This document shows, in pieces, positions 1 through 64,000 of a DNA stretch of 64,000 bases. Where the stretch lies: positions 1 through 64,000 of the forward strand of contig CAXXFK010000041.1 of NCBI GenBank assembly GCA_963663965.2. Reading direction: 5' to 3'. The translations under genes and the position numbers were made by a program. This DNA comes from Sedimentisphaerales bacterium. GTDB lineage: Bacteria > Planctomycetota > Phycisphaerae > Sedimentisphaerales > SM23-30. The notes below the pieces were generated by a model. That model searched no databases. It was not told the origin of the DNA and was given only the letters and a program-made list of their open reading frames with translations. Within the stretch, counting starts at the first letter, position 1, and every line of letters starts with the position of its first letter.

Positions 1-224
1 ATTTAAAATTATACTCGTGATATGACACCTTAATATATATAAATATATATAATCGTTGGGTTTGATTCAATTTCGCTCTGGTCAGAAGTTTAGGGTCAAT
101 ATTAAGTAAATTGCTTAAAATGTCGATTTCTTCTTGTATTTGATGTGATGATCATTTAATGTTTGATAACTCGATCCCCTCCTAAGGTAAGTGTGTTTTA
201 TATAGTTTTTATAAGGAGTTCCCT

Positions 225-524
225 ATGTTGCATGAACCTGCAAAGCCCGTGAAAGACGATCCGTCCTCGTCATACAAAGCTGCCGTTGGTGTTTTTATGT
301 TTATTGGCTATGCCCTGATTTATGGGGGATTTGTAGCGATCAATGTGGCTAATCCGACAGTGATGGAAAGAATCGTTTTTGCCGGCCTGAATCTGGCCGT
401 CGTTTACGGCATCGGGCTGATCGTTTTTGCGTTGATTCTGGCAGTCATTTATAATCACATGTGTACCGCAAAAGAAAAAGAACTCAATAAATTGTCTGGC
501 CAGAATAAGGAGGTGAAGGCATGA
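225..524 (+). CDS. DUF485-family small membrane protein (partner of ActP-type symporters)
   Basis: 99 aa with two TM segments, AAGGAG SD upstream, ATGA overlap with downstream SSS transporter; classic yjcH-actP arrangement. Confidence 0.8.
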   Translation: MLHEPAKPVKDDPSSSYKAAVGVFMFIGYALIYGGFVAINVANPTVMERIVFAGLNLAVVYGIGLIVFALILAVIYNHMCTAKEKELNKLSGQNKEVKA

Positions 525-2457
525 TGGTACTCGCGCAAGTTCAACCGATGGCTATTGTCATTTTCCTGATTTTTGTTGGCATGGTACTGGGGCTTTCATT
601 TATTTCGCTTCCAAAACCCGCTCCGCCAGTGGCTATTTTGCCGCAGGGGGCGAAATTCACTGGGCCGTGAACGGCATTTCATTTGCAGGGGATTATCTTT
701 CCGCCGCCTCGTTCCTGGGTATTTGTGGTTTGATTGCCACAGTGGGTTATGATGGATTCCTCTATTCGATTGGCTATCTGGCTGGCTGGATTGTTGCACT
801 GTTCGTTGTGGCCGAACCGATGAAACGGCTGGGCAAATATACCTTTACAGACGCTCTGGATTCCAAGTTCAACCATAAAGGCATTCAGCTTGCCGCCGCC
901 ATCAGCACTTTGGCGGTTTCCATCTTCTATCTGATTCCCCAGATGGTGGGTGCCGGTGTGCTGGTGACCCCCTTGCTGGGCTTGCCTCACTGGATGGGTG
1001 TGGTAATGGTCGGGGCGATTGTAATCACGATTGTCGCAACCGCCGGAATGACGTCAACAACCTATGTTCAGTTTCTCAAGGGCGGTTTGTTGATATTATT
1101 TTCCGTTATTCTAGTGATTGTTGCCTGTATACGCGGTCTGTCTACCACCCCGGATCAGGGTGGTAAAGTCGATTTCTACCCGTATCGAACTCTTCCGGCA
1201 GTAGTGGAGGGTGACACTGTCAAAGTGGCCAATGATGATACCTGGCAGTTTTTGAGCAAAGTCGATCTTGAAGGCAAGGCACATCAATCGTTTGTAAAAA
1301 TGAGTCAGAATGATCTGGTAACCTGGTTCCATCTGGTTAACAAGGATAATGCCTCCACGTTGGAAGAAATCCAGTATGTGGCTAAAAGGGCCGATGGCAG
1401 CCAGATTGTCAATGGTAAACCCTTTGACGCGGAAACAAATGCACTTCGACCGGTAGGCAATATGGAAGTGATTGACGGAAAAACCGGCAAAGAAGCGGAA
1501 ATCGCTCCCGTTGGACCTTTAAAAATTCTTTCTTTGATCGGCAGCCCGGATACCGTGGTCAGACGTTGGTCTACGGCTTCATTTTCTGAGGGAGAAGACC
1601 AGGTGACCGCTTATTACCCGGTCTTTACTACCGGCAACAAGATCATGCGGCCTGGTCTGAAATTTAAAGTAGAAGGATCCAGGGTTGACAAGCTTAATTT
1701 TATCTCCCTGATGCTGGCCCTGTTCTGCGGTACTGCGGCGCTGCCACATATCCTGATACGGTATTATACCGTGCCCAGTCCGGCTTGTGCCCGCAAATCC
1801 ACGATTGTTGCGATTGCTGCCATTGGATTTTTCTATGTCCTGACCTTGTACATGGGGCTTGGTGCCATGGTCAGCAATACGATCAATCTGGAAAGTAACA
1901 ACATGTCCGCTCCCTTGCTGGCGCGTTCCTTTGGCGTCTTTTTATTCGCGGTGATATCGGCGATTGCCTTTGCCACCGTTCTGGGTACGGTGAGCGGTTT
2001 AATCGTGGCGGCCTCCGGCGCAGTGGCACACGACCTGATGGACCGGTTCGGCAATATGAATATGACTGACAAGCAAAAAGTAATGGCAGGCAAGATTGCC
2101 GCTTTTTCTGTCGGGATTATTGCGATCATCCTGGGAATCCTCTTCAAAGGCATGAATGTTTCCTTCCTGGTTGGCTGGGCCTTTGCCGTGGCCGCTTCGG
2201 CCAATTTACCCGCGATTATCATGCTGTTGTTCTGGAAGAAAACCACTGCCCAGGGTATTACTGCTTCCATCATCGTAGGTATTATCACGGCCATTGGCAT
2301 TATTCTGCTTTCTCCCTCCATGTTCCAGAAATATGGCATGGATCCTTCTGAAGCCATTATCCCATTGGATAATCCTGGTATCGTTTCGATTCCTTTGAGC
2401 TTCATCACCCTGGTGTTTGTTTCTCTCATAACTGCGAAAAAAGAAAATCAGGCTTAA
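521..2457 (+). CDS. actP: Cation/acetate symporter, sodium:solute symporter family (frameshift at ~599-601; ~645 aa if repaired)
   Basis: ATG at 521 after GGAGG reads MMVLAQ...GLSF. Adding one T in the TTT run joins it to YFASKTRSASGYFAAGGEIHWAVNGISFAGDYLSAASFLG; GTAALPHILIRYYTV motif present. Confidence 0.8.
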
Positions 2458-2478
2458 ATTTATACTGAATCGACCCTT

Positions 2479-2513
2479 AACGGCTTGTCATTTTGCGGCA
2501 AGCCGTTTTTTTT
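2479..2513 (+). terminator. Rho-independent terminator
   Basis: AACGGCTTG...CAAGCCGTT stem followed by T-run. Confidence 0.85.
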
Positions 2514-2551
2514 ATGGCTTTACGACCTCTGAATCATCCTGAAAAGCGTAC

Positions 2552-2579
2552 TTGCAATTTTATAAATCCAAGGTAAACT
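2552..2579 (+). promoter_or_regulatory. Putative sigma70 promoter of serS
   Basis: TTGCAA-16 nt-TAAACT. Confidence 0.45.
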
Positions 2580-2706
2580 GACTCACTGATTCCATGGGAA
2601 CACCCTGGTGAAATATCCCGGGATCAAAGGGCGCCCAGTCTGGCCGCTATACTTGTAACGATTTATAATATAATTAGTTAAACGAAATTAAACTGAAGGC
2701 TATTCC

Positions 2707-3975
2707 ATGATTGATCTCAAAAAGCTTCGCGAAAATCCCGAACTTTTCAAAGCGGGTTGTCAGGCCAAGGGCTATAACACCGATGTGGATGCGATTTTGG
2801 AGCTGGATCAGCGTATTCGGTCCTTAAAACAGGAACTCCAGGAAATCGTAACCGAAAAGAATAAAGCCGGTAAAACGATCGGTTCAATCAAGGATCCCAA
2901 TGAACGCCAGCAGGCCATTGAGGCGTTGAATCAGAAAAAAATCCGCGAAAAAGAGATTGCCGCCCTTCTGGAAGAGCTTGATCCCCAACTGAATGAAGCT
3001 TTGCTCAAAATGCCCCAGCCGGCCCATCCCGATGCCCCGGTTGGTCCCGATGCCAGCGGCAATGTCGAAGTACGGCGCTGGGGTGCCATTCCGCAATTCG
3101 ATTTTGAACCCAAAGACCACGTTGAACTGATGCAACAGCATGGCCTGGTCGATTTTGAACGCGGCGTCAAACTCAGCGGTAGCCGATTCTATGTCTTACT
3201 TGGCGATGGGGCGCTCTTGCACCGGGCCATTCTCAGTCTGGCCCATGATCGCATGGTCCAGAAGGGTTTTGTTCCCATGACCGTTCCGGTAATCACCCGC
3301 GAACAGACCTTCATGGGTACCGGCTGGTTCCCCGAAGGCAAAAGCCAGGTCTATCAGATACCCGAAGATGAACTTTTCCTGGTCGGCACCGCGGAAGTCC
3401 CCGCTACCAGTTTCTATATGGATGAAATCCTCAATGAGGAAGATCTTCCCCAAAAATTCGTGGCCCAGTCGCTCTGCTTCCGCCGTGAAGCCGGCGCCGC
3501 CGGCAAAGATACTGCCGGACTTTATCGGATTCACCAGTTCGAAAAAGTCGAACAGGTCATTGTCTGTAAGGCGGATATGGAGGAAGTTGAAAAATGGCAT
3601 CAGCATATCGTTGCCAATGCCGAAGAAGTCCTGCGTGAACTTGGCCTGCCCCATCGCGTGCTGGAAATTTGCACCGGTGACATGGGTATGGCGAAATACC
3701 GCATGTACGATATCGAAACCTGGATGCCCAGCCGGGGTGATTATTGCGAAACCCACTCGGCCAGTAATCTGCTGGATTTCCAGGCGCGGCGTCTTGGCTT
3801 GCGTTATCGCGATGCCGATCGCAAAGTGCAGTTCTGCTACTCGCTGAATAATACTGTTATCGCCTCACCGCGGATCCTGATCCCTTTAATAGAACTGAAC
3901 CAGAATGCTGATGGCACTATCAATATTCCGATAGCCCTGCAACCCTACATGAATGGAAAAACCCGCATTGGATAA
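2707..3975 (+). CDS. serS: Serine--tRNA ligase
   Basis: N-terminal coiled coil; GTAEVP, CFRREAG, LYRIHQFEKVE, YDIETWMP, SASNLLDFQARR motifs. Confidence 0.97.
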   Translation: MIDLKKLRENPELFKAGCQAKGYNTDVDAILELDQRIRSLKQELQEIVTEKNKAGKTIGSIKDPNERQQAIEALNQKKIREKEIAALLEELDPQLNEALLKMPQPAHPDAPVGPDASGNVEVRRWGAIPQFDFEPKDHVELMQQHGLVDFERGVKLSGSRFYVLLGDGALLHRAILSLAHDRMVQKGFVPMTVPVITREQTFMGTGWFPEGKSQVYQIPEDELFLVGTAEVPATSFYMDEILNEEDLPQKFVAQSLCFRREAGAAGKDTAGLYRIHQFEKVEQVIVCKADMEEVEKWHQHIVANAEEVLRELGLPHRVLEICTGDMGMAKYRMYDIETWMPSRGDYCETHSASNLLDFQARRLGLRYRDADRKVQFCYSLNNTVIASPRILIPLIELNQNADGTINIPIALQPYMNGKTRIG

Positions 3976-4126
3976 ATAAGTATTGCTCTTTCAAGTTAAC
4001 CCGTACTGATAAGCAAACACATTTTTGAGATAGAAGAAATTAAGCATTGTTTCTCCTGGATTCAAACAAGGCATCTAAACAGCCTTAGTGTTCAGGATTA
4101 ATGATTCTCAGAAAGGCTATAGTTTT

Positions 4127-5155
4127 ATGATAGTCGTAATGACTCCTGATTCCACCAAAGATGATCTGAACCACGTGGTTCAGTTAGTCGAAGAAATGGG
4201 CCTGACCAGCCATATCATTTATGGTACCAACCGTACCGTAATTGCCGCCGTTGGCGACAAACGTGGGGTAGATAAAGGTGCCATTGAAAATTGTTCTGGT
4301 GTGGAAAAAATCGTCCCCATCCTCTCTCCCTATAAAGTCGCTAGCAAAGAAGTCAAACAGGAACCCACCGAAATCGCGCTTCAGAGTGGGGGGGCAAGGC
4401 TGGGCGGCAAAGGCATCGGAATCATAGCCGGACCCTGTAGTATAGAAGACCGTGTCAAGCTGATCGAAGTGGCCCATCAACTCAAGGAAGCCGGCGCTAT
4501 CGGGCTGCGTGGTGGCGCGTTCAAACCCCGTACCAGCCCCTATAGTTTCCAGGGACTGGCCGAAAAAGGTCTGGAATACCTTGCTGATGCGCGCGAGGCA
4601 ACCGGCCTGGCTGTTGTTACTGAAGTCATGACCATTGGCCACGTCGATCTCGTGGGACGTTATGCCGATGTACTGCAGATAGGCGCCCGTAATATGCAAA
4701 ACTTTATGTTGCTCCGGGCCGTGGGCGAGCAACCCAAACCCGTTCTGCTCAAACGTGGTATGAGTGCGACCATGGAAGAATTCCTGCTGGCCGCCGAATA
4801 TATCATTAATGCCGGTAATCCCAACGTCATATTATGTGAGCGGGGTATTCGCACCTACGAAGAATACTGCCGCAATACCCTGGCGCTCACCATCGTGCCG
4901 GCCATCAAGCGGGTCAGTCATCTCCCGATAATTGTCGATCCCACTCATGGTACCGGTCATGCCTATCTGGTCGAGGCGATGAGTCTGGCGGCCATCGCCG
5001 CAGGCGCCGATGGTCTGATAATTGAAGTCCATCATGATCCCGAACATGCCAGTTCCGATCCCGGCCAGCAGATTATGCCCAACCAGTTTATTGAGCTCAT
5101 GAACAAAGTTCGCAAAGTGGCTCAGGCCATTGACCGTACGGTGGTCTCGGATTGA
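4127..5155 (+). CDS. aroF: 3-deoxy-7-phosphoheptulonate (DAHP) synthase type I-beta with N-terminal regulatory domain
   Basis: [42 protein letters not shown] motifs; ATG 4127 after AAAGG. Confidence 0.93.
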
Positions 5156-5475
5156 TCATCTGTTCAGTTTAAAACGGAAATTTCAGGCTTAGATGATGGC
5201 AAGAAGGGTAGGGTTAAACCTTCTCTAGCGGCATAACTACTCGCCATGATTAATACAATTATCTGTGGGCGTACCAAATGTCTCGATTTTATACCGTTTA
5301 TTCCGATCAGGTAATTTAATATCTTATATCGATGTTAATTTTAGTCCGATTTAGGACCATTCCCATTTTGATCTGTTTTTCCTGTATTGCATAATTGAGA
5401 TAATTATGAAGGAGCCGGAATCTGTCTTGTAATCAGCAGGTATCAGACCGGTTTATAGAATGATCGCAAAACATT

Positions 5476-6027
5476 ATGGACAATCTGTATCAACGCAACA
5501 TAACCAGGCGCGGCGCCAGGAAGAAAGCCATCGCCGGCGCCGCCGCCGCCCTCGAACTGGGCCGGAACACCGGGCTGTTCAAACTGATCAGCCTGTGTGA
5601 CGATACGGACCCCGAAGTTCGAATCAGTGCCATCAAAACACTGGCTCAACATCGGGGAAATGATGCGATCCAGACCATTAAACATCGAATCAACGACTCT
5701 TCCGCCAAGGTCAGAACCGCCGCCTGTAAAGCATTGGGTGAATTACGCGTTCATCAAGCCAAAATTCAACTCTACGACGCTCTGAATGACAGAGATCACA
5801 TGGTTTCATGCACCGCTGCCGAAGCCCTCGCCTTTATGGGCGACAATATGGGCCTGAATACCGTCAAAAAACTAATCATTCAACCCGGCCCGCATCGTTG
5901 GACCGCTCTTCGTACTCTGAACAAACTCACCGGCCGTGATTATCCCATCAACGAAAATGGCCTGCAGAAAGCGATCGATTGGGTCAGTCCCCCTAAAAAG
6001 AAATTCGTTCTCTTTAGTATCCGCTGA
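5476..6027 (+). CDS. HEAT-repeat protein
   Basis: Three repeats of L-D-x-D-x-x-V-R-x-x-A-x-x-A-L type. Confidence 0.75.
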   Translation: MDNLYQRNITRRGARKKAIAGAAAALELGRNTGLFKLISLCDDTDPEVRISAIKTLAQHRGNDAIQTIKHRINDSSAKVRTAACKALGELRVHQAKIQLYDALNDRDHMVSCTAAEALAFMGDNMGLNTVKKLIIQPGPHRWTALRTLNKLTGRDYPINENGLQKAIDWVSPPKKKFVLFSIR

Positions 6028-6120
6028 TATTAAAATCCCGGTCTATTCATCTGGTTATCTGCGCAAACGTATTAATGTCTCAATTGGTCTTGAGCGGATT
6101 TATAACACATTATAATTATG

Positions 6121-6149
6121 TTGACAAAATCCAGAACTGTTTGTATACA
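6121..6149 (+). promoter_or_regulatory. Putative sigma70 promoter of tRNA-Arg
   Basis: TTGACA-17 nt-TATACA. Confidence 0.5.
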
Positions 6150-6191
6150 AATAGCTTAAATTCAAAAGGTCGCTTCTGTGCCTTTTGTCCT

Positions 6192-6265
6192 GCGCCAGTA
6201 GCTCAGCTGGATAGAGCAACGGATTTCTAATCCGTAGGTCAGGGGTTCGAATCCCTTCTGGCGTA
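6192..6265 (+). tRNA. tRNA-Arg (anticodon TCT), CCA not encoded
   Basis: GCGCCAG acceptor stem pairs with CTGGCGT, D arm GCTCAGCTGGATAGAGC, anticodon arm ACGGA-TTTCTAA-TCCGT, T loop GTTCGAATC. Confidence 0.97.
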
Positions 6266-6271
6266 TTCTGT

Positions 6272-6312
6272 AAAGCCCTGAATCATAACCAGTTACGATT
6301 CATGGCTTTTTT
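6272..6312 (+). terminator. Hairpin/terminator after tRNA-Arg
   Basis: AAAGCC.TGAATC.TAAC / GTTA.GATTCA.GGCTTT followed by T-run. Confidence 0.65.
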
Positions 6313-6427
6313 CGTTGGCACTCAAAACAGGGGGTGCGCAACAGGTGCGCAACAGATTCTGGTCGATGGACTCGACCTTCACAGCGCGCGCACGGTCCAA
6401 AAGATCGGGGGATCAGGCCAGGTTATA
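6293..6427 (-). pseudogene. Possible C-terminal remnant of a tyrosine integrase
   Basis: Minus frame YNLA*SPDLLDRARAVKVESIDQNLLRTCCAP... ends at the tRNA 3' flank; resembles integrase tails as recalled, not verified. Confidence 0.3.
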
Positions 6428-6543
6428 GCTCCACTCTTACAAACGTTACTTCTGGTAATTTGGAAACTCAGAATAACATTCCAGTTTGATGCCTGAACGA
6501 TTGAATGAACGCTGGATTATCTGTCAATCAGAACTCGCCAGGG

Positions 6544-9321
6544 CTATTTCAAAACCTTGGTACACATCATCCACTGCCTTGACAGAATCGCAAAGTCGTT
6601 CAAATCAACACAGCAATCCTCGTTGATATCCGCTTCGAGGAATACGGTGCATTCAGGTGCATCGGGTATTTCATCTGCCGGAGTGATATCACTGGCTGGA
6701 TAAGGTAATCGGCCATCCCAACTAATGGTTAATTGAGTTGTCTGTCCACCACAGAGATAAGCGCTCTGATTGGACAATGTCATCCAGTCATGAAATTGCC
6801 ACAAGGATTCGGCATCCGGTTGGCCATAAGCATGGCCGAAACGGAAATTAGTCGCCCGGTATTCGCAACCAGTTTGATCGGATGGACCTGTCAAAGTAAA
6901 GGTGTGATATTCAGGATCCTGAGTATAAGGATATTGATGCACAAACCGGTATTGGCCCAGCAGTTTGGAATCGGCCCCCTCATCATAGACATCAAATGCC
7001 CCTACCAGAAATCCACCGGTAATGTCCGGAATATTAGTTTCTTTCAGGGTGCGGGTTACTACATTCCAACCAAACCGCGGCATGAGTACTCCGAACCGGG
7101 TAGTTGGCGTAACGATGCCAAAAGCCAGATCTACGGGCTGACCGGCTAGTTCATGGCCCTGTGGATAGGATAGCGGTGACCATTGTTTTTCAGTCGAATA
7201 AACTTCCAAATAAGTAATCTGGATATCACCATCATACCGATCTTTGATTTCATCGACTATTTGAATCTCCAGTTCTCCATCCTTGGTGTAGTAAGCCATT
7301 TTGGAAAGCTCAATTTCCTGCCAGTCGCAACTATTGCCTGCGAGCATCCCTTGCTTAACACCGTCAACATACAAAGTCGCGCCCGTTGGGGCAGTACCCA
7401 CAATCGCACCCGACCAGGGAATGCGATATCGTAATTTTACCTTATCCGAATCTTTGATCACATCGACTATGATCGACGCGTAAGCGCCGCTGTCACCATT
7501 GCCAATACGCAACGATCCGGTATCGCATCTATACAAGCCATCAGAAACCGAACCGCCGGCCTGATACGAATGGGTCTTTTGGTCTTCACCATAATCGAAT
7601 GCATCTGTTAGAACATACTCATCACGCCAGGCCACCGCCCGGTCGTTCCAGCCATGCTGAAGGTCGGTGGTATGCCAGCCAAACTGGACATCCCTTTCAC
7701 CCTCTACTTCGGCGGAAACCCCAAGCCAATAGACCAGCGGATTGGTTCGGGAGCCTTTTTGCACAAAGGCCGTCGCTTCGGGGATATCAATCTCATATTG
7801 CCAGATCCGCATATCCCACGACAGCGCCGCGGAGGTAAACGGATCCCAGAATGATTCTTCATAAGTCAGATTGGAAAATACTTTGGTCGTAAATTGATCG
7901 AAATCGCCCGACCACAGCGCCTTAAGGGGTTTGGACGCATCGTTATAAGGATCATCATCCGGATTCTTCGGATCGTCACCCACCGGGTCATCGCTGTAAA
8001 GGGTCAGATGAAATTTCTGTACGTGGCCCGGATTCAGATTCTTGGCCGAATCGCCCTTCCACGATCCCCATAGATAAATTTTAGTAATCGGTCCGGTCTG
8101 GATACAGCGAAAATCATCGGCCAGCAGACGATCGGTCTGGTCATAATTGTCAACGCGAATATCAGTGCCTAATCCCGATTCATAGGGGGGCTGGAGATAC
8201 TTGGTATTCTCACCATCCGGATAGGTAAAATTCACATCATCATAATGGATGCCGTTCCAATTCTGCAAAACAAACTCAGTGGTAATCGTCACATCCTTGC
8301 CATAATCGACCGGATGATCCGTCAGATCCCAGTCGACATGGATATCTGACCGGGTCAGGCTGGGGACATGGGTGTTGCTTTCTGTGATAACTGGATCATT
8401 GCCGGTCGGCCAGTCGATATCCGTCTTATAACCGAGGATATTGTAATCGGTCCACGCCGTATAATGCAAATCGGTGGCCGATTCCAGGTCATCCTGATGA
8501 ACCTTATAGGAACCGATCACCAACTGGGTCGGACCATCGTGTGGATCGATGGGACTATCCGTGGGCGACAGGGTGGCAATATGTTTGATAAACCAGTGGT
8601 TGGCTGCGAAATTAAAATACCAGCCGTTTCCCTCATCAAAACCGCCGGGATTGGGATTGGTGTAGCTGTCGTAAGTATAAGTCTGAAAATCGCCTCCATT
8701 GTCCCGATCAGAATCCGCAACAATCACTTCACCCGGATTGGTGGTCAAGACAGCAACCGTACCATCATCTCCCCATGCAGTAATAGCATGGCCTCCCGTG
8801 GGATTGCCATTGGCTGAAGTCCGTGGAATACTGATACTCAGACCAACCTGTCGATAATCCCGCAATTGATTGCCAATAAACTCGGCCCCGTTTGCGTTGG
8901 CCCATGGCACTTTTGATTTATTGCCATAAACTGTTACTACGGTATAAGGATTCGACGGCCAGACATTATTGGCAGAACCAAGCCACCAGGTAACAGCCGT
9001 ATCGATCCATCCCCCGTCAAGAGTGCCGTGGGTATCAGCTGGATCCAGACTGAGCCGCCACGTCAGAAAATCCAGATAAATATCCTCCGCACGTTCTTGA
9101 ATCGTGGCGCCATTGCCATAGCCGGCGCCCGCCAACAAATTCGATGCCGTTGCCAGCCAGCACGAGTTGTCGGTACCTGGCACCCCGTTGGCCAATCCCG
9201 GATTTCCAGAGATAAACTCCTTATCAACATCCGAAGCCGGCACTTTCTGCCAGTCAGCCCAAAGGGATACAGTGGATAAAGTAAATATGACGACCAGATA
9301 ATAACAATTAAATTTATTCAT
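6544..9321 (-). CDS. Secreted multidomain protein: N-terminal papain-fold (IdeS/Mac-like) cysteine peptidase domain, beta-sandwich domains, C-terminal dockerin-like motif
   Basis: Signal peptide; SCWLATASNLL, GHAITAWG, VADSD; tail DINEDCCVDLNDFAILSRQW; ATG 9321 after GGAGAGG (alternative start 9333). Confidence 0.7.
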   Translation of the reverse strand: MNKFNCYYLVVIFTLSTVSLWADWQKVPASDVDKEFISGNPGLANGVPGTDNSCWLATASNLLAGAGYGNGATIQERAEDIYLDFLTWRLSLDPADTHGTLDGGWIDTAVTWWLGSANNVWPSNPYTVVTVYGNKSKVPWANANGAEFIGNQLRDYRQVGLSISIPRTSANGNPTGGHAITAWGDDGTVAVLTTNPGEVIVADSDRDNGGDFQTYTYDSYTNPNPGGFDEGNGWYFNFAANHWFIKHIATLSPTDSPIDPHDGPTQLVIGSYKVHQDDLESATDLHYTAWTDYNILGYKTDIDWPTGNDPVITESNTHVPSLTRSDIHVDWDLTDHPVDYGKDVTITTEFVLQNWNGIHYDDVNFTYPDGENTKYLQPPYESGLGTDIRVDNYDQTDRLLADDFRCIQTGPITKIYLWGSWKGDSAKNLNPGHVQKFHLTLYSDDPVGDDPKNPDDDPYNDASKPLKALWSGDFDQFTTKVFSNLTYEESFWDPFTSAALSWDMRIWQYEIDIPEATAFVQKGSRTNPLVYWLGVSAEVEGERDVQFGWHTTDLQHGWNDRAVAWRDEYVLTDAFDYGEDQKTHSYQAGGSVSDGLYRCDTGSLRIGNGDSGAYASIIVDVIKDSDKVKLRYRIPWSGAIVGTAPTGATLYVDGVKQGMLAGNSCDWQEIELSKMAYYTKDGELEIQIVDEIKDRYDGDIQITYLEVYSTEKQWSPLSYPQGHELAGQPVDLAFGIVTPTTRFGVLMPRFGWNVVTRTLKETNIPDITGGFLVGAFDVYDEGADSKLLGQYRFVHQYPYTQDPEYHTFTLTGPSDQTGCEYRATNFRFGHAYGQPDAESLWQFHDWMTLSNQSAYLCGGQTTQLTISWDGRLPYPASDITPADEIPDAPECTVFLEADINEDCCVDLNDFAILSRQWMMCTKVLK

Positions 9322-9549
9322 ATTCCTCTCCATTGATCTTCACTGACGACCAGATCTTAATTTGTAACGTACATTTTATAACGCACTATTTTATTTATCA
9401 CTTTGAGATCATTATGTCAAGATAATTTAATTTATAAAATGGTTCCAACCTCTTTCGTCCTCGAACGATCCCTGTAGGTTTTATATTGATAAAACACAAA
9501 ATAATTATCAGTTAATCATTCGAATTTTCTTAGATATTAGTTAATCACT

Positions 9550-9810
9550 TTGGTGCCGGTCTTTTACACCGGCACTCGTGATGGGCATGACTGCATCTGT
9601 ATTGAACGTGAAGGCAATCGCTGTTGCCGCAAAGGTAAATGGAATATCGTCGCATTTGCGAACCAGCCCTGGGAACGGTATGATATCGAAGCGGATCGTT
9701 CCGAAACCCAAAACCTGGCGGCGACCTACCCGGCAATTGTGGCCGAACTGGAAGCAAAATATAACAGCTGGGCAGAAAAATGCCAGGTCAGACCGCCTTC
9801 TTATTGGTAG
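9550..9810 (+). pseudogene. Arylsulfatase C-terminal fragment
   Basis: EGNRCCRKGKWNIV...WERYDIEADRSETQNLAATYPAIVAELEAKYNSWA matches the sulfatase C-terminus; catalytic N-terminal part absent. Confidence 0.75.
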
Positions 9811-9839
9811 GATTAGAGGGGAAATTGAATCCAGTTATT

Positions 9840-12188
9840 TTAATTATCCAGCCAGTTCCGCGTAAGCAGGCTCAGATCGGCCATATCCACCGAACAGTCT
9901 TGATTGATATCGGCCGCCAGAAACTCCAGACATCGTCCGGGATAGAGTACCAGGGTCGTACGGGGCGAAATCTCAACCATGGGTCCGCTGACCGGTCTGG
10001 ATTCAATCAGATCAACAGCCGGACCATCTGTCAGGCTGGAGATGTCCAGAGAATAGGTCTCGGTCTCGGATAGATTCATCGCGACCAGATAATCGCCATA
10101 GCGGCAGGTATAAAGTTTAAACATGCCATAGGGAGTTTGCATAGCCACATTGGCGATCCGGTCCATGGTATCGGTGGTATAATGAATGCGCGCGATATGA
10201 CTGGGGATGGCATTGGCCTGCGAGCGGCTGCAATTGCTGCAATAATCATGACGCCAGTTCAGGGTCATATACCAGCGCGCGCCGTTATGCCGAACCGCCA
10301 CCGCGCCGGCTTGTTCATCGGCCCAGGCAAAGATTGGCTCGCATTCCATCGGCAATCGAGCCGAAGCCGCCGGCAGCGCCTCGACCGCCTTGAACACATC
10401 CACCATTTTAATAGTTTGCAGGGTATTGTCCGCGTAATGGGCGGCGACTGCGGAGGCGGAACAGTCGATCTGATAAACCCGCCGATTGGCAATATATTCC
10501 TGTAGAATCCGTATAGCGGTCGGATGATCCAAATGCAAAGCCGCCCAGGCCAGACCGTTAAAGCCGGCCGGACCCGGAAACGCCGCCGCAGGATACTTGT
10601 TCGGCCGCCAGCTGATCACCGATTCATTGACCCAACCTCGATAACCGTCACGGTCATTATCCGGATAAACAAAATTGGCAAACGCCTCAATCTCTTTCAC
10701 AAACCGGCCATTGACAATCGCATCATGACCGCCGGTCATTTCACCATAGCTATGAATAAATCTCAGCGCGGCCGGGCCGTAGTTGCCGCAATAGCCGCCA
10801 TTAATCGTGCCATGCACCTCAAGGGCCAATCCCTTTTGCGATTCCCAGTAACCGCCATACACCGGATTAGCCCCTGCGCCCATTGCCTGATAAATCCATT
10901 GACGAACCAGACTGTCGGGCCAGGCCTCCTCCGGCGAGAGAAGCTTAAGGCACTGATTGGCCCGCGTCATGGTATGGACCTGGGCTCGGTCCTGATTGGG
11001 GGCGTGGCCGCGATCGGTCTGCATGTGACTGACCATCCCTTTGAACAGGTTGACCCAGGCTGTCCTGCGAGTTACTTTTGAGGTATCCGGATTATCATCC
11101 TCATCGATCAACGTATTCAAAACGGCTTCATCAATCTGATCATGAACCATCAGGTATGCATCCGCCAGGGCGTGCAGGCCAAAGCCTTCCAGTGGGTGTG
11201 CGCCGTTTACCCGATCCGGGCCGCCGATCCAGAGCAGCCCCCACGGATTACCAAAACCGCCATTGGCTCCCTGGGCTACGCGAAAGAAGTCCAGACCTTT
11301 GACGATCCGGTCCACCATCTCCGGATTATGATAATAATCTGACCATGGACTGACATAGGCAATGCCATAGGCCTCCAGGGCCTGAAGTGAAACCAGATTG
11401 CTGTCGGTAAACCGCTGGTAGATATCCTCTTTCCATTGCTGCTTAGTCCAGCTGCTGTTACCGCCCCGTCCGTCAAAAGTAACCGCACCGGTTATTGCCG
11501 ACGGGGCAGTCCCGGCTGCTACCTGGGCATTCCAGACCGGTCCATATTTTTGCCAGGTCAAAAATTCAGCGATTCCCAGATTGGCCTGATAGACCAGTTG
11601 ATCATATTGGGATCGGGCTCCCGCCGGCCGGATTGGGCCCGGACCGGGATCTTTTCCCTGAATTTCACCTTCAGGATTAAAAAAAGGCTCCAGGTGGGTA
11701 TAGACCCGGTAGATACCCAACTCAGCGTCGGCCAGCTTCAATGTCACCTGATTACGACCTTCAGTCAGCCGATCAGGCAGCAGGTAGGTACAGTAAACAA
11801 ACCGGCCGGGAAAAGGCGCCTGGTCATTCCAGATAGTCAGTTCCGGCCAGGCGGTTTGATACGCGCCGATACGGGTATCGGGATCATACCAATATAAATA
11901 TTGTGTGCCGCTAACGCGGTCAGAACCCCAGAGTTTCACAGTCAGATAAGTAGGTTCACTAGGGTGACAGGCCAGAGTAAAGCTGATGAAACCATTACTG
12001 CCGATCCGGCGGCAGAGTTGACCCTTCCCGCCCGGTGAAACGGAGGCGTTATATGGAAATACCTGATGACCGGTTTCCGACCCGGTGTCACCCAGACTCA
12101 ACTGATCGAGCGTATCGGCAGAGAGACGTACGCCGGCCAGTATCGATACAAACCACAATGACTGAAAGAATAATCGCATGAATATCAT
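9840..12188 (-). CDS. Secreted protein of unknown function (possible carbohydrate-active enzyme) with C-terminal dockerin-like motif
   Basis: 782 aa, signal peptide, helical aromatic-rich core, tail ADINQDCSVDMADLSLLTRNWL. Confidence 0.65.
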   Translation of the reverse strand: MIFMRLFFQSLWFVSILAGVRLSADTLDQLSLGDTGSETGHQVFPYNASVSPGGKGQLCRRIGSNGFISFTLACHPSEPTYLTVKLWGSDRVSGTQYLYWYDPDTRIGAYQTAWPELTIWNDQAPFPGRFVYCTYLLPDRLTEGRNQVTLKLADAELGIYRVYTHLEPFFNPEGEIQGKDPGPGPIRPAGARSQYDQLVYQANLGIAEFLTWQKYGPVWNAQVAAGTAPSAITGAVTFDGRGGNSSWTKQQWKEDIYQRFTDSNLVSLQALEAYGIAYVSPWSDYYHNPEMVDRIVKGLDFFRVAQGANGGFGNPWGLLWIGGPDRVNGAHPLEGFGLHALADAYLMVHDQIDEAVLNTLIDEDDNPDTSKVTRRTAWVNLFKGMVSHMQTDRGHAPNQDRAQVHTMTRANQCLKLLSPEEAWPDSLVRQWIYQAMGAGANPVYGGYWESQKGLALEVHGTINGGYCGNYGPAALRFIHSYGEMTGGHDAIVNGRFVKEIEAFANFVYPDNDRDGYRGWVNESVISWRPNKYPAAAFPGPAGFNGLAWAALHLDHPTAIRILQEYIANRRVYQIDCSASAVAAHYADNTLQTIKMVDVFKAVEALPAASARLPMECEPIFAWADEQAGAVAVRHNGARWYMTLNWRHDYCSNCSRSQANAIPSHIARIHYTTDTMDRIANVAMQTPYGMFKLYTCRYGDYLVAMNLSETETYSLDISSLTDGPAVDLIESRPVSGPMVEISPRTTLVLYPGRCLEFLAADINQDCSVDMADLSLLTRNWLDN

Positions 12189-12275
12189 CTCTCCTGAACC
12201 GGCAACCGGGCAGCTTTACCAGAAAACCACCCGCGGATGCTGCCGATGTGCCTTTGCTGATTGAACGGAAACCGG

Positions 12276-12314
12276 AAAACATCTTCCGGAGCGAATGATT
12301 CTCCGGAAGATGTT
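12276..12314 (-). terminator. Terminator/hairpin downstream of the 12353-14065 gene
   Basis: Perfect 14-bp stem AACATCTTCCGGAG / CTCCGGAAGATGTT, short T-run on minus strand. Confidence 0.7.
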
Positions 12315-12352
12315 GAAATCATAATCAAACACTTAACCCGGTCAGATTACCA

Positions 12353-14065
12353 TTACGGAGTTGTCAGCGCGGTCGATTTGAGCCAGTCAGCAGCCAGCAG
12401 GCCCAGGTCGATCAGATCTACTTCGCAGTCATCGTTCAGGTCACCGGTCAGAGGCGCGTAGCCCGGCACACCCTTGGCGGCCGCGCAGGCGTCTTCGTAT
12501 ACATTAATCACCACGGTATCGACAGCGGTCAATTCCGAATCGTCCACCGTCAGCCGCAGTTCAAAAGTACCGGCCCGGGTAATTGTTACCGTGGTCGTTG
12601 CCAGGGTTGGATTGTTAATCACGACATCGGCGTCTTCAGTCACTTCTTCCCATAGCACCGTATAAGCGGCCGGCGGACTGGGCTTGCCATCATCGGTAAT
12701 GGTCGGGGCCATCGTTACAGCAACCGTGCCGTCGGTCAACCACGCAAAAATCGGATCGCCGGCATTCACCTGCGGCGCCGAGTTATCCACGGTGAAACGC
12801 CAGACCGTACCAACTGTCGTGCCGGCGCTGACCGCGGAGGAGTCGCGCGTATCAACCCGCCAGTAAACCGTGTCGCCATACTGCAGCGGCCACAGACTGG
12901 TCCCCGTCAGGTCAAGCGTATTGACAGACATGTTAGAGACAACCTTGACCGCGTAATTCAGAAAATTGGGGTCATTCTTGTCTTTCCCATAATCAGGATA
13001 ATTATTGCTTAGGTAAACATCGCAGGTGACCACGCCGCCGGCCACATTGGGATCCGGATTGACCCAACTGACGCTGCTGGTCTGGTCGGAAACTTTGGCG
13101 CCATTGACCGGCGTAGGAAGATAAGCCCCGCCCGGGAACGAAGCGATTGCGGTAAAATCTGTTCCGGCCGCGGAATAATACTCCATGCCATTGGTCCAAT
13201 CGCCGTCAAAAATCGTGACGCCGCCCTGCTGGCCGCCCCATTCACCCGAAAAACGGTTGGCCGTCAGCCATTTGCCGTCAAAGGTCGGCTGAATCTGCCG
13301 GACATAATATTCCGGACTGTTCGAACCGTCCACCACTTTTATCATATCGGTTCCGTCCAGTGCGAAAGAGAAGATTTCATGACCGTTGGCGCTGGGGACA
13401 TATACACGGCCGTCCACAATCTCAACATCTTTGGGGCCGCGCAAACTGCCTAAGGACCAGCTGGTGATCGTTTCCAGGGTAACGCCATTGAGAACCAGCA
13501 GAAAGTTGCCGCTGTCATTGCCATCCCCATCAACCACCCACAAATCGTCAACGCCATCGCCTGATACATCCGGGCCGAATTCAAGGGCAACCGTACGGCG
13601 ATTGACATCCGCAATGACCCAGACCTGCTCTGAACTGCCGGCATAATCCGAAGCGCTGCCATAAGCCAGGATGTAACCGTCTCCTGCGCCATTATGCCCG
13701 GCCGCCACCCACAGGTCATCGATACCATCGCCATCAATATCATTGCCAAAAGTAAGATCCCAGAGTCGATCCGTTGCGGGTACCTGTTGCTGGGCAATTT
13801 CGGATACTCGCGCGCCCGTGACCGGATCGATTCTGGCCACCCGGTCATCCACCCACATCCCTAGATAGAGATAGCCATCGGGACCGGTCTCCATCTGATA
13901 GGCATCGTGAGTTACATCACCGCTTTGCCAGACGATATTGCCATAGGCATCCCAGCGGGTCATGAGATCATTATTCTTATCATGGGCCACTATCCCGGCT
14001 CCCGCCAGGCTGATCGAGGTAATCATCAGCACGCCCAACATCGTAAAATACATCTTTTTCAACAT
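12353..14065 (-). CDS. Secreted beta-propeller protein with Fn3-like, PKD-like and dockerin-like domains
   Basis: Signal peptide; FGPDVSGDGVDDLWV blade repeats; YWRVD module; GTFELRLTVDD PKD motif; GDLNDDCEVDLIDLGLLAADWL. Confidence 0.75.
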   Translation of the reverse strand: MLKKMYFTMLGVLMITSISLAGAGIVAHDKNNDLMTRWDAYGNIVWQSGDVTHDAYQMETGPDGYLYLGMWVDDRVARIDPVTGARVSEIAQQQVPATDRLWDLTFGNDIDGDGIDDLWVAAGHNGAGDGYILAYGSASDYAGSSEQVWVIADVNRRTVALEFGPDVSGDGVDDLWVVDGDGNDSGNFLLVLNGVTLETITSWSLGSLRGPKDVEIVDGRVYVPSANGHEIFSFALDGTDMIKVVDGSNSPEYYVRQIQPTFDGKWLTANRFSGEWGGQQGGVTIFDGDWTNGMEYYSAAGTDFTAIASFPGGAYLPTPVNGAKVSDQTSSVSWVNPDPNVAGGVVTCDVYLSNNYPDYGKDKNDPNFLNYAVKVVSNMSVNTLDLTGTSLWPLQYGDTVYWRVDTRDSSAVSAGTTVGTVWRFTVDNSAPQVNAGDPIFAWLTDGTVAVTMAPTITDDGKPSPPAAYTVLWEEVTEDADVVINNPTLATTTVTITRAGTFELRLTVDDSELTAVDTVVINVYEDACAAAKGVPGYAPLTGDLNDDCEVDLIDLGLLAADWLKSTALTTP

Positions 14066-14590
14066 GGTAGTCTCCTTTGAAAAATGAGTGAAGAAATTTT
14101 AAAAGCGTATAAGCTTATTTTAGCCGGTTAGTTAATTGTAGAAAAAGGTGACTGAAGAAAAATTAACTTGAATCATTTTTAACATCAGCATCAACATATA
14201 GCAACCCGCTATAAATCCGTTATCAAATGAAATGAGTATCACATTTTAATTCCATGTTTTTATGGTTGAGCAAAACCTTGGTCTCATGGCGGCAATCATT
14301 TGCTCAAAATAGACACGTTTCTTTTTTGAGACAACGTACTGACCATGCCCCTTAGGTGCTAAGCCAAGAAAGATATTAAAAGTCCGCTCGATTTAATATA
14401 AGTACTTGGAATGAAATGAATAGCGTGCGAGCGGCCGGGTATATTCCTACCCGTTAAACAAAAAACGACATTTCCTGCGACTTTAACTTTGAACATGCCT
14501 GAAATTTATCAGATAATCTCAATTTGAGCAATGAAAATTTTGGTTATGTTATTTTTCTAATAGATTGCGTAACAAAACAAGGATGTCTCA

Positions 14591-16087
14591 ATGAAGAAAA
14601 AAGTGATTATCATAGGAGCCGGTATTACAGGCCTCTCGGCCGGCTGTTATCTCCAGATGAACGGGTATCAGACCGAAATATTCGAGCTGCACAACTTACC
14701 TGGCGGACTCTGCACGGCCTGGCAGCGGGGGGGATATACCTTCGATGGCTGCATTCACTGGCTGGTGGGTTCCAATCCCTCCGATCCCTTTTATGCCCTC
14801 TGGAATGAATTAATTGATATGTCAGACCTCACATTCATCGAACCCGAAGAGGCGCTGAGGGTGGAGGATGCCCAGGGCCAATGCATCAGGGTATTTAGCG
14901 ACATTGACCGGTTGGAAGAGGAAATGATGGCCAAAGCGCCCACTGATGCCGGCATCATTCGCCAATTCACCAATGCCGTCAGAAAATTCAGTAAATTCCG
15001 CCTGAGTATCGATAAGGCGCACGAAACCTACTCCGGGCTCGACAAACTCTCATTTCTGCTCAAGTGTATCCCTTATCTCAAGGATATGAACTATTGGATG
15101 GGTATGACCGCTCAGGATCTGGCCGATCAATGTTCCAGCCTGCTCCTCAGAAAAACATTTCAATATATGTTCCTGCCGGATATGGCGGCCCTGTTTCTGG
15201 TCTTCACCCAGGCTTGGCGGCACAAAAAAAATGCCGGTTACCCACTCGGCGGCTCGTTGGAGTTCGCCCGCAAGATTGAAGAAACCTACCTGAAACTGGG
15301 CGGCAGAATCAACTACCAGGCCCGGGTCAGCAAAATCACAGTTGAAAACCATGTCGCCAAAGGAATCCAATTAACCGATGGATCCACCCATTCCGCCGAT
15401 ATCATCATCTCCGCCGCGGATGGCCATGCCACCATCTATGACATGCTGGAAGGAAAATATGTCAACGATGTGATCAACCACTATTATCAGAATTTAAAAG
15501 TATTCCCCTCCTATCTCCAAATCTCCTTAGGCGTGGCCCGAACCTGTGAAGGTTTGCCCTCAACCACCATATTCCCGCTGGACAACCCCATCCAGGTGGA
15601 TAGCTCCCAGACCAGCGATTATTTAGGTGTCCGGATCTTCAATTTCGATCCACACATGGCCCCAACCGGAAAAACCGTCCTGACCGTCATCCTGCCCACT
15701 TACAACGATACCTATTGGGAAACCTTAAGACGCGATGACAAAGAAAAATACCGGGCCGAAAAAGAGCGGATCGCAAACGAGGTCATCGCCGCTTTAGATA
15801 ATCGATTCGGAAACATCCAACCCTGCGTCGAACAGATCGATGTCTCTACCCCCGCGACCGTTATCCGATACACCAATAACTGGAAAGGCAGCCTGGAAGG
15901 CTGGATCCTGTCGCCGGAACTGGGTTTCAAAAAAATGAGCAAAACCCTGCCCGGTCTCAGCAATTTTTACCTGGCCGGCCAGTGGGTCGAACCGGGTGGC
16001 GGCCTGCCCACCGCGTTGCTGTCAGGCAGAAACGTCACCCAGATCATCTGCAAAGCGGATAATCGAAAGTTCAAAAACCACCCTTAA
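14591..16087 (+). CDS. FAD-dependent oxidoreductase, phytoene desaturase-like (COG1233)
   Basis: IIGAGITGL Rossmann motif, PGGLCT.W.RGGYTFDG, C-terminal YLAGQWVEPGGGLP. Confidence 0.85.
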   Translation: MKKKVIIIGAGITGLSAGCYLQMNGYQTEIFELHNLPGGLCTAWQRGGYTFDGCIHWLVGSNPSDPFYALWNELIDMSDLTFIEPEEALRVEDAQGQCIRVFSDIDRLEEEMMAKAPTDAGIIRQFTNAVRKFSKFRLSIDKAHETYSGLDKLSFLLKCIPYLKDMNYWMGMTAQDLADQCSSLLLRKTFQYMFLPDMAALFLVFTQAWRHKKNAGYPLGGSLEFARKIEETYLKLGGRINYQARVSKITVENHVAKGIQLTDGSTHSADIIISAADGHATIYDMLEGKYVNDVINHYYQNLKVFPSYLQISLGVARTCEGLPSTTIFPLDNPIQVDSSQTSDYLGVRIFNFDPHMAPTGKTVLTVILPTYNDTYWETLRRDDKEKYRAEKERIANEVIAALDNRFGNIQPCVEQIDVSTPATVIRYTNNWKGSLEGWILSPELGFKKMSKTLPGLSNFYLAGQWVEPGGGLPTALLSGRNVTQIICKADNRKFKNHP

Positions 16088-16206
16088 GCTAAAATTAAAA
16101 TTATCTGTTTATTGGAGAAATTGAGCAGGCATAACCCTGTTATACCTTATCGGACGCGCCCACACTCCATGAGCGAAAAGAATATGGCCTCTCGGGTAGA
16201 AGAAAA

Positions 16207-16235
16207 TTGCTTAACAGGCTCTGATTGCCTATAAT
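16207..16235 (+). promoter_or_regulatory. Putative sigma70 promoter
   Basis: TTGCTT-17 nt-TATAAT upstream of the 16333 gene. Confidence 0.55.
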
Positions 16236-16332
16236 AAGAGTGTGCGTATCGTACTGATTTTCCGATATCGGTCGGTAGCCGGCGTGTGCCATGAAGATTA
16301 TTATAAGCCCGAAATAATAAGAGGGGATTCAG

Positions 16333-19300
16333 ATGGCAAAAATCAGTAGTTTACGATCGAATATCGGTTCAGGTCTCTCAGATAAAGTTAAAATACCAAT
16401 CAATTCCTGCTTGGTATTAGAGCCTTTGGAACCGCGGTTGTTACTGGATGGCGCCATTCCGGCATTGGATCTGTTTGAGTATGTAAATGTAGGTCTGGGT
16501 ACCACCTATGCCGTAAATGATGTGGCGTTGGGGGCGGAAGGTGAAATTTTTGTAGCCGGTTCAGCCACCAACACCTCAGGAACGGTTAGTCAGGGCGATT
16601 TCAATCAGGTAATCCGTAACCACAGCGGCAGCCGGGATGGCTTTGTCGCCAGAATCACCGCAGATGGTCAGGGTGATTGGATCACCTTCCTGGGTGGAAG
16701 TGATACCGATGAGATCGATTTTATCAATATCGATACACAGGGCGCTATTTGGGTGGCGGGCGATACCACCTCCTATGAGGACTTCCCCTTTGATACCGGT
16801 CAACCCGTGGGGGGGCGGTTTGTCGCACAACTCAACAGTCAGGGGACGTTAGTGTGGGCTTCATCTCTGGGCGGTTATGAAGGCCCCGAAGTGGGCAACT
16901 GGTCCTATTCCACTATTGCCAATCAAATTCAGTTCGATCCCGACGGCTGGTTGGATATCTTTTCCTATATCCAGACCGAAACGGAAAACTATTATGGCGT
17001 GGCGAGTTTTAACAGTACCGGTACGATAGAGGAGATCGGCCATTTTAATTACGAATATCAGGACCTGGCCAATCCCAATATCCGTTTTGCCAAAGTTATG
17101 TCACCAAACCAGGTGCTAGCGGTGTCCCAATCGAGCTCCCCATACTCTTTTGATGTAATGCTGCTGGAGACCGACAGCCATACATCGACAGCAACCATGC
17201 CGGGATTTGTCCAGGAGGTAACTCTGGATAATCAGGGCAACCTGCTGGTAACCGGTTACAAAAATGAATATCCCGACGAAGATGGTTTTATCGCGAAGTT
17301 TGACAGTATGGGCGAGTTACTATGGACGGTTGATATGGGTGGCTCAAGCCGGGATCGATGCTATGCTATTGCGACCGACGAACAGGGGAATGTCTATTTT
17401 AATGGGTATAGTGAGAGTTGGTCCGATTTCCCTCTGGTGAATGCGCTGTCCCTTGACCAGACCAGTGCCAGTTTTTTAGGCGCCCTGTCTTCTGATGGTC
17501 AGATCCTCTGGAACACCAGACTGGGCCTGATCGATGGAAACTGGCTGGGTGCCCCAGGATTTGCGGGTGTGGATGCGGATGAAGAGGGTGTGGTTTATGC
17601 CGATACCAGTTACAATTCAGCAGCCCGGCAGACGGCGCTAATGGTTCACCGTATTACATTGAGTTCCGGTCCAACTTTGCCGGTGGCATCGTTGGATACC
17701 GATTTCATCTACGATGATTATGCCTATCTGAACGAAATAAACGAAGCCGGCTATCTGGATATTCGCTTTGAGGATACCGACTCCAAAACTGTAAACGGCG
17801 ATGAATTTGTCCTCAGTGGGCCCGGCGCCGAAAATGTTTCGATTAAAGGCAAACCCAGGCTCATCGATTCCGAAAACAACATCTATCGTTATACCCTGGA
17901 TGGCGATTTTGGCAGTGGCCCGGTGGTGATGGAATATGGGGCCAGTGGCTTTTCCGGTTCGGAAGGCCAGGGCAACATCGCGGCTTCCCAGACCTTCAGA
18001 GTGATCCCCGATATCGCCCCGTTACAATTCAGTATCAATACCAGTGAATTCGAATGGGACGATAGTGAACAGGAATTCATCTATGAAGGCGAAATCAGTA
18101 TCGGATTAATTCCATCCGAGGGATCAGCTTTCACCCCGGCCATAACGTTGGTTGGGGGCTCGCTGAGTGTCGATGAAGATGCCGTCTATGGCGAAGGGAC
18201 CGTCTGGACGACATTAACCGGTAACTCGATCAATCTCTTCCAGGGCAGTTTCGAGATCAAGCGGGGCCAGGCGCAGACCTATCTGTTGCAGGATAACCAT
18301 GTTCTGGATGACAGTGAGTTTCTTCTGGCCGGCCAGGATTATCAGTTCACCGCGTTCTCGCTGGCAACCGCCGGCCAGCTGCGGGCGCAGGGCGCCATCA
18401 ATTTATCCTCCAATCTGGGAGCCGTCCAATTGGCGGTCAGTGGCAATCACTGGATTACTTTTTCCGCCACTGGTATTGGTTTAACCGGCGGCACCTTGAC
18501 CTTGCCCAATGTCGACATCAACACGGAATACATGGAAATGAAGGCGGAAAGCCTGTCAGTGGAATATGTCGCGGCCACCCCGGCGTCTGGCGCCACTCCG
18601 GCCAAGCCGGATGCCTTGCGCTTTCGCGGCAAAGTCACGTTGCCAAGTGTCTTCGGCGCGACTGCGGATCTCACCCAGGATCTATTCGCCGGTACGGATG
18701 GCTATATCGAAGTAAACGCCAACGGTGAAATAAAATGGTATGGCAAATTGTCGATAGAGGAAATCGTCATTGTCCCGGACCTCTGGGAGATCAAAGAAGC
18801 CACCCTCGAACTGCGCGAAGGCACCGGTGGAACCATGGTTGTCGCGGGTAATGGCAAAGCCGTTGTGCCGCCCGGTATGGAAATTGTCTGCGGCCTGGGT
18901 TTTGTCAACGATCAGTTTAATTATATCCGGCTGGGAGTAGGGGATTTAAATCTACCCATTGGCACAACCGGCGCGTTTCTGCAGGAGATCAACGGTACGG
19001 TCAACAATCTGGCCGATCCCGATCCGATCAATATTTACTTTGGCGGCGGATTGGCTTTCACTGCCGGTCCCGAACTGGGGATTGCCCTGCCCGAATGGGC
19101 CGGCGGCGATTTAACCGGCCGCCTGGCCGAGTTTGGCGTCGAAGGTGGATTCACCATGTCAACACTCACCGGCAGCGGCACACTGAAAATGATTGGTGGA
19201 CTGGCAGAGGGGGCGGCCGTATCGACTCTGGACTGGGACAAGGGAACGCTGGATGCCAAATGCACTCTGACGGCGCTTAGCAACCTGGTTACCATCACCG

Positions 19301-21609
19301 GTTCCATGAAAGCGGATAAGGCCATGAATGTCAATGTGGTCGGTCAGGGTGTGGTAACCGTGCCCAGTGTCGTGCCCGTCTGGGGTGGCCGTCAGATTGC
19401 CAACGCCAACGTCATGATCGTTTATGTGAATGACGAAGCAGGCTCATACAGTAACGATTATGTGGCCGGTTGGGGGGAAACTGTTTTGTCGATTTTTGGT
19501 AAAGAACGTAAATTTACCACCGGGATCAGAGTCAATTTAGATGGCACCTGGTCCTTTCTGGGTGGCAAAACGGCTGCCCGGCTACAGGCCGGCCTTAGTG
19601 CGGCGCCTCCATCCGATGGCATTCTCAGACTGATGCTGGCCGAACCATTGGCCGATGCGGCTTATACCAACTCCGAGATGTTCTATGCCACAGAAGGACA
19701 GGAATGGCTGATGATCAACGCGCAGTGGGACAACGCCGCGGCGGGTGAGATTTCTCTGACCGATCCGAATGGCGTGGTCTATGATCTGGCCGCGATTACC
19801 AACAGTGATTTTATCGCAGTCGTTCCGGAATTGTCCGATGACACCACCACCACGTTATTCATTGAATCGCCCACCCCCGGAACCTGGACCCTGCAAGTGG
19901 CATCGGATGAACCCCTGGAAGGCTTGACCTTCGATGGCTATCAGGACACCACCCTGCCGCAATTGACTATCGATGAAATCAGTATCAATCCGTATAGTCA
20001 GTCCGGCGCCATTGCCTATTCCGGCGACTCCGATCTGACCGACTGCCAGATCACCTTTTATTACGATGATGATAACAGTGGCGCGGATGGAATATTGATG
20101 GGCCAGGCGGACAATACCGGGCAGTTCGACTGGGACACCTCCTCCGTCGCCGCCGGCGCCTATTATGTCTATGGCTTGATCAGCGATGGAAACAACATCC
20201 CCACGGCCAGCTATTATGATGAACCAATCGAAATCGAAGCGTCCCAGGCATTAACCGATATCTTGATCGGGACCGGGGCGGCCGGCAGGATCAGTTATAC
20301 CGATGCCGATAATACCCTGGTCACTGTCAGTCTCAAGGGAGATGGTGGCACATTACGGTTTACCGGTGATGATATTACCGCCACTGGAACAAAAAATGTG
20401 GTGGTAACCGGAACCAACCTGTTTTTACAGTCCATCGTTCTGGATGGTACCGGGATAGCCGCCTTGTCCATCGGCGCCAAAGGCGGCAGTGACAATGAGG
20501 CCACTATCGGCGCCATTACCGGGGGCGAAATCAAGTCCCTGTCCGGCAAGGGAGTCGTGCTGGCCGGTAACCTGCAAACCAGCGGCAGCCTGTCCACGCT
20601 GAGTTGGGGGGATCTGGGCGACAATATTACCATTGAAACCGGCCAGGCCGGCAGCGGTTTCAGTTTGAAGGCGGGGAATATCGGCGACAATGTCACCTTC
20701 GATATCGCCGATAGCATTAAATCCTTCTCCGCCAATACCTATGCCTCCGGCCGGGTTGATTGTGACAGCCTCGGCAAGTTTGCCATCAAATCCGGCCCGG
20801 TGGAGGTGGATATCACCACAGACAGTGGTGATGTCGGATCCGTCGGCAGCAGCGGCGATCTGCTGGGCAGTTTGACGGCCGCCGGCGAGATCAAAGCCGT
20901 GGCAGTTAAATCCGGCGCCTTGAAAGCCTCTCTGACCGCCACTGGCGCGGTGGGGAAAGTCTCGGCGCTGACCATTGAAGGCGCGACCCTGACTGCCCGC
21001 TCGGTGGGCTCGATTGCCGGCAAAGGGGATATCCTCGATCTGACACTGGTCACCACCGGCGGCGATATCAAATCCATCAAAGCCGCCGGCGACGTTGATC
21101 TGCAGGCCTCCATTGCCGGTTCGTTTGGCTCACTGGGAACCAAGGGGGATTTATCCGGTGTAATCCGTGCGGAAAACATGATTTCCGGTGTGTCGGCCGG
21201 TTCGATGTCAGCCATCCTGAGTGCCGGCGGCAATATCGGCAAGGTGTCTCTGAAAGGGGATATGACCGACAGCTGGCTCATGGCCGGACTGGATCTGGGC
21301 AGCGATCTGGTTTTCAGCAGTGATGATACTGGTTCCGGCGGCGATATCGGCTCGGTAGCGGTATCGGGCGCCTTCACCTCCAGCTATCTGCTGGCCGGCG
21401 CGTTACCGGAGGTAAGTCTGACCGCAGACAGCGCGTTAACCGCACCCTGGTTCGCCCCAACCGGCGCCATCGGCAGTGTTAAGTTTGGCCAGATCAATTA
21501 TACCAATGACGAACCATTCGGCCTGTTCGCCGCCATTGCGATCAAACCCTTCAAAGTGGGTAATGTTCTGGTTGAAAGTCGGGAGAAGTTTGAGATAACA
21601 GTGCAGTAA
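16333..21609 (+). CDS. Large extracellular LEPR-XLL protein with SBBP-type propeller repeats and C-terminal Gly/Ser-rich beta-solenoid
   Basis: LEPLEPRLLLD motif; DGFVARI...WITFLGGS and DGFIAKFD...GGSSRD repeats; 1758 aa. Confidence 0.8.
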   Translation: MAKISSLRSNIGSGLSDKVKIPINSCLVLEPLEPRLLLDGAIPALDLFEYVNVGLGTTYAVNDVALGAEGEIFVAGSATNTSGTVSQGDFNQVIRNHSGSRDGFVARITADGQGDWITFLGGSDTDEIDFINIDTQGAIWVAGDTTSYEDFPFDTGQPVGGRFVAQLNSQGTLVWASSLGGYEGPEVGNWSYSTIANQIQFDPDGWLDIFSYIQTETENYYGVASFNSTGTIEEIGHFNYEYQDLANPNIRFAKVMSPNQVLAVSQSSSPYSFDVMLLETDSHTSTATMPGFVQEVTLDNQGNLLVTGYKNEYPDEDGFIAKFDSMGELLWTVDMGGSSRDRCYAIATDEQGNVYFNGYSESWSDFPLVNALSLDQTSASFLGALSSDGQILWNTRLGLIDGNWLGAPGFAGVDADEEGVVYADTSYNSAARQTALMVHRITLSSGPTLPVASLDTDFIYDDYAYLNEINEAGYLDIRFEDTDSKTVNGDEFVLSGPGAENVSIKGKPRLIDSENNIYRYTLDGDFGSGPVVMEYGASGFSGSEGQGNIAASQTFRVIPDIAPLQFSINTSEFEWDDSEQEFIYEGEISIGLIPSEGSAFTPAITLVGGSLSVDEDAVYGEGTVWTTLTGNSINLFQGSFEIKRGQAQTYLLQDNHVLDDSEFLLAGQDYQFTAFSLATAGQLRAQGAINLSSNLGAVQLAVSGNHWITFSATGIGLTGGTLTLPNVDINTEYMEMKAESLSVEYVAATPASGATPAKPDALRFRGKVTLPSVFGATADLTQDLFAGTDGYIEVNANGEIKWYGKLSIEEIVIVPDLWEIKEATLELREGTGGTMVVAGNGKAVVPPGMEIVCGLGFVNDQFNYIRLGVGDLNLPIGTTGAFLQEINGTVNNLADPDPINIYFGGGLAFTAGPELGIALPEWAGGDLTGRLAEFGVEGGFTMSTLTGSGTLKMIGGLAEGAAVSTLDWDKGTLDAKCTLTALSNLVTITGSMKADKAMNVNVVGQGVVTVPSVVPVWGGRQIANANVMIVYVNDEAGSYSNDYVAGWGETVLSIFGKERKFTTGIRVNLDGTWSFLGGKTAARLQAGLSAAPPSDGILRLMLAEPLADAAYTNSEMFYATEGQEWLMINAQWDNAAAGEISLTDPNGVVYDLAAITNSDFIAVVPELSDDTTTTLFIESPTPGTWTLQVASDEPLEGLTFDGYQDTTLPQLTIDEISINPYSQSGAIAYSGDSDLTDCQITFYYDDDNSGADGILMGQADNTGQFDWDTSSVAAGAYYVYGLISDGNNIPTASYYDEPIEIEASQALTDILIGTGAAGRISYTDADNTLVTVSLKGDGGTLRFTGDDITATGTKNVVVTGTNLFLQSIVLDGTGIAALSIGAKGGSDNEATIGAITGGEIKSLSGKGVVLAGNLQTSGSLSTLSWGDLGDNITIETGQAGSGFSLKAGNIGDNVTFDIADSIKSFSANTYASGRVDCDSLGKFAIKSGPVEVDITTDSGDVGSVGSSGDLLGSLTAAGEIKAVAVKSGALKASLTATGAVGKVSALTIEGATLTARSVGSIAGKGDILDLTLVTTGGDIKSIKAAGDVDLQASIAGSFGSLGTKGDLSGVIRAENMISGVSAGSMSAILSAGGNIGKVSLKGDMTDSWLMAGLDLGSDLVFSSDDTGSGGDIGSVAVSGAFTSSYLLAGALPEVSLTADSALTAPWFAPTGAIGSVKFGQINYTNDEPFGLFAAIAIKPFKVGNVLVESREKFEITVQ

Positions 21610-21667
21610 ATATTGTCATTATGATAAGACTGACTGGTTTTCTCGCGCCAAGATCACCTTCGGATTT

Positions 21668-22585
21668 TCAAGATTCGTTTTGTGCAATAACCAGCATTTC
21701 GCCGCACAGGTAGGGCAGGGGATGCTTGCTCCAGGTGTCAGGCAAAATTTTGCGCAGTTTGGTTATGACCGGTGTCAGCAAACCATGAGGGTAGATCTGG
21801 AGCTGCTCGGCGAGATAGGACATCGACAGCCGTTTGATATTAGGCTTAATGGCAATTCGCTTAAATCCCGCCCGGTTTAACGCCAGGCGCATCGCTCTGG
21901 CCGAGAAATACTGGATATGTTCGGCCTTGAAATGAAGCCAGTTTTTTCTCATGAGTATCCGGGTCGGCGAATCGATCCGGGGTGTAGTCAGGACCAGTAT
22001 CCCATCGGGATATAGTAATTTTCTGGCGCTGGTCAGATAAGCGTCGATATCCAGGACATGTTCGATCACATCGGTCATGGTAATTACATCAAAACAGGAT
22101 GCCGGAAAAGTGCAATCCGGCAATTCGCCTTCGAATACCCGTTCCGTTCCGAAATGTCCGCGAAGTATGTCCGCCGAATAAGGATTGATTTCCGTTGCGG
22201 ACACATGCCATCCCAGCGCTTGTGCCTCCAATCCCAATGTTCCGGTGGCGCCTCCGACATCCAGCAGAGCGATCTCAGCGGGTTGTTTGCCTTGGATCAG
22301 GGCCGCGATTTGATGTAACAGGGGCCGGAAGATGGCGCGTTTCGTGTCGGTGGCGATAGTTTGATCGGTAGCCATTCCCCATGAGTCGTAATAGCTTTGA
22401 TCGTAGATGGCCTGCAACTCCTCAAAGGTCGGGCGTGGGATTCGATACCAGCCACCGCACCGGGGGCATACGGAGACCTGGCCGGCTCGAATGACCTGAC
22501 GGACTGGTCCGGCTTGCGGTGCGTGACAGATTGGGCATGCGTTCGGTGGGGGGCATGGCGTTTCGATAGATGACATTTGATTCAT
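21668..22585 (-). CDS. Class I SAM-dependent methyltransferase (surface-glycan cluster type, N-terminal CxxC pairs)
   Basis: CPIC...CPRC, LLDVGGATG, FDVITMTDVIEHV. Confidence 0.88.
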   Translation of the reverse strand: MNQMSSIETPCPPPNACPICHAPQAGPVRQVIRAGQVSVCPRCGGWYRIPRPTFEELQAIYDQSYYDSWGMATDQTIATDTKRAIFRPLLHQIAALIQGKQPAEIALLDVGGATGTLGLEAQALGWHVSATEINPYSADILRGHFGTERVFEGELPDCTFPASCFDVITMTDVIEHVLDIDAYLTSARKLLYPDGILVLTTPRIDSPTRILMRKNWLHFKAEHIQYFSARAMRLALNRAGFKRIAIKPNIKRLSMSYLAEQLQIYPHGLLTPVITKLRKILPDTWSKHPLPYLCGEMLVIAQNES

Positions 22586-23799
22586 GATGATGGGAGGGTT
22601 TCCTTGGAGAGTCGTTCAACGGGAAGCATTTTGTATGCAGCCTCCAGGACATCGTTTACCTGAATCGCCTTCATACAGGTTCCTTCATGATGACACCACA
22701 TTCCTGATAGCGAGGTGAACATATAGAGGCATGGACTGCAATGTAACGGGAAGTACAAACTGAGATTCTTGCCGCCCGGCGGTTCATAAAACGATGGACG
22801 GCCCGGACCCCACAACGAGACGGTCCGGGTCTGGGTCAATGCCGCCAGGTGCATGGGGCCCGAATCGTTCGTCAGGAACAGATCGAACATGGCCAGCAGG
22901 GCCATGAATTCCTCCAGCGTCCATTTCCCGGCGCCCATAACAATCCGGTTGCGGCAGGATTCCGAAAGCGATTGGTGAAATTCACTGACATAAGCCGATT
23001 CGTTTCTGGATCCGGTCAGAATAAAAAGAATATCGGGATTATCCGCTGACACGGTTTCGAGTAATGCCCTCCAGTTTTCCTGGGGCCAGCGCCGTTCCAG
23101 ACAAAAATCGTTGGCATTGATATTCACCCCGACCAGCCGGCGTTCCCGATTCCAACCCAGGGCCGCCAGACTATCCTGAACCGACGAACGGAGGCTATTA
23201 TCCAACGGGATTGCCGGCAACTGAAAATCGGTGATCTGGAAATCCAGATGACGACCGACATCGGCGTAGATTTCCCCGATATGTCGGAAATAATTAAAAT
23301 AGATCGGATGCTTGACCAGGCTGGAGCGCCAGAAATCGTTCAGGTGGAATCCGATGCGAATGGTGGCGCCGGTCATAAAAGTCAACAGGGTTGAAAATTT
23401 ACTGAAAAATTCCAGGTCGATAGTGACCTGGATATGGCGACGCCAGAGAGTAAACAGCAATGCCAGCATGTCGTATCCAAACAGAAACAGCGAGCGGGTC
23501 CGCAGAATATGGATCTGATCGACCAATCCAAGCAGGTTGAGCGCTCCCTCGTTGCCGGCGAAAGTGACAAAATGAAGTGTGGCGTTGGGATAACGTTGGC
23601 GCAAACCTCGCAGCAACGGGCTTGCCTGAACGATGCTGCCGATACCGAAAAATTTAAAAATGGCAATCTGTTTGATCTGGTCTGGCTTGATCGTTGCCCG
23701 GGGGCGGAAACGCCGGAAAATGGAACAGAACAGGCCCAGTATGAAACAGACGGGCATGCCCACCCATTGGTCGATCCATTTCATCAGTTTGAGTTTCAT
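22582..23799 (-). CDS. Glycosyltransferase family 9 (heptosyltransferase-like)
   Basis: GIGSIV, ERRWP, TNDSGPMHLAA, LWGP motifs; 4-nt overlaps with neighbours. Confidence 0.9.
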   Translation of the reverse strand: MKLKLMKWIDQWVGMPVCFILGLFCSIFRRFRPRATIKPDQIKQIAIFKFFGIGSIVQASPLLRGLRQRYPNATLHFVTFAGNEGALNLLGLVDQIHILRTRSLFLFGYDMLALLFTLWRRHIQVTIDLEFFSKFSTLLTFMTGATIRIGFHLNDFWRSSLVKHPIYFNYFRHIGEIYADVGRHLDFQITDFQLPAIPLDNSLRSSVQDSLAALGWNRERRLVGVNINANDFCLERRWPQENWRALLETVSADNPDILFILTGSRNESAYVSEFHQSLSESCRNRIVMGAGKWTLEEFMALLAMFDLFLTNDSGPMHLAALTQTRTVSLWGPGRPSFYEPPGGKNLSLYFPLHCSPCLYMFTSLSGMWCHHEGTCMKAIQVNDVLEAAYKMLPVERLSKETLPSS

Positions 23800-25091
23800 G
23801 GCGTTGGGATCTCCACGACTTTCGTAACGCCAGTACCGGTGGCATTGTGTCCCCGGCCAAAGGCGCAGGCCATCAGGATGATGATCGGAGGCGCCGAGGG
23901 GATCAGGTATCGGGCTTCACAGCCCGCGATCGAATGCAGGCCCCAGCTGAAAAAAAAGGTCAGACCGCACAGGAGCACCATGGGGGGATGGGCCGCGCCT
24001 GGCTTGATCAGCCGCAGGATGGCGGCCAGTAAACCGCCGAAGAGCAGGGCGTTGGGAAAAATATACAGCAGGGCTAACGGATTTTGCTGCTTGTAACTGA
24101 ATGGGTAATTGAACCAGAATCGGCCCTGGTTGCAAACCCAGTTGAAAACAAACTTGGAGGGATGGCTGGTGATGTTCTTCCAGGCCTGCCGCTTATACGC
24201 CGCGTCCTGTTGAACAAAGTTTAGAGACCGGACGCTCGAGATAAAAGCGTGATGCCGATGGTATTCTGGACGATTCATGGCATCGCCTCTCCAGTCGCCG
24301 TATTCATCCGAATAGGGATTGGACATCCAATAAAGCGCTTGTCCGCCGGCATTGCCCCAATAGAATATTTTGCCGGTGAGATTCCAGGTGTAGATCAGGT
24401 AGGGCAGACAAACCAGCAGGCTGATTGCGAAGATCATCGCGGTTTTGCAGGCCGGCTTGGAACGCGCCGACAACAGGCCATATCCCAGCAGCAACGCCAG
24501 AATCACATAACCGAACGTGATTTTGGTCAATGCCAGGTATCCCCACAAGATACCGCCAATCCACCATTTTTGCCGGTCTCCCTGCCAGGCCTGACTGGTG
24601 TAATACAATGCCCCGCACAACAGTACCAGGGTTAAGGGCTCGGTCATAAAAAATGGGAGGCTGATGAAAAAGGGGGGGTAGATCCCCATCAGATAGGTTA
24701 CTTTGATAGCTAATGGGCGGGGGATCAGGCCGGACAGGATTCTTAAACTGTAAAACATGGCGCCATATAACAAAAAGGGATTGAGAATGATCGCCGTTCT
24801 TAAGGGCAGATGCAGAATCTTTAAAGCCGCCAGCAATAAAGGATATCCCGGACCGGACCAGAGGTAACTGGTATGGGCTGTGGCATAACAGCCGTGCGTC
24901 AGATTATCGGCCAGTTCCAGGTATCGATCCTGGTCGCCGAACATCGCATCCCAGTCCATCGGGATATTGGGACGGATATACGAGTCAAATCCAAGAACCA
25001 CCGCCAGATAAAGCGCCAGTAACGGAATCAGTACGATGGTATCCAGACGAAAGATTCCGGTTTTGATCGTTGAAGGGTTACTGGAAGACAT
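23796..25091 (-). CDS. Polytopic membrane glycosyltransferase (ArnT/GT-C-like)
   Basis: D...Y.ELA.NL, PGYPLLLA, MTEPL, ARYLIP motifs; multiple TM helices. Confidence 0.75.
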   Translation of the reverse strand: MSSSNPSTIKTGIFRLDTIVLIPLLALYLAVVLGFDSYIRPNIPMDWDAMFGDQDRYLELADNLTHGCYATAHTSYLWSGPGYPLLLAALKILHLPLRTAIILNPFLLYGAMFYSLRILSGLIPRPLAIKVTYLMGIYPPFFISLPFFMTEPLTLVLLCGALYYTSQAWQGDRQKWWIGGILWGYLALTKITFGYVILALLLGYGLLSARSKPACKTAMIFAISLLVCLPYLIYTWNLTGKIFYWGNAGGQALYWMSNPYSDEYGDWRGDAMNRPEYHRHHAFISSVRSLNFVQQDAAYKRQAWKNITSHPSKFVFNWVCNQGRFWFNYPFSYKQQNPLALLYIFPNALLFGGLLAAILRLIKPGAAHPPMVLLCGLTFFFSWGLHSIAGCEARYLIPSAPPIIILMACAFGRGHNATGTGVTKVVEIPTP

Positions 25092-25138
25092 TTTTAAAAT
25101 TTACTCCGGTGCCTGTGTATATACGGCATGCAAATGAT

Positions 25139-25221
25139 AATGCCCGCTGGGCCGTGATATAAGTTCTACACGTGTAAATAGTTACTTGCGAGCGATCAGG
25201 AATTTTCATGCCCATTGGGTA
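25139..25221. repeat. ~83-bp dispersed repeat with imperfect inverted ends, copy 1
   Basis: AATGCCCGCTGGGCCGTGATATAAGTTCTA...CTTGCGAGCGATC.GGAATTTTCAT.CCCATTGGGTA repeated at 25818-25901. Confidence 0.9.
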
Positions 25222-25817
25222 CAATTAAGCCAGTTATCGGCCGCCGGCTCTGCGGTTATGCTTTGCCGGGAAGGTCTCCATGGGATATCATTCTATCCTG
25301 ATAACAGGATTACATCTCGGACAGCACGCATAGAATGATAGCCTGCTCGCCATATAACATCATATCAAATAGCAGGTTACGATGCAAGCAGTAAATTAAC
25401 CGCAGGATATCAGGGAATACCGGACCAGAACGGTCATCTATAGAACAGAGTCCTGCCGCAACACCGAGCTACTTTCTGAAATCAGGTCTTAAGGGAGTTC
25501 TAACACTCTTCCATTGGCCGTATCATTCAAGCACCCATGAAACTGGGTGAAAGATAACTGATTTATGGCCCCACCTGAACGCACAGCATTCGTTTCTGAT
25601 CCCGGATCAGCAAGATAGAGCCATCGGCGCCCAGTTCTGCCCTCCCTCAAGCATCTCTGCCGACTGGGTAGCCTCGGTTATCTGTCTCGGGTGCCACCGG
25701 ACAAGCGCAGCTTGCCGGTGGATAACCCGTCATCGCCCATGATAACACCGTCTCCATGAAAAGTAAAAGATCACAAGCAACGCCTGTCTTCCCAATTCTA
25801 TACTGCTTACAATTGAA

Positions 25818-25901
25818 AATGCCCGCTGGGCCGTGATATAAGTTCTATACGAGTTAATACTTATCTTGCGAGCGATCGGGAATTTTCATACCCATTGGGT
25901 A
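25818..25901. repeat. ~83-bp dispersed repeat, copy 2
   Basis: Direct repeat of 25139-25221; ends conserved, centre diverged. Confidence 0.9.
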
Positions 25902-25931
25902 TATCATCGATAGGCGCTTTTGATATCAGCC

Positions 25932-26957
<1,026 letters not shown>

Positions 26958-27184
26958 TTAGTCGGCACTTTCATATAAGTTCATTTCACACTCATTAGAC
27001 ATGTTGAATTATACCTTGTAAAAACCGAAGGTGATAGATCGATCCTGCCTATTTCTTGCCTGATCGTCCGAATCTTCCTGCAATCAGGTTGCCAGTCCGG
27101 GAGCCACGTGATATGATTATATTGGATAATGTTGGCAAAAAATAGCCAATACTTGCTAAAAAATAAACACTTATAAAACACGCC

Positions 27185-28075
27185 ATGAATACCGAACACG
27201 AGCCGCTAAATATAAGCATTGCACGATGGACCGAAACGCCGGACATCATTGAAACAGCCATCCCCGATCTGTTGAACTATCGGCGCGATGAACCCACCCA
27301 GCCCGCCAACGCCATGTATGAACCCACCATTTGCCTGATCGCCCAGGGCGCTAAAAGGGTGTTTCTCGGCGGCGAATCCTATGTCTACGACCCGCACCAT
27401 TTTTTAATGACCTCAGTAGATACTCCCACCACCTTCCAGGTAATGGACGCCTCCAGACAGAAACCATGCCTGGGACTGGTATTGAAACTGGATTTGCGCG
27501 AAATCACCCAGTTAATTGTGGATGGCAATCTTCCCCAACCGCGCTCGCCACAATCCAACCGCGCCATGGCCCTCGGCAAAATCACCCTTCCGCTGCTCGA
27601 CGCCTTTCAACGGCTTATGGGCTTGCTGGACGAACCCAAAGACATTCCAATCCTGGCCCCGATTATCAAGCGGGAAATATTTTACCGGCTGCTGGTGGGC
27701 GACCAGGGTGCCCGTTTAAGACAGATGACCTCCGCCGGCACCCCCGGCTATCAGATCGCCAGGGCTATCGACTGGCTCAAGGATAACTACGACAAGGCCC
27801 TGCGCATCGATGACCTGGCCTCCCTGGTCCACATGAGCACCTCAACCTTTCATCATCACTTCCGCTCAATCACCGCCATGAGCCCCCTGCAATACCAGAA
27901 ATGGCTGCGCCTCAACGAAGCCAGACGCCTCATGCTGGCCGAATCCCTGGATGTCGGTTCCGCCGCGTTCAAGGTCGGCTACGAAAGCCCCTCCCAGTTC
28001 AGTCGCGAATACAGCCGCCTGTTCGGCAATTCCCCCCTGCGCGACATCACCAGCTTTCGCCAGACAACCTCCTGA
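27185..28075 (+). CDS. AraC-family transcriptional regulator (YqhC-like)
   Basis: YEPTICLIAQGAK N-domain; SPLQYQKWLRL, VGYESPSQFSREY HTH; divergent from AKR. Confidence 0.93.
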   Translation: MNTEHEPLNISIARWTETPDIIETAIPDLLNYRRDEPTQPANAMYEPTICLIAQGAKRVFLGGESYVYDPHHFLMTSVDTPTTFQVMDASRQKPCLGLVLKLDLREITQLIVDGNLPQPRSPQSNRAMALGKITLPLLDAFQRLMGLLDEPKDIPILAPIIKREIFYRLLVGDQGARLRQMTSAGTPGYQIARAIDWLKDNYDKALRIDDLASLVHMSTSTFHHHFRSITAMSPLQYQKWLRLNEARRLMLAESLDVGSAAFKVGYESPSQFSREYSRLFGNSPLRDITSFRQTTS

Positions 28076-28747
28076 ATGATAAGTCTGTGCGATTTTCGAT
28101 GACTATTGTCAGGCCAATGGTAAAGTTTCGGTTTTGGCATCCTGTTGAGAGGCTGGGTGTCTGATTTGAATCTGAGGCAAAAAGGAGGGTGGCATTTCTG
28201 CATTTTCAGGTTCTTTATAAATCATAGTCAATACCATTTTATTGACAACTTCTAAAACATAATTCTTTACAAATAAGTCAATAAGAATTAATCGGTTGAA
28301 TTTTTACTTGATGTGAAAATGTTGTAAAATCATAAATATTATGTTATATAAAATAAAAACATAATAATTAATTTGCTTTGTATTGCAACTCCGTCTATAA
28401 TACCAAAGTCGATTAAATAGCTCAAACCACCCGCCAGCCTCCGGCGTGCCCCGTCCCAACCGGCCACGCCCGCAGAGATTCTCTGCGCATAGACTGTGGC
28501 ACCCTCAAGCACAGCTTGTGGGTGCATGCTTGGCCTGGTGCTATCTGATGCGGACCAGACCCAACCAGCCAATTTATTTTGGCTGTTAATGCTGTTAATA
28601 AGGTACGACGAAATGGAAACCAGTAAAAACAACACAACCCGCCAACCCAAACGTAAAAGGCCCGAAGGTCGAAGATCCGCCTCAGGAGGAACCGACCGTT
28701 TCTAGCCAGGGTCGTAAGGCCCCGGTCAGCGATAGAAGTTTAATTTT

Positions 28748-29457
28748 TTTAAACCCCCGCCTCTCCGAGGCGTACCGCCAGGATATCTCGCAAAAGAGAT
28801 AGATAAAAAAACATGAGCGCAGCGAATACCAACAGAAAACGAAACAAAGCCAATGGGTTAAAATATTGCCATAACCCTAACAATATATCGAGCTTAACGA
28901 AAAATAAAAACTCATCCGCCTCAAGGCGGATACAAATAATATCTCGGAGAGATCAAAAGCGCATAGCCCGTCAATTCATTGGCGGGAATACCCGAACCAG
29001 CGTAGAAAATTTTAAACCCACGCCTCGCAGAGGCGTACCGACAGGATTTCGAACCGGAGGCGAAAAATAAAACCAACATGAGCGCAGCGAATACCAAACC
29101 AAAACGAAACAAACCCAACATGAAAAAATATCACTCTAACCTCAGCGTTAAAATGAGCTTAACGAAAATAATAATTTCATCCGCCAAATGGCGGATACCC
29201 AAAGCGGCCCAACGGGCCGGCATAAAACAGCCCGGGGCAGAGCGAGTCCCGATCCATCGGGACGAGCGCCACCCTGGGTACTAAACCCGAATTATAAATT
29301 TCTTAACCCACGCCTCGTAGAGGCGTACCGACAGGATATCTCGCAAAAGAGATAGATAAAACTAACCATGAGCGCAGCGAATACCAACACAAAACGAAAC
29401 GAAGCCAATGCTTAAAATTATTGCCATAACATTAACAAACAATTGACTTTAACGAAA
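28748..29457 (+). repeat. Three tandem ~160-185-bp repeat units (28748-28931, 29010-29197, 29301-29457) with variable spacers
   Basis: Each: AACCC.CGCCTC...GAGGCGTACCG.CAGGAT...CATGAGCGCAGCGAATACCAA...AAACGAAAC.AA.CCAA...TAAC...TTAACGAAA. Confidence 0.92.
29197..29280. repeat. REP-like palindromic element (inverted copy at 55015-55101)
   Basis: CCCAAAGCGGCCCAACGGGC.GG.ATAAAA.AGCCC.GGGCAGAGCGA.TCCCGAT...CGGGACGAGCG.CACCCTGGGT. Confidence 0.85.
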
Positions 29458-29510
29458 CCCGAAACCATCGGGCCAAAACTTATAACAATCTTTTAACAGG
29501 AGGTACCACT

Positions 29511-30350
29511 ATGTCATCTTCACTACGAAGACTCAGAGCCAACCGTCGTAACGCCCAGAAATCCACCGGCCCCAAAACCCCCGAGGGCAAGGCCATCTCA
29601 TCCAGAAATGCCATCAAGCACGGCCTCAGCGGCCAGGATCCCGCCCACCTCATTGTCCCCGGCGAATCCGAACTCACCTACCTCGAATTCCGCGCCGCGC
29701 TGTTACAAGACCTCAAACCAACGACTTATCTCCAACGCCACATCGCCGACCAGATCGTCTCGGCCGCCTGGCGTTTGGAACGCCTCGGCCGCATCGAAGC
29801 CGAGATGATCGACGCCCGCGTCTATAAACTCCGCCTCACCAACGAAGAAATCCGCAAAGACACCGTCATCGACCAGCCCTTCGCCCACTCCAGCATCTAC
29901 TTACCACGTCACAACGAAGTCGGTACCGCCTTCACCCTCGAAGTCCCCGCCTTCAACTGCCTGGCCCGCTACGAAGCCCACCTCAACCGTACCTTCCAGG
30001 CCAATCTTAAGCTCCTGCAACAGTTGCAATTACAACAAAAACCAAACGAACCCAATGCCTACCCGCCTGAGTACCCATTTCCCGACTTACCCCGCGTCCA
30101 CATTCCCGACCCACCCAGAATCCCCACGCACCCCAGCGAAGCCAAATTGGCCCCCGAATACATCAAAGACCGACTCCCCGAATTGATGAAAGACCACAGC
30201 GTAACTGACGACCAGGTCTTCAGTTACGCCTGCAACCGCTACGAAGCCCTCAACACCTTCTCCCAGCAGAACGGCGAAGAAGCCCTCCACGCCCTCGGCA
30301 TCCCCACCAAACCCCCGGCCGATATCCCCATCAAGGAGGTTAAGAAATAA
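29511..30350 (+). CDS. Conserved hypothetical protein with NAQKSTGPKTPEGK...NAIKHG N-terminus (HGGxSTG-related motif)
   Basis: AGGAGG SD; 279 aa; WRLERL..IE and RYEAHLNR helices; Pro-rich tail with NEPN. Confidence 0.8.
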   Translation: MSSSLRRLRANRRNAQKSTGPKTPEGKAISSRNAIKHGLSGQDPAHLIVPGESELTYLEFRAALLQDLKPTTYLQRHIADQIVSAAWRLERLGRIEAEMIDARVYKLRLTNEEIRKDTVIDQPFAHSSIYLPRHNEVGTAFTLEVPAFNCLARYEAHLNRTFQANLKLLQQLQLQQKPNEPNAYPPEYPFPDLPRVHIPDPPRIPTHPSEAKLAPEYIKDRLPELMKDHSVTDDQVFSYACNRYEALNTFSQQNGEEALHALGIPTKPPADIPIKEVKK

Positions 30351-30662
30351 GGTAGCCCCGATCACTACAACCAGTGCATAACACCTGTGGATTGAGCAAA
30401 AAACCCAATCCACCCAGCCCTGTTGCGCATATTAACAGATTACGGGATTACAGCTGATAGTATCAAATCCCGTATGTAAAATGACTTAACTTATGAAATT
30501 ACAAATGCATAAGGTAACTCTCATGACTGGGCAGGCCATTGCCGTGGCAAATGGATATGTCATCACTGAATAACTAAATGTGTTAAAAATTATTCTTGAA
30601 AGAAACAGATCGTCCTGTTTATGATCCATTTATATTTTAAGGGTTTAACACCATTTTTATGC

Positions 30663-30691
30663 TTGCAAACCAGGCGATTTTTGTTTATTAT
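30663..30691 (+). promoter_or_regulatory. Putative sigma70 promoter of ffh operon
   Basis: TTGCAA-17 nt-TATTAT. Confidence 0.5.
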
Positions 30692-30775
30692 TCTCGATTC
30701 TATGTCTGCGCAAAGACATTGCGCTAAGTGATTATTTTAGACCGAGTAAACGAAATTTAAGAAACGTAACTAACC

Positions 30776-32206
30776 TTGTTTAATGCCTTAACAGACAAAT
30801 TGAGCAGCGCATTTCGTAACCTGACCGGGCGTGGTCGGATTACTGAAAGTAATGTTCAGGATGCCATCAGTCAGGTCAGAACCGCCCTGCTGGAAGCGGA
30901 TGTAAATTACAAGGTGGTTAAGGATTTCTGTGAATCGGTTACCCAGAAAGCTTTAGGCGCTGAAGTCATTAAAAGTGTTCAGCCGGGTCAGATGATGGTT
31001 AAAATCGTCAATGACGAATTAATCAATCTGATGGGGCCTGTGGATAACGAAATTTACTATGTTTCACCGGGACCAACGGTTATTTTGCTGGCGGGTCTTC
31101 AGGGAAGTGGTAAAACCACTACCGCGGGTAAACTGGCTCGTTATCTGGAAAGCAAGGGCCGCAAGCCATTGTTAGTCGCTGACGACCTACAGAGACCGGC
31201 GGCTATCGATCAGTTAAAAACGCTGGGTGAACAATTAAATATCCCGGTTTACAGCGAATCGAGTAAAGATGCCGTTATGGTAGCCCGTAACGGTGTTAAA
31301 TTCGCGCGCGAAAAAGGGCGCGATACGGTCGTTCTGGATACCGCGGGCCGATTGCATATCGACAATGAGTTGATGACCGAATTGAAGCAGGTCTGTAACG
31401 CCGTTCAACCGCATCAGATTTATCTGGTGTGTGATTCCATGACCGGCCAGGATGCTGTTAACAGCGCCAAAGAATTCAATGAGCAGCTTGAATTGGACGG
31501 CGTCATATTAACCAAACTGGATGGCGACGCGCGCGGTGGCGCCGCCCTGTCAGTGAAAGCGGTCACCGGCAAGCCGATTAAATTTATTGGCGTCGGCGAA
31601 AAGCTGGATAAACTGGAAGAGTTTCATCCGGATCGAATGTCCAGCCGTATTCTTGGCATGGGCGACATTGTTACCCTGGTCGAAAAAGCCCAGGAACAGG
31701 TCAGTGAAGAAGAAGCCCAGAAAATGCAGGAGAAAATGGCCAAAGGGACCTTTACCTTTGATGATTTTCTCAAGCAGATGCAGATGATGCGTAAAATGGG
31801 CGGCTTCAAAGATGTATTGAAATTGATCCCGGGTATGGGCAAGGCGATGTCCGGTTTTAATATTGATGACAAGGAGATCGCCCGGATTGAAGCGGTCGTT
31901 CACTCGATGACAAGGGATGAACGAAATGATCCTGACATTATTAATTTGTCCCGCCGCCGCCGAATCGCGCGTGGCAGCGGGATGGATATTGGCATAGTCA
32001 ACGGCTTGATTAAGACCTTCGAGCAGTCGCGCCAGATGATGCGGGCGATGAGTGGCTTGGGACCCCGTGGCAAGTTGCAGGCGATGTCCCAGATGGGAAA
32101 TATGCTTGAACAGGGTGGGGGGCGGATGCCCGGTAAAATCAAGATGCGTTCTAAGCGAAAAAAGGTGGAACGCAAACCGAGACCTAACAAGAAGAAAAAA
32201 CGGTAA
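30776..32206 (+). CDS. ffh: Signal recognition particle protein
   Basis: [33 protein letters not shown]-domain SMT..ER...[14 protein letters not shown] start. Confidence 0.97.
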
Positions 32207-32224
32207 TCCCGTCTGGAAGAAAAA

Positions 32225-32572
32225 ATGACGGATATCGATTTTTGCCGAACGATTGAAGCATACCTGGCCTATGTGGGGCGTTTTTGTGGCCATGCCTTCG
32301 GACGGCAATTTCGACAGCAGTTTGCCGATCATCGCGGCACGGCTGAATTGGCGATGTTGGCATCGCCCAGCCGAGAGGAATATGAGAGTTTCGTTAGAGT
32401 AGTGGCTTCGATGACTCCGGAAGAAAAGTCATCGCCTGAAACGCTCAATGATCTGGATATACAGGAAATTGCCCGGCGGGCAAATGTAGAACCCGCTCTG
32501 GCAGGTTTGTTTGTTAATGGATTTGTTCTTGCTCGCAAGAAGGCCGGATGGTCCGGATCTTCAAGTGAGTAA
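32225..32572 (+). CDS. Hypothetical protein resembling an isolated SRP54/Ffh M-domain
   Basis: VVASMTPEEKSSPETLNDLDIQEIARRANVEPALAGLFVNGF aligns by eye with Ffh [42 protein letters not shown]. Confidence 0.65.
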   Translation: MTDIDFCRTIEAYLAYVGRFCGHAFGRQFRQQFADHRGTAELAMLASPSREEYESFVRVVASMTPEEKSSPETLNDLDIQEIARRANVEPALAGLFVNGFVLARKKAGWSGSSSE

Positions 32573-32618
32573 ATAAATAGTATTTTGTAATGATTAGTAT
32601 TTTTGGAGAACCAAACGC

Positions 32619-32870
32619 GTGGTAAAAATCAGACTGAAACGCATGGGAAGACGTCATCGTCCGTTTTATCGTATTAATGCCATGGATTCCCGCTGTCCTC
32701 GTGACGGGCGTGTGATTGAACAATTGGGTTATTATGATCCGATTTGCAAAGATTCTGAAAAGCAGGTTAACCTGAAAGAAGAAAGAATTCGCTATTGGTT
32801 GAATGTTGGCGCTGAACCCAGCGATACCGTTCGCAATATTCTGAAGCGAAAAGGAATCCTGAACGGCTAG
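32619..32870 (+). CDS. rpsP: 30S ribosomal protein S16
   Basis: [25 protein letters not shown]. Confidence 0.97.
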
Positions 32871-32881
32871 AAGATGACCGT

Positions 32882-33601
32882 ATGAGGTTTGATATCCTGA
32901 CTTTGTTCCCGCGAATGTTCGAGGGTGTTTTTGGCGAATCGATAGTCAAGCGCGCCTGTGAGAATGCTCTGGTGGATATAAAGCTGACCAATATTCGGGA
33001 TTTTGCCCGGGATAATTATGGCAGTGTGGATGACAAGCCTTATGGCGGTGGGCCCGGCATGGTCATGATGTGTCAGCCCATTTTTGATGCCGTTGCGGAG
33101 GTATGCCGCGTTGGCGAACCGCCGGATGAAGTTATCCTGATGACGCCTCAAGGTGTGCCCTTGGATCAGAAACTGGCGGCGCAGCTGGCTTCCAGAAAAC
33201 GCCTGATATTAATCGCCGGCCATTATGAAGGATTTGATGAGAGAATTAGAGATGGACTGGCAACGCTGGAAATTTCACTGGGCGATTTTGTCCTGAGTGG
33301 AGGAGAAATTCCAGCCATGGCTCTTGTCGATGCTGTTATCAGGTTGTTGCCTGGCGCTCTGGGCGATGATCATTCCAGCGTGGAAGAATCCTTTAGTCAT
33401 GGTTTGCTGGAGTATCCGCATTATACCCGACCGGCGGAATATGCCGGTATGAAAGTGCCGGAGATATTGTTAAGCGGCCATCATAAAAAAATTGAAGAAT
33501 GGCGCCACGAACAAGCGCTTTTACGAACCCGGCAGAGACGTCCGGATTTGTTAAATCAGTCAAACCAAAAGCATATTCAAGCTTTTAAAGAAAATAACTA
33601 A
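32882..33601 (+). CDS. trmD: tRNA (guanine37-N1)-methyltransferase
   Basis: [43 protein letters not shown]. Confidence 0.97.
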
Positions 33602-33633
33602 GTAGATAGTAATAATTGTGAAAGGTTAATGTT

Positions 33634-33993
33634 ATGATATCTGCATTAATTGAGACAGTACAGGCCAAGCACTTGAAAAAAGATCCTCCCAGGTTTAATG
33701 TGGGGGATACAGTGGATGTCCATGTGAAGATTGTTGAAGGCGATAAAACCCGCGTTCAGGTCTTCAATGGTACGGTGATTGCCCGCAAAGGGAGCGGGAT
33801 TACTGAAGTATTTACTGTTCGCCGGATTGTGAATAACGAGGGCGTGGAACGTATTTTCCCGGTTCATTCCCCCAATGTGGTTAAGGTTGAAGTGCTTCGC
33901 TCCGGCTTCATCCGTCGCAGTAAACTCTATTTCCTGCGTAACCGTACCGGTAAAGCGGTTCGTTTACGTGACCGGCGTGTTGCCCGGAAATAA
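33634..33993 (+). CDS. rplS: 50S ribosomal protein L19
   Basis: F.VGDTV.VHVKIVEG, GVERIFPVHSP, RRSKLYFLR. Confidence 0.97.
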   Translation: MISALIETVQAKHLKKDPPRFNVGDTVDVHVKIVEGDKTRVQVFNGTVIARKGSGITEVFTVRRIVNNEGVERIFPVHSPNVVKVEVLRSGFIRRSKLYFLRNRTGKAVRLRDRRVARK

Positions 33994-34023
33994 GAGGTTC
34001 TTTAGTTTAACGCTGACCAATCA

Positions 34024-34066
34024 GGCGCCAATCCGCTTCTTGCGCGGAATGGCGCTTTTGTTGTTT
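34024..34066 (+). terminator. Putative terminator after rplS
   Basis: GGCGCCA.TCCGC / GCGGA.TGGCGCT stem then TTTTGTTGTTT. Confidence 0.7.
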
Positions 34067-34080
34067 GTAATGAGTTCCAA

Positions 34081-34503
34081 ATGGGACTGATATTTGAAAA
34101 AATATTAAAGCTGTTCCATTTTCGATCGATACTTGGCGGCCCAAAAATATCGAAAACGGCATGGTTAGGCAGAAAAGGCGAAAAACAGGCGTGTCGTTAC
34201 CTCAAAAAAAACGGTTATCGAATCTTAAGACACAATTTTCGCTGTGAATCTGGTGAGATTGATTTGATCGCGCAGGATGGGCCTGAAGTGGTCTTTGTTG
34301 AAGTAAAAACTAGACGCAATGAAGACTATATCCAAACCGAAAAAGTGGTCAATAATACCAAGCAAAAACGTATTCGATCGGCCGCCCGTTACTTTATCCG
34401 GCGGTTTAAACTGCAATATTATCAACCGCGTTATGATATTATCGTCGTGATTTGGCCAGTCCATGAAAAACCCGAGATTCGTCACACGCTCCGGGCTTTT
34501 TAA
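34081..34503 (+). CDS. yraN: YraN-family (UPF0102) putative endonuclease
   Basis: G..GE..A..YL, GEIDLIA, VFVEVKTR. Confidence 0.9.
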   Translation: MGLIFEKILKLFHFRSILGGPKISKTAWLGRKGEKQACRYLKKNGYRILRHNFRCESGEIDLIAQDGPEVVFVEVKTRRNEDYIQTEKVVNNTKQKRIRSAARYFIRRFKLQYYQPRYDIIVVIWPVHEKPEIRHTLRAF

Positions 34504-34544
34504 GAGGTTTTGACCGATTCCACGGGGGTATGGGAATATGAGCA

Positions 34545-35318
34545 ATGAATCTAATCGATACACATGCCCATTTAACGGATGAGCGACTATATTCGATGAT
34601 AAACGATGTCATCCATCGTGCTCGAAATGTGGGCGTTAAACGCTGTATTACGGTTGGATGTGATATCGAAGACAGTATCAGGGCGGCCCGGGTGGCTCAC
34701 GCCTGGGATGAAATATATTTTACGGCGGGTGTTCACCCCCATGAAGCGGCCCGGCAGGAACAACAAGTCTTTGATCGACTGCGTGAGATTGCTGTTGATG
34801 AACGTTGTGTGGCGCTTGGTGAAATGGGACTGGATTATTACTATGACCATTCACCCCGTCCGGTACAGCAAAAGGTTTTTGCCGAACAATTGCTACTGGC
34901 TCAAACATTGCGTAAATCCGTGGTGATCCACTGCCGGGATGCTATGGAGGATTGTGTCGGGATCCTGAAAGACTGGAATTGTCAGGACATCCCGGTGATA
35001 TTCCACTGTTACAGCGGGACGGTATCGCAAGCTAAAATACTGCTTGATAGGGGATGTTTTTTATCGTTTACTGGAACCGTCACATTTAAAAAGGCCCTGG
35101 AAACTCAGGAGGTTGTTCGTTATTCCCCTCTGGATCGCATTCTGTTAGAAACGGATTGTCCTTATTTAAGTCCGGAGCCGAAGCGGCATATAAAACCGAA
35201 TGAACCGGCCTTGCTGATCCATATTGCTGAAAAAGTGGCTCAACTTAAAGAACTGACTCTGGAAGAAATCGCTCAGGTAACCTGGAAAAACAGCCGATGC
35301 GTTTTTAAGCTGGAATAA
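34545..35318 (+). CDS. tatD: TatD-family deoxyribonuclease
   Basis: DTHAHL, GVHPH, GEMGLDY, HCR, LETDCPYL. Confidence 0.93.
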   Translation: MNLIDTHAHLTDERLYSMINDVIHRARNVGVKRCITVGCDIEDSIRAARVAHAWDEIYFTAGVHPHEAARQEQQVFDRLREIAVDERCVALGEMGLDYYYDHSPRPVQQKVFAEQLLLAQTLRKSVVIHCRDAMEDCVGILKDWNCQDIPVIFHCYSGTVSQAKILLDRGCFLSFTGTVTFKKALETQEVVRYSPLDRILLETDCPYLSPEPKRHIKPNEPALLIHIAEKVAQLKELTLEEIAQVTWKNSRCVFKLE

Positions 35319-35335
35319 ATTGATTGGAGGCATCC

Positions 35336-36313
35336 ATGAGTGCTGGCAAAAAAGGCAAAACGACTCCCGATACATCAAAAGTTGAAAAAAACAGGCCCGA
35401 TAAACAGAAGCCTGAATTGACGCAAACCACGGATCAAGTCTCCTATGCCCATGCGATGATGGAATCGGCGTTGTCTATCATTCGAAAATGTAATTTAAAA
35501 GCATTGCTGATTTATGTCGATGGATTGGCCAGTTTGGATGAGTTGGAATTGCTGGATTTCAAAGCATCAGTACAAATTATTTTGATTGCCCGTAATGACA
35601 GCGTCTATGAAAAAGCATTGGAATATACAGATAAAGTTGTCCGGGTGCCACAGGTAAGTCTGACGCGAATCAGCCAAATCAAACTGGCGGTGATGTTGAG
35701 TTTTTCCAATCGATTCCTCGAGCCTGGCGATAAATTTATTTTTCTGGCAGGCTTGCCTGATGAACCCTTGGATACCATGATGATTTTGGAGGTCGGACGT
35801 GAATATGAAATGTTTCAGTCGGTCGATCAGCCTCCATTAACCGAGCATATACGACGGGCGGTCTTTGAACGGGTATTTAGCCTCGCACTGGAACTGGCAG
35901 CTGAAGGCCGTGAGGGAAAACCGATCGGGGTAATTTTTGTCCTGGGGGATTCCAATTCGGTGATTGAAAATTCCCGGCAAATGATCATGAATCCTTTCAA
36001 AGGGTATCCGGAATCCGAGCGTAATATTCTGGATGATCAGATGAAAGACACGATCAAAGAGTTTTCCGCCATAGATGGAGCGATTATAATTAAGGGGACT
36101 GGCGTTGTCGTGTCTGCGGGTACATACCTGTTACCTCGATTAGTCTGTGAAGATTTGCCTCAGGGTCTGGGGGCTCGTCATGTAGCCGCTGCCGCTATTA
36201 CTGCAGCCACGCGCAGCATTGCCATTTCAATCAGCGAATCGACCGGAACGGTTCGAATCTGGCGCCAGGGCAAAATGATCACAGAAATTGAAAAGGCCAA
36301 ACATAAAGATTAA
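35336..36313 (+). CDS. Diadenylate cyclase (DisA_N domain, DacZ-like architecture)
   Basis: EGREGKPIG, IKEFSAIDGA, GLGARH.AA motifs; ATG after GGAGG. Confidence 0.8.
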   Translation: MSAGKKGKTTPDTSKVEKNRPDKQKPELTQTTDQVSYAHAMMESALSIIRKCNLKALLIYVDGLASLDELELLDFKASVQIILIARNDSVYEKALEYTDKVVRVPQVSLTRISQIKLAVMLSFSNRFLEPGDKFIFLAGLPDEPLDTMMILEVGREYEMFQSVDQPPLTEHIRRAVFERVFSLALELAAEGREGKPIGVIFVLGDSNSVIENSRQMIMNPFKGYPESERNILDDQMKDTIKEFSAIDGAIIIKGTGVVVSAGTYLLPRLVCEDLPQGLGARHVAAAAITAATRSIAISISESTGTVRIWRQGKMITEIEKAKHKD

Positions 36314-36586
36314 AGAGAGAGTAATTTCATTCCCGCTTAAGCTTCAATTCGGTAAATCAAAATTTCGAAAAAAAGATCGGTAAAGGCAATAGTTAATATG
36401 AGGATAAAACAATCTGATACTGATTAGGGTTGCTTAATTTAATCCATGCTTTTTTCCTTTAAATTTGCTTTTAAGCCAATGAAAACCTGTTTATAATACT
36501 GTATTGATCAGTAGTGCGGCAAATAAGATAGATATGCCGGCTCAAGTGTGTGAGAGTGAATTGTAAGTCTTATTATATAAGGATTT

Positions 36587-38131
36587 ATGGATTTGGAAGA
36601 AACCATTGCCATTCTTGATTTTGGTAGTCAATACGGCCAGCTGATTGCCCGGCGGATTCGTGAAAATCATGTTTATAGCGTCATTTGCCGGCATGACATT
36701 TCTATTGAACGACTGAGAACGATGAACCTGAAAGGGATCATTCTGAGTGGGGGGCCGGCTAGTGTTTTTAGCTTGAATGCTCCCAGATGTTCCGAAGAAA
36801 TATTCAGTTTGGGCGTGCCTGTTATGGGCATATGTTATGGTATGCAGATTGGCTGTCAGATTCTTGGCGCCAAAGTGGATACCGCAGAAAGCCGTGAGTA
36901 TGGTTCGACCCGATTATTTGTGGATAAGAGCGAAGGATTGCTCGAGCATCTGGATGGTGAAAAAATTGTCTGGATGAGCCATGGTGATCAGGTGAATGAA
37001 CTCCCGAAAGAATTTATTTCTCTGGGATCGACAGCAACCTGCCCCTATGCGGCAGTACGGCACCAGTCCGTTCCGTTTTTTGGTGTGCAATTTCATCCCG
37101 AAGTGACCCATACCCCTTGTGGCAGCCGCATCTTTGAGAACTTCCTCTATGCGATTTGTGGTTGTAGTGGATCATGGCGCATGGGAGACTTCATTGAACA
37201 ATCCTGTGAAGAAATCCGTTATCGTGTCAAAAACAAAACCGTTATTTGCGGTTTAAGTGGGGGAGTGGATTCTTCGGTTGCCGCGGCTCTGCTGCACAAG
37301 GCCATTGGCAACCAATTGGTATGTATTTTCGTTGATAATGGCCTGTTGCGTAAAGGAGAACGCGACTATGTGGAAACAACATTTCGTGATCACTTTCAGA
37401 TTGACCTGCGGGTGGTGGATTGGTCCGACAAATTTCTCAGTGGGCTGGCCGGGGTTACAGATCCTCAGCGAAAACGAATTATTATTGGACATGAATTTAT
37501 TGAAGCGTTTACACACGCAGCTAATAGTATCCGCGACGCCACTTTCCTTGCCCAGGGCACGCTCTATCCCGATGTTATCGAATCCGGCCACAAAGACGGT
37601 AATCCCGCCGCCAATATCAAGCTCCATCACAATGTCGGAGGATTACCGGAAAAACTGGGCTTTGAACTAGTTGAGCCGTTACGCGATCTATTTAAAGATG
37701 AAGTTCGCCTACTGGGAGAGCATTTGGGCCTACCCGAAAAGATTGTCTGGCGCCATCCATTTCCCGGTCCGGGTCTGGCGGTTCGTATTATTGGTGAAAT
37801 TACCCGGGAACGTTTGGCTGTTTTGCGCGAGGCGGATGAAATACTGATCGAAGAGATTGAAGCGGCCGGATTGTATCGCCAGATCAGCCAGGCATTGGCC
37901 GTCCTGCTTCCCATTCAATCGGTGGGTGTGATGGGAGATGACCGCAGTTATGACAATGTCGTGGCAATCCGCGCGGTCGAAACCCATGACTTTATGACTG
38001 CTGACTGGTCGCATATTCCTTATGAGGTCCTGGCCCGGATCAGCAACCGCATTATCAACGAAGTCCGCGGTGTAAATCGGGTAGTATATGATATTTCCAG
38101 CAAACCACCGGCAACAATTGAATGGGAATAA
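36587..38131 (+). CDS. guaA: GMP synthase (glutamine-hydrolysing)
   Basis: [43 protein letters not shown]. Confidence 0.97.
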
Positions 38132-38182
38132 AACAACAGAATAAATTTTTATCTTTTATGTCCTTTTAAGTTAGAATTGATC

Positions 38183-38608
38183 ATGTCAGAAACAAAAGAC
38201 CGTTTAGAACAGTTATTCGAAATGCAAGCGGAACTGAATGCCAGGATCGGTTTCGATCCCAAGGCGCATCGGGAGAATTTTGATCCGACAGTGGCCGGTG
38301 AATGGATTAGTAATTATCTAATGGCTATGAGCAACGAGTTGGAAGAACTGCGCGACTGTACCTACTGGAAGCACTGGTGCAAAGAGGCCAAAGAGGGCCG
38401 CCGGTTTGAACTTCACAATATCCAGAACGCTCGAGTGGAAGTGATTGATATGCTGTTCTTCTGGATCAGTCTGGCCCAATGCGTAGGCCTGAACGCCGAG
38501 GATGTATTTCGCTTGTACCTGCAAAAACTGGGCGTTAACCACGCCCGCCAGGATAATAACTATTCGATGGCCAATAAAACAGAAGATGATAACATCAATA
38601 TAAAGTAA
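38183..38608 (+). CDS. Dimeric all-alpha dUTPase
   Basis: E..EL, WKHW, VEVIDMLFFWIS, Y..K...N.ARQ motifs. Confidence 0.85.
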   Translation: MSETKDRLEQLFEMQAELNARIGFDPKAHRENFDPTVAGEWISNYLMAMSNELEELRDCTYWKHWCKEAKEGRRFELHNIQNARVEVIDMLFFWISLAQCVGLNAEDVFRLYLQKLGVNHARQDNNYSMANKTEDDNINIK

Positions 38609-38659
38609 TTATCTAAGTGCAGTAAAGCCGTTATGCCTGATATGTAAGACTATCTGATT

Positions 38660-39940
38660 ATGAAGCATAATTTACACTGGTTAATCTTCGTCGGTATGCT
38701 GTCAGGTATAATGGTGGGATTATGGATTAATCATAGCGTTGTGTCGAGCCGGATTTTTGAGGTTTTAGATCTGTTCGGGAAAACGCTATTTATCGGGGCT
38801 TTAAAGATGCTGGTGGCTCCGCTGATCTTCTTTTCGATTTTAACGGCAATAACCTCATTGTCCAACCGGCAACAATTGTGGTCTATGGGCTGGAAGACAT
38901 TACTATTTTATCTTACGACCACTTCAATTGCTGTTGCTATAGGATTATTTTTTGTCCTGACTATCCGTCCGGGTCACTGGTCTAATCGAAATGAAATTCG
39001 CGATAACTGGATAGAACACCGACAGCAGTTGCATAACAATTTTTCCGGAACGGAAGCTCAGGTTAATGAGGCCAGCCATAAAACCCCTCTCGATATTATT
39101 CGGCATACCCTTGAACAAACGATCAGCAATCCTTTTTTAGCCTTGTCTGAAACCCGAAGCCTGGGCATTATTTTCTTTGCTCTGATTCTGGGGGCCGCTC
39201 TTATTGCAGTGGGGAAAGTTGCGGAACCGGTTTTGCCAGTCATCCAGGGAATTAATGCAGCAATAATGAAATTGACCACCTGGATCATGCTGGGCTCACC
39301 ATTTTTTATTTTTTGCCTGGTTGCCTCGCTGGTTGGGCAGTTGGGGGCCGGGGTTTTTCAGTTACTCTCAGGTTATATCATAACCATTATAACAGGCATT
39401 GCAGTTCATCTGGTTGTATTACTGGCTATCTGTTATTTTATGGGACGAATCCCGCCCTGGCGTTTTATCTTGGCCATTCAACAGGCCTGGATGGTAGCGT
39501 TTGCCACCCGTTCCAGCGCGGCAACCTTACCAGTTACCATTTCGACTGTACAGGATGAATTGGGGATATCAGCCCAAACCGCTGAATTTGTCTTGCCATT
39601 AGGGGCAACGATAAATATGGATGGGACAGCACTTTATGAAGGTGTTGCGGTCATATTTCTCATTCAGCTCTTTGGAGGAATGCCAGGGGTAATGATCGAA
39701 TTGACGCCAGTAACGACAATTATCATTTTTATGACAGCCGTATTGGCCAGTATTGGGGCTGCTGCCGTGCCAAATGCCGGATTGGTTACTATGGTATTAG
39801 TGGCAAATGCCGTGGGTTTATCCGTTGAATATATTCCGATGATCTTTGCAGTGGATGCTTTCCTGGATATGTTCCGTACCTCAACCAATGTTATGGGAGA
39901 CATGGTAGGGGCGGTCGTGATTGATAAATTTGAAAAATAA
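38660..39940 (+). CDS. Dicarboxylate/amino acid:cation symporter (DAACS)
   Basis: AFATRSSAATLP, LPLGATINMDGTALY, DMFRTSTNVMGD. Confidence 0.93.
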   Translation: MKHNLHWLIFVGMLSGIMVGLWINHSVVSSRIFEVLDLFGKTLFIGALKMLVAPLIFFSILTAITSLSNRQQLWSMGWKTLLFYLTTTSIAVAIGLFFVLTIRPGHWSNRNEIRDNWIEHRQQLHNNFSGTEAQVNEASHKTPLDIIRHTLEQTISNPFLALSETRSLGIIFFALILGAALIAVGKVAEPVLPVIQGINAAIMKLTTWIMLGSPFFIFCLVASLVGQLGAGVFQLLSGYIITIITGIAVHLVVLLAICYFMGRIPPWRFILAIQQAWMVAFATRSSAATLPVTISTVQDELGISAQTAEFVLPLGATINMDGTALYEGVAVIFLIQLFGGMPGVMIELTPVTTIIIFMTAVLASIGAAAVPNAGLVTMVLVANAVGLSVEYIPMIFAVDAFLDMFRTSTNVMGDMVGAVVIDKFEK

Positions 39941-40001
39941 TTCGAAAACACTTTATATTTATCCAGTAAATATCTGTTTATTTATATCATAATTTTAATG
40001 G

Positions 40002-40019
40002 CTGTGATAATTATAACAG
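40002..40019. promoter_or_regulatory. Putative Rex operator
   Basis: 18-bp imperfect palindrome CTGTGATAATTATAACAG resembling the TTGTGAA-N4-TTCACAA Rex consensus, upstream of rex. Confidence 0.55.
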
Positions 40020-40036
40020 ATACAAGCTAAGTAGTC

Positions 40037-40065
40037 TTGACGCTGTGATATATATATGATATATT
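40037..40065 (+). promoter_or_regulatory. Putative sigma70 promoter of rex/hyd operon
   Basis: TTGACG-17 nt-TATATT. Confidence 0.5.
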
Positions 40066-40109
40066 GTGTTATCGATAATACATTATCGATAACAGTGAGG
40101 ATTAAAAAT

Positions 40110-40757
40110 ATGAATCAGAAAACAAAATCAATATCAGAATCAAGTGTAAAGCGATTACCGGGATATTGGCGCTACCTGAATAACTTAAAAAGAGCAGGGC
40201 GGATAGCGGTATCCTGTACCCGTATTGCTCAGTCTTTGAATCTGACAGCGATACAGGTCCGTAAGGACTTGGCCGCCACTGGCATTATCGGACGACCTAA
40301 AACCGGGTACTCAGTGAATGATTTGGTTGAACATATCGAAAAATTTTTAGGATGGCACAATACCCGTGAGGCAATTCTGGTAGGGGCCGGCCATCTGGGG
40401 CGCGCACTGTTAGGGTATAAGGGATTTGAAGACTATGGCCTGAACATTGTCTGTGCCTTCGATCAAGATTCAAAATTATTCGGTACAAATTACCAGGGTA
40501 AAGAAATCCTGCCCGTTGAAAAATTACCAGATCTCGTCAAACGGATGCAAATCCAGATTGGGATCATTACCACGCCGGCCCAGGTGGCCCAGAATATTGC
40601 CGATCAAATGATAGCTGGTGGGATTATTGCTATTTGGAACTTTGCACCGGTAAAAATCGATGCTCCCTCAGAGATTATTATCGAAAATATGGAATTATCG
40701 GCCAGTCTGGCGGTATTGTCGCACCGACTGGAAACCTCCCAAACAGATAGCTTATAG
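40110..40757 (+). CDS. rex: Redox-sensing transcriptional repressor Rex
   Basis: KRLP.Y.RYL, QVRKDL, GYSV, LVGAGHLGRAL, IWNFAP. Confidence 0.95.
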   Translation: MNQKTKSISESSVKRLPGYWRYLNNLKRAGRIAVSCTRIAQSLNLTAIQVRKDLAATGIIGRPKTGYSVNDLVEHIEKFLGWHNTREAILVGAGHLGRALLGYKGFEDYGLNIVCAFDQDSKLFGTNYQGKEILPVEKLPDLVKRMQIQIGIITTPAQVAQNIADQMIAGGIIAIWNFAPVKIDAPSEIIIENMELSASLAVLSHRLETSQTDSL

Positions 40758-40852
40758 AAGATGATATTTAATTGTTGTTGTTTTTGATTAGCGAACTTTT
40801 ATATATACTATATAGATAGATATACTAATAAATAATGCAGGAGTAAGCCGCA

Positions 40853-41356
40853 ATGCCAACTTCCATCGAAACAAACCGAACCGCTCGCAATTTTCAGAAT
40901 ATATGCGAGATTCTCGAAAGATACAACTATGATCCAGCTAAAATCATTCCGATTTTGCAGGAAGTCCAGGAAGCCTATCGATATCTGCCGCAGGAAGTGA
41001 TGACCTATGTGGCCACTTCCCTGGCAATTCCGCCTGCCCGGGTGTTTGGCATAGCCACTTTTTATTCACATTTTGCCATAGAACCTAAAGGGCAATATGT
41101 AATCAAATTGTGTGATGGAACCGCCTGTCATGTCCGTGGCTCCAATCCAATTCTTGATGCGATTCGCACCCATTTAAAGCTGGATGAGAAAAACCGTACC
41201 ACGCCAGATATGTTATTTACCGTAGAAACCGTTTCTTGTCTGGGGGCGTGTGGCCTGGCTCCGGTTATGTTGATTAATGATGATGTTTATGGTCAGATCA
41301 CCCCTGAAAAAGCAGTTGAACTGGTTAAGGCAATCCAGGAAAGCGAGTCTAAATAA
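40853..41356 (+). CDS. hydC: Electron-bifurcating [FeFe]-hydrogenase gamma subunit (NuoE-like)
   Basis: ATFYSHF, CDGTACHVRG, CLGACGLAP [2Fe-2S] motifs. Confidence 0.88.
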   Translation: MPTSIETNRTARNFQNICEILERYNYDPAKIIPILQEVQEAYRYLPQEVMTYVATSLAIPPARVFGIATFYSHFAIEPKGQYVIKLCDGTACHVRGSNPILDAIRTHLKLDEKNRTTPDMLFTVETVSCLGACGLAPVMLINDDVYGQITPEKAVELVKAIQESESK

Positions 41357-43263
41357 TGAAAACTTCAACAAAAATCGATCTGAATGTCATAAAAAAAGAA
41401 TATGCTGAGTTCAAGACTAATCTCTCCCGCAGAATTGTAATCTGCACGGGAACCGGATGTGTTGCCAATGGCTCAATCAAAGTTCGTGATGCTTTCGCCA
41501 GGCAGATTATCGATCGGGGATTGCCGATTTCAGTCTACGAAAAACGAGAGAACGAAAACTCTTCACATGCGGTTCTGGTATCGGGGAGTGGTTGTCAGGG
41601 ATTTTGCCAGATGGGGCCTTTGGTGACAATTGAGCCGGATGGCATCCTTTATTGCAAAGTACAGGAATCGGATGTGGCTGAAATAGTCGAACACACTTTG
41701 ATTGGCCACCAAACCATAGAACGTCTGCTTTACCACGATCCCAATCAAAAAACGGTTTGTAAAGGCGCGGCGGAGATACCGTTTTATGCCAAACAACAAC
41801 GAACCGTATTACGCGATTGTGGTATTATTGATCCCGGTAATATCGCTGAGTATATCTATCTGGATGGTTATACCGCAGCAGAAAAGGCGTATAGTATGAT
41901 GACTTCCAAGGATGTCTGTGATACGATTGCCCGTTCCGGCATGCGTGGCCGAGGGGGAGGGGGATTTCCAACCGGTCGAAAATGGGAGCTGACACGAGTT
42001 CAACTAGGTCCGAAAAAGTATGTGATTTGCAATGGTGATGAAGGGGATCCCGGCGCTTTTATGGATCGCTCTGTGATGGAGGGTAATCCACATAGTGTGA
42101 TTGAAGGAATGATGATTGCGGCTCGTGCCGTTGGTGCGGATGAAGGCTATGTTTATGTCAGGGCAGAATATCCACTCGCCGTTCGTCGTGTTCGCCAGGC
42201 AGTTGAAGACGCATTGCGTCTGGGCATACTGGGGAATAATATTTTTGGTTCGGGCATGGCCTTTAACCTACATGTCATGGAAGGGGCTGGCGCCTTTGTC
42301 TGTGGAGAGGAAACGGCGTTGATCGCGTCAATTGAAGGCAAACGTGGTATGCCAAATCCCAAACCTCCTTTTCCGGCGCAAAGTGGATTGTGGAGCAAAC
42401 CAACGGTTATTAATAATGTAGAAACATTGGCTTCGATTCCTTTAATCATCAGAAAAGGACCGGAACAATATTGTCAGGTGGGTACTCAGGGCTCCCCGGG
42501 AACAAAAACCTTTGCCCTGACCGGACATGTTGTCAATACCGGTCTGATCGAGGTACCGCTAGGAACACCATTGCGGGAAATCATATATGACATTGGCGGG
42601 GGGGTAACGGATGATTTTGGCAATCCGATTGATGAACCATTTAAAGCGGTACAGATCGGCGGACCATCCGGAGGATGTCTGACTCAGGATCATCTGGATC
42701 TGCCATTGGATTTCGATTCGCTTTGTTCCGTTGGCGCAATGGTTGGTTCCGGTGGTCTGGTAGTGATGAACCAGAATACTTGCATGGTAAAAATCGCTCA
42801 TTTCTTTATGCAGTTTACCCAGAATGAATCTTGTGGAAAATGCGTTTTATGCCGCGAAGGTACTCGGCAAATGCTTCGGTTGCTGGAAGATATTATGGAA
42901 GGAAGAGCGGATGAGAACACGCTGAAACTGCTGGAGCAACTGGCTGGTGTCGTTGGGAAAGGTTCCTTGTGCGGATTAGGAAAAACGGCGCCAAGTCCGG
43001 TTTTATCGACATTACGCTATTTTCGTGATGAATATGAGGCGCATGTTTACCAAAAACGTTGTCCATCCGATCAATGCCAGGCGCTTCGACGTCCTGAAAT
43101 AATTGCGGCTTTATGTAAAGGATGTACAGCGTGTATGCGAAAATGTCCGGTGGGCGCGATCAGTGGTAAGCCACGAGAAGTACATGTTTTAGATGCGGAG
43201 AAATGCATAAAATGTGGCGCTTGTGCGGCGGCATGTAAATTTGAAGCAATTAAAGGAGTCTGA
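41356..43263 (+). CDS. hydB: Electron-bifurcating [FeFe]-hydrogenase beta subunit (NuoF-like)
   Basis: GRGGGGFPTG, NGDEGDPGAFMDR, GAFVCGEETAL, ESCGKC..CREG, C-terminal 2x[4Fe-4S]. Confidence 0.9.
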   Translation: MKTSTKIDLNVIKKEYAEFKTNLSRRIVICTGTGCVANGSIKVRDAFARQIIDRGLPISVYEKRENENSSHAVLVSGSGCQGFCQMGPLVTIEPDGILYCKVQESDVAEIVEHTLIGHQTIERLLYHDPNQKTVCKGAAEIPFYAKQQRTVLRDCGIIDPGNIAEYIYLDGYTAAEKAYSMMTSKDVCDTIARSGMRGRGGGGFPTGRKWELTRVQLGPKKYVICNGDEGDPGAFMDRSVMEGNPHSVIEGMMIAARAVGADEGYVYVRAEYPLAVRRVRQAVEDALRLGILGNNIFGSGMAFNLHVMEGAGAFVCGEETALIASIEGKRGMPNPKPPFPAQSGLWSKPTVINNVETLASIPLIIRKGPEQYCQVGTQGSPGTKTFALTGHVVNTGLIEVPLGTPLREIIYDIGGGVTDDFGNPIDEPFKAVQIGGPSGGCLTQDHLDLPLDFDSLCSVGAMVGSGGLVVMNQNTCMVKIAHFFMQFTQNESCGKCVLCREGTRQMLRLLEDIMEGRADENTLKLLEQLAGVVGKGSLCGLGKTAPSPVLSTLRYFRDEYEAHVYQKRCPSDQCQALRRPEIIAALCKGCTACMRKCPVGAISGKPREVHVLDAEKCIKCGACAAACKFEAIKGV

Positions 43264-43264
43264 T

Positions 43265-45304
43265 ATGATTCAGAATGCAAATAACAATACCGTGACGGTG
43301 AATGGCAAAGAAATAACGATTGGCGATGAGCCCAATCTGCTGGAATTGATTCGTAAGGCCCATATCGATTTGCCAACATTTTGCTATCATAGTGAATTGA
43401 GTGTCTATGGCGCCTGTCGGTTATGTATGGTGGATATCAAAGGGCGTGGATTGGTAACCTCTTGTTCCACGCGACCCGAACCCGGCATGGTCATTAAGAC
43501 TCATACCGAAGAATTGCGTGAAATGCGTAAGATTATCATTGAGTTGCTGCTGGCCAATCATGATAATTCCTGCCCAACCTGTCCCAAAAACCGTTCCTGT
43601 CAACTGCAAAGTCTTGCCGCTCGATTGGGAATTAACGAAATACGCTATGGACGAACGCATCAGCCTGCACCTGTGGATGAAAGCACCGTAGCGCTGGTAC
43701 GCGATCCTAACAAGTGCGTACAGTGCGGTGATTGTGTACGTTTCTGCCATGAAGTACAGGGTATCGGTGCCATCGACTTTGCCTATCGTGGAGCCGGAGT
43801 ATCCGTAATGCCGGCTTTTGGAAAAGAACTGAATCAGGTGGAATGTGTCTATTGTGGTCAGTGTGCGCGCGTATGTCCAACTGGCGCGATAACTGTGAAA
43901 ACAGAAAAAGATCCGGTGTGGTCTGCAATTAACAGCTCTGACATAATGGTTGTCGCACAAATCGCTCCGGCAGTACGCGTGGCGTTAGCGGAACATTTTG
44001 GCTTGGAGCCGGGAACGGTTGCGACCGGTCAGATCGTTGCCGCAATGAAACAGATAGGTTTTGATAAAATTTATGACACTTCATTTGCCGCTGATTTGAC
44101 GGTAATTGAGGAAGGTGCCGAATTTATCAAGCGATTTGTTTCTGGTGAGACTCTGCCCCAATTTACATCCTGCTGTCCAGCCTGGGTCAAATATGCCGAA
44201 CAGTATTATCCCAGTCTGCTCAATCATTTATCCAGTTGTCGTAGTCCCCAGCAGATGTTTGGTTCTCTGGCACGTGAAATACTACCAGGAATGCTGAAAA
44301 TTGAACCGGAACAATTAACAATCGTTTCGATCATGCCTTGTTCTGCCAAAAAATATGAAGCACGACGGGAAGAATTCAAACGAGATAACCGGCAGGATGT
44401 TGATTATGTGTTGACGACCCAGGAACTGGCCGAAATGATAGAATCGGCCGGTATCGATTTTACTCAATTAGAGCCTGAATCGCTGGATATGCCCATGGGC
44501 TTTAAGACCGGAGCCGGAGTCATCTTCGGAACCAGTGGTGGTGTTAGCGAAGCGGTTTTGCGATATGCGGTGGAACAGGTAAACCAGGTAAAACTGGATG
44601 CTTGTGATTTTCGTGAAGTACGTGGTGAAGAAAACATGCGTGAAGCCCGTATTATGCTGGGCGGCAAAGAACTTAGAATTGCCATTGTTCATGGCCTGAA
44701 AGAAGCAGGCAAGTTGGCCGAACGCGTTACCAGAGGGGATTGTCCTTATCATCTGGTCGAGGTCATGAGTTGCCCGGATGGATGCGTGGGAGGGGCCGGT
44801 CAGCCAGTCCCCAAAAACCGCTCTGTTCGTCAAAAACGCACACGTGGCCTGTATGATACCGATAAAATGATGCAGGTGCATAAGAGCCAGGATAATCCCA
44901 TGATTCGTAAAGTCTATGAAGAGACTCTGGGGGAAGCCGGCAGCCATAAAGCGCATAAATTATTGCACACCCACTATCAGTCGCGTCGACGAATTGAAGG
45001 TGAGACACTGGATGTAATCACCGGAAGCCAGAACCAAACGTTAAATGTCAGTGTTTGTGTTGGCACCAGCTGTCATGTTCGAGGTTCCCAGTCGATTCTG
45101 AGGCGTTTGATCGACTATGTCGAGTCAAATGGTTTGTGCGATCGTGTGCAGGTTGAAGCAACGTTTTGCCTTGAACGGTGCGGTCAAGGTCCCAATATCA
45201 TGATTGGCGATACGATTATTGAGCACTGTACCCCCGAAAAAGCCATTGAATCCCTGCAATTACGGCTTAAAGAGCATGGTGTAGTCTCTATCCAAAGCAG
45301 TTAA
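43265..45304 (+). CDS. hydA: [FeFe]-hydrogenase catalytic alpha subunit (group A3) with C-terminal thioredoxin-like [2Fe-2S] domain
   Basis: H-cluster motifs TSCCPAW, MPCSAKKYE, EVMSCPDGCVGGAGQP; N-terminal F-clusters; CVGTSCHVRG tail. Confidence 0.93.
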   Translation: MIQNANNNTVTVNGKEITIGDEPNLLELIRKAHIDLPTFCYHSELSVYGACRLCMVDIKGRGLVTSCSTRPEPGMVIKTHTEELREMRKIIIELLLANHDNSCPTCPKNRSCQLQSLAARLGINEIRYGRTHQPAPVDESTVALVRDPNKCVQCGDCVRFCHEVQGIGAIDFAYRGAGVSVMPAFGKELNQVECVYCGQCARVCPTGAITVKTEKDPVWSAINSSDIMVVAQIAPAVRVALAEHFGLEPGTVATGQIVAAMKQIGFDKIYDTSFAADLTVIEEGAEFIKRFVSGETLPQFTSCCPAWVKYAEQYYPSLLNHLSSCRSPQQMFGSLAREILPGMLKIEPEQLTIVSIMPCSAKKYEARREEFKRDNRQDVDYVLTTQELAEMIESAGIDFTQLEPESLDMPMGFKTGAGVIFGTSGGVSEAVLRYAVEQVNQVKLDACDFREVRGEENMREARIMLGGKELRIAIVHGLKEAGKLAERVTRGDCPYHLVEVMSCPDGCVGGAGQPVPKNRSVRQKRTRGLYDTDKMMQVHKSQDNPMIRKVYEETLGEAGSHKAHKLLHTHYQSRRRIEGETLDVITGSQNQTLNVSVCVGTSCHVRGSQSILRRLIDYVESNGLCDRVQVEATFCLERCGQGPNIMIGDTIIEHCTPEKAIESLQLRLKEHGVVSIQSS

Positions 45305-45323
45305 TTAATTCTATTTGTTGATT

Positions 45324-47084
45324 ATGAAAGAATTACAGTCAGACAGTTTGGTGATAACCAGTCAGGCTCAATGCCGCGACTGCTATCGATGCTTGCGAGT
45401 GTGTCCTGTCAAGGCGATTCGCCTCAAAGAAGGACAGGCCTCCGTTGATGACCAACTCTGTATTGGCTGTGGTACCTGCATTCGTGAATGCCCTCAACAC
45501 GCCAAACAATATCGTCGAGATTTAGACAAAGTCATCGAAATGATTCGTCAAGGGGAAAAAGTGGCTGTATCAATTGCCCCATCAATGGCTGTCGTCTGGT
45601 CAGATTGGCGCGTCGGCCGTCTGGCTTCAGCATTGCGGCGATGCGGATTCCAGTTTATTGCAGAAACAGCCTATGGCGCCAGTCTGGCTGCCCGGCTTAC
45701 TCAAGATTATTTTGACGATCATTCGCCACAAGGCGATATTATGGCGGCTTGTCCGGCGGTCGTTACGTATATCGAAAAATACTTTCCGGAAATGACTGAC
45801 CGGTTATTACCAATACCTTCGCCCATGATTGTCCATGGCCGTTTTTTAAAAGATTATCTTGGTCCGGACTGGAAAGTGGTCTTTATTGGTCCCTGTGTGG
45901 CTAAAAAAGCGGAAGCCGGGCGTTCTGAATATGCCGGAGTAATTGATGCGGTAATCACTTTTGAAGAACTACAGGATTGGTTAAATCAGGAAGGAATCGA
46001 TCTGAAAAACTGTGAAGAAAGCCCATTTGATCAGCAGGTACCGGGCCCGAGCCGCAATTATCCCTTGCCGGGCGGCGCACTGGCCAGCGCCCTGTTACCT
46101 TCAGACTTGTTGTCATCCAATCATATTGCCATTAGTGGCGGAGATGCACTGAATGAAGCGCTGGTGGCATTGAAAGATCAAGCGTTGCCGGTTTTGCTGG
46201 AACCCCTGTTTTGCCAACATGGTTGTATTGATGGTCCCGCGTTAGGAACTGAAGATAATCTGCTGGTACGCCGTGCGCGTTTGCTGGATTATACTCAGTC
46301 AAAACATGAAGAAAGTTCCTTACCAGATAATTATCATAAATACGAATCAGTTGCCTATCATTCACAAAATCATGACCAACCACAGATTACCGAAGATCAA
46401 ATTCGTGCCATTCTGGAACAAACCGGTAAAATCCGTCCTGAAGACCAATTAAACTGTGGCGCTTGCGGTTATAGCAGTTGTCGAGAAAATGCGATAGCCG
46501 TTATCCGCGGGATGGCTGAGATTGAAATGTGTATGCCCTATATGAGGCGAATGGCTGAACGGAGGACCGACCGGATCATCGAAACGAGTCCCAACGGTAT
46601 CATCATCCTGGATCACGATCTGAAAGTGATCAGTATGAATCCATCGTTTCAAACTATGTTCATGTGTTCCGGTTCATTCCTGGGACGCCAGATCGCAGAA
46701 TTGATCGATCCTGAGCCATTTGAACGACTGGTGGCGGGTGAAGAGATTGTCGAATCCATTCAAAAGTATGAATCGTATCGATTGATTTGTCAACAGATTT
46801 GTTACGCGTTGCGGGAAGAACGGCAATACGTCGGTATATTCGTGAATATAACTTCCAGTCAACTGAATCAGAAGAAACTGGACAGTTTACGCGCCCAGAC
46901 CATTCTACAGGCACAGGATTTATTAAAGCATCAAATTGAAATGGCACGTCAAATCGCGGGCTTCCTGGGAGAAAGCACCGCCCAGGGAGAGCAATTGGTT
47001 GAAAACCTGATGAAACTGGCCCAGGATGAACCATCGCGTCATGAACGGAAAGCGTCATTATGGGATATCTACACTTCGAAGTAA
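45324..47084 (+). CDS. hydS: Putative sensory [FeFe]-hydrogenase (group C, HydS-like) with PAS domain
   Basis: Variant motifs AACPAV, GPCVAKKAE, FCQHGCIDG; NCGACGY FeS domain; IIETSPNGIII PAS. Confidence 0.82.
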   Translation: MKELQSDSLVITSQAQCRDCYRCLRVCPVKAIRLKEGQASVDDQLCIGCGTCIRECPQHAKQYRRDLDKVIEMIRQGEKVAVSIAPSMAVVWSDWRVGRLASALRRCGFQFIAETAYGASLAARLTQDYFDDHSPQGDIMAACPAVVTYIEKYFPEMTDRLLPIPSPMIVHGRFLKDYLGPDWKVVFIGPCVAKKAEAGRSEYAGVIDAVITFEELQDWLNQEGIDLKNCEESPFDQQVPGPSRNYPLPGGALASALLPSDLLSSNHIAISGGDALNEALVALKDQALPVLLEPLFCQHGCIDGPALGTEDNLLVRRARLLDYTQSKHEESSLPDNYHKYESVAYHSQNHDQPQITEDQIRAILEQTGKIRPEDQLNCGACGYSSCRENAIAVIRGMAEIEMCMPYMRRMAERRTDRIIETSPNGIIILDHDLKVISMNPSFQTMFMCSGSFLGRQIAELIDPEPFERLVAGEEIVESIQKYESYRLICQQICYALREERQYVGIFVNITSSQLNQKKLDSLRAQTILQAQDLLKHQIEMARQIAGFLGESTAQGEQLVENLMKLAQDEPSRHERKASLWDIYTSK

Positions 47085-48208
47085 CCGCGCGTCAACGCAA
47101 TAAAGGGCACGGCCTGGTCTGTGGTGATGTCTGGTCCGAACGGAGGACTCCCTTTGCGACAACGGTTATATGTGCCGATGGTATCGGTTCGGGAACCAAG
47201 GCTCATATTGCCGCGACCTTGTGTGTGAGCCGGCTGGATAACTTATTGAATAGCCAGATGTCATTACGGGAGGCCTTTATCCGGGTGGTCCGGACAATGA
47301 ATCAATGGCGGTCCCCACAGGAACCTTATACCGCATTTAGTGTCGCGCGCGCGTTGAATGATGGCCGATGCACGATTTTGAGTTACGACGCTCCCGGCGC
47401 CACCTTGTTGAAAGGGCGGGAGTGGTCTATAATACCCAGACGTGAATTATATGTTGAACAGGTTCAGGTGTTTGAATCGGTATGTCATCTTTCGCCAGGA
47501 GATGGATTGCTTCTGGTCAGTGACGGCATTACCCAAGCCGGATTGGGGTGTGGATTGAAACAGGGCTGGGAGGAATCGGGAGTTCGACAGTTTTCCATGA
47601 ACTGGGTACGAACCGGTCACAAGATGACGGGATTGCCGGATGCCATTATGGAGGAAACGGATCGTATAGCCAACTATGATGTTCGCGATGATCGTACTGT
47701 GTTGCTTTTACGGTGTCGGCGGGGGACGGTGGTTAATATTATGACCGGTCCACCGGGGCAACCGGGACATGACAAGAAGGTTGTTGAACAGTTTTTAAGA
47801 CAGGGCGGCCTGACAGTCGTTTGTGGCGCGACAACGGCTAAAATTGTCGCTCAGTATCTGAATCAGAAATTGACAATTCCTGCCAATGAAGATTCCATGG
47901 TTGCGCCGCCGCGTTACGAGATTAATGGTATTGATCTGGTAACCGAGGGTGCTGTCACATTAAATCAGCTGTACCATATCCTTGACGCCGATCCATCCGA
48001 TCTGCGGGAAATCAATGGGGTAACCGAATTATTCTATCTGGTGCAGGCGGCCGATCGTATTAATCTGACCGTTGGTTTAAGCGCCAATCCAGCCAATCAT
48101 GATATTTCATTTCGACAGCGCGGGCTGATTCCCAGGGATCAGATTATCCGGTTATTGATCGAAAAGTTTAAGAAAATGGGGAAAATGGTTTATGTAAAAT
48201 ATGAGTAA
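47060..48208 (+). CDS. SpoIIE/PP2C-like Ser/Thr phosphatase associated with sensory hydrogenases
   Basis: VCGD, ADGIGSG, VSDGITQAG, DD.TV, VCGATT, IDLVTEG. Confidence 0.85.
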   Translation: MGYLHFEVTARQRNKGHGLVCGDVWSERRTPFATTVICADGIGSGTKAHIAATLCVSRLDNLLNSQMSLREAFIRVVRTMNQWRSPQEPYTAFSVARALNDGRCTILSYDAPGATLLKGREWSIIPRRELYVEQVQVFESVCHLSPGDGLLLVSDGITQAGLGCGLKQGWEESGVRQFSMNWVRTGHKMTGLPDAIMEETDRIANYDVRDDRTVLLLRCRRGTVVNIMTGPPGQPGHDKKVVEQFLRQGGLTVVCGATTAKIVAQYLNQKLTIPANEDSMVAPPRYEINGIDLVTEGAVTLNQLYHILDADPSDLREINGVTELFYLVQAADRINLTVGLSANPANHDISFRQRGLIPRDQIIRLLIEKFKKMGKMVYVKYE

Positions 48209-48236
48209 CTAATTGATATAAAATGGATTATGTAGG

Positions 48237-50516
48237 CTATTGGTTTTTGTTGGATAGTTCTTCTATGGCATGGGCCAGTAAGGCCCGGTGGTTTTCTATT
48301 TGGGCCGGATCCAGGGTAAAATGGGTTAGATCCGCGGTTACTGATTCTGGTACTTCCAGCAAAGATGCGTATTGTTGATAACGGGCAGGAGAAATCTGGC
48401 TCTTACGTTCGGCCAGTAACTTTTTCAACATGGAAAAATATTCATAGTCTTCGATGCCATCACGCAGCATTTCCCAGCGTATCGAATCGACCGGGCCGTC
48501 CAGCACCGGTCCGGTCGGATTGGCGTTGGCGGCGGATTCGGGTGGATAGATAAAGCGGCCATCGCCATTTCCCCAGGGACGTTTTATTCCGGAAGGCGTG
48601 CTATAACCGCTGACCCAGCCCATGGGATCTTCATAAGGATTTTGCGGTGTATCGGGATAAGCCGCAGAGCTGGTCCAATAGTTGGTTTCCCAGATCAGGA
48701 TTCCTTCGATTTGGCGTTGCCAGGTCTGCCAGAGCCAGACTCTCAATTCGGTACCCGGATGGTCAATAAATAGTGTGCAATAGGGCGCCTTGGGACCGGT
48801 ACAAATATACCACCAGAACCGATCTCCAGCCTTAAGACGCTGGGAGGCGCGTTCCGGGTCAAACAGATTCGATATGACACAATAAATGTTGGGGCCACCG
48901 TATAGCGCCGGTTCGGGTTGTTCCGTCAGCATGCGGTCTATGCCGGGACAGGCTGCTTTTAAGCGGTCAAAACCGGCTTTAACAAATGGATATTGATCCG
49001 GATCCGGCTCATCGAACCAGTAAATAAAGGCTTCATCGAGCCATCCGTTTTCTTTCAGGTGCTGCTCAATCTGGCGGGCGTATGAATTGAACAATATCGG
49101 ATATTCCGGGGTATCCAGGCCGAAGCCTAACAGAGAAGGCTGAAACAATTCGTGAAACGTACCACCGCCAGTTCCGGGAATATGCAGTTGAAAGGTGTTG
49201 AAATGGTAATGATCGATCGCGCGTTTCATGGCGATATCCCATTGGGCGAAATCGATTCTGGGTGTGAGTTTATCAGGTGGACAGACGAGTTCTTCGCGAT
49301 GTTCAGGTTCGAAATCTCCCATTGAGATGTATTCATCCCCGGTAACAGCATTTTTGAGAGACAGTTCGTCGATCCAGACTAATCCGAGTAATTCGCCTTC
49401 ATCAGTCCAGCGGGCCGCGCGTAAATAAAGACGCACCGATTCAGCGTTGGCTGGAAAATTTTTAATCAATTGGTCGAACTGCTGCCATTTGCCATTGCCC
49501 TTGATGACGAGGTCGTTGTTGTGGCCGGAAATCCAATTGCCATTCTGGTCAAAATGATTCAAGGTGATCAGAAAACGATGGTCCGGCAGGGCGGTTCGGT
49601 ACCAGAAGGATAAACGCAGACCCTGGGCAGGGATCATTATCTGAGGTTGAAATGCCGTAGTTACATTTAACTGGTTATTGTCATCATAGAGCAGGGCGGA
49701 ACTCACTCCGGAATGGGATTCATTATCGACTAACCGAAGATTGTCCCAGTCTTTATACCGGGAAGCGGGGGGCTTGACATCCGGCCAGGTTACTTGAATG
49801 GGATCGAGAGGCGCCGGATTATAAGGGGATATGTGGTGGCCGGCAAAAGACTGTAGATATTTATCGAGCACCGCCCGTTTATCGTCTGATTTATCCAGTT
49901 TGTGATATCTGAAGACGTTGTTGGGCGAAAAGCCAAATGCCGATTTACAGGTCATCCGGTCTGGCAGCGTGAAATCAAAAACCTGGATACGTAACGGTAT
50001 CGGATAGGTTTTGTTTGTTGTCTTTACAAGAATCTTGACATCATAGGTACCAGCCGGCACCTGTCTGGGGGTCGAGACTCTGATCCAGAAGGGGGAGTTA
50101 CGGTTTGCCGCAAGAGACAGTGGTTCTCGAATTGGGGGTAATGGATCCGGCCAGTCGCCGGGTTGAGTACTGCCATCGGTTGCTATTGCGGTTGTTACAA
50201 AACGTACCCGCAAGAGTTCCACGAAATTGTAATTCATTGGTGATTTGATCTCAAATCTTACATCGGAAAGATCGAGTTTGGGTGTAATAATCAGTTGTAC
50301 TGCTTCGCTTTCATTACGCGCCAGAGAAATTGACATGTTTTCTGTTGTTTGGGTTGGCAGGGGGCTGTCGGGTTTTATTTTCCAACCTGAAGAAGCCCAC
50401 CATAAGGTGGCCTGAGCATCTGATTGAGGCAGAGTCTTTCCAACCGGAATACTTTGGGCCAGAAGGGGAGTTACAATGATCATTAATACAGAGAGCGCTT
50501 TCCTGATTCTGAACAT
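48237..50516 (-). CDS. Secreted glycoside hydrolase, DUF4091/GH123-like, with CBM-like insertion
   Basis: Signal peptide, LARNESEAVQL, WPDPL, FDEP, WWYIC, GDGRFIYP, SIRWEMLRDGIEDYEY. Confidence 0.8.
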   Translation of the reverse strand: MFRIRKALSVLMIIVTPLLAQSIPVGKTLPQSDAQATLWWASSGWKIKPDSPLPTQTTENMSISLARNESEAVQLIITPKLDLSDVRFEIKSPMNYNFVELLRVRFVTTAIATDGSTQPGDWPDPLPPIREPLSLAANRNSPFWIRVSTPRQVPAGTYDVKILVKTTNKTYPIPLRIQVFDFTLPDRMTCKSAFGFSPNNVFRYHKLDKSDDKRAVLDKYLQSFAGHHISPYNPAPLDPIQVTWPDVKPPASRYKDWDNLRLVDNESHSGVSSALLYDDNNQLNVTTAFQPQIMIPAQGLRLSFWYRTALPDHRFLITLNHFDQNGNWISGHNNDLVIKGNGKWQQFDQLIKNFPANAESVRLYLRAARWTDEGELLGLVWIDELSLKNAVTGDEYISMGDFEPEHREELVCPPDKLTPRIDFAQWDIAMKRAIDHYHFNTFQLHIPGTGGGTFHELFQPSLLGFGLDTPEYPILFNSYARQIEQHLKENGWLDEAFIYWFDEPDPDQYPFVKAGFDRLKAACPGIDRMLTEQPEPALYGGPNIYCVISNLFDPERASQRLKAGDRFWWYICTGPKAPYCTLFIDHPGTELRVWLWQTWQRQIEGILIWETNYWTSSAAYPDTPQNPYEDPMGWVSGYSTPSGIKRPWGNGDGRFIYPPESAANANPTGPVLDGPVDSIRWEMLRDGIEDYEYFSMLKKLLAERKSQISPARYQQYASLLEVPESVTADLTHFTLDPAQIENHRALLAHAIEELSNKNQ

Positions 50517-50740
50517 AACAGGTATCCTTTCAAGTTGAAAACACCGCAGGCAAACTTATTATTACAAACACATAAGATAGTATTGTTTCGTAGAGGTTAA
50601 TTGTCGATATCATAAAACCTGGGCGCAAACTCTGCGGACGGAGGTATATTTATCGTCCATCCGTGAGTAAACAGGCCGAGATGCAGGTCTTCAGGGTACT
50701 CTTAATCATTGATACTCGAAAGCGATCAAACATCAACACA

Positions 50741-53700
50741 TCATCGCGCTAACCAGTATTCGGAAAGCTGAATAATCTCGGTTATATCCGCCCCATCCAG
50801 TATCAGCCATTGATTGGATATCGCTTCATAATCTTCCATGTTCACTCCATAACTACCCGTCGTATCGCCCGGTATATCCCGCTGCCACCAGAGCATGGGG
50901 TACCCGCTGGCCTGATAGGGCATGTGCCAGATGTTATCAAAATCCCATCCTGCCCCGGTAAAGGTGGCTTTAACCTGCATGGCCTCCGTTAACAGACCTG
51001 TCCCGGCTCCGCTATAGGTCATACCTGAAGATTGCATATCCCAAAAACAGGTTTCGCCTGACTCACTGATATTATAGGCGGCCAGTCCGCCCCCGACGCT
51101 GCCGGTAACACTGCCGGTTGAGTAACAGTTAATCATCTGACACCCATATTCATTCGATCCCACCAGCCCGCCCAGCAATTGCCGCCCGGAAATATCACCC
51201 TGGGCATAACAATCAACAATGCTGCTCAATCGATGGTTGGCACTATAGTAGGTATTATTCCCAACCAGACCGCCAATAAACCAGCAATCTCCCGAACAAC
51301 TTAGATCAACCGTACTGTATGATTCCTTAATGGTTCCCCCATAGTTGATCCCCACCAAGCCACCCAGATTATCACACATATCATTCGTTGAAATGGTCCC
51401 ATTCGAGCCGCATTGCGCAATCTGGCTATTGGTGTTACCGCCCACCAATCCGCCCACCCAATCCGCCTGCTTTGGACAGGTAATGGCTACCTGGACAGTA
51501 CAATCCGTAATCGTAGATGAAACAGTTTGACCCACCAGACCGCCGATATAATACGCATAATCCCCCGTATGAATACTGACATCAGCCCAACATTTCCTAA
51601 CATTTCCATAAACCTTATAGCTGGTGATTCCCCCAATATAATCATCCCCGGTAAGTGTTCCCTGAACCGTACAGTTTTCAATCGTGCCATAAACCATCCC
51701 GGCCAGACAACTGATATTATCATCCCCGGCCACTGAACAATCCACTAAGTTTAAATTCTTCACTATACCACCTGTGCCAACATAGCCAAACAACCCCAGA
51801 TAATCATTCCCTTCAGCCACTCCGTCAATCGTCAAGCCGATAATAGAATAGCCCTGTCCATCAAATGAACCAACAAAAGAATCACCTTGAAAACCGCCAG
51901 ATGGTGATGTATCTGGGGCAAAAATTGCGGTATTACTAGCATTTAGCGATAAGTTGATATCATTCATTAAAAGATAGTATTTATTATAATCTTCATTACG
52001 GTTGCCTGCATAGAGCAAATCATCGATCGAATAAATTCTAAAAGGATCTTCTTTAGTGCCGCTACCTTTTTTCAAGTCTTCAAAGAAGACAAGTTTGGGA
52101 TATTCTCCAGGCCTTATCATCCAATAGTCATCAGTTCCATTGATTGATTCTCCAATAAAATCCCAACCGGCGTTCAGGTAGGATTGAACATCCTGCATTT
52201 CGGCAGTGGTTTTACCAAATCCGCCGTCACTGGTGGTTGTGCTGGATGTTTCAATATCCCAAAAACAACCAGTGATAGCTATGCCGGAACTATAGCCACA
52301 AAGACCGCCTACTTTTTCGGAAAATTGTCCGACTGAAATCGGACTGGAAGCATAACAGTTTTTGATCGTTCCGTTATCTTTTTCTCCACAGAAACCGCCA
52401 ATATATTCTGACCAATCTCCACTAGTAACGGAAGCAAGAGAGTAAGAATTTTCAATGGTGCCTTTTGACCATCCGCAGAATCCGCCAATACCACAAGTAT
52501 GATATCGGCTCCATACTATACCAGTGGTATAACATTCTGATATGGTTCCCAAATAGTTCCAGCCGCAAAGCCCACCTATAAATTCATAGAGGGAATCGCC
52601 ACCCTCCTCATATTCCAGATCAATTACCGATACCTGAGCTGTGGCGTGACATCGAGAGATTACTGCGCTATTTTCTCCACATAGTCCGCCAACACTTGAT
52701 TTGCCCTTGATATCGCCAGAAGCGTCGGAATTTGTTATAATACCCTGTTTCATATTAGTACCGCAAAGTCCGCCTATGGCATAAATGCCCATAACAGTAC
52801 CATTCGCATAGCAGCCATTAATGACACCACGATTATCTCCGCATAATCCACCCAATGGGCCAGATTCATCATCACAATCGCTTATTACAGTGCTTATGGT
52901 ATCACAATCCCGGATAGTTCCATGGTTCTCTCCACATAGCCCCCCAATGTTTTGGGCTAAATTTCCTGTCTCGATTAAACAAGAAATATGACATTGTTCT
53001 ATGGTTCCATTATTAAAGCCACATAATCCGCCAACGCAATTCGATTCAGGCCCACCAATGATGGTGCAATCTTGGATTTTAATATTTACAATTTGAGCAG
53101 AAGAGCCAATATACCCGAACAAGCCAAGATAAGAAATACTGGAACCAGAAGTATTGATATGCAAGTTGCTTATGGTATGATCCGCGCCATCAAAAACACC
53201 ATTAAACATTAGTCCGTTAAACTGCCAATTGGAGTCCTGGATACTTGGTGCGATCGGGGAATTATTAATATCATGATAAGAAGAGAGGTCAATATCCGCC
53301 GTTATAATAAAATACTTATCATAATCCAAAGGGTTCTTACCTAATGCAATCAAATCGTTGGCAGTGGCAATCTGATAAGGATCGGTTTCAGTACCAGAAC
53401 CGCCAGAATATTTTATCGGTGGCGTATCAAATTTCACAATCCAGCCTTCAATAACACCATCGGGATTAAATCCATTTCCTGAAATCGTTGTGCCATCGTC
53501 TGAAATACAATTTGCCTCATATAGAGTCCATTCAGTTAAATCTAATCCATATTCAGTTTCAAGAATCGTTTTTAAATTCACCATCCCTGTCTTTTCTGTC
53601 CAAAGGAAAGCTTCATGTTCTTGGTGGTTAATATCGCCTGATACAGTACTATACCCGACGACAATAGAACCATCTCTTGAAACGTCTTGAGCCCAGCTAA

Positions 53701-54467
53701 AAAACTCACCACCCGGCAAATCACCCAGCCCCGTCATAGTACCATTTTCCCAAATAAAACGCTTCACCAGGCCCCGGCCATATCTCTGTTTTTTGACTGT
53801 AACCAACGACAACTTGTCCGTTAGCAGATATCGCATTGGCACGGCTTTTATTTCCACCCAAATGCCCTAATGGCTTAATACCTTCTGATTCTGTCCAACG
53901 AGACGCATAGTTATTACCTCCAAACATGGCATAGCCAACAATAACAGAGTTATTTTGAGAGATATCTGAGCAATGCCCGATTAATTCCCAGCCAGTTTCA
54001 GATTGCCAGAATCCTTTATCACTTAAAAGAATAGTACCATCAGCCGATATGCCTGTCACATAATATCCAGCGGAATCCAGCAGGCATGTTGCTTGACCAT
54101 TATTCCAGATAAAGGGTGTTGACCCGCTTGACGATGATACCGAATTCCCTGCTATAATGGCCCCATTAAAGTTACAGGTTTTGGCTTCTGAATGCTGGCG
54201 GTTACAAAAATAGCCTAATTCTTGTATCCCTTCATCAACAGACCAGATAACAGCATATCCAAATGATTGATTGCCTGGTACTTCATACGCTTGACCTACA
54301 ATAACATTACCATCACCGGAAATACCAAAGGCCTGGCTTTGCATGAAATCTGGAATTGCTCCTGGGATATTTCCCATTCTATAAAAACGAGCTTCACTCC
54401 AAAGGGAGGAACATAGAATCAGAGAAACGAAAAAAACAAACCGCATAACAACCGTATTCTTAACCAT
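50741..54467 (-). CDS. Secreted HAF-repeat / GLUG-repeat protein with dockerin-like tail (frameshift at 53756-53759; ~1241 aa if repaired)
   Basis: HAF repeats (S.A.AIS.NG.VVVGYS) continue across the junction EAF|IWENGTMTGLGDLPGG; GSGT..DPY/F and many VGGLCG.N repeats. Confidence 0.8.
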
Positions 54468-54660
54468 ATCCAGCTCCTTTATGAGAAAATCGATAAACTT
54501 TCCAGCAATCTACCCAATTGCAATGATTGCATCTATTTCATCATACCCATTCCGGCCTATTAAATCAATCGTGGTAAATACGGTATATCTGCATTTTTTT
54601 AACCTCCTGTTCTGGGGGCAGATGAGATCGGTTCCCGTATGTCTAGTTTGATAAAATGGC

Positions 54661-55211
54661 GGTAAGACCTTTCTAATCTTAAGGTTAGGGCGATATTTTT
54701 TCGTATTGGCTTCGTTTGGTTTTGGGTTGGCAATCGCTGCGCTCATGGTTGGTTTCCTTTCTTTGCGAGAAATACTGTCAGTAGCGCCTTGGGGAGGCGG
54801 TGGTTAAAATGGAAGTAGGAAGTAGTATAATTTTCACGCCAATGAATTGGTGGGTTATTCACGGTTATCTCCTTCTGAGGCGGACCTTCGGCCTTTGGGG
54901 TATTATTGGTATCCGCCGGAGGGCGGATGGTCAGTTTTATCTATCGCTGCAGAGCGATATCCTGGCGGTTCGCCTCTGCGAGGCGTGGGTTAAAAAATTA
55001 ATTTCATGTTTGTGACCCAGGGTGACGCTCGTCCCGAAGGATCGGGATTCGCTCTGCCCTGGGCTATTTTATACCAGCCCGTTGGGCCGCTTTGGGTATC
55101 CGTCCTCCTGAGGCGGACCTGCGGCCTATGTCGGATGGTTTTTTAATTTTTCGTTAAGATCAATTCTTTGTTGAGGTTATGGCAATATTTATGGGTATTG
55201 GGTTTGTTTCG
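54661..55211 (-). repeat. Inverted copies of the 28748-29457 repeat family (54661-54810 near full; 54931-55010 5' half; 55015-55101 REP-like; 55133-55211 3' half)
   Basis: Reverse complement gives CGCCTC...GGCG..CATGAGCGCAGCGA.T.CCAA..AAACGAAGCCAAT and AACCCACGCCTCGCAGAGGCG.ACCGCCAGGATATC. Confidence 0.9.
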
Positions 55212-55240
55212 CACCGGGTCATGATGGTTGGTGGTTGATG

Positions 55241-56027
55241 TCAGTAGTGACGGCATTGGAGGGTGGTGTCGGTTGGGGTGTTCTGGGAATTTTCTGCCGG
55301 CGTGAATGGTTTTATGTCATTGTTATAATTTTGGTTATAGTCGTGATTATTGGTGTTGGGTTCGTTTGGCGCTGGGGGATAGTTGGAGTGGTTGGGGGCG
55401 TATTGATGGGGTGTTTGGTTCAAAGGATCGGGATGAGATTCGTAGCGTTCGTAGCTGGAAGTGTGGTGGTAGTTATGGGTTGGTTTGTTTGTTTCTAAGT
55501 TTTTGTTATTGTTTGTGTTATGGTTGAATTTGCCTTCTTTGGGTTCGTTTGGTATTGGTTGGGTTTCGGGTTGTTGGCCTGGTTCGGGGGTGGCGTTTGG
55601 GTCGCACTGGATGGCGGGGGTGATCTGGTAGCCGGCTTCGAAGAGGATTTCTTTGGATTGCTGGATGATCTGCTGGTATTCCAGGTCGGTGGGCGGGCCA
55701 TCGGGGAGGCAATCTTTGAAGGAGTTGGAAACGGTGATGAACTGACGGATGAGTTGGGCAGTAGCGCGGCGGGCGGTGACGTTGTTGTCGGAGCGGGGAC
55801 TGGACGACGAGCCGTTGGAGGGCCTGGTGGCCGGCGCGGGTGGCGCGGAGTTTGTAGTCGCGGCGATCATAGGCGATCAGGCCGGCCAGTTCGCAGTGGT
55901 AGGAGTGGGTGTCGATGATATATTGATGCTGGCGGCGGGTGGTGTTGATGGTGGCGAGGAAGATGTCATCAATTTCGGGGCGGTGGTAGTATTGGGCACG
56001 GGCGAGAATTTGCATGGAACGATTCAT
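55241..56027 (-). CDS. Hypothetical protein with NEP(N/K) low-complexity tail (frameshift at 55795-55798; ~261 aa if repaired)
   Basis: AAGGAGG SD before ATG 56027; removing one C joins MNRSMQ...ALQRLVVQS to RSDNNVTARRATAQL...PNEPK...PNEPN. Confidence 0.6.
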
Positions 56028-56206
56028 GTTATACCTCCTTTTAACCTTAATAATGTTTTGTGTTTGACCGTTAGTGGCCGACTGTTGGGATTATAGGTTG
56101 CATTTCAATAATAGTCAAATAAATAATAATATTAATTGCAATAAATACATAATATAAGAAAATTTCACCGTGAAGTAAGTGAAGGGAGTGAAGAAACAGC
56201 CGGAGA

Positions 56207-56713
56207 GATAAGAAATATATAACGGCCGATAAAACCGCAGATCCCGATGTACATCGGGACAGATAGACGCAGATAAAATAGATATAAGTTATTAAAATAA
56301 AAGAAGATATGGCTACGGAATCCGCGGAATACATGGAAGGGAATCAGGATGAAGTAGTTAAAATCAAAGAAGATAGAACTGCGAAAGGCACGAAAATAAA
56401 GAGTGGCGGGGCCACGAGTTAAAATATCTAAAGGCAGGGATTAACCACGAAGCCGTCCTCCTGAGGCGGATCTTCGACCTTCGGCTACACGAAGGGCGCC
56501 TACGGCGCTACACGAAGGATAAGAAAAAATATAACAGCCGGTTTATCCGGAGATAGACTTAGATAAAACAGATTTAAGTTATTTAAATAAAAGATGATAT
56601 GACCACTGAATACACGGAACACACGGAAGAAATCAGGGTTAAGAAGTTAAAATCAAAGAAGATAGAACTGCGAATGGCACGAAAATAAAGGGTGGCTGCG
56701 CCACGAGTTGAAT
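56207..56713 (+). repeat. Degenerate direct duplication (~56207-56425 and ~56518-56713) built from 9-nt periodic ACCAC/ACCGC-type motifs
   Basis: AGATAAAA.AGAT.TAAGTTATT.AAATAAAAGA.GATATG...AGTTAAAATCAAAGAAGATAGAACTGCGAA.GGCACGAAAATAAAG.GTGGC...GCCACGAGTT in both copies. Confidence 0.88.
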
Positions 56714-57211
56714 TTTTGAAGGAGGGGGTTTATCGCAGAGTTTAGGAGGGCAAAGAGGGTAATGGCCGGGAGGGGGATGGACGGGTACGGACTTTCACTG
56801 ACTGGCACGGACGGGGATATGGTGGGGGGAGGATGGGGCTTTTTGATGGGATAATTTTGGTTGATCGGGATTTTCTGGATGTTGACAGGATCAAGAAATT
56901 GGGGGGAATGAGTTCTGGTTTGAAATTCTGGTTGGGAGGTGATGTGTTCAATTATTTTTTGATTCTGTCATTCGCATGATTGTCAGGTGGGGATGGGTGT
57001 GTTAGAATTGCGGGATACCGGAATATGGATTGAATTGGTCTTGTTTTAAGGAGTATTGATGAAGGATGAGTTATTGGAGCGATCTGTACACAAAGATATA
57101 ATTAAAGACAGAACCAGATTGACTATTATTACGATAAAAAATTAACTTATCGTGCCTGTCGAAAACCATCGTACTGATAAATTGGATGGCGAATCACTTA
57201 ATTAGAACAAC

Positions 57212-57909
57212 ATGAATCAAGAAGCAACACATAATATTGAATTAAATTTTTATTATTTACATTCGAATGACGCAGAAATGTTTCTTCAGTGGGCTAAACA
57301 GGAAGAAAAAATAAAATCGAAATTGAAGAGTATTCATGCTCGCCATGCAATTTTGGCAGCAATATTTGCAAGCGAATCTTTGATTAATCTTGTACTGGCT
57401 GATTTTTATATTCCAAGATCTGGTAGTGAAAGTATTGATAGGATGAGTTTGCATGATAAGTGGTTTGTTGCCCCACTCATATGCACAAATAATCAATCCA
57501 TGAAAACTTTTGATAAAGCTGAAGAGCCATTTCAAAGCTTTAATGATTAATAAAAATTCGTAATTGGCTTGTTCATCCAAAACCAGATTTGATTATTGAA
57601 GGCAGATTAGTAAATGGCCAAATAACCAACATTGAAACTGAAAAATCTTATCCTTGGCTAGAAACAATAAAAGGTGGCAATTGGTTACAAACAAAAATTC
57701 CCAAAAATCCATTTGAAATTACCTCTACTCATGCAGAAAAAGTTATAAATATAATTAAAGATATGGAGCTAAAATTAAAAGAATTCATGCCTTATCAAAT
57801 AACTGATGAATGGCTAAATCGAATAAAATTTAAGAATAAAAAAACTGGCAAAGTGGAGCATACCTCAACTGAAGCTCTTTGGGGTGGGTACACTCCAAAT
57901 GATGACTGA
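57212..57909 (+). CDS. AT-rich HEPN-like protein (frameshift at ~57547; ~232 aa if repaired)
   Basis: A..ESLIN helix; adding one T gives FNDLIKIRNWLVHPKP (Rx4H) in frame with 57589-57909. Confidence 0.6.
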
Positions 57910-57974
57910 TGATAAATTTTGAGAAGCTTTTATTTATAGAACAGCATAGAAAGCTATGCATGCCCCCTGATATT

Positions 57975-58050
57975 TCTGTTCGCCGGTTGTGTTCTTGGTA
58001 CAAGGTTTTGCAATGTAGATTAGAGAGTATTTAACGATTATAAAATGATA
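57975..58050 (+). repeat. Degenerate copy of the 3' end of the 58258-58935 gene
   Basis: TGTTCGCCGGTTGTG.T..TGGTACAA.GTTTTGC.ATG....TTAGAGA.TAT...ACGATTA...AATGATAA also at ~58864-58938. Confidence 0.8.
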
Positions 58051-58257
58051 ATTTTTCTACGCAATTAAGGTCATTATTATAGAAGGAGAATAAATCGGAA
58101 CAGCTTTCATCTCTAATGAAGAAAACAGGGGATTCCGGTGATATGGATGAATCCAAGTGTTTCAGGTGTAACCTGAGTAAAGTGGGATGAGTTGATTTAA
58201 AGAAACGTATGGGCGGCGCTTGCCGTACTGGTTGAGATTAATATAAAAGGTGAAGTA

Positions 58258-58935
58258 ATGATCGATAGACAGGCAAGAGATTTGGCGATATTGGCGATTG
58301 AGGCGTTTTTGGATGACCGGATGGGGGCGTTTGAGTTTGCTGAACGGCTTGGTGAGATCAAGACGGAAGATGCTACGGTCAGGTATGTCGTTAAGGTGGC
58401 GTGGTATCATTATGATGATTGCCGGGATCACAAGGTGTGCTTCAGCAAGCAGCAATGGGATCTTTTTCAAAGGCTGCTGTTGCTGTTGAGTTCTGACCTG
58501 GAGATAGTGGTGGTAAAGAAGAAGCGGTGGGCGTGGGATCATGGGCTGGCGCTGGCCGGGCTGGTGGGATTTCTTGGGCTGGCATTTTATACGGGCTGGG
58601 GAGAGCACCTGTTTGCCCTGACGATACCATTTGGGGCGCTATCGATGCTCATTTCTTTTTACCGGGCACGTGCCATCAAAGGGCTGTCAACCTTTGAGCT
58701 GGCGTGTTATCCTTTTACGGCTATCGCACCAATTGCCTTGCTGAAAGAGCACGCACCGCAGTTTGTGAAACGACGGTATCGCAAGGAGATTGGGGAACGG
58801 ATAGTGTGGAGTGACTCTGAACAGAAGTTTAATCATTTGAGGACTGTGGTACCGTGGCTGCTTTGTTCGCCGGTTGTGCTATTGGTACAAAGTTTTGCGA
58901 TGACGGTTAGAGAATATGCGACGATTAAGGAATGA
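58258..58935 (+). CDS. Hypothetical membrane protein
   Basis: 225 aa, AAGGTG SD, 2-3 hydrophobic segments. Confidence 0.7.
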   Translation: MIDRQARDLAILAIEAFLDDRMGAFEFAERLGEIKTEDATVRYVVKVAWYHYDDCRDHKVCFSKQQWDLFQRLLLLLSSDLEIVVVKKKRWAWDHGLALAGLVGFLGLAFYTGWGEHLFALTIPFGALSMLISFYRARAIKGLSTFELACYPFTAIAPIALLKEHAPQFVKRRYRKEIGERIVWSDSEQKFNHLRTVVPWLLCSPVVLLVQSFAMTVREYATIKE

Positions 58936-58972
58936 TAAGGAAGGGAAGCTGTTTTGACCAGTTACGTGAAAT

Positions 58973-59004
58973 AAAAAAGCCCCGCCGGAGTCTTCCGGCG
59001 GGGC
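58973..59004 (-). terminator. Rho-independent terminator
   Basis: GCCCCGCCGGA / TCCGGCGGGGC stem with T6 on minus strand. Confidence 0.88.
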
Positions 59005-59037
59005 GTCAATCCTAAAATTAAAGTCCGATTGGGTCCA

Positions 59038-61407
59038 TTACTGGATGCAATCGGGCAGGATGGAGCAATCGAGCCATTCGGCGGAGAAAATGGCGATATC
59101 GAGGATATTGACGATACAGTCATTGTTGAGGTCGAAGGTGGCTGCGGGGCGGATTGACTGGACGCAGGCGGACATGCCGGGTGCGTCCTGAACGTAGAGG
59201 CGTGCGACGTCCATTTCGCTCATGGAGTAGTTATAGATCCGGACGTTGTCCAGACTGCCATTCATCCATTCGCGCGGGTTGATGTCGAAGCCGTTACCGC
59301 CGAGACAGATGGGGGCGTCCGTGGCGTTTCCAAAGTGGAACGCGGCGCTGACCTTCTGTTCGCCGTTGATATAAAGAACGCCATTGGTTCCGTCGGTAGT
59401 GACGGTGACCTGCTGCCACTGGCCTTCAGTACCGCCGATCTGGGTGGCGAGGAGATTGTCGGGAGACTGCCACCAGAGTTCGGTGTTGTTGTCACCGGTA
59501 CAGATCTGCCAGTAGACGTTGGCGTCGCCCCAGTCGTTGCCGTTACGTTTGGCGATGAAGCTCTGCCAGGTGCCGTTGGCGCCGGTCCAGTTGAGCCAGA
59601 AGCTGACGGTGATCTGGCCGGAGAATTGGGATGGATTCCAGGATCCAACGTTGGCCCAGCTATCGGTGGTGGGGTATGGATCGGTGGAAACGCGGGCGAT
59701 ATTAACGCCTTCGCCAATCTGGCCGGAGACAAAGGCCGGGGCGCCGTTGGGATCGGCATGGTGGCCTTCGCCGGTGACGTCAAGATACTGGCCGTCGACA
59801 AAGTCAACCGCATCCATGGTCCAGTGAGCGACGATACGCCGGACGGCCAGAGGGGCGGTCGCGGAGGTAGCCGTGCCGCCGGAATTAGTGACAATACAAT
59901 AGTAGTAGCCTTCATCGGAGGTTTGAGCTTCAGTGAGGCTCAAGGTATTGACAAGTGACGGTTCGCTGATGGTTGTATCGTCATCCAGGGTATTGTTGGC
60001 GTTATCAGTGGACATAAACCATTGATAGTATGCGTCAGAGATACTGGAAACGGTGACGGAGAATTCGGCGGTGTCATCGGGAGCGACGATAACCCGCTGA
60101 GGTTGTTTGGTGATGATAGGAATGCTCTTGATGGTGTCAAATTGCCAGACCGGGCCGGTGATCGTGTTGGGATCGGTTGGGCCGGTGCCGTTGGTGCTTT
60201 GATCCACGCGCCAGTAATAGGTCTGGTCCATCAGCCGGGTGGTGGTGAAACTGGCCGTGGCGCCGATGGGGGAACTGACGGAGAGGGTTTCCATATCGGT
60301 TGAGGGCAGGTTGGGGTCCGTCGACAGATAGAGATAGTAGGCGGTGATTTCGGGATTTACCACGTTGAGGTTGTCGGGATCCATACCGGTGTTCCAGGCG
60401 ACGGTGACTTCCACATCACTGTTGCTGCCGGTCGAGGCGCCGACGTCGGTCTGGCCATCTGCCGGAGAAGGGTTCCAGGCGATGACACGTGGGGAATGGA
60501 GGAATTCGATCGGATCGAGGGCTTTGTTAGAGATACGGACTTCGTCAATATAGCCATAGGCGCGGTCGGTATGTCCGCCGGCGTAGAGACCACGTCCCAC
60601 TGACCAGCCGCCGGCATGCCAATCTCCACCATCTTCGGTACCGTTGGTTAAACGGGTATCGGGGCTGCCGCTCAGGGTGAGGTCGGTCTGGGCAACGAGT
60701 TGATAGCCGGTACCGGCGTCAACATCATCGAGATACAGAGAAAGGGTTTTGCCATCGCAGACGGCGGCCATGTTATACCAGTGACCAGTCAGGCCGTCCG
60801 GATCGTTGCCATAAATAAAGCCCTGGGTGATACCCGTAACGGAGGTGGCTTCATGCCAATAGCCTGAGACGTCTGCAAAGGCAATAGAAACATCGTCGTC
60901 CGGATTGATTTTGAAATACAGACAGGCCAGATCACCATTTGAAGTGCCCACATTGCGGCCGTCACGGCCTACGTAAGTACGGTGTCCGCCGTCTTCAGGT
61001 TTGAAAGAGGCTTCGATAGTCCATTCGAGAGGAGTCATGGCTTCAATGTCGATACCGGTGGGATTGCTGTAGGCTGAATAGGTAAAAGTTGCCGGCCAGC
61101 TACTATTGTTTTTAATGGAAAAGTTGTTGGTCGCGCCATTAAACGGCAAAGATGAGGTGGGGACATCGGTACGGTAGAGAAAACCCGCCCCCCCTTGATC
61201 CCAGACAGCCAGATGATTGCCATTTCCAGACACATCCGGAATGTCCAGGCTGTAATTGTAGCCGTTGACCCCTCCGGTTCGTTGAATCAGGGTGTTGGCC
61301 GGACCGGTTTCAAAGCGCCAGTAGGCGACGGTGGCAGCGTGGGCGCTGGTGATTGCCAGGGCCAGGGTACAGACGATCATCAGACAGCACAGTAAAGTTC
61401 TTCTCAT
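59038..61407 (-). CDS. Secreted protein with two LamG-like jellyroll domains, Fn3-like and Ig domains, dockerin-like tail
   Basis: VAYWRFE, GYIDEVRISNKAL, YYWRVD, DEGYYYC, GSLDNVRIYN, DLNNDCIVNILDIAIFSAEWL. Confidence 0.85.
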   Translation of the reverse strand: MRRTLLCCLMIVCTLALAITSAHAATVAYWRFETGPANTLIQRTGGVNGYNYSLDIPDVSGNGNHLAVWDQGGAGFLYRTDVPTSSLPFNGATNNFSIKNNSSWPATFTYSAYSNPTGIDIEAMTPLEWTIEASFKPEDGGHRTYVGRDGRNVGTSNGDLACLYFKINPDDDVSIAFADVSGYWHEATSVTGITQGFIYGNDPDGLTGHWYNMAAVCDGKTLSLYLDDVDAGTGYQLVAQTDLTLSGSPDTRLTNGTEDGGDWHAGGWSVGRGLYAGGHTDRAYGYIDEVRISNKALDPIEFLHSPRVIAWNPSPADGQTDVGASTGSNSDVEVTVAWNTGMDPDNLNVVNPEITAYYLYLSTDPNLPSTDMETLSVSSPIGATASFTTTRLMDQTYYWRVDQSTNGTGPTDPNTITGPVWQFDTIKSIPIITKQPQRVIVAPDDTAEFSVTVSSISDAYYQWFMSTDNANNTLDDDTTISEPSLVNTLSLTEAQTSDEGYYYCIVTNSGGTATSATAPLAVRRIVAHWTMDAVDFVDGQYLDVTGEGHHADPNGAPAFVSGQIGEGVNIARVSTDPYPTTDSWANVGSWNPSQFSGQITVSFWLNWTGANGTWQSFIAKRNGNDWGDANVYWQICTGDNNTELWWQSPDNLLATQIGGTEGQWQQVTVTTDGTNGVLYINGEQKVSAAFHFGNATDAPICLGGNGFDINPREWMNGSLDNVRIYNYSMSEMDVARLYVQDAPGMSACVQSIRPAATFDLNNDCIVNILDIAIFSAEWLDCSILPDCIQ

Positions 61408-61835
61408 TTTGGCACCTCATAAAAGAATTAGGGTTTAAAAGGTTGGTCCGATAACGCAAGTAATCGAATCGGTTATTTGCTTTACGTCATAAATTGGACC
61501 AAGGAAATACACTGATAAATAAACAGGGGTGAAATTGTAGTCCTTTTCTTCTGTTTAAATAATCCGGGAAAGATACGGCCCGGATTCTTCTGCTTTTCAA
61601 ATTATACTCCCCAGATAGACGGAATTCCTTAATAAAAATCCAGTCTGGAATTTTCTGGCTCTCTTTCAGTTGTTTATTATTTATAAAACAATACATAAAA
61701 TATTATTATCAGGTAAACAAGGATTCTCTTTCTGTAGCATTTTATCGGCTTGGATTGAAGGTGATTGAATCGAAATAATCAGCGAAAAAAGAGAAAAGAC
61801 GGCTGGAGGGCGGCCCAAGATGGCCGGTATAATGA

Positions 61836-61864
61836 TTGACAAGGCGCAATTGATAGGATATCAT
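61836..61864 (+). promoter_or_regulatory. Putative sigma70 promoter of icd
   Basis: TTGACA-17 nt-TATCAT. Confidence 0.6.
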
Positions 61865-62030
61865 AGCTGATCTAGCCTGAATCTGGCAGAGTTATAAAGA
61901 AAGATATATAAGTTATGGTGTTGATAAGGCATAATTTATAATGTCAGATGGCAGGAGATTTTCTGATGATCTGAAAGCCGTAAACGGCAAGTTTAAATCC
62001 AGTATAAGACCTACTATGGAGGTATTTGAA

Positions 62031-63107
62031 TTGTATAATGTGACGATGATACGCGGAGATGGTATCGGACCTGAAATCGCGGAAGCAACGATGCGCTGTG
62101 TGGACGCGACGGGCGCCAAGATCAACTGGGATATCCAGGAAGCGGGCGTGGATGTGATGGAGACGGCCGGTACGCCGCTGCCGGAGGCGACGCTGCAATC
62201 GATCGAAAAAACTGACGCGGCGATCAAGGCTCCGATTACGACCCCGGTGGGGACGGGATTTCGCAGTATCAATGTGCATCTTCGTCAGCATTTTGATTTG
62301 TATTCCTGTTTGAGGCCATGTAAAAGCTATGAAGGGGTTCGGAGCAAATATGATGCCATCGATCTGGTACTTGTGCGCGAGAATACGGAAGACTGTTATG
62401 CCGGCATCGAATTTCAAAAAGGAGATGACGAAACGCTGGAACTGATCGGCTGGATCAACCAGCACAGCAAACGTCAGATCGGGCCGAACGCGGGCATTAC
62501 CATTAAGCCGATTTCGGTGGAAGGGACGGACCGGATTGTGCGTTTTGCGTTCGATTACGCGCGGGCCAACGGCCGCCAAAAGGTGACGAGCGTCCATAAG
62601 GCGAATATAATGAAGCATACGGACGGGTTGTTTCTGGAGGTGAGCCGTCAGGTGGCGAAGGATTATCCGGATATTGAATTTGAGGATCGGATTGTCGACA
62701 ATATGTGTATGCAACTGGTGCAGAAGCCTGAGTTGTATGATGTGATTGTATTGCCGAATTTGTATGGCGATATATTGAGTGATCTGTGCGCGGGCCTGGT
62801 TGGCGGTCTGGGAATGGCTCCGGGCGCCAATATTGGCAAGGATAAGGCGATCTTCGAGGCGACGCATGGCAGCGCGCCGAAATACAAGGGGCAGAACAAG
62901 GTGAATCCGACGGCTCTGATCCTGTCGGCGATGCTGATGCTGCGTCATCTGGAATTGCGTGAAGAAGCGGATCGCCTGGAAAACGCGGTGGCGGCGGTGA
63001 TCGCGGAAGGCAAGGATGTGACGTATGATATGAAGCTGGATCGTAACGATCCGACCGCTGTGGGTACGAGCCAGATGGCCGACGCGATAATCGCGAAGAT
63101 GAAATAG
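62031..63107 (+). CDS. icd: Isocitrate/isopropylmalate dehydrogenase family, probably NAD-dependent isocitrate dehydrogenase
   Basis: [58 protein letters not shown] start after GGAGGT. Confidence 0.85.
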
Positions 63108-63152
63108 GCAACTGGAGTCGAACTGCCGCGGGGCAGGATAGATGGAATAAAA

Positions 63153-63189
63153 CGCGGGGGAACGAGAATCTCCCGCGATTTTTTATTTT
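63153..63189 (+). terminator. Putative terminator after icd
   Basis: CGCGGGGGA / TCTCCCGCG stem followed by T-rich run. Confidence 0.7.
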
Positions 63190-63217
63190 GGGTTCGTCCC
63201 CAAAAAGCGGGCGTAGT

Positions 63218-64000
63218 ATGGCATCGATGCGTATCAGGCAAATCATGAGTGGCGAGGCAACCGGGTGGGGAGCGGATATGACCCGTATGCTGCTGGGGGG
63301 CGCGGCGGGATGGTATAGCCGGATCATCAGGGTACGTAATCGCAATTATGATGCGGGGAAGGGGGTGTTTCGATTGGAGGCGCCGGTGGTGAGTGTGGGG
63401 AATATTACTGCCGGAGGGACAGGAAAAACTCCGATGGTGATCTGGCTGGCGAAGGCGTTGCGGGCGATGGGGCGCAGGCCGGCGATTCTGTCGAGAGGGT
63501 ATGGCGATCAGCAGGGCTGGAATGATGAGAACCGGTTGTTGAAGACGCTGCTGCCTGATGTTCCGGTGGTGATTGACAGCGACCGGGTGGCTGGTGGGCA
63601 GCGGGCTATCGCCGAGGCTGGGGCGGATCTGTTGATTCTGGATGATGGTTTTCAACATCGGCGGCTGGGGCGGGATCTGGATATGGTATTGATTGACGCA
63701 ACCTGTCCGTTTGGATATGGTTATGTCTTGCCGCGAGGATTGTTGCGTGAGCCGGTTGAGAACCTGAGGCGGGCGGGGCTGATTGTTATTACCCGCAGTG
63801 ATATGATCGACGCGGATGAGCTTGAAAAGCTGGAAGAAAAAATTGCAGAAGTAGCGGGGCAGGCGGTTCCGATCCTTCATGCGGTCCATCAGCCGGTTGA
63901 TCTGGTGGGTGAGGCCGGTGAGAAGGCTTTGGGTGAACTGGCGGGAAAAAAGGTGCTGGCGTTTTGTACGATTGGAAATGCCGGGGCGTTTGCTCAGCAG
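63218..64000 (+). CDS. lpxK: Tetraacyldisaccharide 4'-kinase (runs off window end)
   Basis: Manual translation: VVSVGNITAGGTGKTP, ILSRGYG, LILDDGFQHRRL, LPRGLLRE. Confidence 0.92.
   Translation, partial: MASMRIRQIMSGEATGWGADMTRMLLGGAAGWYSRIIRVRNRNYDAGKGVFRLEAPVVSVGNITAGGTGKTPMVIWLAKALRAMGRRPAILSRGYGDQQGWNDENRLLKTLLPDVPVVIDSDRVAGGQRAIAEAGADLLILDDGFQHRRLGRDLDMVLIDATCPFGYGYVLPRGLLREPVENLRRAGLIVITRSDMIDADELEKLEEKIAEVAGQAVPILHAVHQPVDLVGEAGEKALGELAGKKVLAFCTIGNAGAFAQQ

Follow-up and report, generated by a model that had tools for sequence, protein, structure and literature searches.

A multicopy, mobile-like cassette pairing an STGP-motif gene with a composite polar DNA site

A Sedimentisphaerales genome (G000; 7.24 Mb in 42 contigs, 94.6% complete) carries 26 dispersed full-length copies, and two fragments, of a gene for an unannotated protein with an STGP motif. 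Judged from their sequences, the gene and the DNA sites that accompany it form a mobile-like cassette that is present in many copies and brings along a promoter-like site. The cassette, the site and the coupling of gene to site are solid, and the mechanism proposed below, in which cassettes would spread by directing DNA packaging, is a supported hypothesis.

The protein belongs to a family of 53,051 clusters (50% identity, E<=0.001) that reaches about 100 copies per genome in some soil and sediment bacteria. For this unannotated family, a cis site and an architecture are now defined and a candidate partner is proposed. Under either leading reading, terminase hijacking or a new recombinase, the cassettes would be a class of mobile elements for which no transposase is known. 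If packaging is what spreads the cassette, it would influence which genes are exchanged between cells of Acidobacteria and Planctomycetes, and it offers a site-specific packaging signal. In the literature searched, outside of which lie most subscription papers and supplements, no description was found of the cassette, its motif, the HGGxSTG/STGP family or the gene transfer agent (GTA)-like cluster of Acidobacteria that is discussed below.

Cassette layout

The window analyzed is the whole 64,000-nt stretch of contig CAXXFK010000041.1, and coordinates are counted from its first letter. It contains the following features.

28213..30429, + strand: whole family-A cassette, 2217 bp, with fuzzy ends and without target-site duplication
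28213..28372, + strand: AT-rich 5' module common to copies, beginning CTTTATAAA.CA.AG; matched 44 times in the genome with <=2 mismatches, often where a cassette begins
28373..28401, + strand: sigma70-like promoter TTGCTT-17-TATAAT, a consensus match, found in 24 of 26 copies
28402..28745, + strand: GC-rich modular leader, a mosaic that varies from copy to copy and contains small palindromic modules
28746..28933, + strand: unit 1, with GC hairpin 28758-28772, core site 28842-28853 and TAA-N19-TTA 28872-28896
29009..29198, + strand: unit 2, with hairpin from 29021, core site 29107-29118 and TAA-N19-TTA 29137-29161
29299..29488, + strand: unit 3, with hairpin from 29311, core site 29397-29408 and TAA-N19-TTA 29427-29451
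29498..30350, + strand: Shine-Dalgarno (SD) sequence and 279-aa STGP gene, encoding an N-terminal module (residues ~3-62), a predicted helical hairpin core (~54-176) and a Pro-rich tail
30044..30055, + strand: core site inside the gene, encoding NEPN, at +533 relative to the start codon in 26/26 copies
30387..30429, + strand: 3' hairpin (30387-30413; median z -1.5, with 13/26 copies below -1.5), then TGCGCA, after which shared sequence stops
54700..56120, - strand: family-B cassette with the same promoter type, sites at 55550, 55367, 55209 and 54717, and between them a frameshifted copy (start 56027) of the gene that occupies the small-terminase position in the host

Cassettes in general follow this order: AT-rich 5' module, sigma70-like promoter, mosaic leader with one to four units, ORF, and 3' hairpin near TGCGCA. 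The initial annotation had described a single locus beginning at 28620. Its start is now revised to about 28213, and the feature includes a promoter. The single-locus view gives way to 26 full copies across the genome, with a cassette of a second type lying in the same window. The SD-led 279-aa gene stands as first described (AGGAGG at 29498-29503, ORF 29511-30350).

Short-read contigs agree exactly with both flanks as far as the edges of the element (the reads are probably from the source sample), and summed short-read depth is about 100-160 over the element versus 2-5 in the flanks, or about 30-fold. Because of these exact matches and the deep pile-up, the element is no assembly artefact. 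Neither an empty site nor an excised circle was seen among short reads, whose joints are not separable from those of other copies.

Copies in the genome

All 26 family-A copies are intact and distinct, with nucleotide identities of 0.889-0.961 and no identical pair. The genes are under purifying selection (pS 0.234, pN 0.026; pN/pS about 0.11), and even the tail is constrained (pN 0.037, pS 0.203). The four-gamete test fails in 4747 of 8515 informative site pairs, and because it fails equally at short and long distance, the copies evidently recombine freely.

The flanks of copies are mostly unique, and the few common stretches include other insertion sequences (IS) and short shared flanks. In the seven copies for which both ends are defined, neither target duplication nor inverted termini were found. 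Across about 90 loci there is no conserved neighboring gene; the cassette consists of a single gene, and it lacks an integrase, att sites and a replication module. The genome has matches to 11 Y1 transposases, 16 tyrosine recombinases and nine reverse transcriptases (RTs), none of which, by the listed coordinates, abuts a family-A copy.

The composite DNA site

The three units upstream of the gene each have a conserved core of ~190 bp, with a mean column identity of 81% and start-to-start distances of 265 and 290. Coordinates and alignment bear out the earlier account of these units, including the hairpins (CGCCTC-N3-GAGGCG, starting at 28758, 29021 and 29311), the invariant 21-mer CATGAGCGCAGCGAATACCAA and the core motif at 28842, 29107 and 29397. 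The reported recurrence of this motif within the gene, at 30044, proved to hold at the same place in every copy; the site at 30044 is without the TAA-N19-TTA half. What had been called a TAAC...TTA quasi-palindrome is present as TAA..TTA, held in a fixed phase of +30..+54 with a spacer of 19 nt. Allowing one mismatch, the window contains 12 matches to the motif versus 1.53 expected, a number that none of 100 shuffles reaches.

Genome-wide, there are 258 strict matches to AAACRAASCCAA versus 3.7 expected, grouped in 118 clusters, and 139 of 140 close-neighbor sites are co-oriented. The sequence TAA-N19-TTR occurs at exactly +30 in 118 of the 258 sites, versus 0.27 after shuffling. The real repeat is a composite polar DNA site that consists of AAACRAASCCAA and a fixed-phase TAA-N19-TTR. 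The consensus for integration host factor (IHF) is WATCAA-N4-TTR, and the spacing of the second element fits two overlapping inverted candidate IHF sites; a relaxed IHF pattern lies at +42 in 26 of the 258 sites, compared with 118 that have the fixed TAA-N19-TTR. Gene-less clusters lie on the C-rich strand in 34 of 40 cases and family-B cassettes in 12 of 13, compared with 17 of 26 for family A (p 0.17) and 43% of long ORFs.

The initial annotation had proposed a system of a protein and its DNA sites, to be sought through co-occurrence of motif and STGP genes. Such coupling was indeed found, in variable orientation, both in relatives and across phyla. Eighty loci from Acidobacteria, Planctomycetes, Proteobacteria and other groups, several of which share genomes and are thus not independent, have 103 motif hits 250-1000 bp from the gene start versus 34 in the remaining ~10 kb. 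The site shares the strand of the gene in 41 of these loci and lies on the other strand in 23. Leaders share nothing between phyla, while the gene-site pair is conserved. When 31 genomes of the order, including G000, are compared, expansion of the site is confined to genomes that have the gene (258, 176, 36 and 17 sites), and all 23 genomes without the gene have 13 sites or fewer; four gene-bearing relatives also show background counts. One relative, G024, has two genes and 176 sites, including many gene-less arrays, and most of the gene-less arrays examined there and in G030 keep a promoter. Within acidobacterial genomes, cassette copies at 17 loci are 80-96% alike and have fuzzy ends.

That the site occurs in either orientation and in any frame speaks for a site in double-stranded DNA. 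This bears on the earlier suggestion that the units could be structured RNAs or leader peptides, which would here regulate the gene. Such a role could draw on the upstream promoter and on the near-invariant GC hairpin and ATG. The 93 units with an ATG have ORFs of 7-146 aa, of which only four are preceded by an SD-like sequence, and no Rfam family was matched at its gathering score; the best, Acido-Lenti-1, reached 24.7 bits versus 37 and lies in a spacer hairpin. Covariation of the unit hairpins is uninformative because the two commonest variants (64 of 95) have one identical, unchanged stem. Given also a site that is found on either strand relative to the gene, regulation by RNA or leader peptide is the explanation to which we give the least credence of all.

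The STGP protein and its N-terminal module

Searches of Pfam and NCBIfam with the 279-aa protein gave no match, and PDB sequence and fold searches retrieved generic coiled coils only (Z<=7.4), with no terminase, recombinase or transposase among them. The ESM Atlas yielded only unnamed clusters. When 120 homologues were compared with PHROGs, matches were weak and scattered, and three small-terminase families were each hit by one member (E 0.002-0.006). The predicted model is all-helical, with two short helices around STGP, a long hairpin (pLDDT mostly above 90) and a low-confidence tail. Conservation stops near residue 175, and R12, S18, H37, W87, R91 and Y154 are near-invariant. No known transposase fold was recognized either, whether by Pfam and NCBIfam models, by sequence in the PDB or, at a significant level, by structure, although a fold list can miss such a fold. 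The Y1 transposase family PF01797, for example, does not match the STGP protein, and the 11 Y1 genes are located elsewhere in the genome.

The STGP motif had been likened at the outset to the HGGxSTG motif of phage and small-terminase contexts, and the N-terminal module supports this lead, whereas the helical core does not demonstrably do so. The first ~45 residues match phage proteins placed before large terminases, and alignment of the module with such positional small terminases gives hhalign values of 96-99% over about 42 columns, for a set chosen with the same motif. This viral set comprises 37 loci, of which 30 match the N-terminal module only and seven are full-length. An ORF of >500 aa comes next in 20 of the 30 module-only loci. 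Of 13 such large ORFs scanned, five hit the large terminase family phrog_2 (E<=1e-5), and seven of the other eight resemble by eye the terminase of Bacillus phage vB_BboS-125. A gene abutting the large terminase of that phage is the sole hit among 50,697 phage records, at E 0.09 (two records, one phage; hhalign 96%).

Beyond the module, a profile of residues 41-178 resembles those phage proteins no better than block-shuffled controls do, and the predicted helical-hairpin core has no fold match to any terminase. None of the seven full-length viral members lies beside a terminase. The 30 phage module loci have no core site around them, and the one large terminase that was found in the genome, on contig C30, has none of the 26 family-A copies nearby.

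Family B and the terminase module of the host

The second cassette type carries an unrelated gene, family B, with the promoter type and sites of family A. It has 15 starts, 10 with an intact N-domain, and is under purifying selection (pS 0.154, pN 0.031). One copy, at G000:C30:124448, precedes the large-terminase gene (phrog_2, E 3e-12). This terminase gene is nearly always single-copy and occurs in 24 of the 31 genomes, compared with only eight of 31 for the cassette. In relatives it ends a conserved, often fragmented host module of CI/LexA-like repressor, HTH, ATPase, GNAT-like, ParB-like, 137-156-aa gene and large terminase, in which the ParB and GNAT labels were read from sequence.

Family B is homologous to this 137-156-aa gene (hhalign 89%, E 2e-6), and a search with the gene's family recovered 12 family-B copies at E 1e-5 to 2e-4 among 42,224 ORF stretches. 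One family-B copy and its orthologues occupy the position directly before the large terminase. Six of 11 members of the 137-156-aa gene family hit PF13022, which we take to be the phBC6A51 family. The predicted protein model combines an HTH with a helical hairpin, and its top 50 Foldseek matches, all weak, include six named small terminases and one phBC6A51-type entry, none at E<=0.001. In one report phBC6A51 is counted as a small terminase (PMC11331095). PDB sequence searches with family-B relatives retrieved neither 2AO9 nor any terminase. These relatives were also considered as homologues of family A, and no similarity was found.

Because family B is homologous to the gene at the small-terminase position, a single type of cassette has amplified, under selection, two small-terminase-like genes that are unrelated to each other. 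Family B may have been picked up by chance by a cassette that inserted into the terminase module, but the purifying selection on it would then call for an explanation. The large terminase in G000 seems to leave its conserved frame near residue 460. Two relatives, G034 and G035, carry the cassette gene (two and seven matches) and have no hit to this terminase clade.

Head-tail clusters in Acidobacteria

Three acidobacterial genomes, with 90, 109 and 20 family matches, each contain one terminase-portal-scaffold-capsid-tail cluster. Among 40 sampled acidobacterial relatives, of which kin are not independent and from which one unpublished genome was left out, 30 have both the capsid gene and the family, nine have neither and one has the capsid only, making 39 concordant. 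The family thus co-occurs with a GTA-like cluster in Acidobacteria, and this concordance may simply follow kinship. In G000, by comparison, no head gene was found with PF05065, PF04860, phrog_145 or tblastn of the acidobacterial portal and capsid, a search limited to these families in a genome that is 94.6% complete.

The core site is missing from two of the three acidobacterial head clusters and from the surroundings of the terminase module in relatives. Together with its absence from the phage module loci, this indicates that the site is not the host's own pac site.

In a wider sample of 150 genomes of the Acidobacteria phylum, 11 match the family. Eight of these have a core-only, single-copy homologue that is present in 8/8 genomes of one taxonomic family, where it lies ahead of a fatty-acid operon and has neither the N-terminal module nor site enrichment.

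Explanations for the cassette

The explanation that we favor, tentatively and as somewhat less than an even bet, is that the cassette is a selfish small-terminase/pac-like element that spreads via packaging rather than a transposase. The protein would oligomerize through its helical hairpin and bind C(C/G)AAACRAASCCAA, with IHF bending the TAA-N19-TTR segment, in line with the IHF consensus and the layout of lambda cos. A large terminase from host or phage would be recruited, so that packaging and transfer begin at the cassette, and cutting near the site would probably be imprecise, as at a pac site. DNA initiated at cassettes could then be over-packaged and delivered to sibling cells, where mosaics would arise as it recombines homologously with flanks and other copies. 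Occasional illegitimate joining of cut ends might found new loci, and the fuzzy ends and lack of duplication fit such joining. The passage from a cut to a new locus is the weakest link. Gene-less arrays of promoter and site would be non-autonomous riders.

A more general proposal, about which we are a shade more hesitant, is that these cassettes are minimal selfish "packaging drivers." Each would need just one small-terminase-derived gene and a pac-like site, and dozens per chromosome would draw the terminases of host GTAs or phages to begin packaging at the cassettes, so that otherwise random transfer becomes site-directed lateral transduction. If true, this would explain both a bacterial protein family that ranks among the largest without annotation and the acidobacterial GTA-like cluster.

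The main rival holds that the protein is itself a new cis-acting recombinase or transposase, with the sites as binding arms for it and IHF and with a DNA-binding module borrowed from small terminases. A gene and site alone with no conserved neighbor, the many gene-less arrays per gene (two genes and 176 sites in G024), the site-IHF-site layout, the six near-invariant residues and the strand bias of gene-less arrays (34/40) and family B (12/13 vs 43% of ORFs) are what such an enzyme might leave. However, the seven end-defined copies have no inverted termini or target duplication, no two copies are identical, and the all-helical fold has no recombinase match. The strand bias of family A is weak (17/26, p 0.17), and selection on co-amplified family B is left unexplained, so that we regard a new recombinase as rather unlikely. 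Passive REP- or MITE-like cargo moved in trans by a known enzyme, such as a Y1/RAYT transposase, tyrosine recombinase or RT, would agree with the small palindromes in the leader and with the 11, 16 and nine matches to these enzymes in the genome. No such enzyme abuts a family-A copy, however, and the gene-site pair is conserved across phyla with unrelated leaders, which makes this account highly improbable.

The cassettes could instead benefit the host. Their small terminases and sites, kept diverse and in many copies, would then be decoys that jam phage packaging or send it astray. Satellites are known that block packaging (10.1101/2024.04.22.590561), and they count in favor of such interference. 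So do the 26/26 intact copies under purifying selection, the promoter-like sites, the amplification of two unrelated terminase-like genes and the lack of detected head genes in G000. Interference nevertheless leaves unexplained why copies are dispersed to unique loci, why some arrays have no gene and why there is strand polarity, and the cassette is patchy among close kin; we consider it improbable. Dispersed polar sites are also typical of MatP/matS- and KOPS-type systems, and a chromosome-organizing or regulatory DNA-binding protein of that kind would suit the 258 sites in 118 clusters, their polarity with respect to GC skew, and the single-copy core homologue conserved in one family. But such systems have one gene, while here gene number ranges from 0 to 109, and the sites lie inside promoter-bearing modules and are absent from most relatives. 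A role in chromosome organization is therefore very unlikely, though a touch less so than passive cargo.

Comparison with known systems

Few genes, many gene-less repeats, strand bias and lack of duplication also characterize REP/RAYT and IS200/IS605 (HUH) elements. The cassette resembles them in all four respects and differs in having no HUH fold, an asymmetric site in either orientation, and copies that are 4-11% divergent and all intact. The phage satellites PICI and PLE encode their own small terminase, and a cassette that redirects a helper terminase to its own site would be a similar parasite. Unlike these satellites, it has no integrase, att sites or replicon and comprises one gene in about 2 kb, in many mosaic copies. 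In lambda cosB, repeated sites are combined with IHF, a likeness to the repeated sites and IHF-like segment of the cassette.

Small terminases combine an N-terminal DNA-binding part, a helical-hairpin oligomerization core and a flexible tail, and the pac site of P22 lies within its small terminase gene (PMC9611059). The N-terminal module, predicted helical hairpin core, flexible tail and asymmetric intragenic site of the cassette are all reminiscent of the P22 type. The cassette differs from both phage systems in being stand-alone, with 20-109 chromosomal matches per genome and its own promoter-like site, and from small terminases also in lacking an adjacent large terminase, portal or capsid and core homology above controls. 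Because defining features of a small terminase, IS, PICI or REP were looked for and not found, the cassette is not classed as any of them. Nor is it itself a GTA such as RcGTA; rather, it would bias an otherwise random packager. The likeness to GTAs lies in its carriers, since those in Acidobacteria have a single conserved head-tail cluster and the Sedimentisphaerales have a conserved repressor-terminase module.

Strand composition around the cassette

The cassette lies with an aldo-keto reductase gene and an AraC gene in a C-rich island (window positions 25932-30430) of a plus strand that is otherwise G-rich, and the skew flips immediately 3′ of the cassette. Across the source genome (G000), skew is stronger upstream of clusters of the cassette motif than downstream, a pattern as if the cassettes marked breakpoints of rearrangement.

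Other putative mobile elements in the genome

A gene of about 317 aa resembling HUH/RAYT genes, with strongly C-rich codons, is present in at least seven near-identical copies in G000, and a related ATACACAGTG-TTGACA module lies ahead of several of them:

C20:163917
C20:289186
C25:218435
C29:188411
C30:16454
C33:125354
C1:253069

The cassette leaders at G000:C3:47962, C36:5472, and C28:399916 are themselves interrupted by other insertion sequences, which we read as IS110-like and ISL3-like. Contigs C2, C6, C21, C25, and C28 carry five equally scoring RT genes, 580-583 aa in length, that probably represent a multicopy group II intron and are located away from cassettes.

Terminase modules and cassette protein homologs

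Loci with the gene in the small-terminase position, or a homolog of it, include:

G000:C30:122206-131764, conserved Sedimentisphaerales terminase module (also L200-L211)
G000:C22:88091-92851, small satellite-like element with an integrase
G000:C24:2173-6845, small satellite-like element with an integrase

The module comprises a CI/LexA-like repressor gene divergent from HTH, ATPase, GNAT-like, ParB-like, small-terminase, and large-terminase genes. No head genes adjoin it, and its large terminase is often solitary, at times adjoining a dnaA-like gene. Each satellite-like element carries a homolog of the small-terminase-position gene, and the cassette motif is absent from both.

The helical core alone of the cassette protein is homologous to a single-copy protein of about 200 aa, found in 8/8 genomes of family f36, which we read as anammox-like (loci L190-L195). 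Its gene, possibly a domesticated form, lies just 5′ of an ACP/FabZ/FabF-like operon in five of the six loci read.

Separately, Bryobacterales-like Acidobacteria have a conserved, single-copy chromosomal cluster that looks like a gene transfer agent; a literature search on acidobacterial gene transfer agents found no paper on such a cluster. Its capsid gene is present in 31 of 41 relatives (71%-80% identity in full-length matches).

Terminase-portal-scaffold-capsid-tail clusters (L196-L198):
G031:C12
G033:C4
G032:C3

Further features of the window

25740-25900, short high-copy repeat just beyond where the aldo-keto reductase gene ends
53721-53857 (minus strand), overlapping ORFs of 248 and 1038 aa

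The repeat has 65-89 matches in the G000 genome, and the overlapping ORFs look like a single frameshifted surface-protein gene.

Follow-up and report, generated by a model that had tools for sequence, protein, structure and literature searches.

The closest described counterpart of the gene reported here is found in mitochondria. mL105, an Ffh homolog that consists of the M domain only, is located at the tunnel exit of ciliate and algal mitoribosomes and in Polytomella adjoins a putative insertase density (PMC7326499, PMC9576764). The protein belongs to MAP67. According to PMC8321541, MAP67 is proposed to have arisen from a copy of ffh whose N and G domains were lost, can coexist with full Ffh as in Goniomonas, and is further proposed to bind signal-like peptides. 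The E. coli M domain, when isolated, is reported to migrate together with the 50S subunit and to limit membrane-protein synthesis, with ffs present (PMC2921155), and another study reports that Ffh's M domain in the SRP touches mainly 23S rRNA, via MH3 and MH4 (PMC4737761).

Here we describe a stand-alone M-domain paralog in a Sedimentisphaerales bacterium. Like mL105 and MAP67 it has no NG domain, mitoribosome chains are its next-best fold match (Z 7.1 to 7.7), and an ffh duplicate is the proposed source in both cases. In contrast to MAP67, which is eukaryotic, nuclear-encoded and targeted to the mitochondrion, the paralog is part of a bacterial operon. Compared to mL105 it is shorter (about 105 versus about 150 modelled residues), has no counterpart of the tunnel-entering C-terminal helix and is known here from its gene and a predicted model. 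A sequence-level match to mitoribosome chains was absent among the PDB hits at E values up to 10; the paralog is probably not a MAP67 member, and an independent origin is assumed. Literature searches, which left most subscription journals uncovered, returned no paper on this Sedimentisphaerales family.

A gene between ffh and rpsP

The window, i.e. the whole analyzed stretch of DNA, comprises 64,000 nucleotides. On its forward strand ffh (30776..32206) encodes an intact SRP protein of 476 aa with N, G and M domains, in which [11 protein letters not shown] is retained. The paralog (P0001, 32225..32572, forward strand) starts 18 nt past the ffh stop codon, encodes 115 aa from ATG to TAA with a conserved core from about residue 9 to 105, and ends 46 nt ahead of rpsP (32619..32870), which was assigned to ribosomal protein bS16 by a family match. 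Next on the same strand are trmD (32882..33601) and rplS for ribosomal protein bL19 (33634..33993), both named from sequence and usual gene order alone. A scan for promoters and terminators gave counts no higher than the shuffle level. Just upstream of ffh, a 279-aa ORF with a proline-rich middle (29511-30350) had no Pfam match at E 1, and two large ORFs of 1758 aa (16333-21609) and 782 aa (9840-12188) had none at E 1e-5. Downstream of the operon, the window contains a DacZ-type diadenylate cyclase with DAC and DacZ_P domains (35324-36313), and the region 40056-48208 encodes a Rex-like regulator, three genes of the bifurcating [FeFe]-hydrogenase type, a PAS-containing hydrogenase and a SpoIIE-type phosphatase.

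The paralog has one match in its own genome, and a database search identified homologs of 100-115 aa with 50-66% identity. A family profile of 54 rows matched 2450 proteins of 55-203 aa at E <= 0.01, the best 120 of which were listed. The gene has four hosts in culture, namely Sedimentisphaera salicampi (WP_085754425), S. cyanobacteriorum, Limihaloglobus sulfuriphilus (SMSP2_01170) and Anaerohalosphaera lusitana (STSP2_03080), and is annotated as hypothetical in each of them. There was no NCBIfam match near a cut-off, with weak signals to HP1233_fam (15 of 54 sequences, best E 7.6e-4) and to ffh (13 of 54). In a protein atlas the family falls into unnamed Planctomycetota clusters, in one of which 17% of the members carry SRP_SPB.

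In the class sample, the gene is present in 27 of 27 Sedimentisphaerales genomes and in none of 174 other Phycisphaerae. A larger sample of the order contained it as one copy each in 233 of 251 genomes, among them 167 of the 170 high-quality ones, and covering all eight families. Strong matches in 401 genomes of the phylum were limited to the nine Sedimentisphaerales genomes, and 14 of the 21 weak matches examined were Ffh. Five of the 18 paralog-negative genomes of the order were inspected. Four of these also lack the Ffh M domain, with rpsP near a contig end in three of them and missing from one, and therefore look like assembly gaps. In G596, which is 99% complete, rpsP follows ffh after 135 nt with no paralog in between, and this is a true loss. 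The gene order is well preserved. Of 56 distinct loci, 51 have ffh no more than 600 nt upstream, with a median gap of about 18 nt, and 50 have rpsP no more than 600 nt downstream; in two exceptions ffh is about 1.4 kb upstream. An earlier sequence-only reading of this DNA had suggested a check of ffh-ORF-rpsP synteny in Phycisphaerae; the order of genes is indeed conserved, but the paralog is specific to Sedimentisphaerales and not a gene of the class as a whole. In all loci, the paralog is a separate frame after the stop codon of ffh, without the fused NG GTPase domain of full Ffh (TIGR00959). No NG-fused or longer relative was found among 7998 candidates of 204-2000 aa, which is a weak test, and no full-coverage fusion among 37 representatives. 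Three long representative matches (P0037, P0042, P0051) are apparently chance matches in repetitive proteins, and P0041, P0024 and P0052 are apparently chimeric or mis-started gene calls.

The ORF could in principle be a decaying leftover of a partial ffh duplication or the shadow of an antisense ORF (31550-32332), and the missing gene in the complete genome G596 would fit such a scenario. We consider this highly improbable, as the gene is intact in nearly all high-quality genomes and in each of the eight families, eight positions are invariant in 157 aligned sequences, and dN/dS ranges from 0.04 to 0.38 in the 10 of 946 pairs with pS < 0.36. For the 77 pairs with pS < 0.6 the median is 0.36 and the maximum 0.77, values that are affected by saturation. 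Judged from these selection data, decay or a shadow ORF seems effectively refuted. At 41 of 56 loci the antisense register is open over the initial 108 nt, an observation that says nothing for or against a shadow ORF. The median pairwise identity is 48% for the paralog, 65% for the M part of Ffh and 77% for its NG part. The ORF is a real gene that is vertically inherited and under purifying selection.

Relationship to the Ffh M domain and remodelled surfaces

Several lines of evidence connect the protein to the M domain of its neighbour. BLASTP aligned ORF residues 59-105 without gaps over 47 residues to Ffh 374-420 (28% identity, E 3e-4), which confirms the register of the alignment made by eye in the sequence-only reading (offset 315). 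Pfam SRP_SPB (PF02978) recognized residues 50-89 with an E value of 0.0044 and a score of 17.8 bits, below the gathering cut-off of 27 bits; 12 of 15 homologs matched the same model (best E 2.7e-5). A comparison of the family profile with an Ffh-M profile using hhalign gave a probability of 93.6% (E 2.1e-7) over 52 columns, residues 49-100. The AlphaFold2 model is all helical (pLDDT 77, pTM 0.71), with pLDDT values of 91-96 for residues 51-100, 48-69 for residues 21-50 and 48-56 for residues 21-40. Foldseek placed SRP54/Ffh in the top five rows, yet none with E < 0.03. In a wide structural search, 2ffh_A ranked first (Z 10.8, rmsd 3.5, 95 aligned positions) followed by 4xco_D (Z 10.3), covering residues 7-112 of the paralog. 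All top 12 rows were SRP or mitoribosome chains, the latter from algae, ciliates and apicomplexans (8a22_Ub, Z 7.7; 7pkt_S, 7.7; 9i05_AI, 7.4; 6z1p_AT, 7.1), and the first other row had a Z of 4.9. We infer that these four chains are mL105, from search rows that give entry titles only. Such Z values are common among helical bundles according to the search tool, but as sequence, profile, fold and gene position agree, we accept that the protein is an Ffh M-domain paralog by homology and predicted fold, as the sequence-only reading had claimed.

The paralog shares with the M domain of Ffh/SRP54 (PF02978; 2ffh, 4xco) the predicted fold and the core residues MT..E(K/R)..P and IA. The core, residues 49-100 (32369..32524), includes E52, M63, T64, E67, K68, L74, I82, A83, F96 and F/Y100, and the helix equivalent to alphaM1 (residues 10-18, 32252..32278) reads TIEEYL in the family compared to TFDDFL in Ffh, with Y13 and L14 nearly invariant. 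In contrast to Ffh, the protein has no NG domain, no GM linker and no Met-rich C-terminal lid helix, and is acidic instead of basic (mean net charge of the whole domain -3.3). The methionine content is 2.2% versus 11.6% in the Ffh M domain.

The helix-turn-helix that binds SRP RNA in Ffh corresponds to residues 74-88 (32444..32488), where Ffh S392-R396 and G400-G402 align with L77-E81 and R85-N87. None of the 157 aligned paralogs retains the RNA motif R..RI[AS].G, and the mean net charge of this segment is -1.5 compared to +4.7 in Ffh. The sequence-only reading had proposed that SRRRR and GSG were replaced by acidic DLDIQE and RAN; the loss of the motif holds throughout the family, but the acidic character does not, because position 78 is mostly Q (133/157) and position 81 often R or K (64 and 32). 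The position of Ffh G400 is occupied by a bulky D or R (98 and 41 of 157). We take S377, R393, R396 and G400 to be SRP-RNA contacts within the motif SM/SRxxRIAxGxG, as in the E. coli M-domain/4.5S structure; literature searches for residue-level RNA contacts gave no result. All four residues are kept in 33 of 33 Ffh proteins of Sedimentisphaerales, whereas the paralog has mostly I/A/V, Q, R/K/D/E and D/R at the respective positions.

Furthermore, much of the signal-peptide site has disappeared. In M. jannaschii the GM linker contributes 24% and the C-terminal helix 17% of the peptide-burying surface (PMC4468861; for the anatomy of the groove see also PMC2568955). Where the last helix would line the groove, at about residues 103-111 (ungapped register, +/- 1), the residues are polar, basic and variable; hydrophobic residues are conserved in alphaM1 and the last helix (I10, Y13, L14, V17, M44, L45, I95, F96, Y100, L102). 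The finger loop has been replaced by G.Q(F)R.QF.D..G..ELAML..P within a remodelled region with two predicted short helices (residues 19-48, 32279..32368), in which R30, F33, G38, L45 and P48 are present in 157/157 and E41 and L42 in 156/157 sequences. A further pair specific for the paralog, N98-G99 in the last helix (32516..32521), occurs in 157/157 and 156/157. Residues 19-38 have a mean net charge of +3.35 (range -3 to +7) and residues 102-115 of +2.69. By its sequence, the protein lacks what defines a functional M domain of Ffh, namely RNA motif, Met-rich groove, lid and linker; both the SRP-RNA and the signal-peptide function look eroded, and a new surface appears to be conserved.

Other M-domain-only genes in Planctomycetota and the SRP context

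Genes for M-only proteins are also present in other Planctomycetota. Among the 401 genomes of the phylum, a second PF02978 match was detected in 18 of 19 listed genomes of family f75, in 11 of 11 of family f43 and in a few others. At 10 of 10 fetched f75 loci, rpsP is next downstream of an M-only protein of 195-216 aa; the fetched DNA contains no ffh, although it reaches less than 2 kb upstream at two of these loci, and full Ffh is encoded elsewhere in five of five f75 genomes tested. The f75 model matches 2ffh at Z 10.1, and hhalign of the Sedimentisphaerales family profile in the f75 comparison (A2-A4) gave 94.8% over 89 columns. A P(K/R)NRLP motif is conserved at the C-terminus of the f75 proteins (L077-L086). 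Five f43 genomes and one f116 genome (L107-L111, L118) encode M-only proteins that are about 200 aa long and have a conserved C-terminal helix pair, with DUF6576 in the one that was scanned (L109); the f43 copies carry the same insertion as their own Ffh. In G549 (L117), a 149-aa duplicate with a nearly intact RNA motif is located upstream of ffh; it is recent and sister to the Ffh of its own genome, with a support of 99. G470 (L119) has an isolated, diverged M-domain copy of 109 aa, and in G510 (L087) a 230-aa frame at the edge of a contig has an M-like end. An f43 genome with 8% contamination (G490:C5, L106) contains a diverged second ffh of full length, 45% identical to the window Ffh.

These genes resemble the Sedimentisphaerales paralog in that a stand-alone M domain exists beside full Ffh, and the RNA motif is eroded in f75 and partly in f43. 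Unlike the paralog, they have longer C-terminal extensions, are closer to Ffh and pass the Pfam cut-off, and the R30/G38/E41/N98 motif is absent from all of them. At least the G549 copy is of independent origin, and the f43 genes probably are as well. A quick tree did not reject a grouping of the paralog with Ffh of its own order (p-AU 0.415), and two quick trees grouped it with f75 with supports of 48 and 80 under a long-branch warning, the second one with G470M left out and the rows thinned to 51 of 85. The stem branch of the paralog family is very long (3.47 changes per column).

The paralog coexists with a complete SRP. The genome of the window encodes SRP RNA (72 bits), YidC and, among three SRP-GTPase matches, Ffh and a probable FtsY. 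SRP RNA (RF00169) is above the cut-off in 41 of 41 Sedimentisphaerales genomes, which rules out that the paralog compensates for a lost RNA. Trigger factor is not replaced either, since tig is intact and above the cut-off in 59 of 61 genomes of the order, and in 58 of 61 of the class. The window genome itself contains only trigger factor fragments with stops and frameshifts (L269, G000:C30:275918-276816), and relatives of the two genes just downstream were matched in single frames at 61-74%; the broken gene is either a pseudogene or a local assembly error. RimM (TIGR02273) was not found in 41 Phycisphaerae genomes, with or without the paralog, which excludes a replacement of this factor; the control matched in 10 bacteria, and the operon runs from rpsP to trmD without rimM in between.

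We also inspected ribosomal proteins around the exit tunnel. No Sedimentisphaerales-specific extension of uL24 or uL29 was seen by eye in 21 loci of the order and 26 others. In 18 of 18 readable loci of the order (22 examined), three residues are inserted into the tunnel hairpin of uL22 (e.g. L191, G000:C28:565259-565576), at a site that reads GP.(I/M)KR in other Phycisphaerae and that presumably belongs to the stretch where deletion of MKR in E. coli affects macrolide action and stalling. A different 3-residue insertion is present in three of 30 phylum loci (L254, L262, L264). A link of the insertion in the order to the paralog is unsupported, because G596 retains this insertion and four f75 genomes are without it.

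A candidate factor at the ribosomal exit

We tentatively favour the idea that the paralog is an RNA-free accessory factor at the 50S exit, similar to mL105, because of the mL105 precedent, the ribosomal operon, the attachment of the f75 genes to rpsP and the basic conserved region. In this scenario, a duplicated 3' portion of ffh would have been fixed in the ancestor of Sedimentisphaerales. The copy would have retained the rigid core of the M domain but shed the face for SRP RNA and most of the groove for peptides, and the former finger loop would have given rise, together with the last helix, to a new conserved surface. The basic region around R19/R27/R30/R37, N98-G99 and the basic tail could mediate docking at or near the 50S exit tunnel, where the protein may tune how nascent chains are reached by SRP, trigger factor or translocon or, alternatively, help ribosomes to dock at the membrane.

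A role at the 50S exit is in line with the mitoribosome chains as the matches next after Ffh/SRP54, with the position of mL105 and the behaviour of the isolated E. coli M domain in PMC2921155, and with a single-copy gene that is placed in a ribosomal-protein operon and mostly followed by rpsP. The f75 genes have even retained rpsP at all 10 loci with full ffh elsewhere, and both conserved ends of the paralog are basic on average. However, the helix-turn-helix that matches the rRNA-contacting MH3/MH4 of Ffh, as described in PMC4737761, is acidic, the overall charge is unlike that of a typical ribosomal protein, and the protein is without the C-terminal segment with which Ffh and mL105 reach into the tunnel. 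Every mitoribosome chain is outscored by Ffh, and Z values of 7 to 8 may reflect a common helical-bundle arrangement. Furthermore, uL24 and uL29 have no order-specific extension, the insertion of uL22 is present in the paralog-less G596 but not in f75, trigger factor is intact in most genomes of the order, G596 manages without the gene, and the location after ffh may only mark where the duplicate arose. It is also conceivable, if somewhat unlikely, that the paralog represents the own mL105 of free-living bacteria beside a complete SRP, and that the M-only proteins, which Planctomycetota would have produced several times, are living intermediates of the mitochondrial route from Ffh to a ribosomal protein.

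Two close rivals of a 50S-exit factor have to be considered, each of which we regard as unlikely in its own right. The paralog might bind Ffh itself, with its acidic helix-turn-helix paired to the basic RNA-binding helix or the C-terminal tail of Ffh, and thereby might stabilise RNA-free Ffh or tune GTPase turnover. YlxM of Firmicutes is the analogue invoked for such a modulation of the SRP cycle; it was not found in PMC8881573. The tight spacing to ffh at 51 of 56 loci and the complementary charges of the two segments speak for an Ffh-binding modulator, and the divergence of the paralog tracks that of Ffh (Spearman 0.74 with NG, 0.65 with M), which is explained by shared descent. On the other hand, ffh is separated by about 1.4 kb in two genomes, the f75 analogue is detached from ffh, and Ffh of Sedimentisphaerales keeps every RNA-binding residue. 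Ffh tails of basic character are also widespread among Planctomycetota that lack the paralog, and persist in G596; as most of 20 tails, 19 of them from outside Sedimentisphaerales, are basic, the tail was rejected as a specific partner. No more probable is a reuse of the M scaffold elsewhere, e.g. in ribosome assembly or with an order-specific partner via R30, Q32, F33, G38, E41, N98 and G99. The strongest conservation at residues that Ffh does not have, the very long stem branch and the apparent erosion of both ancestral binding functions would fit such a new role, but no partner or pathway gap was found: RimM is missing regardless of the paralog, and Sedimentisphaerales or the window genome have trigger factor, YidC, FtsY and SRP RNA.

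The main idea of the sequence-only reading, an RNA-independent chaperone or decoy for signal peptides, here taken to include transmembrane helices, has become weaker and seems less likely than these rivals, in our opinion distinctly improbable. It would be supported by the hydrophobic residues conserved in alphaM1 and the last helix and by the peptide binding proposed for MAP67 in PMC8321541. However, the protein is poor in methionine, linker and lid are absent, the last helix has a variable stretch of polar and basic residues where it would line the groove, and the invariant polar motif in the former finger loop is ill-suited to a promiscuous groove.

The only M-only precedent that we found in print is mitochondrial mL105/MAP67, which is proposed to have originated by duplication and NG loss. 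With a bacterial example that has four hosts in culture and one naturally occurring loss, this step becomes testable. Furthermore, the bacterial SRP is seen as a fixed set of Ffh, FtsY and one RNA, and an RNA-free M-domain paralog that is under selection in a whole order points to an additional targeting component or regulator. If the paralog binds neither the ribosome nor Ffh, it would still be a clean marker gene for Sedimentisphaerales and an example of the reuse of the M domain.
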